From: Bugula neritina
Taxonomy: Eukaryota > Animalia > Bryozoa
Reading direction: 5' to 3'
DNA length: 64,000 nucleotides
NCBI GenBank assembly: GCA_964035545.1
Contig: OZ037765.1
Coordinates: forward strand, 8,504,698-8,568,697
Shown here: positions 1-64,000 of the stretch, in pieces
Position numbering within the stretch: position 1 is the first letter of the stretch
Layout: every line of letters begins with the position of its first letter
Notes under the pieces: model-generated
Databases searched by the model: none
What the model saw: only the letters and a program-made list of their open reading frames with translations
What the model was told of the DNA's origin: nothing
Position numbers and translations under genes: made by a program

Positions 1-3000
1 AATCCATTCTTGTGGGCTTTTGAATACTGTGCTAAAAGACCATACCTGTGGGAGAGTTTAGGAGTTAAAAATATAATAATTGTCTCAAGCATATAAAAGA
101 ATACACATAAATAATATTATATGTCACACAGTTATAGGCAGGCAGGCAATCTTATGATAAAATATTGCATTTACAAGCATCTTAGTCACTTATTCCGTGG
201 GTTTCTATTGTTGTATTTAAGCTAATTAGTAGGTATTTGATAAATTTGATTAAAATAAAAACATCGCCTTGTATATTTCAATTAGTTATCTTTACTCTAT
301 GATTGAAAATGCCTTTGTCAACATAATAAATAATTGCAAGTGCCAAAAAAATGATAGTTTAAGGTGTGTTTTAGAATAAATTTTATCGTAAAATCACAGA
401 CATAATATATGAGTAAAACCAACATGCTTTACTATTTATGATAATAGCTATTGGTAGTAAATCTTAGATCATGATTAAAATTTGAATTGCAATTTACACT
501 TAAAAAAGTATGAAAGCTAATTTACAACCTCTTTTGCAGGAACCCAGGCACCGGCATCTGATTTTGTCCAATTGAGTATCACCATTCCCTTGTTTTTGAG
601 GGCGTAGGAGCATTTAGTGCGCATTACCTAGTTGAACACAACAATAACAGAACCATATATTGGATACACAGTTTACATAATTAGTAACAAGGCCAACCTA
701 ACTGAACCGTTTGCATATGACTGTTTAATACACCATTGGTACTAACTAACTCTATGGCAACATTAAGCCAGCACCAAAATTGGCTGCAATGGTATTGGGC
801 AGTAGACTTGAACACCTATTTTTTCACATTGGTTTAAATTGAAAGAAAATAGACTAAATTAGATTAAGGTGCATTGAAATTAGACCCATTAGCCAGTATA
901 CCATTTAAAAATACTTCCTTTTTTAAAAGAAATAATCCAAATGACAACAGAATCAACCAAATCAATATGTTTATCATAAATTGTACAAATACACAATGAT
1001 TTGCATAAAAAAAACACATATTAACTCAACTACAAAAATTGCTAATATTTACAAAGCTTATAAAATCTGATTGATTTGAACAGTGTCCTGCCAAGTACAG
1101 GTTGTGGCTATTTTATCACAATACAATTTTTGAACCCAAACTTTGGAAAATTAATCACCTGCATAATTGTTATTTTCAAAAATGGATTAGTTTGTATTGC
1201 TCCTTAAAGTATTAGGAATTTAACTCCTAAATATAAGGGGAATTCACTGTGTGCATTTGTCAATATCATAATAAATTCCAAGTTTATTAAAAACTTGATA
1301 CCCATATTACGGAACTAGGTGTAATACAAGTTAAAACTTATCATTGGCAAGGTATTCTGAGTAGATGTTAAAACAAACTATAGAATAGATATCTATGTTT
1401 ATTCTATCACCTTTGAAGTTAATGACAGGTTCCTCAAGCTTAAAGGGTCCATATACTCGAACAACAGAAGTAGCACATCAATAGGCAGATGGGAGAACAT
1501 ATCTTCTCCATCCTCACTTGATACAGCAATATCTAAAATATAGCTCATGTAGAAATTATGCTGATTAAATTAGTTTATCACCCTTGTAGATTATGTTTAT
1601 AAAAAATAACTTTTATCTATTAGAAATGATAGAAGCACACAACACCAGCTGAATTAGTGAGTTAAATGATCTTGGATATGAGTTAAAGATGTATTTAGTT
1701 GGGTACTGAAATTAATAATCTTTTTGAGTTTGGCTAGCATATAATCGTTATACTCAATCAAAAATGCATAGTCTATAAGGGCTGCAAAATGAAGTTTTTA
1801 GTTGCATTTTTCAGAGTTTTCATAAGCCATTTCCACAATACAAGTAATTAATTAAAAAAAACATATGAGAAACAGGGTATTTAGTAGGAAAAACAAAGAA
1901 ATCAACCAGTTAACTTTAAAATGCTGCAAGATTTCCAAATATGCTTTCAGAAAATATACAATTAGCAGAATAAAAACATTACCTTGTGCAGATCGCATGC
2001 TAAATGTGTTGGTAACAGGGTTGAAGACAACTTTGTCGTTGTTTGGAGTGGTAAAACGATGCTTCGTGTAACGACAACCATAAATTGCTAAAGGACACCT
2101 CATTTGAAACCAACCATCCAGACCTGCATTGAAAATCACACAAATTTTAAATGCTGAATTTATATTAAACAAATTAAATAAAATAATAGTAAAACTTCCA
2201 CCATGCAAACGAGTAATATGCCGAACCTACCAGTTTGAATATCACAATGAACAGTAGAATAGTGCTGAATGAACTCGTCTCGTCTAAAATCTTGAGCACA
2301 GAGAAAGGTTAACATTTCCATCGGTTTAGATCTGAAGGAGTTGAACATTTCCATCACCAAGTCAACATGAATCTTTTTAGATTTTTGTTCTTCCACAGTA
2401 TGACCACAGTGATCTTCTTCACAGGAGGATGCTAGAGTATTGTGGTTATGATGATCATCTTTGAGTTGGGTGAGAGCAGAGGTGATACTGCGAGCTAATC
2501 CTATATAATATTTATAAGTTCATATATGTATACAGCTCATGTATAAACTTTAATAACTGATATCATTTCGTTTACTTCCTTATAAACTGAAATTTCACTG
2601 CCTGAAACAGCAATTTCTAGAAGCATCTCAAAGTGGTGACATGCATAAAACTTGAAGCATTGTTAGTTTCTATTCAAAGCTCAGGCTGCAGCTAAAGTGT
2701 CAAATATATTTTCTGACAAAACGTCTAGAAATCGCAAGCTACCTGAAATAACTACAGCTAACTTTCTATCTGTAGAAAAGTCGATAAATGGAATGAAATA
2801 ATTTTAGTTTAATAAAATAAGAAATCTTAAAGCAAGTATTGCAACAGCTACAAACTATGAATTCAATTCTAATAAAAACAAGCATTTGATATACCAAAAT
2901 AAGGATTCTAATGTTAAAGACTGGTAAATGCTAATAGCTGTCAGAATATCTCTTACCAGTGTCGTCTCTCTGTACTTTACATAAACTGCAATGCACACTC

Positions 3001-4127
3001 TGGGTATACGAGCGGAAACCTTGAACACAAACAGATGCGGTGCATTAAAATAACAGTTCACTCTACTACAATAAAGAAATACCAAAACCAAATTCGCAAA
3101 GGGAGAAAATATAAAAAAACAAATGACACTATGACTATCTCAAGTCTTAAAAGTTTAAACAGAGGAGGGGGATATCAAAAGTTTTTACATAATACTTAAA
3201 ATTTAAATATTAAATTTCCTACGGTCATAAAACAAATCAATAATAAAACAACTTATTGGTTTTATTTTTAAAGCTAAAAGCTTATAGGTTTACTCATCGT
3301 AACCAAAAATCAACTAATAGTGTTACCACCTTTCTAAATGGACAATAGACATTAGAAAAAAACTAAAGAAATCATTTTCAGATCATGGTACTGCTCACAC
3401 ACACACACACACACACGAGCACACACATGCAGCAAGTGCACACACGCAAACACACATTCACATGCGCTCACTATATAGGAAAATATTGCATGATGAGCTC
3501 TAAAGAATCTTTACCTGGTGGTGACTCTGAAGTACTGCCTTTATTTTTAGTGCCCGGTGAAAGAAGATCTAAAGCATTGAAATGCTCGTCCTCACAGTTG
3601 TGATGACCTGTTACTTGTGCACCTTTGTTCACAATGGGTACGGCCGGGAAATTTACTGTGAAATTATTTCTCAGGGAGCTTAAAAGAGTGCGAGGCAATT
3701 CAAGTGCCTCTTCCAGCATTTTTTGGTCACGTTTAGCAAGAGCAACATCTAATATGTCTGTTGAGATTTGAGAGCACAGAGATTCTTCATCCAACGGAAT
3801 ACTTTCTTTGGAAACAAAACCACTGTGCAATCTATTCCATTCTACCTTACAACTTATAACATGAGCTGGACAATGTAGTAAATGAGCTGTTAATTTAAAT
3901 CTTGGGAAACTGTGTGGACACCCATAACTTTTGTTAACACAGGGTATTACAAATGATGAGCAAATGTGATTCTGGTGTTCAATAACTTTACATTTATGAA
4001 GCATGCTGCTGCATCCTGATGGACAAAGCACTACTTCGCAACTTTCTTCATTTGCATCGGCATTTGTAAGTTGGCTGTTTATTTTACAGTTGGAGTAGTA
4101 ACAACTTCTACAGTGATCGTGAATCAT
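1..4127 (-). CDS. FBXO30: F-box only protein 30/40-like (TRAF-type Zn finger + F-box); spliced, 3' end outside window
   Basis: GT-AG exons 4127-3515, 2500-2231, 2123-1983, 1532-1411, 627-529, 45-1. Motifs: HDHCRSC..CPSGC..HKCK..PCVNKSYGCP..HLLHCPA..EWNR; FRRDEFIQHYSTVHCDIQTGLDGWFQMRCPLAIYGC; F-box-like SHLPIDVLLLLFEYMDPLSLRNLSLTSK; VWSFST. Cannot separate FBXO30 from FBXO40. Confidence 0.85.
3396..3416. repeat. (CA)n microsatellite in FBXO30 intron
   Basis: Pure CA run followed by degenerate CA-rich sequence to about 3470. Confidence 0.9.
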
Positions 4128-4689
4128 ATCTGTATGAACATAAACTCCTAAAATTAGAAGCAGTTGGTAAAAGATAAAAATTTAGGAACTTTTTTGAATT
4201 CCTAAACTTTAAGACTTGATGCCATGCAAGGAATCTTATAAATGATAGTCAACTTTTTGTTGCACAAATATAGTTGTTTAGGTTATTCAAAGTACCACTA
4301 AAGAAGATATCTCAGCCACTACAGCATCACTGTCTCTTCATGCAGTGGTGCCATGGCTGAAAGGCTAATCAGTGTATGTCAGCAATTGGTTTCGTAACAG
4401 CTTCAATGCACCAAAAGCTAATAAAGAAGTTTTAAGCTTGCATACTGATAACCCAAAACAAACAAATGTTCACCAGCCTCACATAACTTTCTTGCTTAAG
4501 TGAGTAAAAGAAGTTTTGCATTTATTATATAATGACTTTTAATGCATTCAAACAGAAAAAATGTTTTATTACAGAGCTCTATTGCTACATGGCAGCGGTT
4601 TTGGTTTAAACATACTAGTAACTAGAGATAAGTTATATACAAAATTAGCTGAAAATAAAAACAGAGTATTTGCCAGATGTTGGAAACCA

Positions 4690-5030
4690 AGGAGACAATA
4701 AAATGAAGAAGCATGATAGCCAAAACACAGAAAGCCTGCCCAAATGTTCAAATATATAGAAAAAATCGAACAAGATGAAAATTTTTACAAGAAGATAGAG
4801 CTAAAAATTTTAAAGGCTTGAAATAAATGGAGAGAACTGACTGGTGTGCTCCGTGATATAGAAAAGATGCCTACCAGGCTGAAAATGCTTATTTATAAGA
4901 CGGCAATAAGACCGGCTGCACTGTGTTGAAGAGACATCTACCTAACAAGATGTGAAATTGTAAAATGCATATGTTTAAGCATGCATAACTCTCAAAAACC
5001 TCAAGAGAAGTAAGGATATGAAACAGCAGA
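4690..5030 (+). pseudogene. Decayed RTE-clade LINE reverse transcriptase fragment
   Basis: About 4813-4923 translates, with a stop and a frameshift, to KA*NKWRELTGVLRD/KMPTRLKMLIYKTAIRPAAL, resembling the post-RT WRELxGVLCDKKxPxxLKxxIYKTxxRP motif of RTE LINEs. Boundaries approximate. Confidence 0.65.
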
Positions 5031-5753
5031 AGTTTTGCTAAATACCTATCACTAATAGTAACACATTAAATTTAATAGTCAGGAATACCTATAATACTTA
5101 TAGTTATCAAGCATACACTATGACTATGACCATTCCTATAGTATTTACTTAGTCTTACAAGGCAAAACTAAATGTCAATGTGATGCTCATTACTCATACT
5201 AATTGATTTTTAAATTTTATATTGATATTGAGAATCATAGCAGCCATTACCCATTAAATTTAGATCAGAAAAACAATTATAACTATAACTGTATAAGTAT
5301 AACATTAGCTCATCATCATTGAATTTAATAAAATACTAAATGAAAAAATTTAATACACTGCTGACATTAATGATTGTCATTTTCACTTATTCAATCATTG
5401 TGATTGTGATAAAGATAGTCAAGTCATTTGTGATTTTTAATTATCAATATCATTAACAAGGTCAAGGTCGCGAAGATGGCGAACGCAAAAATTTAAAATT
5501 TAAATTCTTATGCCAATTTGGTTCAAAATTCACCACTTAGGTAGGGCGTGCCTCATATCCAAACATACTCAAAGCATACAAAAAATTTCCCTCATACAAA
5601 AAGTAACTTTTTGCTCTCTAGATCTTAGAAACTAATAACTATACTATACTACGAATTAGTATTAGTATAGTATTATAAATAATAATAATAATTATAAACA
5701 TAATTATTATTATATTGTATTGTTACTACAACACAAGATTCTAGTTGTCCGTG

Positions 5754-6776
5754 ATGGCTGGTGCCCGGAACACTCAAAGCCAACCACAACCAGGATCACA
5801 ACAGTCTCAAAGTGACAAAAATAAAGACTCAACCAACCCAGAATGCAAAACTCGTAACAATGTCGATTGCTATGTTACTAACACAAGGGGCCTTTCTCAA
5901 AAATTTGGTGCTAAGTGGATCCAATGTGATTTTTGTGATGATTGGTTCCATGGTACCTGCCAAAGCCTCACCAATTCAGATGTTGCTACGCTAGACAAAA
6001 TGGATGAAAATAATGTGAAATGGTTCTGCAACACATGCCTTCCAGTCATTGAAGCTTCTCTTCAAGGCCGAGACAGGGTGAACAACAACGGTGAAGACTC
6101 TCTTGCGCTTCACAGCACCCACTCAAGAAAGCTTAATAAAATTGAAGACATAATGCAACAAATTAATGCAAAGATTGGAGCAACAAACACTGCCCTTGAA
6201 GAAAGAATGACAAAACTAGAGAAATCATATGCCGACGCTGCAAAGTCAAATACTGAAAACCTGAAGAAAGGGATGGAGATCAGCGACAGTGCTCGAAACC
6301 TGCTGAAGAAGAGTATTGAACAACGGGAGACTGAAAACAGGAAAAATAATGCCGTTCTTTATGGCATAGATGAACAGGAAGGTAAAAGCGCACTGGAGAT
6401 GATTAAAGACTTAATGACGAGTGATACTTTTCATGCAACTCCGAAACCCCTAACAGCAATACGCTTACAGACCTCAGGACCAGTTGACAAAAACAAACCA
6501 AGGCCGATTAAAATAGAATTTTCAGACGAATATTCAAAGTGGGAATTCCTAAAAAGAAAAAATGCTACACTACGTGGACGCAAGATCTACTGCAAACTTG
6601 ATGAATGCAAAGAGATTCGTGACCAGCAGTATGCCCTTCGGCAAGAGATAAAGCGAATGAAAGGGGAAAACAGTGACACTGACCAAGAAACTGACTATCG
6701 AATAAGAAATATGAGAATACAGACAAAATCTCCTTCGGGGGAATGGCGATACATGACCAAACAGACCAGTGTTTAA
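5754..6776 (+). CDS. LINE ORF1p: PHD finger, coiled coil, RRM-like domain
   Basis: WIQCDFCDDWFHGTC..WFCNTC (PHD); heptad region LNKIEDIMQQIN..LEERMTKLEKSYADA; RKNNAVLYGIDE..KPRPIKIEF typical of CR1/L2 ORF1. First ATG is at 5754 (ORF track starts at TTG 5745). Confidence 0.88.
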   Translation: MAGARNTQSQPQPGSQQSQSDKNKDSTNPECKTRNNVDCYVTNTRGLSQKFGAKWIQCDFCDDWFHGTCQSLTNSDVATLDKMDENNVKWFCNTCLPVIEASLQGRDRVNNNGEDSLALHSTHSRKLNKIEDIMQQINAKIGATNTALEERMTKLEKSYADAAKSNTENLKKGMEISDSARNLLKKSIEQRETENRKNNAVLYGIDEQEGKSALEMIKDLMTSDTFHATPKPLTAIRLQTSGPVDKNKPRPIKIEFSDEYSKWEFLKRKNATLRGRKIYCKLDECKEIRDQQYALRQEIKRMKGENSDTDQETDYRIRNMRIQTKSPSGEWRYMTKQTSV

Positions 6777-9517
6777 AATTCTTTCTTGCCAATGTGAGAT
6801 CTCTCAAAGGCAAAACTATTGAACTATCATCACAAACATGTAATTCCGACATAATCTGCCTGACTGAGACACACATAAATCAGATGATACCAAGTCACAC
6901 CATCTTTGATTATAACAACAAAAGGATCTACAGAAAGGATCGTAATGTAAATGGGGGTGGGGTCTTAATTGCCATTAATGACAACCTGCGCTCTACCCAA
7001 ATTAACATAGAAGATAAAACTAGTGCCGAGATCATATTTGTAAGAATAGAGGAGAGCTTAATTGTCGGATGTTACTACAGACCCCCACATGATAGAGATG
7101 TATCCATATTGAGTAGCAACCTAGAATTATTAACTCAACAGTTCCCCAATGACCACATCATCTTAGCCGGAGATTTCAATCTCCCTCACATTAATTGGCA
7201 CACTTATCAACCCAAACTGAAGGCCCAGGATAAGGTCCTTCATAACTCATTCCTATGTATGTTGAACTTCTATAACCTAAGTCAACTAATAACCTCACCA
7301 ACCCACATTCATGGCAACACGCTCGACTTACTTTGCACCAACTCCCTTCAAGACTTAACATCCCAAGACGTAATCTTCCCAGGGCTAAGTGATCACGCCA
7401 TGATAAAAGCAAATATCCGATGGAACAAAGCAAAAGACCACCATATAGTAACCTCCAAAACTGTCAAAGATTACCACAGAGTAGATATCAACAAATTCCG
7501 GGAAGATATGCAAAGAACTAAACATGACCTAGATGAATTGGATGATGTACAGGAAATGTGGGATCATTTTTCATCTAGTCTACAACAGGCCATATGTGAC
7601 CATGTCCCAACGAAAGTACTGTCGTCTAAGCTTAAAAATGAACCTGTTTGGTTTAACAAAGAGTGTAGACGGATATCACGTAAAGAGAGGAAAAGCTATA
7701 ATCACTACAAAACAAACCGGGACTTATTCAGTTATGCGAAATACAAGGAAATCCGGAAAACAGCTAAGAAAGTCTTTAGGATGGTAAAAAGTGAATATGG
7801 TCACAATAAAATCATCCAACCACTCCTAGAAGGCAACAGTAAGCCCTTTTACCGGCACCTCAAAGGAAACTCAAATAACAAAAATCGCATAAAACTCAAA
7901 ATGACTGATGGTACCCTTAATGCAGATCCAGAAAACTGTGCGGAAACCTTCAACAAATTCTTCCACTCCCAGTTCAACAGTGGGCACCAACTGACATCAC
8001 TTGGTCCCAACTCAACAAACATAGATAATCCACCAGATATCGACAGCAATGGTATTGCCAAGTTAATACAGAAACTCAAGCCTGGAAAAGCTCCAGGTCC
8101 AGATGGCCTGAGGAAGGCAGATCTGATGGTTGATCTCCCACTAATATCCGCTTGTCTTGCGATCATATACAAAACCTCTATGAATCAACAGAAGCTCCCC
8201 ACCCAGTGGAAAGAGGCGTATGTGACCCCTATCCATAAAAGCGGTGCAGAGGATTGTGCTCAAAACTATCGACCCATCTCACTGACTAGCATCCCATGTA
8301 AAATGGCAGAACATCTCATCCTACGTAAAATACTTGCCAACGTTGACAATGTACTGAGCACAAGACAACACGGCTTCCGCCAGGACTTGTCCTGCGAGAC
8401 CCAATTATGCGCCACTCTCCATCAGATACTGAACTATGTCGATAAACATAAGGCTGTTCACGCAGCAGTCCTAGATTTTACAAAAGCATTTGACCGGGTC
8501 CCCCATGCCCTTCTAATGGAGAAACTACGAACAATTGCACCAATGGAAGACTATCTGCTCGGATGGGTACACAACTTCCTCCTAAACCGATCTCAGAGGG
8601 TCGTACTCGATGGCAAAAAGTCAGAACCACTGCCAGTGACGTCTGGGGTACCTCAGGGCTCTGTGCTCGGCCCCATACTGTTTCTCGTGTTCATAAATGA
8701 TCTCCCTGACTGTGTTGATTGTGAAGTTGGTCTCTTCGCAGATGACACCCTCCTCTACCAGCCTGTCTCAGATGACCAAGACAGACTAAGGTTTCAAAGG
8801 AACATAGATGCAGCAGGAAGTTGGGCTTCAAAGTGGGGTATGGAGTTCAATGTTAAAAAGAGCAAAATTATGGCATTCAAAGAGCAAGATATACCAGCAC
8901 ACTACAGGTTAAATGGCACAGTTCTAGAACAGGTGGACAAATCAACATACCTCGGAGTGACTCTACAGGCCAACCTGAAGTTTGATAATCATATCCAGAG
9001 CAAAATATTGCTAGCAAACAAACAACTGGGGATGATCAAAAGGGCTTTGCACTGGGCACCCGAAAAAGTGAGACTCATGGCTTACAAATCCCTATGCCTT
9101 CCTCACCTAGACTATGCTTCTGCTGTTTGGGACCCCTATACTACAAAAGAAATAAATTCCATCGAAGAGGTACAAACACGGGCAGTAAGAGCCATAGCTA
9201 ACATCAAGGGTAGAAGAGGAGTGCGAGAAGCAAAAGAAAGACTGGAGCTGGCTGCCCTCGATGAAAGAAGAAGAACTCAACGGCTAAGACTCCTTATGAG
9301 GATACTCCAAAAGGAAGAATATCACCCAGCACTCTCTGCAGCGTATGACGAACTAATAAATACCCCGGAAAGTTTTATCCAAACTAGGGCCCAAACACTA
9401 GGACAGCCAAGATCAGTCAGCACCAATAATAACTGCTATTATAACAGCTTCTTGCCACGAACAATCCGTGACCTTAAAGGGAACAATCCTTGCAAGACTA
9501 ATTTACACACAGAATAA
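6743..9517 (+). CDS. LINE ORF2p: AP endonuclease + reverse transcriptase
   Basis: NVRSL, LTETH, RKDR..GGGV, GDFN, SDH (APE); KAPGPDG, NYRPISLTS, QHGFR, LDFTKAFDRVPH, GVPQGSVLGP, FADD, YLGV (RT); 924 aa uninterrupted. Confidence 0.95.
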   Translation: MAIHDQTDQCLKFFLANVRSLKGKTIELSSQTCNSDIICLTETHINQMIPSHTIFDYNNKRIYRKDRNVNGGGVLIAINDNLRSTQINIEDKTSAEIIFVRIEESLIVGCYYRPPHDRDVSILSSNLELLTQQFPNDHIILAGDFNLPHINWHTYQPKLKAQDKVLHNSFLCMLNFYNLSQLITSPTHIHGNTLDLLCTNSLQDLTSQDVIFPGLSDHAMIKANIRWNKAKDHHIVTSKTVKDYHRVDINKFREDMQRTKHDLDELDDVQEMWDHFSSSLQQAICDHVPTKVLSSKLKNEPVWFNKECRRISRKERKSYNHYKTNRDLFSYAKYKEIRKTAKKVFRMVKSEYGHNKIIQPLLEGNSKPFYRHLKGNSNNKNRIKLKMTDGTLNADPENCAETFNKFFHSQFNSGHQLTSLGPNSTNIDNPPDIDSNGIAKLIQKLKPGKAPGPDGLRKADLMVDLPLISACLAIIYKTSMNQQKLPTQWKEAYVTPIHKSGAEDCAQNYRPISLTSIPCKMAEHLILRKILANVDNVLSTRQHGFRQDLSCETQLCATLHQILNYVDKHKAVHAAVLDFTKAFDRVPHALLMEKLRTIAPMEDYLLGWVHNFLLNRSQRVVLDGKKSEPLPVTSGVPQGSVLGPILFLVFINDLPDCVDCEVGLFADDTLLYQPVSDDQDRLRFQRNIDAAGSWASKWGMEFNVKKSKIMAFKEQDIPAHYRLNGTVLEQVDKSTYLGVTLQANLKFDNHIQSKILLANKQLGMIKRALHWAPEKVRLMAYKSLCLPHLDYASAVWDPYTTKEINSIEEVQTRAVRAIANIKGRRGVREAKERLELAALDERRRTQRLRLLMRILQKEEYHPALSAAYDELINTPESFIQTRAQTLGQPRSVSTNNNCYYNSFLPRTIRDLKGNNPCKTNLHTE

Positions 9518-12500
9518 TCTAAACATTGACAGGTTAACTTACCTGTACTAATAAACAATATTGCGACACACACTGCAACCAATTTATGGACTATTGTATG
9601 CATTTTACTTTCTGACCAACCATAAACATATGAGGCATGCCGCTTCTGCTACCTAGTGGTCTAGCATGATCGTAATCTGGAGGTAACTGGAGGAGGTAAC
9701 AATATGACTATCAGTGAACCACTGTCATCAGGCTCAGCATGATCACTTGATCATCACGATTTGTAACTTTTTATTGTTATACTTATGTTATTCACTTATT
9801 GGTAATAGATATAATATTTAATTTTATTGTGACACCATCACCATGACTCATGAGTATCAGTATGACTATGATATTCTATTATCATTATCATTATGACTAT
9901 CACTATGACTTATGAGTTGTGAGTACGACTATGAGTATGAGAGTGACTGTTAGTGTGAGTATCAGTATGAGTATTACTATCAGTATGACTATGCATTGTG
10001 ATTTAATTTTATTGATTCTTACATTAAGTTTAACATTGAATTATGAATAATAAACGATTCATTGATTAATATAAATATTTACGATTTATCAATATGAATA
10101 TATTGACATGCTGATCTATAATTATAAAGTTATAAGTAAAATATTACTATAGTCTATTAACTTTAGTATTACTTTTGGTGTTAGTATTACTACCACTATC
10201 ACTATGATGATTAAAAGTGTGAGTGGTAACGAATACGATAGCTGATAACGATAGTGATAGTCATAGTGATAGTCGGATAACACGATAGCCTTCGTAAAAA
10301 TGGGGAAATATCATGAGCGCGCGTTATGCGTCACTGTTGCGAATTCTTGGGAAGCAACATGCATAGTGGAGAAATCATGCACACTTGCAAACATGCACTT
10401 TATACCATTTTAGGTTACGACTTACGTCATACGTGTCCAAAAAGATATGACTTTCTTTGTCTAACAATATTACTTGATGTTTTCAATTAGTATCACTACT
10501 CTTTTATGTACAATAATTAATATTATCTTCAATAAGGATACACCTTTGAGATATTTAAAATTTTCTCTTTGCTCCAGCTCACATAAGCTCTGTGTGTTGT
10601 CATTGAAGATGTAATTATTCTAGCTTGTGGTAATTCACAGAACACTGTGCTTGTTGTGTGAACACGGTGTATGCATGTCTGTAAGTAAGTAAGCAAGAGA
10701 TCTCCGTATTGAAACCAATTCTGGCATGATGATAGTGGAAAACACTGCAGCTAAGAGGATATGGATTAAAGAAACAAATATCAAGGTTGCCAGTATGTAG
10801 ATGGTGACTTTGAGACAATTCTGGTCTGAATACAAGTTATTGGTATGGTATGGTGCTGATTATTGTTAAATTTGATGCATGCTAGGCTATATATGCACTC
10901 AGAGCCGATATGTTGCCCAAAATGTATTATTGGAAAACCTAATAAAAACAATAATAAAAAGGCAAAGCACGCTATTCTCTCCAATGACATTGTTGTTATT
11001 ATATTTCTTCTAAAAAGTTCGCATCTTATTCTGCACATATGAGAAATAATCACATTTGTATCTCAAACTCTACAGTATATTAAATACATGATCAGCAAAT
11101 TCCTAACAGCTACAGCATATACAGCTGTATTTATTGTTTCTAAGGATAGAGATAGGTTAGGGCAGAGGTGACATTTGATACAAGCCAATATAAATATCTT
11201 TATTTTATAAGCAAATTCATTGCAAGCAACCTTCACCTTGTAGGAATATCAGTATTTTACATTGCCCATTACTTTTCAATTTGCTATTCATAGAAAATAC
11301 AAAGGATATCGGATAAAGAACTGCATAATTAAGAATACACAAATCCTGTGAATGGTTACCACCTCACATAATTAAGAGCTGCATTATCTTTTAAGGTGAA
11401 ATTATTTCTAAACCTATATGACTTTTGACGGCTGCCCTATATGTGAAATACACTCACTGTTTACTTCTGTAACCTCAGAGCTTGCATATAAATGTTTTAA
11501 TGGTCAAGTTATAGAGATCTCATATAATGACGTTTTATGTCAGGAGTTATATATTGTCGGCTAAAGTTGACCATGGAATAGGTTATAACTCTTTATTATC
11601 CTGCCTCAAATATCTGCTGCTATAGGCTACACTTGAGATCGGTCAATTGACAAAAAATATAGATACATTTTGCAAAAATTATAAATTACTAAAACTTTCT
11701 AATTGTTGGCAGTTACTCTAAGTAGTCTAAAGTAAAGAATTATGAAGAATTCACCACATTATCTGCTGCTACTATCTTTGCACAATGAATTGCAGCTCTC
11801 ATCTGATGAGTCTGAGTGTCCCATGAAGATCAATAACACACAAACATAACACTAACAGCCCAAAGTAATGTTTTGGTTTGCTTTCAGACAGCATTAAATA
11901 TATTGCTATTTCTCCACAAACAGCTGCAAGTGCATGGTTGGTGTGTTGCATAGTAGGTCAGGTCGTGGTAGGAATGTACCAAATTATTGCGCTATAAGAC
12001 ATATACATGTAGCGGAGCAGCATATAAAATAATACTTCTCATTAAATTGTGTAGCCGCATCCTAAATTGAAACTACATGCAGGGGTGGATGCAGGCAATG
12101 GCAACCTTTGTTACTATGATTTTTTGTACTTATTGAGAAATTGTCTTACCATGTCAGAAATTCTATAATTTAGAAGTCATTAACTGTTACAAACATAATT
12201 GCAATATCATAACTTGCCATCCAATGCATAGTGTTTTCCACAAAAGTGGTCAAACACTCAGGTGGTGAAAAATGTTTTACACTAATATTATAAAGAGTAG
12301 TACAAGAAAAGGCTTGGAGTGGATACAGCAAAATATTTGAAGTGGTTCATTTTGCGCCAAATTATGAACTGCATTTAAACTATTTGTGTATCATATGAAA
12401 ACCTACACAAATACTAATTTAATAAATTACCCGTTTAAACTAAAAGGTATTTAAAAATCAAAACAAACTGCACGAAACTAGAACCAGGAGAATCAGACAG

Positions 12501-12918
12501 ATAAATTTTGAAAAATAATATATTTATTGTTTACCTTTGTCGTAACTCGTAAACCAAAGCAATTGTACATCAAGCAGTTGTGAGACAATTTTTCCATGTT
12601 GTCAACATGATTTATCAACATCACCATTACTTTACTTTAAAAAACTCATTTGTACAACATTGCTACTGCCTTTGAGCTTAAGCCACAATAAATCAGTGTT
12701 ATGATAGTATCATAAAAAAGGAATTAGCATGGTAAAAACAAGTTTAGACTAAGATAAGAAACACAAATAATCAACTATAAATGCTTTGGTAGACTTATTT
12801 ATATACTGTTTGTAGGTATTGGTAAACACATTTTGCACTATACGCATATAAAAATCATTATATCATAAATAGTAAAATAAGAAAGGAAGTAGTTGCATTA
12901 TAAACAGACATACGAGCT

Positions 12919-14348
12919 TCAACGATCAACTGTTTCATCTCGTTTACGTTTCCCATGCCTTCTTACAACACCAGATGTAGATATTCTTTCTGACTCTCTG
13001 ATCTCCCACTTAATGGTGTGTAATAAACTGTCTTGACCTTTTTCAAATAAATACCTTTCAACATTCTCCAATTTTGCTGTACACACAACCTTTTCTTTGT
13101 ATGATGAATTTTGAGCTGCATCCATGATAACTTTAAATCGGCCTTGATAGAGCTGTAAATACATGCATGTCCATATATTTTATAACAATCATGCTCGAAT
13201 TAACTAATATTTTTTGCAACAAAAATCAACCTATTATGGCAATACAATAGAAAGTAATGTTGACATAATTAAGATTTTATAACTGTGTCATCTCATATTT
13301 TTGCTGGCAAGAAAAATTCCACTGAAACTAACCCAAGCACAGCAGCTAACTTCTTATATAAAATCTGCTTCTATAACATGACATAGAGTGTATGTATTTC
13401 ATAGAACATAATAAAGTCAAATTAAAACTTTTAAATAGCATCGGCAGCCTCAACTCTAGTAATATAGCCCATGATAGTTAGGAAATATCACTTGCATAAT
13501 TAAAAGATACTAAGAGCTTCATGTTAGTAGTTACAATAGTTTATGTTAAAACTGAAGAAAGAAACGAAAACTAATGAATTCCGTTCAGTAGTTTGAGATC
13601 ATAACTATGGCCATTTTAAATTAAGCTTTGAGGTTAAACATAGTAATTGATTATAAGAATATTGCTAAAATATCACAAACATGATGTTCCTAGTTTGGAT
13701 TTCTGTCAATGAGATTGGTTATGGGTATTGCCTATTACTGTACATTACACACACATATTCATCATATTTGTCTCACCTGCCGAACAGAAGCCATGATGTC
13801 CTTAGCCTGGATAGAATCAATAAGGGGCATCTTCATAGCCAAATTATAAAAGTTTGGACAAAGTGCATGAAGATCCACAACCTCTGCCTCAGCTTTGTAG
13901 ATGTCTCGATAAGATTCTTTGAAGGGTTTCGGTATGCTAACTGAGATAACATGCTTATCATCATTCTTCAGCTTTTGAGCTAGCCAAAACGGCAACTCAA
14001 TTTTAGTCCCTTTAGTTAAATCTTCATCATCAGAACTAGGATTCAAGTAGCCTTGGAAAGAAAAAGTGCATCAATTGAGCATACAATATTGTCAACCACA
14101 AGTGTCTAATTACACAAACACTTCCAAACATACATGAAATCAATTTATTTAGGAGTTATAGCTGCATCACATTCAATTTACTATTTTTGAAAAAATATAA
14201 TAATTAATAATATTAACTATACAAGTATTGTCCATTGACAATTTCAACTTTAAGTCTTACCAAGGCCCTTAATATTCATGTCTAGAGTACAGCTCAGCAG
14301 TTCACCCGTCGTAAGAATGTCATCCAAATCCAGATAATGCGAATTCAT
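12919..14348 (-). CDS. GINS3: DNA replication complex GINS subunit PSF3
   Basis: Exons 14348-14261, 14051-13777, 13152-12919: MNSHYLDLDDIL..GLGYLNPSS..GTKIELPFWLA..VDLHALCPNFY..GRFKVIMDAAQN..LENVERYLF. Confidence 0.92.
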
Positions 14349-16394
14349 TTCTTTATCTTATAGCTTTTCTAAGCACAAAGTTAAAATGTACATCAAAATA
14401 ACAACTTGCTAAAAGTAAATTTAAGTCAAGGCGCTATATTTTTAATCGAGCTAACTCAGTAAGTGTAACATAATAACAAATAAACAATACATAATACTAT
14501 TACTAATAGTAATACTATAAGTATAAGACCAAGAATAACGCCAACACAAACAGTAAGTGTAACCCAGTCTGAGCCTCGCCAACTCAAACTGTGCAGCAAA
14601 AACACAATAGTCAAAATGAAGAGGTAACATCAACATCATTATCTGACTCTACTACTGTTATAGTACTACTCTAGTACTCGTCTACTAGTACTAGTACTAG
14701 TAGTTACTGTTAGTACTAGTAGTAGTAGAAAGATTCAGTAATAGTAATAGTAAACGTAATTTTATAACTGTTGAATTTGTTATACTTATTAATATTATAA
14801 ATATAATTACTAAAACTAAAACTCAGTAAAAGTAAATCACTAGTAGACGTACTTAAACTCAATTTGAATTACAATAGTCATTACGAATACTAATAGTAAT
14901 AGTATTAGCATTGACTAGTGTTATTGTAATTGTAATTCAATTTCAAATTGAGTTTAACAATAACTACCGTTACTACGTCTAACTCTATGACTAGTCTATT
15001 GCCATTGGATTGGGCATTGGCTATGCCTAAATTACTATAAAGTATAAAGTGTTAAGATAAACATAATATTAACTTCAGAGACAATAACCCAAAGCACACT
15101 ATCTAGACTCTAGAGCAATCAATTATCATAGCTGAGTATAAGTATTACTATTAGTAAGTGTTTCAGAGTGAGATTGTCAGTTATTGTGATGATTATTATA
15201 CCGAGTTAAAATTCAATGATTACGGGTTCAGATTAAGCGCCTAGTAAATATTCCTAAGCGAAAGATAATACGCTAGTGCGAACACTTGCGTTCCTTTATC
15301 GATAGTTTAGCCTATGAAGCCCTGGGCAACATTTTCGCCAAAACAAGTTTGAGAAAGTCAAACTGGATTTCCTACTAAAATTTCCAGAATAATAGACAAT
15401 AGTAGTAGAACTAGCAGTAGACGTAGTAATACGAATAATAAAACTTAAACTACTCAGTCATAATTGATATAATAGTGAAAATACTAATAGTGCTTGATCT
15501 AAAGCCTTGTATCCTGTAAAGACTTGAAGCTAAAAAGCTTCAGTTTTTACGGCAGCGACAGAGCTAGACAGGTAAACTAAGAGTTTTACTGTAAGACTAA
15601 GAGTAAGAGTGGCGGCGATTGACTTTCAGTTTCACGTTCAGTAACTAAGTAAGACTAAGAGTAAGTGTAACTCAAGCTGTAGGAGTAAAACTAAGAGTAA
15701 GTGTAACCCCAACATTAAAAATGTGCCATTTTTACCTACTCTTCCACTTGTGACATTGTTACTAAATATCAGCATCACTATGAACAGTGAAGTATTAGTA
15801 TGAGTATGACTATTTTATTAATATTAGTATTACTATTAGTAACACTAATTAGCATTATCATTATTATTAGTATAACTGTATAAATATTAGTATTAGTATT
15901 ACTATTGCTATTAGTATTAGTATAGGCATTGCAGTTGCTCACTGTTACTATTAGTATTAGTATTAGTATTAGATTTAGACTTAGTTTTACTCTTAGTATT
16001 ATGTAATATGAGTATAACTATAACTTAACTATGAAAGTATAACTCAGTATTACGTTATTACAGTATGAGTTTGAGTATGACTGATAGTAGTATTACAACT
16101 GCATGTATAACCTGGTTATATCATAACAATATGATAAAATTCAAGTATTACTATTATTAATAGTGCAACTTGAGTAAAATCTAACATCAGTATAGTTTTC
16201 ATACAGGTCAATAGTATTTTGATGAATATGTTTTATAGCATTGCTATATATGTTTATGGCAAAATTGTCTACTTGGTTTACATGTTGATTAGACGTAAGT
16301 GGTAACTAAATATGTAGTCTAAATATGGGCATCATTGATTCTATTTATAGATAACGTATACAGCATAAGAAACGAGCATAAGATACAGACCAAA

Positions 16395-19300
16395 ATGCCG
16401 CCGACACTTTTTGATAGGATACCATTTGCCACTCTTCAAAATTTTGTTTTATTTTCCTTCGTTGGATTTGGGTCCTGCTTATTTTTTGCTTGGAGTAATG
16501 CTAAAGATTATATGATAGAATCCATGAACAGCACCAAAAATTTTACCGATTTAGAATATGATTTAATATTTAACAGTCTTACATTCTCGCAATACACCCG
16601 GTACTTAACTATGGCTGTTACCTCACAGTTTTGGACTATATTGGTAAGCTGCAATAATGATAACACTTTAGTTTTCATTCATGAATTAATTTCAAGTGTT
16701 TAACTTATATTTTCAACACACTTATGAATAATTTATCTTTCAATAATATTATAGCCATGTACTCTCTAATTTTTTTATGTGTGAATTATTTAAAATTTCT
16801 ATAGACTTGGATATGTTTCTGTGTACTCATGAATGTGCGCATGTTTTAGACTTTGATTAACATGTGCTGCTGCATACTAGCCTTGATTGGAAAAGGCATA
16901 CAGTTAATTGTGTTTGGGACTTTGAGAGTTAGTGAGTTGCAGGTTTGTCTTCCAACTTTACTAGTATAACTGTCAATCATTATGACAATTAGTTTGAGTA
17001 GTAGCATTCAAAACATAGATTATATTTATGTGTTTTTAATGGAAATTAGTTTTCTCAGTTTTTTTTTCTGTTTCATCTGTAATAAAGTACACAGAGCCTT
17101 TCTATAATATGGTTTTATAATGCTGTAGCAACTTCGTGAGCGCTTCTGGAACTTTGTATTCTACAAATTTATCTTCATCTTTGGCATACTCAATGTACAG
17201 TACATGAGTGATGCCCTAATGTGGACTGCATGGTTTACCCTTCTCTGTTCCCTTCAGATGCTCGCTCAGTTATGTAAATACAGATTTGAATATGTAAGTA
17301 ATATAATGCAAAATGCAATATATGTGCAATTGTGATTTTAATTCTATTTTGGTAAGAAGCGCATCTAATTTTATTTTGTTTTCGAAGTTATGTACGTCTC
17401 ACCTAATTTAAAATGACAGGATACATTTGACACTGACTGTTGTAGCTGTCAACCTGCATGTTCACTGACTACACCTTATTGTAGTTGTCATGCTCACCGG
17501 CCACACCAAAGGCACACCACATAAAACTTATATCACTACTTACTATAATACTCCTCCTATCATTTTGCCTTATCGCTGCTTCAATTACTACTGCTATCCA
17601 TACGGACTGGAATATATTTTTCTTTATGGTTGCGGAATGCTTGTTGCTGACAGTGAAAACAAGTTATGTATTGACTAAGTAAGTGCCTTAATTTATTGAC
17701 ATTGGTCATGTGATATAGTTAATCTGAAATTTTTCTTTTGTTTTAATTTTTCTCAATTGCGATGACGTTTAAAATCCGACATCTGCAACAAAGTAAAAGC
17801 TGACACGTTTTGTGTATATGCAGATATGGAATATATTTGATTGACATAAACCATGATGGTTTGTGGGAAACAAGAGGTAGCTTGGCATATTATACTGACC
17901 TTTCATGTGAATTGGCTGTTCTTATAATTGACCTGTCTCACTACTTGCACATGGTGGTAAGTTTTTCAGCTAGTGAGATGTTGATAATCAATATGAGTTG
18001 TTGTCCATTCTTATTGTAGCGCTTTGTGGTGTTAGTTTGTTGTTTTTTCTTCAAAACTGTTTTCTATTTAGAAAAAAGCAAAAGTTGAAATTTCGTTACA
18101 ATACATGTCATTTATAACATGCTTTTGATTATTGGAATGGCTATTGGTTTAATACTTGGGCTCTGGCTCAAGAAAATTTAATTTCAGAGCTAGATAAAGA
18201 TACCTCATTATCAACTTCATTATAATTTAAGATGGCTAGAATTACATTAACTCCTGTCATTTTAGTCACTGAAGTCAGCAAGCATGCAGACTAACTGTGC
18301 TCATGCATCTGCAGGGTTCAATAATATCATTTTCAATTGCTACTTTGCCATCATTTCATTGAATTTATATAAATATTTATTCCTCTCAATATTGTATAAT
18401 TGCAGATATGGAGTAACATTTTTCTTAGTATGGCCAGTTTAGTTATACTGATGCAAGTGAGACACTTGTTTAATGAGTTACAAAAACGAATTAGTCGTCA
18501 TAGAAATTACCAAAAAGTTGTCAAAAGTATGGAAGCAAGGTTTGCTGAAGCAACTGATGAAGAAATTATGAAATATGATGACAGTTGTGCTATATGCTGG
18601 GACAAAATGCAGCGAGCCAGAAAACTACCCTGTGGTCATTTGTTTCATAAGTTAGTTTTTATCTCCTAGATGTTGCATATATCCATATTGGTGAAATTAA
18701 GTGTTTTTAATTTGTTTAATTATAATTTATAAAATTTATAAAAATATGTATCATTAACTAGGTTCAGTAAATGAGACCTGTAAATTGAGAGATAGCTTAC
18801 ATCAATGAATTATGTTTTAGCCCATGCTTGAGATCATGGTTAGCGCAAGACATTTCGTGCCCAACTTGTCGGGTCAGCTTGAGTGAGCAGAAGACTAGGA
18901 ATTTAACAGAAGATGAGGAAGTTATTCGTCAGATGGACAATAATAATGATGCTATGGTCAGGCATAGAGACAGACCTTTAAGACAAGACGATGAAGGGAG
19001 GTCTGAGATACGAAACCATTTTTTTGAATTTGATGGTAAGAGTTGGAATCGGCAACCTTGACAATTTTTATGAATATATGGAGTTTTTGAAATTGTATTC
19101 TAAACCTGTGCAGTACTGCTGTTTTTGTGACTTGAATGTTGGTAATGTCAGTAACGGGAAGCAATCTCAAATGTGCGAAAAGAAATGAAGTTTGTAATTG
19201 GTTTATTTCAGCCACCCAATACATAAGCTGGCTACCGAGATTCTCTGTTGCTGTAACTCGTCTGACTGGTCGCCAACCTGTTCAGCTGAATTCCATGGTC

Positions 19301-21055
19301 AGTGTTCTACTTTCTATTATTATGCAATTCAAACTTATTCTCAATTTTTCAAAGTTGATCAGCAATAACAAGTGAAGTATTTATAATGGCCTCTCTAAAT
19401 AAAATATATTCTGTATCCATGTCCTCAAATTACTTGCAGCTTGACTTTTTCAAACTAAAAAATCACTTGGGTCAATGCGAGGCTAAAGCTGTCTTTATAA
19501 TTGATGCCAAAATTCTCAACACCCCCCATCTGCTCAAATGGCTAATGTTTGTTGGGATGAGATGTTAACACCTCACTACTTGTAATAAAAATTGAAACAG
19601 CAATTACAATTTGCTGTTTCTGAAAACACTCCTATGATTTTTTTAATTTCTTTGTAGGCAAGAGAGGTGCAGAATCTATTTCCTAGCATATCACTTGCTT
19701 CAATTTTAGAAGATTTAAGAACAACTCAGTCTGTTGAGATTACTGTTGATAACATCTTAGAAGGACGATTAATTATATTGGTGAGTAGAGGTGGTGAAAG
19801 TTATCGAGTATTAAAATTGCCCATTTCTATGCTTTTATCAGCCAGTTGAATTTATGATTTATCCCAGACAAATGGCAGCGATGACTCATCAGAATATGAG
19901 AGTGACAGTGAAGACAATGTTGCAAGTGTCACTGAAGAGGCTAATCCAACTCCAGCACACACAGAAACAGGAAATAGCAATCCGCAATTACATACCAATA
20001 CACCTTACGAGGAGTAAGTTCATGAGATTCTTGCTATTATTTATTCAAAAAGCATTTAGCAAGTTATCTAGTCATTGCATCATTAAGTGATATTGCAGCT
20101 ATCCTGCGAGCAGTGCTACTGATACTCAAGACAATCAGGAATTGTTTCCAGAAGATCCAAATTCTAGGCATCAACTCTTACAAGGACGAAAATTAGAAAT
20201 GCAAAATGTGGGGCTGCGGTAAGTTGTCCTAAAAATAATCATATATTGTGAGTTTAAGGGGAAAAGAGTAAAGTTATCCTTTTTTTGTTACCAAATATTT
20301 TCAAAAAACTAATTTAAAAAGCAATATTAGAAAGAAAATAAAATAACAGGCTACCTCTTCGATTCTATAATTGTATTACGGAAAGTTGTATATGAAGCAT
20401 TTTAGTGACTATTTTATTAATTTCATATATTACAGGGTCTACATTTGGGTCATTTTACTTAATTTAGTAGGCCTACACACTGGAAATTTCCAGTTTTTAG
20501 CTATTTTTCACAATTCAGCTGCTAATGAACAAGGGTTTTTGCTCAAAACTAGTAAAATTTCAATAAATACATCTAAATAATCAAGGTTCTTCCTAATCTT
20601 GATTGATTTTCCATGTTTTTTCCTAATTATTCAGCTACTTTTGATTGCAGACCGTTACAAAAAAACCATAACGGTCTGCAATCAAAAGTAGCTAAATAAT
20701 TAGGAAAAAACATGGAAAATCAATCAAAATTAAAAAGAACCTTGATTATTTGTGTGTTGATTGACATTCAACTAGTTTTGGGCAAAAAACCATGTTCATT
20801 AGCAGCTAAATTGTGAAAAATAGCTAAAAACTGGAAACTTCCGGTGTGTACTAAATTAAGTAAAATGACTCATTTTAAAATTCTGCCATTTTCAGTTTTG
20901 ATAAGTGTTATGTATTGAATTTTCTACATATATATAGTTTGTGAAGAAGACAATATTTTATATTTTACAGAAGATACTATGCTCAAAATAGGAATGAAGC
21001 ATCATCTTCACATGCTAGTAATGCAGCTGAAACAGAAGACAATAAGTCGAAATAA
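16395..21055 (+). CDS. AMFR: E3 ubiquitin ligase AMFR/gp78 (TM domain, RING-H2, CUE, G2BR-like); ~12 coding exons
   Basis: IVFGTLRVSE, RERFWNFVFYKFIFIFGILNVQ, WETRGSLAYY, LHMVIWSNIFLSMASLVI, RING CAICWDKMQRARKLPCGHLFH..CLRSWL..SCPTCR, SWLPRFSV, CUE VQNLFPSI..TQSVEITVDNILEG. Last exon 20971-21055 inferred. Confidence 0.92.
20446..20872. mobile_element. Foldback/MITE-like long inverted repeat in last AMFR intron
   Basis: ~210-bp imperfect arms (20446-20657 and 20669-20872) around an 11-nt loop: ..GATTGCAGACCGTTA caaaaaaacca TAACGGTCTGCAATC..; no clear TSD. Confidence 0.8.
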
Positions 21056-21897
21056 GAATGTAATTACTGTTGAACTACTCAATTTATTTAATCATTACAT
21101 AATATTATTTATTGTACAAATAACTTTCTGTGCATGTATTTACAGATCTTCACCATATTTTTATTACTATATTGTCTCAATGCATTGTTCTGATCATCAG
21201 CCAGTAATCTTCATTTTGCCTGTAAATAGAAAAGCATATTTTTACATTGGATTACATGCTGTGATTGGCCAGTACTACTGCTTAGATAATCACAGTGATT
21301 GAAAATATAAATATGTGCAAGTACTTGAGAGCAGATAACTTTACTGAACAAAATATTCACACTTTATAAAAATCGCTGGGATGGTTCACTGTAAGGCATA
21401 AGCTGATATGTCAAGACAACAAACAAGTCTGTGCTAACAAGACTAGTAACGGTCTTTACCATTTTGATACTATTAACATGATCGTGTTAATAGTTTTGAA
21501 AACATGCATGGTAGTATTGTAATTTGTTCACAGTACAATATTCTAAGCTTTTGCCATGATGTATGAGGAGTGGATTATTATATGTTTGCTTTTGATTGGT
21601 TCAGTGTGTCATTATTGCCATAGCTCATTGCTCAACCAATTTGTAATAGTAATTTTATTGCTAATATTACAATGCATTTTTAAAAGAAATACTGCATTTA
21701 GCTTTGTTTAGCACCACATACTTTTTATAGTAGTCTATAATAGCGCAATGTCATCCAAACAGCAATAATAAATATGTTTAATTGACAGAGTTGCAGAACA
21801 TCAGTGCATGCCTGGAATGTTATTTAAACAAGTATTACTGTATTAGACAAAATGGTCACTCACCACTGGCTGAAGAGTGTAGACTGTAGAACATATT

Positions 21898-24050
21898 TTA
21901 CCCAATGAAATTCATCACAACCAGATGTAGCACTACATGTGCAAATATGAAATCTCCAAACGCTCTTTCAGGGCTGATGGAACTGAAATCTGCTTTATTT
22001 TCAGAGTTGGATTGAACACGCAAACATACTAAAACATAGTGTAGCAATAAAAATTATAAGCAATAATAAAGATACAAAATTATAGTTTCTTAATTGCAAA
22101 TAATACAGAACTTTTAAAATCTATCAAGTTTTTTGTTTAGGTTTGAGTAGGTTTACTCAAGTCTGCATTTCGATGTAGTTAATTATCATATTGATATGAC
22201 TGTCTCTGGAACTTGTCAAGATTACAAATAATTCCAACATAGTTGTTTTTTATGCTGCAAATGAGTAACACTTTACATGTATTTATTAACAACTTTTATG
22301 GTATTGATAACTTAGTTTTAAAATTGTTAGAAAAAAGTCTATTACCATATCTAGTAAACGTCTAGGCATCAAAAATTTGCCATGTGTAACTATATTATAT
22401 AAACAAATCAATTGTGAAAAAAGTTCTATTATTCAATGTTATAGAAAAGATGACTTTAAAATTTAGGTATGAATACTATTGCTAATAATTGGAGCTTTCC
22501 CATGATTTTTTAGACTGTATAGTTGCAGAATAGAAACTTCATATGCAAGTTTTACAATTTCATTGCAGTTGAAACTATGGTTCCTTGTTGTATACAGGTC
22601 ATGCTTCAAAATGATTTCTAAGAAATATAATCAATAATTTAGGAAATGAAACTTTATTAAGGTTATCTAATTATTAAAGGTCAAACTACCCGTGTCATCC
22701 CACTTAGACGATTCCCAGTTAGACGATATTTATAGATTTTAGTGTAATATATGTATTTTTTACTATTATTTAGCACATAATAGAAAGCAAAGAAGCCACC
22801 AGCAAGTCACTTACAGCAACAATGCTTCTATAAAGCCATCTTGCACAAACCTTAAACTTGTAGGTAAAAGATAGACAAAATATAATAAGAAAAAGTTGTA
22901 ATATAGCAGTACGTGACATACCATGAAATGGATTTGTGCATTTTATTCTGTTATGCTATAGCTGTTATTCTGAATAAAATAAACTGCAGCTAAATTAGTA
23001 TTGAGTTAAAACAAATAGCTGGCTTGGTAGCTTATTTCATGTTTAGCAGTAAATGCGACAGTTATATTTGTATATTACTATATATATTGTACCGAAATTA
23101 AAAAAATCGTCTAAGTGGGATGAAACCAAACTACCATTTCATTAATGTCCGGTCTACCAAATTTAATCATCTTGTATTTATAACTGCAACATTAACAAGA
23201 ATGCTTCCTTTAGAACAAAAATTATATAAAATATGTTTATACATTTTAATTTACAGCAACTGTAAAAGTAACAAATTTTAATTTGCCCATTTTTATTACA
23301 TAATTATAATATGTTAATATATATTTAGTAATTATCGATAGTTATACTCTATACTTTAATATTAAATTTAATACTAGTAACAGTAACACTAACTACTAAA
23401 TTTTAATTAAGAATTACAGCTAGAAGTAGATTAGCACAAAAATACTCAGATAATACTAAAAACTAAAAGTAAATCTAATAGTAATACTAATTGGCATTTA
23501 ATGTTATCTTAGTTATGCTGTCATTCTGATTGTCATTGTGATAGTAATTGTAACAAACTCAAAGTGACAGCAGCAATCTGAATCACAGCTACTGTAAGTC
23601 ACGAACTCTAATAAAGATTTAGGGTAACTGTACGTGTAAACGAACAACTAAACTAAAAGTATAGCTGAATATCATAATCGACAACTATTACTATAGTCTA
23701 TAAGTATAAGTGAAATAACTTGACGTCAAACTGAAAGTGAAACTGAATGAAACCAGAATAGCAACCCCGACGGCGACATGCCTACGGGCCATGGTTGATA
23801 TGAATTTAAAGTATAAACACATTTTGGAATAAATCTTACCTCCAAGGACAAATGATCCAACACAAGATACAAAGCCGGACAAAAAGGAGTTGAAGGGGAA
23901 TGTTCCCACAAGGCAACAGTAAACAAATTGAATTATTCCGGTAATGAGAATATAGAAAAGATAAGCGTCTACAATTTTTAGTTTTCTTGGCGTAGAATTA
24001 ACATAGGATTCATAGAACTTAGATATTACAGAAACCAGTGATTCTCCCAT
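21898..24050 (-). CDS. DAD1: Oligosaccharyltransferase subunit DAD1/OST2
   Basis: Exons 24050-23840 and 22028-21898: [71 protein letters not shown]. Confidence 0.97.
22691..23127. mobile_element. Non-autonomous DNA transposon (MITE) with 8-9 bp TSD in DAD1 intron
   Basis: TIR core TCATCCCACTTAGACGATT (22695-22713) inverted at 23105-23123; flanking direct repeat (C)AAACTACC at 22682-22690 and 23127-23135. Confidence 0.8.
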
Positions 24051-24189
24051 GATGATGCAACACAAATTAATAAAGCAACCCAGACAGCTCAAGCTGGTCG
24101 TTCAGAAATTGCAGTAATATATTAATAAAATTACACAGCTCTTCAATAAGAATTTTTTGGACGTGTATTCTCAAACGGAAACAAGTAAG

Positions 24190-24335
24190 CAGTAACCAAT
24201 CAGAGTTAACTACGCACTGCACCAAGAATTCAGCAATCGGCTTTTTCTGACCAATGACAAGTTGTGACAAGTTGCAAAGTGTCACGTGATTATATTGAGC
24301 GTACAAATGTCACGTGACGCACACGCCATTGTTTA
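24190..24335. promoter_or_regulatory. Bidirectional DAD1 / ZNF507-like promoter core
   Basis: CCAAT boxes at 24196 and 24251, two GTCACGTGA E-boxes (24281-24289, 24309-24317), YY1-like CGCCATT (24324-24330), between divergent genes. Confidence 0.65.
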
Positions 24336-25478
24336 GTTCCACTCATGATGATAGACAAGTTTTACTAGTACTACAGAGATTTTTAATCAATGGACTCAGT
24401 AATGCCAATTATAAACTATTTTGCGTTATGGTTGAGAAATGCATAAATAATAAGATCATTTAAATAATTTATGCTTGCACGTGTAACTAAAACTAGGAAT
24501 TCAATAATTAAATTAAAATTTAATCATTATGATTATCCTGAAGATTATGATTAACAGATTATGATTATAAATATTAAATTTAATAACAATATAATTAATT
24601 AGTTCTATTATTATTATAATTATTAGTAATTATATTATTATTATTAAATAATTATAATATATATCATTATTATATCTCAATCTTAGACTTATGATTATCA
24701 TCATCAATAGATTTAATATTAATAATAATTCATTAATTGCATTTACTTTTACTTTTAATCATTAGACTTAGTGATTAGTCATTAGACTTAGTCATTACAG
24801 TTACTGATAACTCATTTACAATTACTAGGATGATTATCAAAATCGATGTCACATCACAGTAAATGTAATCACTGTCAGTGTCTATGAACTTTATCAGTTT
24901 GAGATTTAGTCTATCATTTAGAGTTGGGGTGAGAGTCTATTATTATGATTATTAGTCTAACTATCTTAAGTCTCTGAGCATCACAATAACTATCAGTATA
25001 AGTATGAGAATTATTCGTATTCAGTGATGAAAGTTAAAGTTTGCTTCAGTATCACCATGATTACCAATCTTATAGTTATTGAATAACTATAAAACAAAAT
25101 TTAATGATAAACCATTAAGTCAAGGTCCATGATTAGGTGCCAAGTGCTGAACAATTACTAAAACTATCATTACTTTTAGTTGATTCCTTACATTTAGTAC
25201 TATTATAAGTATTAGCATTGTTACATTATTACAATTGCTTACTCTATTTCTCACCTAAATTATATAACATTTTCAAGCTAATTTTACAAGCAACTTGTGG
25301 TTAATTTATAGCAATATTTATTTGGCATATGCTGAGCAATCTTCCAAACTATACTTCTCATCTGCTAAATTTTGTGTTAATCGCCTAACGTGGTTGTACA
25401 GATCTAATGTTTTTTACAGGTAGAGGTACCAATGCACTTTCTATAACCCACCGCCTTTAGCATCATTATGATGTTAAA

Positions 25479-28400
25479 ATGTCTCAACAAGCCAAACAGC
25501 TTCAAGAATCTCAAGTTACGTTGTCAGAGGAATTTTTGGTTAATTCCCATAATGCTGGCATCACTGTATTGCATTGTCCTGATTGTGATTATTCTTCCCC
25601 CAACAAACATTATCTAAGACAACATATAGATTTAGTCCACACTAATGAAAGGCCCTTCAAATGCCCATTTTGCGACTATGCAGGAAAACGTAGTCATTCT
25701 TTGAAAGAGCATTTGATTGTGCATAGTGATGAGCGACCTTTTAAATGCACGCAGTGTAATGCGAAATTTAGGAAAAAGGGCCACTTGACAAATCACTATA
25801 GACTGCATTCAGAAACTCCTGTAGATTGTCCCCTATGTAAATATATATCGTTTGAAAGCCGCAATGAGTTATATCAGCATCTCCGACAAGATCACCAAAG
25901 TCAATCAGGGGTTTCTATTTTTTGTTGCAATCGTTGTAATTTTGCCACAACAACCAAAGGCAATTTGCTGGTTCATGAGATGGCTCATACTGATTATCGC
26001 CATGTTTTATATATGAAGCCTAAGTTGCCACTAACAACAAATATTGTGCTCAAGTGTTCTGAGTGTGGTTTTGAAACCACTCAACGCAAAGAGCTGGAGA
26101 AGCATGTGTTGGAGAAACATATGGTAAATGTAGTTCTAATTTTGAATATAGCAGTTTTATTTTGTGGTTTCAACTTTACATAAATAAAATATTTAATCAG
26201 AGTTACCCTGTCAGCTTCTAAAGATAAAAAATTTTTAATTCAACTTGCCAAGTTTTGATGAGCTTCAGATTTGCTACTTTAAATTTTTCATGTTCAAAAA
26301 CAGAATTTGTTTGCTGAGATTTCCTTTCACCAGCAATTGCTCAATTATAATTTATATGTAGTGAATTGGCAAAAAAATTTTATGAGTTTAGCTGTAAGGG
26401 CATATTTATACCAAAGGAAGCAATCACAGAGAGGTTTAAACAAGCACATTCCTGTTTAAGCCTGAATTATATGTGTTTTATTTGTAGATGTCCTACAGGA
26501 ATATCCAACCTGATATCAATTCTAATGAGTCACCCATAGTTTTGGGTTCTCCAATGTACAAATGTACTGAATGTGGGTTTGTTACTTCTGATCACAAACA
26601 GTTGCTTGTTCACGCTTTTAGTCATAAGCAATCGGCCGGTAATAATAGGAATTTGGAGCCGATGGATTCTTATGGGAAAGAAGATTTATCGACAACGACT
26701 GCTCCTGGCTCATACGTTTGTTCTATATGTAGTTATTTTTGTGATTCTCAAAGGACATTGAAAGCTCACATGTGGAAGCATTCAGGGCATAAAAACTTGG
26801 AGTATCCAACGTTTCAAAATGGGCCTTTGAGCATTTATGACGATACCCCTTTTGCAGCCAAAAATTTTGTCAGCAATAATCAACAATCAGAAGTTTTACG
26901 TGACGTGAAAAACAGTGCAAAAAATGTACTTCTTTTGGGTTACGCAAAGCACAACAATCAAGCAGTTGCTTCTGTTGATACAGCAGTACAGGCAGAGGAA
27001 AACAGTTCACCTCGTGTTGTTGTACAGCAGTTGATAAACCCAGAAAATATTTGCACTATAGGCACTGGTAGAGTGAATAACTGCTCTCCATTAGATGAAG
27101 ATATACCACCGGTTTCAAATGCTAGAAGGATGAAGCCTGAACACGTAATTGAAGAAGTTGTAAATCATCTTCAGGGTGCAGTTGATGACCCGTTAAAGGT
27201 CATGACAGCTGTGTGCGAGGTAGCGGAGAGGCGCCCTGTTGAAAACAATTTAGCGATTTCCGATGTTCCGTCGAAACTAAGGATAAACTCTGACTCATAC
27301 AGTGCAACTGAAAAGACTGCAGCGACTCTTTTGAGTTTGCTTCGTCAAGGTAAGAGTATGAAAAAGATATACTTTTACAAAGTTGTTAAAAACTTTAGCT
27401 TTTTTATAAATACATTTATTTTACAGGTTACTATTTTGATTGTGTTTTTATGTTCAGGATATTTAATATTGAGTTGTCGACTACCTATTCACATTTAGGT
27501 AAAAATGTTGACCCTACAAGTTATACTCATGAAGTAGCAGAAAGTCATGCTACTGAATCTCCTGATTATAAGAGTGTACCAGTAAGTTCCATAGTTGGAG
27601 ATGTTGCTTTGGAAGAAGTTGTAGTATCTGAAGCCGCCAGCTCTAGCAGTGATGTCTCTTCTGCAGAAAAACCCAAAGCTGGTTAGCTGTTCTTTTACAT
27701 TAGATTTAGTGCATGGATGTTTTTGCTGTCGTCTCATTTAATGAATTAAATTCCTCGGTTTACTGATAGTGTGAATTTTACTATTGAAGGCATATGCAGC
27801 TCACTTTTAGCAGTCATTGAGCAACTGAGAGAGCCCCATACTGAAGACATGGTTTTGGCATCGGGCTCTAAAGCCAAGCGGAGAAAGAAAAATGAGGATG
27901 TGAGCAGTGAAACGGTAGTGAAAGTTACTTATGTTTACTCTTTTGTAGCATTCATTTCATATGATTTGATATAATGCTTTTCAACTAAAGTGAAGTTTGG
28001 TCATATTTAGTTCTTGTATGTAGAGTTAATAGATGTGGCAAAATAATGCTTTGTTATGTTTTTAAATCATTTGTAGAATTGCAGTTTATGTTGTATTCAA
28101 GCTGCAAAATTTTGTGTCGAGTTTTTAAGTGCAAGGTATAGAGAAATAAAGACAATGATGTATGATCATTTTTACTAGAAAATATTTTCTTATGACTAGC
28201 TTCAATTTTAGGAAATTTTATGAATGCTTCAATGTTATCACCCACAAAATTATTTAATAACTATAAATTAAAATCAACAGAGTTTTAACTCGTCCGTGCT
28301 AAATCAACAACTTAACAAATTAACACACACAGGGAATTGTTGAAGCATCATTTGATTAAAGCTCAAAATATTTGAAAAGTTGAGTATGCTGTCCTATAAT

Positions 28401-31328
28401 TTTAGCTCTGCATTTTGAGGAAAAAATCATCTGAAGTCGTTTTTTTGTAGCTTTCCAAAAAATTAGATGTTGCTGGTGAAGAGCGACAGGAAGTGTTCCT
28501 TACCACAATGCCCAGTGTTGTGTATCGCTGCAAGCCGTGTCATTACCGAACCTCTTCTTACGAAAAGATGCAGGAACACATCACTCGGCACAAAGTAAAT
28601 ATCCTTTTAACTTTTTTTGGATTTTTAAGTTGGTGATTATTAGAAAAATCTTTTAGCATGTTTACATAACGCTAAGAAAAACTAAATATTCATTAATTTG
28701 CTGCATTGTCCACCATAATATTTGAAACTGTGTGGTTTGCGAAGTAGTAACTAGAGTAAGATTGTTTCCATTTGCAAAGTTTTGAGACTGATGATAAAAT
28801 GAAATAATTGTCTTCTCTACTAGCCGCAATGTTTATATCAAAGTAAAATATATACTATTTATTTTGCCATCACAATTGTGAAACAGTCATTATTAAATCA
28901 AGATTATTCATCAATCATTAGGATGATACTGATGTGGATGTAACACCTGATGAGTTCAGCCGTGCCAACCTGTCTGACTCTGCAGATGATGGAGTTGTAT
29001 ACAGATGCAAACTCTGTCACTATCGTTCTTCCCATCATCTCATGAAGCAGCACATGAAGATGCACAAGGTACAAAGTTGATCTCATATTGTAAACTGGTC
29101 AATTATTAATTTTATGTTGTCTCTAGATTATATTCGTATTTGAATGCTTTTAGATTCATTCTGCTAAAATTTACAGGGAATTTTTGGTTTAGGTGTTTAG
29201 TTTGATAGAATATAAAGATAATAGTTATCTATTAGCTTAAATTTTCCATCGTTTTAATTTCACTGGAGTAAACTAATGTGCATAATGCATGTAACTACAG
29301 CAAAATTAGTTGAAGTTGTTTAACGTTATGACTAAACTATTTGGAAGCTTGCTTTCAAACAAAAAACTTACTATGCCTTACCAGTATCTTTTTTGTTAGT
29401 CATTACTACATAAAATCTCTGTGTAGAAATTGAAAATAATTGAAAAATATGCGATGTTTGATCAACAACTAGCCGAAGTTGTGAAACCATAATGCAGTAG
29501 TGTATAACACATATATGTTGGTAAAGGTGCTTGGTTAACCATTATGAAAATATACTAAGTCGAAACAATATTATTTGAAAACTGCTGATGGTATAGCTTT
29601 TTAGGCCTGTTGATTTCTGAACTTTCAAAAGAAAATTGTTTGTAGCATGTTGATGGGGTAATCACTAAAACTTAGTATAGACTATACTTGTATAGTATGT
29701 TTTATGGTAAACAAGCACAAAGCTTATAGAAGAAAATTTCGCTCAGGTTACAGGTCTCACTCTTTCTGATTGAAATGCTGTAAGTTACGAAAAATATTAA
29801 AGAATAGCGTCTACAGTTTTAATAATGTTAATGGGAGTGCATATCAGTGTCTTGTCCCTCATAATAGTCGACTCTCTACAGCTTTTATCCTCACTCGGTA
29901 TCTGAACACCTCCTTCACCCTATTCTTTACAGAACAAGAAGCCTCACGAGTGCTCTTTGTGCGAGTTTGAAGCTGTTGACAATGTCGACCTACAATACCA
30001 CATGATAAAGCATTGCAAGAGTAGGCAGTACCAGTGTAAACAATGCGAAGCTGTATTTAACTATAAAAGTCAGCTCCGAGCTCACACCAGGTAAGCATCG
30101 CATGAATATGAATACAGTGCAGTGTAATATGGAGTTTCTCCCTGGTCAAGTTGCACCTTGTTTTACTCATTTAAGTTAAGCTTCTTGCTATGCGGTTGGT
30201 GTTCTAGCTGCCCATTTATTTCTGCTGTTCAGTTGTTTTGTGTGAATGGGCTTTCTTTTTATTCACTGTGTTTATCAGGACATATGAATTGTGTGTTGCA
30301 GGGTTCATTTAGATGGGCAAGCTTTCTATTGTGAACATTGTGATTACGTGACCTCATATATTGACTCTTTCCAAGAACATCTTAAAGTCCATCTGGAAGC
30401 TACAGATTCATTTACTTGTATAGCCTGCAGTCAAACGTTCTCTGATTTGAAGGAACTACAAACTCACATGAAGGTAATTAACTTGTGAAAACTTATAAAT
30501 TTATTTTTTTCAACTAGTTAAGGGGTCTTTAAATCTTAGGTTTGTCATTTTACTCATTTACAATGAATTCATCTCATAAAATGGTGGTTTTCTAGTTAAA
30601 CAATCTATTGTTCACTGTAGCTGGAGAATAGCTCTTTAAGCCTGTCTCTTTATATGTGGGCGTTCTTAATAAGTTTTGCTGACTTAATTTCAGGAATCAT
30701 GTGAAGAAGTGAAAAAGTTACACCCCGTCCATCCATTGTTAGATTCTACTTCTAAGTCTAAAGAGAAAGTTTCAGAGCAAATTGCTAGAAGATTGAAATG
30801 CGCTCAATGCGATTTTGTGGCACTGAGTGTTCGAAGGTTAGTTAATTAGTATAATGAATTGTGCAGTCGTCATAATTCAATCGTTCATTTTAACTTTTAA
30901 GCTCTTTGATTAATTTTCATCTCATAGATTTTTTACAATACCATTGATATTTGCTTTGTTGTTTAATTGTTTAAATTAATTTTTTTAGTTTGAAATCACA
31001 CTTGAAAAGACATGTTAATGACAAAAGATACATACAACAACCTCTGGAACAGTACAAGTGTAACATGTGTGGATATGTGTGTCATCACTTGCCATCTCTC
31101 AAATCTCACATGTGGCGTCATGCCAATGAAAGCGACTTTTCCTACTCATTTTGTGATATTTTGGACGAAACGACCTCAGCACTTTCCAAGGAAGGGAAGT
31201 CACTGATTACTTTAAGGTGTTGCCAGTGTGGTTTTGAGACGTTAGAGAAAAGTGAACTTGATGCGCATATGAAATCTCATTGGGATATCATTAAAAAGAC
31301 ATTTGATGTTGGTTTACAAACTAAATAG
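25479..31328 (+). CDS. ZNF507: Multi-C2H2 zinc finger protein, ZNF507-like; spliced
   Basis: Many CxxCxY..HxxxH fingers with ERPFKC linkers; CSYFCDSQRTLKAHMWKH, SSLLAVIEQLRE, YRCKLCHY and YKCNMCGYVCHHLPSLKSHMWRHA resemble ZNF507 as I recall it. Confidence 0.75.
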
Positions 31329-32469
31329 GTTTAGACATTGTTTATCGGCCATAGTATCATTTATAGCTTGAATTTAAAGAGTTTTTTGTTTAGACAATAT
31401 ATTACAATAAAAGTGCCAGTGTTTAATAAGTCAAAGTCATTGCCAATTGCTTTATTTTTATTAAAATTATGTACATCAATAATATATATAAACAGTTTTT
31501 AGTTTTGTTTGTGGTATTCTTAGGTTTTTTTTCAGGCTTATTTTTAATTAGATCTGTAGTGTGCTAGAAATCTCAAAGCTCGAATTTGCTATTTTTCCTT
31601 TACTAATTGTTTACAACTATTACTGAAAGCATTTTTACTTCATCTTTTCTGTTGAGTTTAAATTTCTGTGTTTGTTTTTTATGTTGACTCTCATATTGTC
31701 TTTATTCTGTATATTGTGTTAATTCAGGAATAAAAATATAATTATGCGCCCGAATTTTTTTTGCAGTTTATCCTTTACCTTTATGTTAATAGACTTCCCT
31801 AATATTATAATATATAAATAAAGTAGACATATTTTTTAAAAATTACAAACTTTCAGTAATTTGGATGCCAATAATTCTTTCATATAATTCAATCAAGTTT
31901 TTGAATTAGAACTCACCTAAAACAACAAATGGTGTCATAACAAAATTCTATAACTATTACCATATCTATTCAAAATGTAACAATTATATTAGGTCTACTT
32001 GTATAGCTAGCATGTGGCGTTAATGCCTAGTTTTACTTCAATATAGGAGTTGTTTTCCCTAATTGAACTGCTTTCCCTCTAGTTTTAATGAGCTTGAGCC
32101 TGAGGTCTATGTTTATTTGCGTAAATGTAGTCTGTAGTACAATGTATTCAACTCAAACCTGTAATGTGTTTATAACAAAAATTTAAAATGAGGCTAGCAA
32201 AATAGCAAGTCTACTAAATACCCATAACATGAAAAGAAGCTCAACAAGATCGTTTTGATCACCATTTAGTTTTACTTTTAGTTTTAGATATTCTTACGAT
32301 TTTGAATTTTAATAGAGCGAAAACCTAAAGTCACGCAATATTAGTTAGAATCTAGAGAACTTTGGTAAACCAAGTGATCGGATTTGCGCAGTAAATTTTG
32401 TTGTTGGTGGTTGGAAAATTTAAGATATGTAAAATAAAGATTAGTTTCATCGTTGCCCTCACTCCTTAG

Positions 32470-33110
32470 CATTATGATTATCATTATGATTACTATAACA
32501 GTATAAATATAACTATTACTATTAGCATACTCATAGTCATACTGATACTGATAAACGATTGTCATAGTGATAGTCATACTCATACTCATAGTGATATCAC
32601 TGATACTGATAGTCATACTCATAGTGTGATACTCATAGTCATACTCATACTCATAGTGATAGCCATAGTCATAGTGGTAGTCATACTCATTATCATACTG
32701 ATACTGATAGTGATAGTGATACTGCCATACCAATAGCCTGGTAGGGATACTCATACTGAGAGTGATACTGTCATACTCATACTGATACTCATAGTGATTT
32801 TCTAATAGTAATAGTAATTTATGATTATATACTAATAGTAATACTGATAGTGATACTAATAGGCGATAGCGGTAGCCGTAACGGTAATGATACTCATACT
32901 TATAGTCAAATCTATGTCATTGTCATGCTGATACTGTTACAGTTACACCTACAGTCGCATTGCCCGGATAATCATACTCGTACTATTATTGATCAATGAT
33001 TTAATTACTGTAACTGTGAGTAATCTTGGCCTTGCAAATATCAAAGTCTTGTTTGAGTTATCATAATGATAATATAAATTACTATTAGTATTACCATTGG
33101 TATCATATTT
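32470..33110. repeat. Degenerate hexamer tract (TCATAC/TGATAG/TCATAG/TAATAG family) upstream of the CTR9 start codon; representative of similar tracts at other gene 5' ends
   Basis: Clear 6-bp periodicity, e.g. tcatag tgatag tcatac tcatac tcatag tgatat; produces the spurious YHYDYE/MSMT ORF at 32341-32754. Confidence 0.8.
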
Positions 33111-33483
33111 GTATCAAAAGAAGTGTTAATATAAATATTAATGTTCACTTATTGAGTTATTCTAAGTGATGGATCATTATAATATTTGTGTGGATATGGA
33201 TATCAGTATCTAATCAGCTAATGAGTTATAAAACTAAATCAAAATGTTAAAAATTACATCAATAAAGGAAGATCATAACAGTAATATTTTATTAGGTGTT
33301 GAAAACACTCATAAATTTTTTTCAATATTAGTCATTAATTCCCCTCTCTTCTTTAAGTAGTCATTTGCATACCTGCTAAAAAGTTCTTTTTCAAGCTGGG
33401 GTTTCTTATGCTCATTTGTATTTTATTCAGTAACCTACATTGTTTTAAGATATTGGCATATCTTAGAAATGACCATATAAATC

Positions 33484-36400
33484 ATGGCTAGCACCGGGTC
33501 TGGAACTATTGAAATTCCACTCAAAGATACTGATGAGGTATGTTAAATAAGATAGCTAGTTTTACTTACTTAGATTTTATTTTCTTGTTGTTATAACCAG
33601 TAGTACTAGAACTATGTGCATCACTGTCATGAAGTTGTTTTACAGTTTTTGGTTGGGCAGGCTGACAGCCAGAGCTTATTGAAATTATATGTGGTGAAGT
33701 CTAATGAATCACTTCTGGTGACTATTTTTAGGTGATTGAGTTGGATTTAGAGGCTTTGCCCGATGGAGAAGAGGTTCTGACTATTTTAAAGCAAGAAGCT
33801 TGTCCACTAAATGTTTGGGTCACACTTGCTGTAAGCATGTGCATAATTATAAGTAGTTGAATTTATTTAGGTTTGCCAAGTATTGGTACAGACATGAGAA
33901 AGATATATCATTAGGAGTGAGAAAATATTTTGTTCTGGCAGGTTTAAGATTTTAATGCATTTTTATACTACTGTTCATGTTGTGTCAAGTGTAACTTATG
34001 AAAATGGGTTGGTAATGGTGACTATAAAGGTCCATAACAATATTCTGCACATTTGACAAAATGTGATGATACCAGCCTCATTCTAGTTTAATTTTAAGAT
34101 CACTGAAAAGTAAAGCTGCTATTCTCTGTTTAGTGTAGGCAAGCTAGCTATGAGGTTCTGTGAATTAGTTTAGGTAAAGAGCTTCTTATGACTTCATCTC
34201 AAAGATTGTTGAGAGACCAGACTATGTTTTGCATGTTTTATGATTTAAACACAAAATATCTTAAGATAAAGTTATTTAGTGAGAATATTTTACCTTCACT
34301 CTATCAATTGCTTCTTGGCCTAACGCGACATGTAGTTTTCTCAATTTCCAGTGATTGTATTTTTGTTTGCAATGTGCATCAAATACATTTTAGATTGAAT
34401 ACTACAAGCAAGGTAAGGAGGATGACTTTGAAAAAATCTTGGAATCATCAAGACAAGATGCTAATCATAACTATGGAGATTTTGAGAAAGATCAGATGAA
34501 GGCGTTAGATACGCTGGCTGCCCATTATGTGCAGAAGGCTCATGCAGAGAAGAATAAAGAGCGAAAGCGAGAGCTTTTTACCAGGGCCACACTTCTGTAC
34601 ACTACTGCTGATAAGATCATTATGTATGAGCAGGTACTTGGGTACTCAGTTATTCTAGTCATCAACTTTATGTTTCTAATTTTAGCAACTACCAACAGTA
34701 CTAAGGATTTATTTGTTTTGTTTTAGAACCATCTTCTCGGTAGAGCATACTTCTGTCTTCTCGAAGGAGATAAAATGGAGCAAGCTGATGCCCAATTCAA
34801 TTTTGTGTTGGGCCAGTTTCCTAGCAACATACCATCATTGCTTGGCAAGGCATGCATAGCCTTTAACAAGAAAGACTACAGAGGAGCTCTTGCTTATTAT
34901 AAGAAGGCATTGAGGACCAACCCTAATTGCCCTGCTTCAGTTCGACTAGGAATGGGACACTGCTTCATCAAATTGAATAAAGTTGAAAAAGCCAAGTAAG
35001 TCACCATGCCATATAGAATAAAGCATTCCTACAATTTCCTGCATTTTTAACGAATGAAATCAATTTATTTTATAACAAAATAGGTTTATCATCTTCTAAA
35101 CTTTTAATATGAGCTGCCCAACTAAACCTGCAAGCTGATAATATAGAATAATTAGATGGTACAATTCTCACCAACAGGCAGGCTTTTGAACGTGCTTTAC
35201 AACTTGACCCTTGCTGTGTTGGAGCTTTGGTGGGATCTGCCATCATGGCAATGAACAACAAGACTCCAGATTCTATTAAGAGTGGCGTCCAGTTGCTCTC
35301 AAAAGCCTACACAATTGACTCGGCTAATCCTATGGTTTTGAACCACCTGGCTAATCATTTCTTCTACAAGAAGGTTTGACATCACCTTACTTACTTACTT
35401 ACTTAATGTACATGTGTATACATACATGTATATTTACACACATGTATGTACGTATCAATGTTTGTATATATAAACATACTTGTATATGTGTGCATGCATA
35501 CATGTAGAATATAGAAATATAATTTGAATCTCAAATGCTTCCGATACATTTACAAAAGTAATCCGTTTCATTGATTTTCAATGAGTGTGTGAGAAAAATA
35601 GTATATATATGATAGTTTTCAAGCGTCTGTCAAACTTGATCACATAGCAGCGTAAGATGAAAGTGTTCTGTACTCTCCATGTAGGATTACCAGAAGGTAC
35701 AGCACTTGGCTCTGCACGCCTTCCACAACACTGAGAATGAGTCGATGAGAGCTGAGAGTTGCTACCAGCTGGCCAGAGCGTTCCATGTGCAGAATGACTA
35801 CGACCAGGCTTTCCAGTACTACTACCAGTCCACTCAGTTTGCCTCTGCTAACTTTGTCTTGCCTTACTATGGATTAGGACAAATGTACATCTATAAGAGT
35901 GACACTAACAATGTGAGTATCCTTAGTCAGTATTTATATGTATACAGTGCGGTGTAATACTGTAGTTATTATGATTCAAGATAATTTGCTGTGCTACTAG
36001 TTGATGCTGGACGATACTAGCTGACATTTTCATATGCGAGTCAACATGGCATTAAATTTTCACTTATTAACTTTTAGTGAAAATTTCAGTATTTTTGAAT
36101 CTGAAAATCTTTATTACTTTTAATCTAATACATAGAAGAATATTGCAATAAATTTCCTGTGTGCTGTTTTTTCAAGCGTTGTGAAATATGTCTACCTCTA
36201 CTGAACTTGCCGTCTCTTATGTTTACCTATATGTAGGCTGCTCAGTGCTTTGAGAAAGTGCTCAAGGCTCACCCCACTAACTACGAAACTATGAAGATAC
36301 TTGGCTCTTTATATGCCACATATTCTGAACCAGAGAAGAGAAACTTAGCTAAGGTATGCTGTTAAGATTTTATAAGAAATGTAACTGCATTTTAGAATCT

Positions 36401-39400
36401 AGTATCTCTATCCTGTAAATGAGTTTTATATGCCAAAAAAGTTTATGCGAGTAATTTTTTTTGGCTGATAATCTTGAAATGTTATTGCATGTGGCATAGC
36501 TGCTGTTTCAACAATGTTATTCAATGTAACTTTTGCATTTGTATTGTTATTTTGAAGTATTGCTAATTTTAACCATTGTAAAATTTACTGAAGGTTGATT
36601 TTTTCTATATATTCTATGATCACCACGTTGAACCATGAAGGTTAAATAGGTCATTGTTATACCGTCACCATTCCTACACGTTTACTGTATGTTTATATAG
36701 CAACATTTGAAGAAAGTTACCGATCAGTATCCAGAAGATGTAGAGGCGTGGATCGAGTTGGCTCAAATATTAGAGTCAAATGATGTTCAGGTACACACAG
36801 CGTAATTCTACAGTTCTTGTATTGCATTAATTACTTACAAGCAAATTATATAGAAATTAACGTGTAATATTTTTCTAAGCCAATCCTCTTTCAGGGTGCG
36901 TTAACTGCCTATGGTAAAGCAACGAGCATACTCAGAGAAAAGATTGAGGCAGATGTACCACCGGAGATTCTCAATAATGTTGCTGCTCTTCACTTCCGGC
37001 TTGGAAATCTCAACGATGCTCAGGTTTGTCTGTTAAAGGTTCTGTCTGTGAACAATGTTTTTTACTCATCAAGTTGATATTTCGATACATGTTCATGCTG
37101 TCTTTCTCTACACCTAATAGCGCAATGTTATTACTCAAAGCCAGACACTTCAAATAGGCACTTTTAAAAGATAGATCTGAACATTTTTTTGGTGTGCCTT
37201 TTTTTACCATGTTTTATTGGTGTAGATGAAGAAAATTTAATTATAACTCAAGTGCTTGGGTGGTTTTTTCTACAGTGTTCATGAAAAGCAACTCTTAATT
37301 TATCAGATTTTGTCTATAATAACAGTAATAGAATACTATATTTGCTTATTAGAAATATTACGAAGCATCCCTGGACAGATCAAAGAAAGAAAGTGAGCAC
37401 GATGAGAATTACTACAGTGCCATTTCCGTCACCACCACCTACAATTTAGCCAGACTCTATGAAGCTAGACATGAAGTGGACCGAGCTGAGAAACTGTACA
37501 AGGGAATCCTGAAAGAGCATCCCAATTACGTTGATTGTAAGTATCTTGTACAAATTAAACTCTTGCATTACCCTGCTCTGTATACAATATACGCCGAATT
37601 GTTTTTTTCACCGCGAATCTTGCTTAATACTTTAACTGCTTTAGGTCTAGAGACAAGTATCTGTGATCCCTTACAGCACATATATACATATTATAGAGAT
37701 GTTTATCTGATATAAGTATATAAACCTAGATATTGCCATTATTTTCTACAGGTTACTTGAGACTAGGCTGCATGGCCAGGGACCGTGGCCAGATTTATGA
37801 AGCATCTGATTGGTTTAAAGAAGCGCTACAAATTAATCAAGATCACCCTGATGCCTGGTCACTGATTGGAAACCTTCACTTGGCTAAACAAGAATGGGGT
37901 CCGGGGCAAAAGAAGTTTGAGCGAATTCTCTCTCGTCCATTAACCAAGGATGACCCTTACTCGTTAATAGGTATGCATGCTTATACACTATTGGCATCTT
38001 TTAATTTAATAGGAATTTATGCTTATACACTATTAACCTTACAAGTGAAAGATTAGAAATTATAAACTATATATATATGCTTACACTTCATTAGTCATAC
38101 AGGTGAAATATTAGAAATTATAGAAGTGATAACATTATTTGAAAAGTATTGCTGTATATAAAGCTCTAGGAAATGTATGGCTTCAAACTCTCCACGCCGG
38201 GATTAAAGATAAAGACAAGGAGAAGCGACACCAGGACAGAGCACTCGGCATGTACAAACAGGTGCTTAGAAATGACAACAGGAATATATGGGCTGCTAAT
38301 GGCATCGGTAGGTTCAGTAATTGAATGTTTTGTTGGTAGGTTAACGAATCTGGTTTATTGCTTGATTTTCACATGGAATAATACAATTATTATCATTGTA
38401 TATATCTCAATCATAACCATTATACCTGTCAGTGTACCAGTTCACTAGCTAGGCTGTATTCTATGTTTTATCATCACACAGTCTATATCAACTCTTCTTT
38501 CACTCCTAGATTAAACCAACTAAATGTTTCAAATGTAAACTTTGCAAATTTATTGGGTTATGTTGTTGACAGCTGCTTTTTATGTTGGACCAGTCATCTC
38601 TGGACTGTACCTAAAGAAATGTTGGCATTTTCTACTTTCACTTAATCAATGGCTCCACCCTCTATGAATTTTGCATTAAAAAATTACGCCTTATAAATTT
38701 TAATGACTTCTTAGCCTAAAACCCATTGCCACAAACTTGGTTTTTTTCATTTGCATTTACCTTGTAGGTTGTATTTTGGCTCATAAGAATTTGCTCAATG
38801 AAAGCCGAGATGTCTTCGCTCAGGTTCGCGAGGCTACAGCAGACTTCCCTGATGTTTGGCTGAACATTGCTCATATCTACGTTGAGCAGAAGCAGTATAT
38901 TGCTGCTGTCACCATGGTAACACTTTATATTACTAGGTAGTTTGCTGTCGAATGTTTTATGTGTGATTTAATAAGTTGCAATTTATAATAATTTGTGAAA
39001 ATGTTCCAATGTCTTGGTTATATTTCAGTATGAAAATTGCCTGAAGAAATTCTACAAGCATGACAACACAGAGGTATTGCTCTATCTCGCTAGAGCATAC
39101 TTTAAAAGTAACAGACTGAAGGAAGCCAAGCAAACATTACAAAAGGTTTGCTAGATGAGTACCAAAACAGAATTTCTTCTTATAATTCCCGCTCTTTTAT
39201 CATTACGTACTAGTAACTAGTGTATGTGTATTTGAAATACTGATGTTATTAACAGGCTCGACATGTGCTGCCCGGAGACACAATACTCCTCTATGACCTT
39301 TCATTCGTGATGCAGCAGCTGGCTACTTCTGTGTTAACTGATGAGAAGAGTAACCTCACAGCTGTACTCGGTGCTGTTCACGATTTAGAGTTGTCTCACC

Positions 39401-41203
39401 GGTAATTATAACCCTTCTCTACCTATTGGTTTGTGGAAACTTTTCATGTATGAAACTTCCTAATGATATCAAAGATTGTAAGCATATTTTGCTGAAGGTC
39501 TAAGTTTGTATGTCAGGTATTTCACACACCTGAGTCAGCATGCAGACAGGTTGAGGTTCGACCCGGCACAAGCTGCTGCCGAAGCTCGACAGTGTCTTGA
39601 CCTGCTCAGTCAGGCTCAGTATCACGTGGCCAGAGCCAGGAAGATAGACGAAGAAGAGCGGGCATTGCGTAAAAAGCAAGAAGAGGAGAGAGATGCTATC
39701 AAAAGGAAGCAGCAGGAACAGGAGGTTGGTGTCGCCACGCGTAGATGTATTTATTAGATGAAACAATAAAATATAAATTCTACAGCAGTGGAAGGGGAAG
39801 ATAACAGCTGAGTTACTGTTTGTAGGCCGAGAAGCTGAGAGTCATGGAGGCACAGAAGGAGAAACAATTGGAGGAAAGAGCGAAGTTCATTGAGAAAACT
39901 AAGAACCTGTTGATATTTAAGGATGATCCTGCTGAGGACCGGCCCAGTAAAAAGGGAAAGGTATTGAAGCAGTTTTGTCTACTAACTAAATCTATCTTGT
40001 CATGATAATAAGGCACTATAGTTGAAGTACTCTAACTTATGTCTATCATTACAGAGAGGCAAAAAAGATGACTTCGTCAATGATTCCAGTGGACCAGAAA
40101 ATGAACCATCAGCCAAGAAGAAGCGTAAAACTGGCGATGACGACAGCAAGAAACGAAAACGCAAAACAAAGAAAAGGCCAAAGTACTGAGATAAATATTT
40201 TCATGTTTTATTTTTCAAATATCCATTTATCAAGAGCAACACACGCATTTATTATGTCGCTGCTTTAGGGGCGGGGAGAATGCTGACGATACTGATGACG
40301 AGAACACGACTTCTAATTCATCTCAACGCAAACCAAAGAAAAAATCCTCCCAGGAAGACTCTTCTGGTCTCACCGCTAAGCAGAGGCGCAAAGTTGTTTC
40401 CAAGGCAACAATCAGTGATACGGACAGCTCAGATGCTGGTGGGAACAGAAGTGCGAACAGTGCCAGGTAAAGATGCCTTGCAACAAGAAACTGAATAAAC
40501 TAAAACATGAGTTCTCATAGCTGTAACTTTAGTTGTCTGGAATTTCTAGTATTTATTTAGGTGGAAGTTTCACGGTTACAAATGTAAATATGTCCTATAC
40601 ATATGTTTCTAAAGCATCTTACTTTGAAAACTCTAAAAATTATTTGATGGGGAAATTATTTTGTGAGAGTTTTATGTGCACAAGTGTGTGTATGATACAC
40701 TTCTATTACAGTTTTCAAAATATTTCAATTTAGTAATGAAAGTGGAGAAGATACTGGAACTAAAAGAAAAAGAGTTGTGTCATCTGGCTCTAGCTCCGAC
40801 ACAGGTTCTGAGTAAGTACTACTCTACAAATGACATCTTTTAATGTACCAATTGCATTATTGTTAGCAGGTTATCACTAGCTACAGTGTATGCTTTATGG
40901 GGCGAATTGTAATGATTGAAATTCAAATTTACCAACAGGAAGGGAAGTAAAGTTGGATCAGGTGATGACAATTCTGGAAATGATTCAGAGAAAAGTAAAA
41001 AGAGTGAAAGTCGTCAGCAATCTGGTAACAGCAGTGGGTCAGATTCAGATGGAAGTGTAAAGTCAGCCTCCAGCAAAGGTGTTGGGTCACCGAAGGAAGG
41101 CAGCGACTCCGGGAAAAATGATAGTGGCCCTGAACAAGCAGGAAAAAGTGACTCTGAGAAAAAAGGCAACAGTGGCTCAGAAAATGGAAGTGATAGTGAC
41201 TAA
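33484..41203 (+). CDS. CTR9: RNA polymerase-associated PAF1 complex subunit CTR9 (TPR protein); spliced
   Basis: [37 protein letters not shown]; [15 protein letters not shown]; [11 protein letters not shown]; [18 protein letters not shown]; [34 protein letters not shown]; [14 protein letters not shown]; Ser/Asp-rich tail ending SDSD*. Confidence 0.97.
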
Positions 41204-41730
41204 TGCAATTTGTGTGAACAGATTTTGTAGCAGATCAGGCCTTTAATGCTGAGAGTGTAGTAACTGAAAAAGCATGATTGTAAATATTAAGCAGTACATG
41301 AAGATTGTAAAACTAATGCTGTACAATAAAATACTATTTACTGAAAATCAAAAAAGTAAAATATACTTGAGAGATAGCAAATGTAAAGTAATATCAAATT
41401 ATAAGAACAATAATAAGTTTATATAAACGCATGCTTGTTAGATAAATTAATACATATAGAAATATTATCCAAAATTGGAAGATGAATGTAGATATAGCTC
41501 ACTTAATTAAGTAAAAAAGCAGTAAAGAATTACATGAATATAGAGAACTGTTGGATTGTCATGATTTTTAAAATACTAAACAAAGTTTTAGTGTTGGTTG
41601 GTTGTGACTAGTGAATACCAGATCCATGATTGACAGGGCAGTGGTCAAAAGTTGGAGTGAAAGGGCACTTGGCTTGTAAGTTGTAGGTCATAGTAGGTGC
41701 ATAGACTTTAATGGAAAGAATTTCCTTTCT

Positions 41731-43528
41731 CTAGCGTATCTCTTTATGTTTTTTATAATAATACAGAAATATGGCAGCTCCTCCAATTGTGACAAGCTAA
41801 AATGTACAGATGATAGTATAGAACTTAATGACCTATTACTATTTAAGCAGTAATTGTATTATTTATATTTTCTTATCAGAACCAATTACAATTATTGAAA
41901 AGTTCTGCATACCTGAAATCCGGCAATAACAGATGCTGTAACTGCAACGGCATACATATGTTTGGTAATAAACTGCAAGAGTGGATCACTGCAGCCCTGA
42001 AATTCATAATAATTATACTATAAATTATGTCCAAAGATTTGACATTATTTTCTTCAAAATTACTTATTTCATGTAAATCATATGACCCCTGGACACTTAC
42101 CTGACTGTACCATGATTGCGGTAGGTTCTGACCACCGCACCCAACATATTCATCAATACAGCAGGAATCTGGAACTCGGTTATGCTGAGGCCATCCATGT
42201 GATTTATACCAGTCTTGGTAACTGTTTACACCACAACACTGGAACTATACACACAAAATTTCTAAACATAAAAATGCTGATCAATACAAGTATTCTATAG
42301 GTAAACAGAAAAGAATTCAGGTTTAACAATTAAGTTATAATAACTGCTCTACAATAAAACCCTTATTATAATGTAATTGCTAAAAATAAGACTAACCTCT
42401 CTCTGTATTATATCCCAGCCTTGCACGACGTCATGTTCATGTTGCGAATCTGATTTATCGCCAGCATACCATTCATTAATAGACAGGAAGAGCTGTTGCT
42501 TGATCTCAAAGTGAGCCTTTAACTATAACATAACGTGCTATGAAAATCTGCAAATTCTACTACTAACATCATAAATTGAGCACTTTTACAGGCTAAATAG
42601 TTTGTGTGCTTATGCATCTATCTATAAAAGTACTTACATGGACTTCCCCAACAAAAGTTGCAACACTGCCAGAAACTTCTAACACAAACAATATTCCAAC
42701 CAGTACACAATACTAAAAAAACAAGTACAAAATGCAAGCAAATTATGAATCAGGTGGCTCATACCCTAAAGTTGTGCTTTGAATTCATTATTTAGCTTGT
42801 ACCCCATACGAGACATTTTTGTATCACTTTCTAGTCGAGAAGCTATGAAAATTAAATTAAATCAAATTATTGTAGGATTAGTGCTACTTACAGTTAAAAT
42901 CAAGCACTTATTCTCTGTCACAGCACCACAACACCCTAAGAATCCCACAATTAGTGAAAGGCATCCAGGAGCAATGAACAAGGCGGAAGGCATTAGTAAA
43001 CTATATCCAGGTGAAACTGTCAGTAGAGTAACGTTGGTTAGATGCAGCCAGATTCCTAGTCCAAGTAAAGCTGCTCCCAGCATCTAAAACAAAGTACATT
43101 GGTAACTATTTTTAATTTTCATTTGAATCAAGAATTTAAAAAATATGATCATGATTGCCCACAAATTGTTGGTTGTACATTTACCAGTGGCACATTCATA
43201 ATAAAGTCAAACCATATTCGCATTTAAAATTATTTTACATTAACCTTGATGTAATTAAAAACATAATGTAGTATAATCATTTGCTGTAGTATAGCATTGT
43301 TGCTATAAGTGGTTTCAGTTAAACAGCTAATGTTTTATTGTATATACTGGTTTCACTCTTTCTGTACTACTCAACCAGTTAACATGTTCTATACACAACA
43401 AAACATATTTATCAGAATCCTACACATTATGCAAAATAACTAATTCTAAAACTCACCCAAAATATAATATTTATACCATACAGTACCCATTTGGAACATT
43501 GAAAACACCTTCTGGTATATACTGCCAT
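41731..43528 (-). CDS. Tetraspanin; spliced
   Basis: CSKWVLYGINIIFW, LLGLGIWL, GFLGCCGAVTENKCL, FQCCGVNSYQDW (CCG motif), VPDSCC, fourth TM then short tail; stop at 41733-41731. Confidence 0.92.
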
Positions 43529-45556
43529 GCTTTAGTTGGTTGATGGCGTATAGACTTTTGCCAACATAAGGCTACAAATAAAAAATAGCTTAGACAGTCA
43601 TACAACAGCAATAACAGCAGTCTTACAGCGTTTACAGCATTGAGGTTGTTTTTCATCATGTGTAGAAATATGCCGAAATCAAATTTTAAAAAAATAGAAA
43701 TTTAGTGTTTGATTCAAATATTATACATATCATTAGCCTTTGTCAAGCATAATTTATTTTGATGAGTACTATTATCTGAAACAATGCTGATGTGTAAAAC
43801 TAAAAGTAAATGCAAAATAAAAATAAAAATTGATTAGCTTAGAATCGTACTTATAGTTATAGTTATTCGTCAAATCTTAACGAAGACTAAAAGTCAAACT
43901 TGAAGACCAAGATAAATATAAAATACCAATAAGCAATAACTATAATTATAAGTATAACTGTAAGTATAAGTAAAATGCATTTTCACATCTCCTATTACTA
44001 TTACTATTAGTAGGACTATTAGTATTATACTTAAAATTACTAGGCTATTACTATTAGTATTAGTATAACTGTAAATATTATAATCATATTCATTAAATTT
44101 AATAATAATATAAATATTATTAACATTATCATTATAATTAATATTTATAATTATATTATATTTAACTAAATCTAATATTAAAATTGTATTATAATTATTG
44201 TTATTATAATTATTATTATGTTTACCTTTACTTCTAGTTTATTACCTCAGTTTATTACCTAGTGATTTACAATTACTGATAGTCTTAGTTAGTGATAGTA
44301 TGACTCATACTATTAGTATTAGGCTACTATTAGTAATAGTATTCAGACTGTCATACTATGAGTATCAGTATGAGTCAATCATCAATCATAATATTTCATT
44401 CTCAATCACAATCACAATGTCATACTGATACTCAGTCTCATAGTGATAGTGATACTCATACTGATACTTATACTTATAGTTATACTTATAGTTATACTGA
44501 TACACAGTGAAATAATTTTGAAGTAATAACTTATGCTAAATATAATACTAATACAGTAATAGCATTAGTATTACTATGACCATTGGTAATTATTTAGTAT
44601 TAGTAATACTAATAATAAAACTGCGCCTGCTGTAATTCATAGTAATTCGTACTTGTAATTGAAATTTGCCAGTTCTCACTTCAACTAGTGTAACGGAAAT
44701 ACTCACAAAAGAAAAAAACCGGATCTACTACTCATAACATAAAATGTTTCTTTTGTGAAGTCTCCCAACATGTTACTAAGAGGAGGTAACTTTATAATTG
44801 TATTATATCTTTTCTTGCTTTCAACACTGAAAATAATTATTTCAGTGGTTTAGTTGATTGGGATCTTCAGATTTAAGGTGGATGATGTTCAAACAGGATT
44901 GTCCTCTTGAAAAATAAAGATTTGTTAAGATAATGTCTTAAGTGCTACTTAAAGTAATGTTATGTTGAAATCTTGGGAAAGTGACAACTACTGTGAATGT
45001 TATTTTGACTATGCTTTCCTCTTTCAGCTGTCATCTCGTAGTTTGGTTTAGTATAGTATAGTATATATAGATGCAAATTAGATATTGAGTGTGCTAAAGC
45101 TAAAAGAATGGCAGTTCATTTATTTATACAAATGGCTATTTATATGCATCAAAGAAGTTATGTCAGAAAATAGGACTTGTAGCAGTAATTTTATTTTTTT
45201 AGGTAGCAGCTATTTAGCGTGCAGTTGAGGTAAATTATCTAACAAAAACAGCTACATTGTATTCCAGGTAAAAAGGGTCATGCAGGTAATATAAGTTTAT
45301 AGATGGTGCTGATGTATTTTTGTGTGTGCTAAGCAGTTCACATGAAGTAAACAGATTCATCGTGAAAATGTAATTACCATAGTTTAAAATTAAGAAATAA
45401 GACATTATAATATTATAGTGTATCTTTACAAGTTTAATTTTGTAATTTACATAATTAAAGCATCAATATATAAAAGCTGCGTTTAGTCATTTACATCATC
45501 ATAATATATAATGCATGTCCTCCTTTAGGGAAAGATGCTAATACTCAACTATCCAA

Positions 45557-48500
45557 TTAGGTTGGTATATCCAAATATTTTACTGGTATTCTGTATTTTT
45601 CTACAAAAATATTTAAAAACTTTGTTAGAGCAACTTGTAAAGAAATAAAACAATACATACAAATTAGCTATTCAAGACTTCCAGTCATCATTAGAATTAT
45701 ATATATTATAGTATATTCTGTGAATTTAATAACTTCACACAAAGTAGGTTTTCAAAGGCCTGAAACCTCACCGATCTGATGACTAGTTAGTATGGGGTAA
45801 ATGAAAACAGGTGTGCATGTAATTCTATGCATGATTTGAGGTAAATTAGTCATGGTAAAGTATATATAAACACAACTACCCCATAACAGTCATTCAAAAC
45901 TGATAGAAATTTAAGGACGAAATATCTCCTTGAATATTTCATTGAACTTTTAATTGAATTGATTACGTTAAACTATTAAATTATTCTATGCTTTAAAAAC
46001 TTCTATTTAGGTTATAATATAAAATTTATTGTATAGTAGTTTGACATGAAAAGTTTTACCTTTGAGTAGTTTATGTACAAAAGCTGTGTGGTTTCCCTGA
46101 GCAAGAACTTGTGGGCCAGTCTTAGCATCCTGCACTGAAGTACTGCAAGCCTTTGTAGAACGCATTTCCTTAGCCATTATTTTCAAATCAATGCCAAATT
46201 TATCCAAGTTGTTGATTAGAGTAACCTAAAATGTACCAAGAAAAAAGGTAAACAACTGATTTAGAAAACATGTAATAAAACTTATAAGAAATGAGACGCA
46301 GTATAAAGATCTGTGCACCTTTTTATTTCCAGATCTTGTCACCACCTGAACATTGATAGGGGGAGGAGTTCCTTTCTTAATAGAGGTAGCTCCATTAGAG
46401 TACGTGATCTTATAGACAGCACCGAGAGCATGACTCAACCTAAGAGAAGACAACATACATCTATACTTATTTGACACTACACATGTGCTAAATGTCAACA
46501 TATTCCACAAACTATATGGCACTTTAAATTAAGGCATTATGGCACTCATCTAGAGGTTTATAAATACCAAAAAGGGTTGCAATTCTATAGCATTAATAAA
46601 AAAACTCACGCAGGTTTTTAGTCACCATCCCTGTGAGAAAACCCCTGATGGAAAGGGTTTTTATTAAATCAGGCTAAGGACTTATTCAAATGAGGCACAG
46701 GAGCAATTATGACTGGATGCTCTTCCTAACATCACCAATGGCCTTTGTCAGGGCTCGAACCCATGACTTCGTGCTTACTAAGCAAACACTCGAACCCCTA
46801 GACCACGGCTGCTCCTTCTATAGCATTAATAACATAAACTAAATTGCTATAACTTAGCACCTTACAATTGCAGTCAAGAGTCAATTAAAATCAATGAAAT
46901 GAAGAAAAATAAACATAAATTTATTTGATAAAGATATTAAAATATAATGCCATTTTAAAACTCAATTACACTCTTGACGTTCCCTTAAATAACGAATATA
47001 AACCTCAGTTTCAAACTTGTATTATAATGAACAAGAATTACGAGACTATGAAACATGGTTATTGTGAACTAAATTATGCATTGTTAAGTTTATATTATAT
47101 TTTGCAAAAAACAAATGCTAAGTATAATAAATTTATTCAATCAAAGACGATCAGTCTATTAGCCCATTGCAAGTCACATGACTACAATAGTGATAGTAAC
47201 AAGCGTTACCTCTCGAACAGGATGTTCCATTTGAGATATTCTACATAACCCTCCTTTTTCTTAACTACTATGTCTGTTAGTACCCCGTCCAGAACCACTA
47301 GCCTAAAATTAATTATATACAATAATCAATAATCTTAACAGGACATTAACAAAATCATGTCAAAATGAGCGTAAGTGCCGACAATATTAAAGCTGAAAAC
47401 CAATGCTAATAAAAATTTCAAAAGCATCAAAACTACAAGATTCACTTTTAAGACAAAAATAATAATGATTTTAGTCTGTAACAATCCATGAAATTAAAAC
47501 TAAGTACCGTTTTATTGAAATATGAAAGTTGATAAACTTTGTCCCTTGACTAATAAAAACCATGATATATTTTTAAATAGTCTAAAAGCATCAGTAAAGT
47601 GGGCAAGATTTTAGTTTCATGCTTAAAAAGTTTTGAGTTGAAATCAAACTTGAGTAAATTATGTTTAGTTTTATTCTCTGCAGCAGATTTAATTTACATA
47701 AAAACATCATAACAGAAACATGAAAACTTGTTAGCTGCAAATGGTACCTAAACATTTAGAACTGAATAAATTCAAGTAGCAGATGCTCCTTGAACAATTT
47801 AGGTAAACGAGCAGCATTGATACCTACTGTTTGTTTTCTGTATGTTGGAGATTATTTTTCTTTACATATTCAGTTACCAAGCTTCTCATTTCAGTTAAGG
47901 ACAGGGTGTCACCTTTACTACAAATATACAACTAAATTATATAAACTATATAGATTACAATCAACTATGCAGAAAATAGGTGTCTTTCAACACTAGCTTT
48001 AATACAAAATTAAATTTTAGATAGCATTTGTATAATTCATACAATAAAATACATCATTTCATACAACTAACAGGTCAAGTATTTGTGGAAATAACATAAA
48101 TATAAATGTAGTCAATGCATACACGGGGGGGGGGGGGGGGAATCCCGATTAATCTACACAAAACGAAAAAACCAACAACAACTAAATACCAAAAAGACAA
48201 TTGAAAATTAAACACAAACATGAAATATTAGCGCAATATTAGAGCAAGAACAAGCAACTTTGAAATCATTGCCAGCACAATATCTTTCTCCAGCACTAAT
48301 AATACATACTAGACTTACTTAGTCACAGTATTCCAGCTCTACTAACCTCAGTCCGAGCTTACAGAACAGTGGTAGGGTTTGAGCATTAATAGAGAGCAAC
48401 TCTACTATTTGCGGAGGTTCATAAACATACTCTTGGGTATCATCTGGAGCTGAGTCTATTTCAACAGGAAGGGGCCAAGGCCGGAATCCCAGAACTCTGA

Positions 48501-51500
48501 ATAAAACATTACACACATTATCTTAACCTTACAGCACACAACTATGCATGCTCAAACACACTTTCCTTGTTTTATATTTCCTCAAAGTTTCAAAATCCAA
48601 ACCACAATTATTGACAATTACTTTTGCTATTACAAATTAAACACAAATATGTATACCTGTCATGTGTAGGGTTTGTACTCATCACGCTGTGCACACCTTT
48701 GGCTGTTTCCTTTACATCAAGAAAACCCTCACTTTGCATTTCCGTCAGAAATGGTCTCAACTGCAAAAACAGAAGCAGATGTTTCACCTGCAGTGGAAAA
48801 ATTTGAAAAATGAAAATATAATTACACGCAACCTCAACTCAAAACTTATACCAAAACAACAAACCTTTTTCCATTTAGTTTTCTTAAGATCTAATGTTTC
48901 ACCAGGTGGACTAAAACACAACCACACAAATAGCTTATGCAAAGATGAAACATGGAACTAGCAAATATTCAAGAGCTGTTGCTAGGAAAATAACTAATAC
49001 ACTTACATTTACAATACGACACCTACTTACCAGCACATCTACAATACGACACCTACTTACCAGCACATCTACAATACGACACCTACTTACCAGCACATCT
49101 ACAATACGACACCTACTTACCAGCACATCTACAATACGACACCTACTTACCAGCACATCTACAATACGACACCTACTTACCAGCACACCTACAATACGAC
49201 ACCTACTTACCAGCACATTTACAATACGACACCTACTTACCAGCACATCTACAATACGACACCTACTTACCAGCACATCTACAATACGACACCTACTTAC
49301 CAGCACATCTACAATACGACACCTACTTACCAGCACATCTACAATACGACGCCTACTTACCAGCACATTTACAATACGACGCCTACTTACCAGCACATCT
49401 ACAATACGACACCTACTTACCAGCACACCTACAATACGACACCTACTTACCAGCACACTTGAACAAAATCTCGAAAGAAGGCAGACGTCAGCATAGGAAG
49501 ACTCGACTGTTTTACTTTCTTCTTCAAGGCATATAAGAAACACTGAAGCAACTTGGTGTCTTCAGTTAGCTTACTGAATTCAGTCTCTTCTCCTGTCTTA
49601 GTTTCAATAACATTACTGGCACCCAAGTTGTCGGAAACGGCAGCATCATTTAATGCTGACTCGCCAGTAGTAACTGAATCAACACCAGCAACACTAGTAG
49701 CTGCAACTTCACTGGAGTCTTCAAGCCCACCATCAGCATCACCTGCACAAAGTGTGAGGCCTTGTGACTGACTCGCAGAATGTTCAGTTCCATCTACAAC
49801 TCAACCAACAATAAACCTTTTCTACTAGTGTTTAGCAAATACAGTGAAGTTTGAATTTTATACATCAAAAATAATTGACAAAATGTATCTTTTATGATCG
49901 AGTTAAATAAAACATGTATAGGGTTTTTATATAAAATATATAGAGATTAAATTTCGATTTACCTGCTGTTTGTGCAGGTAATTCGAGGGACTGTATAGTG
50001 TTTGTCATATCTTCTATTTCATGGACTGAAGACTCTATTTCAGGTATATTCGGTACAGATACTTTACTGCCTAGCATCCTATGTACCCAAAACATAAATA
50101 GAACTACTGCAACACCTCTGGTATACAACAAGATATTCCCCGATACATGTATCAATATTTAAGTTATCCAATCAAGAGTATCCAAGTTAGACTCAAGTCT
50201 ACACCACATACTCACCATAAATGATCACCGTAGTAGTGTCTAATAGCCACACCTTTACCTCGCATACCAGAGCTGTACATAGACTGACCGTCCATGCAAG
50301 TTTCTCCTATAGCTAGTGCTGCCCTTACAAAAAGCAAAGATCAGCAAAGTTATAAATCTGGGATATAACAGTCAGTCATTGTTATAGTGGTAAAACCATC
50401 AGTCATTATTATAGTGGTGACATCACCAAAGATTTACTAACCTGTTACCCACAGCGTTTACTGCCACAGCCATGGCTGACCTTATATGAGAGAATGTATC
50501 GGGTGTAACTTCACTCTTGGAAACCACACCCGGCAGCATGAGATCTGAAAATAGAAATAACTGCATGCACATGCCCACCATACAATATATTGAATTTGTC
50601 AACGACTATTAGTTGGACCACAGTTTGAATAATTAAAGTAATATTGATAATGATAACTCTGAGGGCAATTATCCTTTTAGGATGTGCATGATTAGAGGCT
50701 CAGCAGTGCTATTTTTCGGATATATGTCTCTGGCCAATTATTCTGAAAGCTGGCAAAATATTACCAAAAAATAGATAAACAATGCTAGCTAAAAAAAATC
50801 TCTTTACCATGAACTTCTTGAATCTTTATATTGTTCATAACAAAAGGTAAGAAATACCCATTCTGCTATAAGATACGCAGAGTAAAGCTCCCTACCTGCT
50901 CCACCATATATCTTGTTAATGACTGGCAACCATGTAGCGAACGAGTACAAACATTCAGGGTGATTCCATGCAGTATACACTAGATTGATAAATGAGATAA
51001 TGTTAATGATTTATTATCGACATGAAATATGATTTTAGAAATCAGCAAATATAGTCACTAAGATGAGCAACAAATTATAATAAAAAAAAATGATTATTTC
51101 ACAAAGCATTTAGAATTTAATAATTGTAAAACAGAAATACTTACCAGAAGGGTAATAGATTTGAGCAAATTCAAAAAATACTGGTTGCTTTGCCGTCAAA
51201 ATAATAAAAGCTGGCTCCCCATTATGCAATGAGACTCGCACTTGTTGAACATCAGATTTTTGAGGTATTAAAGTTGTAAGTATGTCTGGAGTAAACAGTG
51301 GAGACTGAGCAGAAATTTCAGCACGGATTCTTTTTCTAGTAAAATATTTAGCCTTAGTAATCTTTGTAAAATATGCATTAAAACTTATTTATTACAGACA
51401 TAATTTAATAATATAGCATGAAATAATTGCGATGTTTACACATTTGAACTATTCATTAGATACAAATAATTTTTTTATTGCTGTAGCTCTTCAATTCCTA

Positions 51501-51595
51501 CTTGATTATTATAGCAACTTATTATAAATAAACAATTACCTATCACTGCCTTTAAGCACAGTTTGAGACTTGATGTGAAATGGCTTATTGAACAT
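45557..51595 (-). CDS. EIF2D: Eukaryotic translation initiation factor 2D (ligatin); spliced
   Basis: MFNKPFHIKSQTVLKGSD, YPSVYTAW, GGADLMLPGV, GMRGKGV..HYYGDHLW (PUA), LLQCFLYALKKKVK..LPMLTS, LDLKKTKWKK, SUI1 region RSGNKKVTLINNLDKFGID..QGNH. Confidence 0.93.
46600..46815 (-). mobile_element. tRNA-derived SINE (Thr-AGT-like head) in EIF2D intron
   Basis: Minus strand GGAGCAGCCG-TGGTCTAGGGG (A box)..TTAGTAA loop..GGTTCGAGCCC (B box), core GGTGATGTTAGGAAGAGCATCCAGTC, T-run 3' end; perfect 17-bp TSD TTCTATAGCATTAATAA at 46583-46599 and 46816-46832. Confidence 0.88.
49006..49458. repeat. 30-bp minisatellite, ~15 copies, spanning an EIF2D exon/intron junction
   Basis: Unit ACCTACTTACCAGCACATCTACAATACGAC starts at 49021 and recurs every 30 bp to 49441 with few variants. 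Confidence 0.97.
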
Positions 51596-51941
51596 GGTCC
51601 AATTTATGACTGAATCAACTGTCTAGTATCTACAAAATACATGGTGCAAGTGCATAAAACGTCAGATTTTAATTCCAGTGTTTATAAACTCAAAATAAAC
51701 ATACTTTTATCTTTTAAATTGTAAAAGGCTTCTATCTAACATAGGTATCTTCATTTACTATTTAGTGTTCTACAGTAGTTACTAGTTAGACTTGGTGCTA
51801 AATTTCTTTTTCACAAATGATCACTAAATTAGTATTACACCTACAACTTCTACCAATGACTATAGTCATGAGTATCAGCATGTTAATGCTAATGTAGCTA
51901 TCAAACTTCACAGTTAACCAATACTAAGAAACTGACAGTAA

Positions 51942-52285
51942 GCCTAGGGCCACACGGTGCGTATTTTCGCACGCGAAAATTGAAATCACAAGTAGCAAAG
52001 GTGTCCACTGTGCGCGTTGAGAAAACCGTCGCACTTGTCGCTCTGCATTTTCAACGCAAGTGCGAATCGTCTCTGTCGTCGTCACCTACTTGGCTGGTAG
52101 GTATTCAGCGAGCCCAAATTTCTTTATTTAGTGCTATATTCCAGTAAATTGCGTTTTATTGAAAGCGAGTGCGATTTAAAAATGAAAGCTTTATTTACCA
52201 CGCATCACTGACGCTACAGTGGACAGCTTTGCTACTTGTGATTTTAATTTTCGCATGCGAAAATACGCACAGTGTGGCCCTAGGC
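51942..52285. mobile_element. PIF/Harbinger-type MITE
   Basis: ~70-bp TIRs GCCTAGGGCCACAC..GTCCACTGT / ACAGTGGAC..GTGTGGCCCTAGGC; TAA TSD at 51939-51941 and 52286-52288. Confidence 0.85.
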
Positions 52286-54401
52286 TAAGAGTAAGTATAA
52301 GTGAAAGTATATACTATAAAATGAATTCATTAACTAACTTTAAACACCAATAAAACTATTCTTTATCATACTTAACGAACAACTAAATCACCGCAATTAT
52401 TAGCATTAAATTTAGTATTAGTATTGCATTCACTAATACTATTAGTATTAGTATTTGTCTTTAATGAGTAATGACACCGTAATCGGAGCACTACTGGTAC
52501 TAGTATTACTAGTTCCTGCTCGTGTTACTGCTAGTTCTATTACTAGTACTACTACTGCTGCAGTTACTACTATCATTACAACTATTAGTTGTTGCCGTTA
52601 ACTTTCAACAATCACAAAAATCAAAGGAAATGTCAGTCAGTCTCAATGTTAATTTTTAATGCTTATACCGACATCAAATTCAATATAAATAGTAAATTAC
52701 AAAATGGAAATGATTCTGATAACTCATACAGATACTCAGTCTCATAGAGTCCATATTGATACTGCTAGTCATACTTATAGTTAATGTTATACTCATGGTG
52801 ATACTCATATTTAATTTTATACTGATGGTCATACTCATGGGATAGTCTAAGACTAAGAGTAAGTTAGTAGTACTAGTTACTGAAATCGAATACTCCCATT
52901 CGCCTTCGGCATTCTCATTCGGCATTCAGCCATTCTGATTCATAGAACACTTGGGAACACTTAAGAAGTGCCTCGTTTGTTTTAAAGTGTGAGTATAGGC
53001 TAATAATCATAATGATAATGTAATACTAACTCTAAGTCCAAGCACTAGCAGTAATTCAAATTGATACCGATTAGATCTGGTGGTTGGATTAATTATTGAA
53101 TTTGATTTGGTGTCAGTGTAAGTGCTACTACTAATACTGTATTAACTGCTAACTCTAAGTAAAAGTTACACTTTGACCTACAGTCACACTCTGACTCACA
53201 GTCAGTGTCACTGTCTCACTCTCACAGTCACTCTCACTCTGAGTCTCAGTCTGATTGTTGCATTTGTAGATGAGGCGTTATCTTTTTGCTCTCAGTAGAA
53301 GAAAATATTTTTGATTCCGTTACACAGATTATTTTTACGTTTTACTAACAATTTTTAATATTATCAATATTTGTAATTACAATTTGATATAATATCATTA
53401 TACATTTATTATTTTATAAGAGTTCTCAACGAGTATTCACTCACACATTCATTCGTGGAATAGCTCCATATCCATAAAAGCAATAGAAATGTGTTATCTG
53501 AAAGCTCTGTAAGAACACATGCTTTATAGTGGGATAACTCTATATAATATAAAAATTATCTAAGAATAATGAGTTAAATTTCAAAGTCTATATTTATGCA
53601 GAGTTATCTTCTTCCCAATGCCTGCAATAAAATCCTATGCAGCATTCAGTGCAATGATCATTTATGATCAAATTTATGACAATAATGGTTGCATTTGACT
53701 TCGTGAATTTAACGTCCGCCCACTAGCTTGATCCTAACCTGTTATTCTCCACTCATGTGGGATACAAAAAATTACGCGAAGACGTCTTGTAGTTTCATTT
53801 CCGCGATACTTTGCATTAGGTGTGATTCTTATACTTATACTAAAATTGTTTATAAAATTAAATCTATCAATATGTAAATTAAATATTATAAATAACCCTG
53901 ATTGACATTTGACATGTATTGAATTGTGCTAATGGATTATGCATGCAAACATCAATTCATCATTTTAATTGATCTTTAGGTATGTTACTGTGAGTGTGTT
54001 CGTGTTACTGTTACTGTTAGTCTAAGTCTTGCTAAATGCTGGTGTGATGTTTTCACTATCAGTTTTGCATTCAGTTTCAGCATTGTCATTGTGCCATTGT
54101 TAATCGTAATGAAAAGTTAATGTTATACTTAATCTTATAAGTTATAGTTGATATTGTAAAACATTAAAACTAGCAGTTACTGTTAGTGTTACACTTACTG
54201 TTAGTGTTACATTGAGTGTAGCTGAATCAAAAGGCTGAATCATATTATTTATATTCATGTTTAATTTGAGTATTCATATTCATTTCATCATTTGGAATAC
54301 GGGTAGGGTTATTTAATTTTATAATAATCTTAATATTATAATAAATATAATATAAACCATAATCTAATACTAATACACTTACAGTAATAGTAATTCAATA
54401 T

Positions 54402-54813
54402 TGTTGTAGATTCGCACAAATATACCCTGTCCTTGTTTATTTTAGAGTTATATTCCCTTGCGCACGTTCCTTTTTTTTTGTTATTATTATTATATGTAAG
54501 CCGAGACTCGTGCGAGGTCGGAGCCCGAAGACGCGATATCGGAGGGGCCTGCCCGAGATCGGGCAGGTCTTCCTCCGATGTCGGTCGGCGGAACTCCGAC
54601 GTTCGCGCGAGTTTCGGTCCCTCATTAAGTGGCGGGAATTTCCCCCTATATAAGTACGAAGTTTTTAACAGAGCAATCAGTCTAACACTGGAGCTCACAG
54701 AGGAAACATCAATAAAGACTATTAGAATCAATATTTTACAAAGACTTTATTTCTATCACAATAACTGGCATGCAGACTACTAGTCTATTCTTATAATCCA
54801 CAAAATCACAACA
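54402..54813 (+). repeat. 5' LTR
   Basis: Direct repeat of 61889-62300; TATATAA 54647-54653, TCAGT initiator 54677-54681, AATAAA 54711-54716. Confidence 0.97.
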
Positions 54814-54814
54814 T

Positions 54815-54832
54815 TGGTGGCAGCGGTGGGAT
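54815..54832 (+). other. Primer-binding site complementary to tRNA-Leu 3' end
   Basis: TGGTGGCAGCGGTGGGAT, 1 nt after the LTR; reverse complement ATCCCACCGCTGCCACCA matches the 3' end of animal tRNA-Leu(AAG/TAG) as I recall it. Confidence 0.88.
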
Positions 54833-54885
54833 TAGAATAGACTAGTACGACAAGCAGCCATTAGAGAGAAAGAAAGAACAGCACA

Positions 54886-55836
54886 ATGGGGGACGAAGGA
54901 GAAGCAGAAGTCATGGTAGAAGGAGAAGAAGAAGTCATGGTAGAAGGAGAAGAAGAAGGAGAAGGGGACCGTCTCACCATGGAGACTCTCATCGCAGCCC
55001 TCCGGGAGGTCAGCAAGGCCGGGCAGGCAGCACCTGGAGACAGGTATCGCCTGAGGCCCCCGATTTTCGGAGGCGATGGGGACATAGAGCAATTCATCAG
55101 GGAGTTTGAAGAGGTAGCCACCCTCGCCGAATGGCCGGCACCGGTGCGCCTTCTTCACCTCCGTACCTGTCTGACAGGTCAGGCAAAGAGTTATGCTCTG
55201 GGACCCAATACAGCGCACATCTTTCAGGCCCTCAGGTCGCGTTTCGGGCTAACCGCCCGCGCCGCCAGGGACAAATTGCGCACCATACGCCGAGACCGGA
55301 AGACCTCACTCCAAGACCATGCGAACGCTATTGAGGCACTAGTACCAGTAGCCCATAGCGACGACACACCGGCAGCACAAAGAGGTGCTGTGTATGAAGC
55401 CTTCTTCCACACAATCAATAACCCTGGACTACAGCGTTATTACTTGGCAGCCAAGGTCACCACTATAGAGGAAGCCTTAGCCCTGGGCAAGGCTTACTAC
55501 CAAGTGGAGGGACCTCAATGTGCGGATTTCACCGCTTGTCAGATTGAGGAACGACCCGAAGTCGCTAAGCCGGATCAGCCAAACCCACAGGCCGTGGCGG
55601 CTGCTACTACTTCGTCACCTGACCAGATGACCATGCTGATGGACATGGTAAAGGGATTGCAGGCAGAGATGAAACAGATGCAGAGAGAACAGGCTGATAA
55701 ACGAAACCCCCGACCCCGGGGTGAACCAGCCGGTACTACCCACCTCACCTGCTGGGGGTGTGGTGCCAGGGGACATGTACGAAGGCAATGCCCTCACGAA
55801 AGAAGGATGCCTTTAAACACCCGGGGCTCGCGGTAA
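54886..55836 (+). CDS. gag: Gypsy Gag with CCHC zinc knuckle
   Basis: Capsid-like PPIFGGDGDIEQFIREFEEVATLAEW..LTGQA..ALRSRFG; knuckle CWGCGARGHVRRQC; 24-bp acidic repeats at N-terminus. Confidence 0.92.
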   Translation: MGDEGEAEVMVEGEEEVMVEGEEEGEGDRLTMETLIAALREVSKAGQAAPGDRYRLRPPIFGGDGDIEQFIREFEEVATLAEWPAPVRLLHLRTCLTGQAKSYALGPNTAHIFQALRSRFGLTARAARDKLRTIRRDRKTSLQDHANAIEALVPVAHSDDTPAAQRGAVYEAFFHTINNPGLQRYYLAAKVTTIEEALALGKAYYQVEGPQCADFTACQIEERPEVAKPDQPNPQAVAAATTSSPDQMTMLMDMVKGLQAEMKQMQREQADKRNPRPRGEPAGTTHLTCWGCGARGHVRRQCPHERRMPLNTRGSR

Positions 55837-58800
55837 CCTCCGCCAACCGTGAGCCACCAGCCAACCCCATCCGGGAAGAAATGACCCAAGGAGCCTCTTC
55901 CAGGCCAGCCGAGGCTGCGTGGGGACGTTGGAGACCCCAAGGTCTGCCCGACTCTCCAACCCAGCCACCTACGACCCGGATGGGACTCCTAGATGCAGGA
56001 TGGCAGGCACCTCGGAGATCTCGGAGACCGCAAGGTTTACCCGATCCTCCGGCCTGGCCACTCCAAAACCGGTTCGCGGGGTTGCCCGAAGAGGCTGTGG
56101 AGGAAGAATCAGCTTACTCGCAAGAGTATCCAAAGCTACCCTCCCAGCCTCAGAAAACCCCCGTTGTCTGTAAGACGAAGAGGAGGCCCGCTGTAAGGAC
56201 CCAAGAGGTGTCCCCCCCAGAGACTGACCGACCCAGGAGCACCCAGCCGTATGGAAGCAGCTACTTCCTGCCCGGAAAAATTTCGGGTAAAGCTGCCACC
56301 TTCCTGCTGGACACAGGGTGCACTACAAACCTGCTAAGTCGGCGTCTCTTCGACACCCTTGGCGCCCGAGAGCGGGCGAGCCTCGAGCCATACGAAGGAG
56401 CACACGGTACGTTGGCGGACGGATCGTGTATCCCCTTCTACGGCATTATCACACTACCTGGACGAGTCCGTGATCAAGTAATTCACGAGACGTTCATTGT
56501 CAGCCACCTGAAGGAAGACGCCATTCTGGGAATGCCCTTTCTGGAGAAACACCAGTGTCACATGGATTTCCAGAAGTCGGCGGTGGTGATGGCTGGGAAG
56601 GAACTTGCCTGTGTGGACAAGTTTGGTAGGCCCTTGGTGGGCGGAGTCCAGGTAGTGCAGGACTGCATGATTCCAGGGAGATCCCAGGCTACTCTCCGAT
56701 GCAGGGTCAACTGCAAGGAGATCGCCGCACTGGGGGTGGTGGAGGGAACGCACGGAGCAATTCGACTGGCAAACAGCCTAAATCGGCTGGACTGTCGAAG
56801 AGAGCTCCTCGTGCAATGCATCAACCCCTTTGCGGAATCGGTCCGATTATCGGCTGGTGCACTGGTGGGGAAGTACCACTCCATCCATGAGGCGGATGTG
56901 GGTCCGGCACTGGAAACAGTGACCGACACCCAGGGAAACCCCCCTCACAACCACCGAGAAGCAGTCCCGGAGCATGTGGCTGGCTTGTACAGTGGAGCGT
57001 GTGGAAACTGTACGAGTAGTACTGAACGCCAAACACTGGCTCAACTACTCGCGGAGTACAGTGATGTCTTCAGTCGTGGTGATGAAGATATGGGGCTGAC
57101 TAAGGTTATCTCCCACGAGATACCCCTGGCAGCTGGCACCACTCCCATCAGGCAGCCAACCCGACGTCTGGGCCCGGAGAAGGAGAAGGAGGTGAGCCGG
57201 CAGGTGCAAGATCTTCTCGACCGGGATCTGATTGAGCCTGCCCACGGTGCGTGGAGCTCTCCAGTAGTCCTGGTCAAGAAGAAGGATGGTAGCTGGAGGT
57301 TCTGTGTGGACTACCGCAGACTCAACAGCGTTACCATCCAGGACGCTTACCCCCTTCCGCGGATAGATGAGTCTCTGGATGCCCTCGCGGGTAGCAAGTA
57401 CTTCAGTACTCTGGATCTGCTTAGCGGGTACTGGCAAGTACCCCTCAGTCCTGATGCTCAGGACAAAGCAGCATTCATTACCCGCGATGGGCTCTGGAAG
57501 TGGAAAGTACTGCCGTTTGGACTTACGTCCGCCCCGGCAACTTTCCAAAGACTCATGGAGCAGGTCCTCAGTGGGTTACACTGGAAGACCCTCCTAATCT
57601 ATCTGGATGACGTCATTGTCATCTCCCCAGACTTTACGACTCATGTCAGTCGTCTGCGGGAGGTCTTTGACCGACTCCGGGCTGCGGGACTGAAGTTGAA
57701 GCCCTCCAAGTGCGCACTCCTACAGCAAGAAGTCACGTACCTGGGCCATGTGGTTGGCCGTGACGGGGTCGCTACCGACCCAGAGAAGGTACAGGCTGTG
57801 AAGGAGTGGACCGTCCCCCGGGACCTCTCCGAATTACGGGCATTCCTGGGCCTGGTAGGGTACTACAGACAGTACGTACCCGGGTTTGCAGGAGTGGCTC
57901 AACCCTTGAATCGGCTAACCGCAAAGGGGGTCCGGTGGCAGTGGACACAGGAGGAACAACAGGCATTCGACCACCTCAAACAACGGCTAACAGAGGCGCC
58001 AATTCTGGCGTACCCTGACCCAGCCAAAGAGTACATCCTGGACACCGACGCCAGCGACCACAGTGTGGGAGCTGTTCTGTCTCAAGTCCAGGGTGGAAGC
58101 GAGGTGGTCGTGGCTTACTACAGCAAGACTCTCGCGGCCGCCGAGAAAAACTACTGCACCACTAGGAAAGAACTCCTAGCAGTAGTCAAGGCGGTCAAAC
58201 ACTTTCGGCCATATCTGTATGGGAGAACGTTCCGGTTGCGAACAGACCATGCATCACTGATATGGTTGTGTAAACGTGCAGAGCCCTCGAGTCAGGTGGC
58301 CTGTTGGCTAGAGATTCTTGCCGAGTTTTCCTACCGGATAGAGCACCGTGCCGGCAAGAAACACGGGAACGCTGATGGCATGAGTCGCCGACCGGTGGAG
58401 GACTGCAAGCAATGTCTACACATTGAAAAGCGTGATGGGGGACCTGCCCGCCCTGACGTCGAGGCACAGTTGGGAGACAATAACGTCTATTATTGGGAAC
58501 ACGGCCATCTTCGGCCTGAAACCCACTCAGACGACGTCCAGGCACTACGTGCCAACCCCACACTGTACCAGAACGTCAAGGAGCTGTGTCGACTGCAAGA
58601 AACACTCCCTGGATCGGTAGCTGACATTTTCCGAGCCAAGAAAAGAGGCAGCCGACCCTCGGAGGAACAGCAACGGCAGGGAGACGCTGAGTTTCAGTTC
58701 TTCTGCCGCCGCTGGAATTCTCTCCAGATTCGTTCAGACGGCCTCCTAACGATAACACTCGCAGCAGACAACCGACAACAGGAGAGGGATCGCGTCGTAT

Positions 58801-59921
58801 GCCCACGCGCTCTCCGTCGGGAAATCATCTGGGACACCCACAAACAGGCCCATGCGGGAGCCAGTCGGGTCATCAGATGCCTGCAGATGCGATGGTATTG
58901 GCCCGGGATGACCAGGGATGTGCGACTGAGAATTCGGCACTGTGAAGTCTGTCAGGCTAGCAAACACGGGCGCCCCACCGAAACCACGGGTCGGCGCCGG
59001 CTATACGCCGGCCGGCCTTGGCAGGTCGTGGCGGTAGATCTCGTGGGACCCATGCCCACGACCGAAAGGGGAAACTCCTGGATCTTGGTCCTTACAGATC
59101 ACTTCACACGGTGGGCGGATGCCCTGGCTATTCCCGACGCATCGGCACCCACAGTAGCCCGAGTCCTGGACCAGCATGTGTTCTGTTACTTCGGCCTACC
59201 GGAGCAGATACACACCGACCAGGGCGCCCAATTCCAATCACAACTAATGAAAGACCTCTGCCAAGTATGGGGGGTGAACCAGAGTCGGACCACCCCGTAT
59301 CACCCCCAAGGAAATGGGGTGGTTGAAAGAAACAACCGGATGTTGGGTGATGCTCTCCGGAGCCTCTTGTTGGGAAGGAGTCAGGAGGAGTGGGACGTCA
59401 TGCTACCACAGATTATGCGAGCATATCGAAGCACCCCCCACTCCAGCACACAGGAAACACCGAATCTGATGATGTTGGGCCGAGAAACCAGGGTACCAGA
59501 GCACCTCGCGTATCACATTCCCAACCCAGAATTCCCAGTGCACGAGTACGTGGGAAGGTTAGTCGGAATCATGCAGAAAGCTCATGATGCACTGAGAGAG
59601 AAACAGTGGCTGGTACGAACGGAAGATCCCGAGGAACCACCTCTGTATCGCGAAGGGGACTGGGTGTGGATGGTCAGCTACCGCAGGCGGCGCGGACAAT
59701 CGGCTAAATTACAGCCTAAGTTCGTCGGGCCCTACTGCGTGGTAGAGGTTTTACCAAACCATACATATCGTGTGGAACGCTCAGGACAGATATCTGTTCA
59801 AAACGAGCAGCGGTTGAAACCTTACCACGGAAGCCCGGAAGCCGCAGGACAGGCACCACCACTGTTGGAACCAGCACGACAGCCCATCTCCCGTGGGAGG
59901 ATGAATCAACCCCGAGAATAG
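55758..59921 (+). CDS. pol: Gypsy Pol (protease, RT, RNase H, integrase), probably entered by -1 frameshift near 55812
   Basis: FLLDTGC; WRFCVDYRRLN, LDLLSGYWQV, LPFGLTSAPATFQR, YLDD; LDTDAS, ELLAVV, TDHASL, NADGMSR; H..H/CEVC, VAVDLVG, IHTDQG, NGVVER, KFVGPY. Confidence 0.97.
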   Translation: MWCQGTCTKAMPSRKKDAFKHPGLAVTSANREPPANPIREEMTQGASSRPAEAAWGRWRPQGLPDSPTQPPTTRMGLLDAGWQAPRRSRRPQGLPDPPAWPLQNRFAGLPEEAVEEESAYSQEYPKLPSQPQKTPVVCKTKRRPAVRTQEVSPPETDRPRSTQPYGSSYFLPGKISGKAATFLLDTGCTTNLLSRRLFDTLGARERASLEPYEGAHGTLADGSCIPFYGIITLPGRVRDQVIHETFIVSHLKEDAILGMPFLEKHQCHMDFQKSAVVMAGKELACVDKFGRPLVGGVQVVQDCMIPGRSQATLRCRVNCKEIAALGVVEGTHGAIRLANSLNRLDCRRELLVQCINPFAESVRLSAGALVGKYHSIHEADVGPALETVTDTQGNPPHNHREAVPEHVAGLYSGACGNCTSSTERQTLAQLLAEYSDVFSRGDEDMGLTKVISHEIPLAAGTTPIRQPTRRLGPEKEKEVSRQVQDLLDRDLIEPAHGAWSSPVVLVKKKDGSWRFCVDYRRLNSVTIQDAYPLPRIDESLDALAGSKYFSTLDLLSGYWQVPLSPDAQDKAAFITRDGLWKWKVLPFGLTSAPATFQRLMEQVLSGLHWKTLLIYLDDVIVISPDFTTHVSRLREVFDRLRAAGLKLKPSKCALLQQEVTYLGHVVGRDGVATDPEKVQAVKEWTVPRDLSELRAFLGLVGYYRQYVPGFAGVAQPLNRLTAKGVRWQWTQEEQQAFDHLKQRLTEAPILAYPDPAKEYILDTDASDHSVGAVLSQVQGGSEVVVAYYSKTLAAAEKNYCTTRKELLAVVKAVKHFRPYLYGRTFRLRTDHASLIWLCKRAEPSSQVACWLEILAEFSYRIEHRAGKKHGNADGMSRRPVEDCKQCLHIEKRDGGPARPDVEAQLGDNNVYYWEHGHLRPETHSDDVQALRANPTLYQNVKELCRLQETLPGSVADIFRAKKRGSRPSEEQQRQGDAEFQFFCRRWNSLQIRSDGLLTITLAADNRQQERDRVVCPRALRREIIWDTHKQAHAGASRVIRCLQMRWYWPGMTRDVRLRIRHCEVCQASKHGRPTETTGRRRLYAGRPWQVVAVDLVGPMPTTERGNSWILVLTDHFTRWADALAIPDASAPTVARVLDQHVFCYFGLPEQIHTDQGAQFQSQLMKDLCQVWGVNQSRTTPYHPQGNGVVERNNRMLGDALRSLLLGRSQEEWDVMLPQIMRAYRSTPHSSTQETPNLMMLGRETRVPEHLAYHIPNPEFPVHEYVGRLVGIMQKAHDALREKQWLVRTEDPEEPPLYREGDWVWMVSYRRRRGQSAKLQPKFVGPYCVVEVLPNHTYRVERSGQISVQNEQRLKPYHGSPEAAGQAPPLLEPARQPISRGRMNQPRE
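55812..55855 (+). promoter_or_regulatory. -1 programmed ribosomal frameshift signal
   Basis: T TTA AAC in gag frame (55812-55818), 6-nt spacer, stem GGCTCGCGGT (55825-55834) / ACCGTGAGCC (55846-55855); pol is in the -1 frame. Confidence 0.85.
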
Positions 59922-60500
59922 GAAATAATAGTTCGCGACCCCAGGGAAGTCCATGACACCTCCGACGCCCCCCCACGGAGCCTGCCACCCACTCTACACA
60001 CCCCTGATTTACCCAGTCAGACCAGCCAACCAGAGACCCCCACTTCGCTAACACCGCCCCCAGAGGACCTTCCTTTGCCACCGACGCCTGTCCCAGACGA
60101 TACTCCAAGTCCACCAAACACCCCACATCAACCAAGCAACCCTACCACCCTTACGCTAGGGAGAGGGAGAAGGGACAAGAAACCGCCGGGTTACCTGGCT
60201 GATTATCACGTGGGATACATGGCTGAACTTCACCCTTCGATTCATTACCCTCAACCAGACTCGAATTCAGATTGTCACCCCGAAATAACCATAAATACAC
60301 TGACTACGCAAGAAAATCAAGACCGAAATTCGGAGGCAGCCCGACACCCGGAGTTGTCTGATTTAGTTGACCACTTGACCAGTCACGTGATCGGCGATCG
60401 CACGAGTTTTAAAATTAAAAATCAAAACTCGGCCATTTGCACTTCAACTTTGAACAAATCAACACGCTATTTTAAATTCAATTTAAAAAGTTTGAAAGAG

Positions 60501-61706
60501 ATGGAGCCCGTGACAGTTAATCAGACCCAACTCGCTACGATACCAGGTATTTCTAGCTTACTAGAACCTCCATTCACGGAGTGTAGTAGCTCTCTAGACT
60601 CATTTTCACCCGACTATCAGTGGGAAAATGAGCTGTTCTTTGATCACAAAGGTCAGGACGATGTAGAAGAGTCCCCAGTCCACGACTACCTGCTAGACCA
60701 GGAGGTTGGACGGGTTTCTCTTCGGCTATCACCTGACCTACCCATGTGTCAAAGAGTGCCTTATAAGGAGATGCCGAAATTCGGCACTCCTACGGCCAAG
60801 TCACCAAGCTCTCTGTTTTCTGTTGCAGAAGCCATGGAATGTGAGGAGGTCGGGTCGAGTCGTATCGACTCCCCGGCACCCACAGTTCCCGACCCGGCTG
60901 CTACCAGCCCGCCTGAGGATCCAGCACCAGAGCCTACGCTCACCAACCAGTCGGAAGCAGATACCCCCCCTCCAGCCGACGGTTTCCCGTCCGGTGAGGG
61001 CCCCCAGTTGAAGAGCGAGCCTCCTTACCAACAGCTAGCTCTCCCCCACATCTTGACAGAGCGCCTACACTGGACCACGGCAGAGACCCGTGCCAGGATA
61101 GAGCAGGACTGCGGGGCGGCCGGCAACCGCAAGTGCCGCCAGTGTAGTAAGAAATTTACTACGACCAGGCGACTGCGGGTGCACGTGCCCCAACACTATG
61201 CCAACGTCTTCTGCCCGTGTGGCGAATTCTCTTTTCAGAGAGATTATGTGCTGAGGCATCAGCGCATTGCCCGCTGCCACACGGGCCAGGTGTTTGTGGT
61301 TGACGAGGCGACATTTCCCGAATTTCGGGACTTGATTCTCCCTCACATCGGGGACCCCCATAAACGGGCAACACTCGCCCAGGGATTCCCGGCCTGCCGA
61401 CCATCACAAGATGCTACCGACGACGAGACACCACCTGCGGCCCAGCCAGCCGTCACCCGCCCTCTCCGGGTTGTGTTGGCTAGGGTCGACGGGAATACCC
61501 AGCAGATAGCCAGCCACAAGAGGCGGAGGCGCCAGGACCCTAGGACTCAGGGTTCCACCCCTACCCCAGCAATGCCAGCACGATGCCCCCATGAGACGGA
61601 GGTTCTCCGGCTGCGCCGGCAGGTACGCCGGCTGGAAGATGACATCCACACTGTTCGCCGCCGCCTGGACAGGCTCGAGGGCCGCAGAGGCGACCGTCGC
61701 AACTAA
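60501..61706 (+). CDS. Gypsy ORF3: C2H2 zinc finger / coiled-coil accessory protein (401 aa from the best-context ATG; frame open from 59922)
   Basis: gagATGG start; acidic/Pro-rich N-half; CRQC..HVPQH and CPC..HQRIARCH fingers (61134-61280); KRRRR; C-terminal heptads LRRQVRRLEDDIHTVRRRLDRLE; lies inside the element before the PPT. Start codon is inferred. Confidence 0.8.
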   Translation: MEPVTVNQTQLATIPGISSLLEPPFTECSSSLDSFSPDYQWENELFFDHKGQDDVEESPVHDYLLDQEVGRVSLRLSPDLPMCQRVPYKEMPKFGTPTAKSPSSLFSVAEAMECEEVGSSRIDSPAPTVPDPAATSPPEDPAPEPTLTNQSEADTPPPADGFPSGEGPQLKSEPPYQQLALPHILTERLHWTTAETRARIEQDCGAAGNRKCRQCSKKFTTTRRLRVHVPQHYANVFCPCGEFSFQRDYVLRHQRIARCHTGQVFVVDEATFPEFRDLILPHIGDPHKRATLAQGFPACRPSQDATDDETPPAAQPAVTRPLRVVLARVDGNTQQIASHKRRRRQDPRTQGSTPTPAMPARCPHETEVLRLRRQVRRLEDDIHTVRRRLDRLEGRRGDRRN

Positions 61707-61876
61707 AGGCTACCCTACCCTTATTTCCTGACAATCAGCCTGCTCAAAACTTTATTACATTTATATTTTTCTTAGTTCTCTTTGTAAACTTGTGCAACCC
61801 TAGATATTGTCTATTTGTATTATATATATTTGTTTTTTTTTGTTTTTTTTTTTGTATCGGAAAGTGATGCTTTCCA

Positions 61877-61884
61877 ATAGGGGG
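61877..61884 (+). other. Short polypurine tract
   Basis: ATAGGGGG ending 4 nt before the 3' LTR. Confidence 0.6.
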
Positions 61885-61888
61885 TGTG

Positions 61889-62300
61889 TGTTGTAGATTC
61901 GCACAAATATACCCTGTCCTTGTTTATTTTAGAGTTATATTCCCTTGCGCACGTTCCTTTTTTTTTGTTATTATTATTATATGTAAGCCGAGACTCGTGC
62001 GAGGTCGGAGCCCGAAGACGCGATATCGGAGGGGCCTGCCCGAGATCGGGCAGGTCTTCCTCCGATGTCGGTCGGCGGAACTCCGACGTTCGCGCGAGTT
62101 TCGGTCCCTCATTAAGTGGCGGGAATTTCCCCCTATATAAGTACGAAGTTTTTAACAGAGCAATCAGTCTAACACTGGAGCTCACAGAGGAAACATCAAT
62201 AAAGACTATTAGAATCAATATTTTACAAAGACTTTATTTCTATCACAATAACTGGCATGCAGACTACTAGTCTATTCTTATAATCCACAAAATCACAACA
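61889..62300 (+). repeat. 3' LTR
   Basis: Same length as the 5' LTR, no difference found by eye; overlapping ORF-track translations are identical. Confidence 0.97.
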
Positions 62301-62479
62301 ATATGAATATCAAGCTCATTAACCAAATTCGATATTAATTATAATATTATATTAATATATTATATTAATATGATTTATTAAATTTAATACGTTTGAATTC
62401 TTTTAAAGACATAGAACACTTGAAAACACTCAAAGTTATAGAAGTACCTCATTATTCATCAGTTTTACAGTGTAAACTT

Positions 62480-63619
62480 AATGTTAGGTGGTGATTGTGT
62501 TGATTTTTTACTTTTTTTATATGGACCCTCTTGGGTCTCTCCGAGACACTGCTTTGATGATTGCAGCGTTTGTGGGTTCATCATTTATAAGTTCATCGTA
62601 AGCAGATGTGATCGATTTGTGTTTTTCCTCATGGGACAGAAGGCGAAGCAACAGAGCATGTCTTATTTTTGTTCTTCTCTCTGTTAGGTTTTCTAGTTCT
62701 AGCTGCTCACAAGCTGCTGTCACACTATCCCTCCCTTTGAGGGTTGATATAAATCTTATGATTCCGTGTTGCACCATCTCAATGCCATTTATTAGATAAT
62801 TTAATGTGGTATCCCAAACAGAAGCTGCATATTTAATATGCGGTTTACATAGGCTTGTGTAAGCAAGGAGACAAGCGGAAGCAGGGGTATCATGCAGTGC
62901 GCGTTTAATCATGCTCAACTGTTTTTTGGTTTTTCCAATTTTACTCTGAATGTGTTTGTTAAACTTCAAGTCCGAATAAAGAATGACGCCCAGGTAGCAA
63001 GTCTCCTGCACAATTTCTAGGTTTGTCTTGTTTAGCACATAGCTGGTATCAGAGAAGTTTATTGAACTGCCCTGAACATTTATCAGCATTGAAGGACATG
63101 CAGCACATATTTGCCCATTGTAAAGTGCTTACACATTGTTTTGAAATCTCAATTTATCTTGAGCATTGTTGACCACCTGATAAATGAAGGTGTCATCGAC
63201 AAATAGACTCATGTTGCAATCAACGGATCCGGCAAATCATTAATGTAGGCTAGGAAGAGGGTAGGGCCTAGCACTGACCCCTGACGAACCCCAAAAGTTA
63301 CAGGCAGCTCATATGAAAGTTGCCTTTTAATCCTCACTTTTTGTTTGCGGTCCATAAGGAAGTCATGAATCCATTTCACTATCTGTGTACTCACATTAGG
63401 AATGTTAAATAGTTTTTGCATTAGGGGTTTGTGTGAAACTTTGTCAAACGCCTTTCCAAAGACATGAACTACTGCATGAATATTATCACCTTTGTCTAAA
63501 TGCCTAGCAATGTCGTGATATGTGCCACATAATTGTGTCTCACATGACAGCCCCTTACGAAATCCATGCTGTCTGTTACACGAGATATTCTGCTTATTTA
63601 CGCCTTGTAATAAATGCAA
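62480..63619 (-). pseudogene. 5'-truncated, frameshifted CR1-type LINE ORF2 relic related to the element at 5451-9699
   Basis: RQHGFRKGLSCETQL, FGKAFDKVSH, GVRQGSVLGP, FVDDTF, YLGV, KQLSMIKRALH, YAASVWD, SAYDELIN split across frames. Confidence 0.9.
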
Positions 63620-63719
63620 AGCTTGCCAAAATAACCATTTCTTGTTTCAGTAAAATAAATTTGCATTTATTTTAGGCTCTAAATTTTTAATCCCAGTTAT
63701 CGTATACATAGATGAAATT

Positions 63720-64000
63720 ATGTCTTCTGACAAAAAGAACAAGCGGGAGCGGGAGCTGCAACTTGAATGTGAGACACATATAAAAGGTGGGTATTGTATG
63801 CATTCCAAATGCCATGAGTTGTATTGCTAAAGTAAACTGATTATAAAGAAGTTGTGAAATTTGTAATTGCTATTTTCTCAACTGCTAAAATTTAGCTTAT
63901 CAACTTCCTTTCATTTTAGACCTTCATTCAAAGTTGGATCAACAACTGCGAAATTTAGAGGCGAAGATGGAAGGACAATGTTCTGCTGTAACTGAAATTC
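63720..64000 (+). CDS. SLIT-ROBO Rho GAP (srGAP)-like, N-terminal F-BAR start; continues past window
   Basis: Exons 63720-63786 and 63920-64000 (GT-AG, phase 1) give MSSDKKNKRERELQLECETHIKDLHSKLDQQLRNLEAKMEGQCSAVTEI, resembling the srGAP N-terminus (KKDKEIIAEYESQVKEIRAQLVEQ..CLE). Only 49 aa visible. Confidence 0.65.

Follow-up and report, generated by a model that had tools for sequence, protein, structure and literature searches.

An apparent Pol-fused two-finger zinc module in a Ty3/Gypsy retrotransposon of Bugula neritina and its candidate role as an integrase tether

The window analyzed here is a 64,000-nucleotide stretch of the Bugula neritina genome (contig OZ037765.1), and the element and the coding features given below lie on its forward strand unless noted. 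A Ty3/Gypsy LTR retrotransposon occupies positions 54402 to 62300. Its 5′ and 3′ LTRs (54402 to 54813 and 61889 to 62300; 412 bp each, with TG...CA ends) are identical at 412 of 412 positions, and we therefore read this copy as young. A 4-bp target site duplication (54398 to 54401 on the left and 62301 to 62304 on the right) flanks the element, which also carries a polypurine tract (PPT; 61879 to 61888) and a primer-binding site (54815 to 54832). We take the latter to match tRNA-Leu, and the same 18-mer is present in a related metagenomic locus, L001 (described below). The gag gene (54886 to 55836) encodes one CCHC knuckle (Pfam zf-CCHC, E = 0.0028, below the cutoff). A slippery heptamer at 55812 to 55818 has the right phase for −1 gag-pol frameshifting, which may be how pol is reached; a hairpin follows it, with a stability that does not exceed that of shuffled sequences (z = −1.07). 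By Pfam scan and a search for structural relatives, the pol frame (55725 to 59918) encodes protease, reverse transcriptase (RT), RNase H, and an integrase with H2C2, rve, and SH3/GPY-type domains, in that order, and the RT is of the Ty3 type (the best solved relative is Ty3 RT; E = 3 × 10−99). Thousands of variant pieces that cover the element are found among the contigs from three runs of a single study.

The window contains several other features. An apparently intact non-LTR element at 5745 to 9517, presumably of the CR1/L2 type, combines, as judged by eye, an ORF1 whose product has a PHD-like Cys/His pattern with an endonuclease-RT ORF of 940 codons, and broken RT fragments of a similar element adjoin the 3′ LTR (62517 to 63646, reverse strand). 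An exon on the reverse strand (3471 to 4181) encodes a TRAF-type zinc-finger pattern and presumably resembles the N termini of F-box proteins 30/40. A tandem array with a 30-bp unit (48885 to 49580) is open in several frames, and AT-rich tracts with a 6/12-base periodicity lie at 9920 to 10220, 15860 to 16010, 32560 to 32840, 43980 to 44600, and 52390 to 52460.

Between the integrase domains and the PPT, an uninterrupted frame of 401 amino acids runs from 60501 to 61706. The original prediction had placed it there as a gene of its own; the open frame is real, but it actually opens at 59922 and is the pol frame. From that point, 594 codons are open in the same frame as pol, beginning with the integrase tail. 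The 193 codons upstream of the Met at 60501 start with a Pro-rich stretch (59922 to 60206) that ends in a basic motif, R-x-R-x-P-P-x-Y-L-x-D-Y (60162 to 60206), borne by relatives at the end of their integrases. An AT-rich linker (60207 to 60500) follows, with no stops in the pol frame versus nine and six in the other two frames. From the tail to the Met, this linker measures 95, 95, and 101 codons in the window and in the related proteins P0003 and P0008, respectively, and is open in all three; each pair shares 25 to 27 identical residues (∼27% identity), with length and frame kept. Among 20,000 linkers simulated with the window's composition, 259 were open. The in-frame Met (60501 to 60503) is kept in six of six covering relatives. 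It is followed by an acidic, Pro-rich region that is predicted to be disordered (60504 to 61025), for which the composition agrees with the earlier description (31 D/E, 9 K/R, and 28 P within 175 residues). An xPYK motif in this region (60756 to 60767) is kept in eight of nine covering relatives as well as in L001 and its near copy L002, where Met residues also occur shortly upstream of it. The frame does not encode an errantivirus-type Env, which has a signal peptide and a transmembrane anchor: as the original prediction held, there is no hydrophobic segment (the best 19-residue Kyte-Doolittle mean is 0.67), and the Pfam scan of the window frames found no env family at E values of up to 1.

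A single in-frame stop (59919 to 59921) within the C-terminal tail of the integrase separates the pol frame from its continuation. Searching with a query that spans this stop gave 23 integrase relatives, none of which ends within about 6 residues of it; 13 of them align over at least 30 residues beyond the stop, and the other 10 lose similarity earlier. The best-scoring relative across the stop, P0028, is 67% identical. We read the stop as a probable lesion restricted to this copy, one that would leave its integrase without the tail and the downstream module. A programmed leaky stop of the subfamily, yielding short and long integrase forms, seems to us very unlikely. It would suit the presence of one stop only in an element with identical LTRs and otherwise intact frames, and it has a precedent in the soybean Copia element SIRE1, where the main text of the report describes one suppressed stop between pol and an env-like ORF (PMC2829016). 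Unlike in SIRE1, however, relatives (P0028 included) do not conserve the stop, and the frame encodes a soluble finger protein; moreover, the frames of L001 and L002 are unbroken, and the stop lies upstream of the conserved tail motif. A read-through RNA structure is not supported, as the RNA downstream of the stop folds no better than shuffled sequences (z = −0.35). The 40 listed differences of 933 between the run contigs and the window include none at 59919 to 59921, which is uninformative about the stop in sister copies.

To return to the frame itself, the original prediction had described a third gene, distinct from pol, at the position of env; among relatives, this region proved to be the C-terminal part of Pol, in one frame with the integrase. 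Two overlapping protein pairs tie integrase to finger in a single frame. P0028 extends from the integrase core as far as the tail motif and there overlaps P0003 (61% identity; E = 2 × 10−15), which continues from the tail motif through the finger into a coiled coil. The same holds in a second family for P0030, which covers integrase and linker, and P0016, which covers linker and finger (53% identity; E = 2 × 10−11). An integrase-based scan of metagenome contigs found five loci, and two of them (L001 and L002) carry the finger. These are near copies of each other, with 52% Pol identity to the window element, and have unbroken frames of 1,744 and 1,760 codons, respectively, that encode protease, RT, RNase H, integrase, finger, basic patch, and coiled coil. 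In both, the finger domain was detected by a profile to which neither had contributed (E = 3.5 × 10−12 and 6 × 10−11). The three other loci are distant (26 to 32% identity) and lack the finger. On these comparisons, the 401 residues encoded at 60501 to 61706 are very probably the C-terminal end of the Pol frame of a Gypsy lineage, the intact fusion being seen in one distant family (L001 and L002) and that of the element's own clade being assembled from overlapping proteins.

The domain architecture varies among the relatives. P0028 appears to pass from integrase and tail directly to a terminal coiled-coil-like segment and lacks the finger, as an internal deletion form would. In the sister families of P0034 and P0035, Pol ends about 90 residues past the tail motif, near S-Y-A-D-x-V-K, with no finger in frame; these are the natural comparison group for finger-bearing families. 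In L002 (5400 to 5620) and at the corresponding place in L001, the acidic spacer that precedes the finger is built of a 16-residue repeat; the two near-identical copies differ there by one repeat unit, with the frame kept.

Searches that started from the finger itself speak against a universal fusion. None of the best 150 hits of the finger profile exceeds 596 amino acids, none of the 43 longer hits scanned has an RT or integrase family, and a search for the finger in proteins of 703 to 2,005 amino acids found none. The absence of RT and integrase is weakened by the sizes of the contigs looked up, mostly 1 to 7 kb, and short contigs together with decayed copies may explain part of the shortage of long finger-bearing Pol proteins. 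The DNA around the finger had no match in metagenome, viral, or prokaryote contigs, and the integrase-based scans had none in viral or prokaryote contigs.

The conserved core of the module is a domain of about 125 residues (61026 to 61406; net charge, +8) made up of a W-x4-T helix, two zinc fingers, a V-D strand, and two helices. Finger 1 (61134 to 61196) follows the C2H2 pattern C-x2-C-x12-H-x3-H. Finger 2 (61212 to 61277) is read as CxC-x12-H-x5-C. Both fingers had been predicted, the second as an atypical CxC..H..H type, but its last ligand is more likely the Cys that precedes that His: among 23 covering near relatives, the Cys is kept in 23 and the His in 14. In the wider family, 50 of 82 members have Cys in the eighth-ligand column. 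Ligands one to seven are present in 88 to 90 of 90 aligned members, the ligands are conserved down to 25 to 30% identity, and four helix positions retain K/R in 74 to 87% of the same 90 members. The finger-domain profile matched 300 clusters at 50% identity (E values of up to 0.001), of which 137 remained at 10−10. No Pfam family scored above the cutoff for the window's domain; zf-C2H2_4 fell below it and matched 12 of the 90 members at E values of up to 0.01. In the atlas, the hits were generic C2H2 families or clusters without a name, and most of the 30 domain members looked up are unnamed or called "hypothetical protein." The protein is conserved and nuclear looking, with a two-finger zinc domain that is not filed in Pfam.

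Structure prediction from the 90 sequences gave a confident model of the domain (pLDDT, 96; pTM, 0.88), which replaced a poor one from 22 sequences (pLDDT, 56). The best structural match, Kaiso (ZBTB33), covers the finger pair only and is weak (Z = 3.9; root mean square deviation, 2.7; 57 of 127 residues), as are the other partial matches to DNA-binding C2H2 pairs, ZNF524 and SALL4 (Z = 3.4 to 3.9 for the three). Domain residues ∼27 to 87 alone align to known finger pairs, and SALL3 was matched by profile (E = 1.8 × 10−5). Finger 1 is a regular C2H2 finger like those of the classical pairs; unlike in those pairs, finger 2 has the form CxC-x12-H-x5-C/H, there is no TGEKP-type linker, and the flanking helices and the V-D strand are conserved. 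Fold searches found no match to the whole domain, and Foldseek found none at E values of up to 0.001, which need not mean that the modeled fold is new. A chromodomain was also looked for and not found: the folded module is a zinc-finger pair, and Pfam scans of the window frames and of the related protein P0051 found no chromo family.

Downstream of the domain, the original prediction had pointed to PLRVVLAR (61461 to 61484) as an LxVxL motif. The LxVxL variant of the PxVxL motif binds heterochromatin protein 1 (HP1). PxVxL motifs are treated as putative HP1a sites in the main text of PMC7655104. We scanned for [LP]xVx[LVIM] (61464 to 61478 in the window), a motif of the HP1-chromoshadow-ligand type, within 100 residues downstream of each domain, with expectations from shuffles; 42 of 111 domains had fewer than 80 residues downstream and were dropped. 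The motif is present in 26 of 32 near domains (at least 40% identity; the window's row included) versus 5.0 expected, alternating between the LxVxL and PxVxL forms, and as the rows are related, these counts reflect conservation and not independent origins. The motif is placed as claimed and kept in near relatives, but in distant domains it is at chance level (6 of 37 versus 5.1 expected), and it is missing from the intact Pol-fused relatives L001 and L002. Farther on lie KRRRR (61518 to 61532), which is in place as predicted and forms a basic patch that keeps its basic character but not its sequence among relatives (a candidate nuclear localization signal), and a predicted C-terminal coiled coil (61593 to 61682; heptad pattern and a subthreshold Pfam hit with an E value of 0.037), with a similar terminal helix in near relatives, distant relatives, and L001 and L002. 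The open-frame scan places the end of the reading frame at 61704 to 61706, and a sister variant at 61705 (run X1) is still a stop. Two other proposed motifs fared less well. The SUMO consensus LKSE is present at 61008 to 61019, but a ψ-K-x-E site occurs in 1 of 23 covering relatives, and we rejected it as not conserved. The SUMO-interacting motif (SIM)-like VFVVDE is also present (61290 to 61307), but in the folded domain it forms part of a strand (pLDDT, ∼99), so a free SIM is unlikely.

The finger domain is also found in bryozoan gene models. Four clusters hold proteins of Watersipora subatra and B. neritina without transposon domains (P0054/P0198, P0142, P0199, and P0202). These uncharacterized proteins (XP_067940963/4 and XP_067944745 in W. 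subatra; KAF6040922/3 in B. neritina) have the same domain once or twice, accompanied in the Watersipora pair by an LSVKL motif and, at the end, a coiled-coil-like helix; they differ from the element in having no transposon domain in the protein. One Watersipora gene model has two domain copies and isoforms, and two Bugula models have adjacent locus numbers. It is possible that these genes are products of domestication, donors of the domain, or gene models laid over elements. A quick tree of 111 domains was for the most part unresolved, with good support for 14 of 106 branches, and did not separate donor from domestication. The homologous genes in two bryozoans would also fit a recently captured host exon that is carried as a functionless passenger. 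We regard this as highly improbable and already largely refuted, as the linkage to integrase is held in families that are 52% identical in Pol, the ligands are conserved across deep divergence, and the last 225 codons of L001 and L002 differ by 10 synonymous and 5 nonsynonymous codon changes. The window does contain exons of a host multi-C2H2 gene (25461 to 27498), but they do not match the profile of the element's finger domain.

We propose, in keeping with the targeting factor named among the candidates of the original prediction, that the two-finger module acts as a tether attached to the integrase, which would bias insertion by binding DNA or chromatin. The module would be made as part of Gag-Pol through the −1 frameshift and, being translated with Pol, would likely be packaged and delivered with the integrase, reaching the nucleus with the integration complex. 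There, the fingers would contact DNA or nucleosomes through their basic helix faces, the coiled coil would oligomerize, and in the near clade [LP]xVx[LVIM] would add an HP1-type chromatin contact. In Ty1, a targeting domain sits at the C terminus of the integrase. The Ty1 integrase with its targeting domain is described in PMC7459421, and putative targeting domains at the integrase C terminus of chromoviruses are described in the main text of PMC3059260. We put the probability of this mechanism as a whole at roughly one-half.

The module may also, or mainly, be a free nuclear regulator that activates the LTR or blunts HP1-type silencing, produced from a spliced or internally started RNA that uses the conserved Met or cut from Pol by the protease. 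This main rival corresponds to the transactivator or anti-silencer of the original prediction; we consider it possible, though we do not favor it, and the two roles can coexist. The Met at 60501 and those before xPYK in L001 and L002, the AT-rich sequence upstream of the Met, and the layout of acidic region, finger pair, basic patch, and coiled coil, which fits a transcription factor, all speak for a free protein. So do the finger-domain hits, most of which are predicted as stand-alone proteins of 200 to 600 amino acids, the bryozoan gene models, and the report, in the main text of PMC5408684, that LTR elements typically have their ORF3s in the form of separate spliced units. A free regulator alone, however, leaves unexplained why a poorly conserved linker is kept open in the phase of pol and why the Pol frames of L001 and L002 are unbroken; a crude scan found no acceptor-like site within 200 nucleotides upstream of the Met (the nearest is at 60257), and the SUMO and SIM motifs are not conserved. 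The foamy virus Tas and VANC proteins are stand-alone ORF3-type regulators, whereas no frame separate from pol was found across this family.

It is unlikely, in our view, that the module is a part of Pol that acts on the element's own RNA or cDNA, in packaging, in reverse transcription, or in bringing the integration complex into the nucleus, and not on the target site. The fusion to Pol is compatible with such a role, as are the basic patches (possible import signals), the nonclassical finger 2, and the flanking helices, which give a compact domain unlike DNA-binding finger arrays. The best partial structural matches are, however, DNA-binding C2H2 pairs, albeit weak ones, the domain is kept in host-like bryozoan genes, and the HP1-type motif suggests a role at chromatin.

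The tether reading has its closest parallel in the chromoviruses, Ty3/Gypsy elements whose integrase bears a C-terminal chromodomain or CR motif. As described in the main text of PMC3059260, these likewise carry an extra module past the GPY/F-SH3 domain, in the pol frame and ending near the PPT, in some families and not in their sister families. An in-frame accessory module at the integrase C terminus is what we find in the relatives of the window element. Unlike chromoviruses, the element has no chromodomain but about 590 further residues with a two-finger domain, a motif of the HP1-ligand type, and a coiled coil, for which the targeting role is putative. Non-Env ORF3s, such as the GDSL, DEDDy, coiled-coil, and transmembrane ORFs of bdelloid rotifers (PMC5408684) and an AlkB ORF in orchids (PMC9289625), also place a captured or shared module between integrase and the 3′ LTR; according to the main texts, those are separate ORFs, whereas the module of the window is continuous with pol in relatives. 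Ginger1 transposases have a Gypsy-like integrase that likewise gained C-terminal domains (OTU, Ulp1, and PHD), but these belong to DNA transposons and the domains are different (main text of PMC2836005). Added domains on the Pol of LTR elements are therefore an already known theme. In the full-text literature, we found no description of a C2H2-type module fused after a Gypsy integrase; this covers main texts, including those of PMC2836005, PMC13524379, PMC5408684, PMC3059260, bioRxiv 10.64898/2026.05.21.726589, PMC7655104, PMC9289625, and PMC2829016, and the elements may be cataloged without comment in Repbase, GyDB, or subscription journals. The word "zinc" does not occur in the main text of PMC5408684, and the main text of a survey of metazoan env-carrying Gypsy elements does not mention zinc finger or C2H2.

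To our knowledge, few integrase targeting modules have been described, namely, chromodomains, the CR motif, and short peptides that bind host factors. At the integrase C terminus, a conserved and folded zinc-finger domain would be a new kind of candidate targeting module, and a retrotransposon might by itself read the DNA or chromatin of its target. The domain can be tested alone, is small, and has a confidently predicted fold, and the sister families with and without the finger offer a natural comparison of insertion sites. Speculatively, an animal Gypsy lineage may have fused an unnamed two-finger domain to its integrase as its own targeting device that reads sequence or chromatin, with the internal Met providing a free regulator as well, such that one module would pick the site and control the new copy, HP1 would be engaged in one clade, and the domain would have passed between elements and bryozoan host genes. 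We hold this full scenario to be doubtful. The bryozoan homologs pose the question of capture or domestication, and if the scenario is true, the module would be a zinc-finger counterpart of the chromovirus chromodomain.
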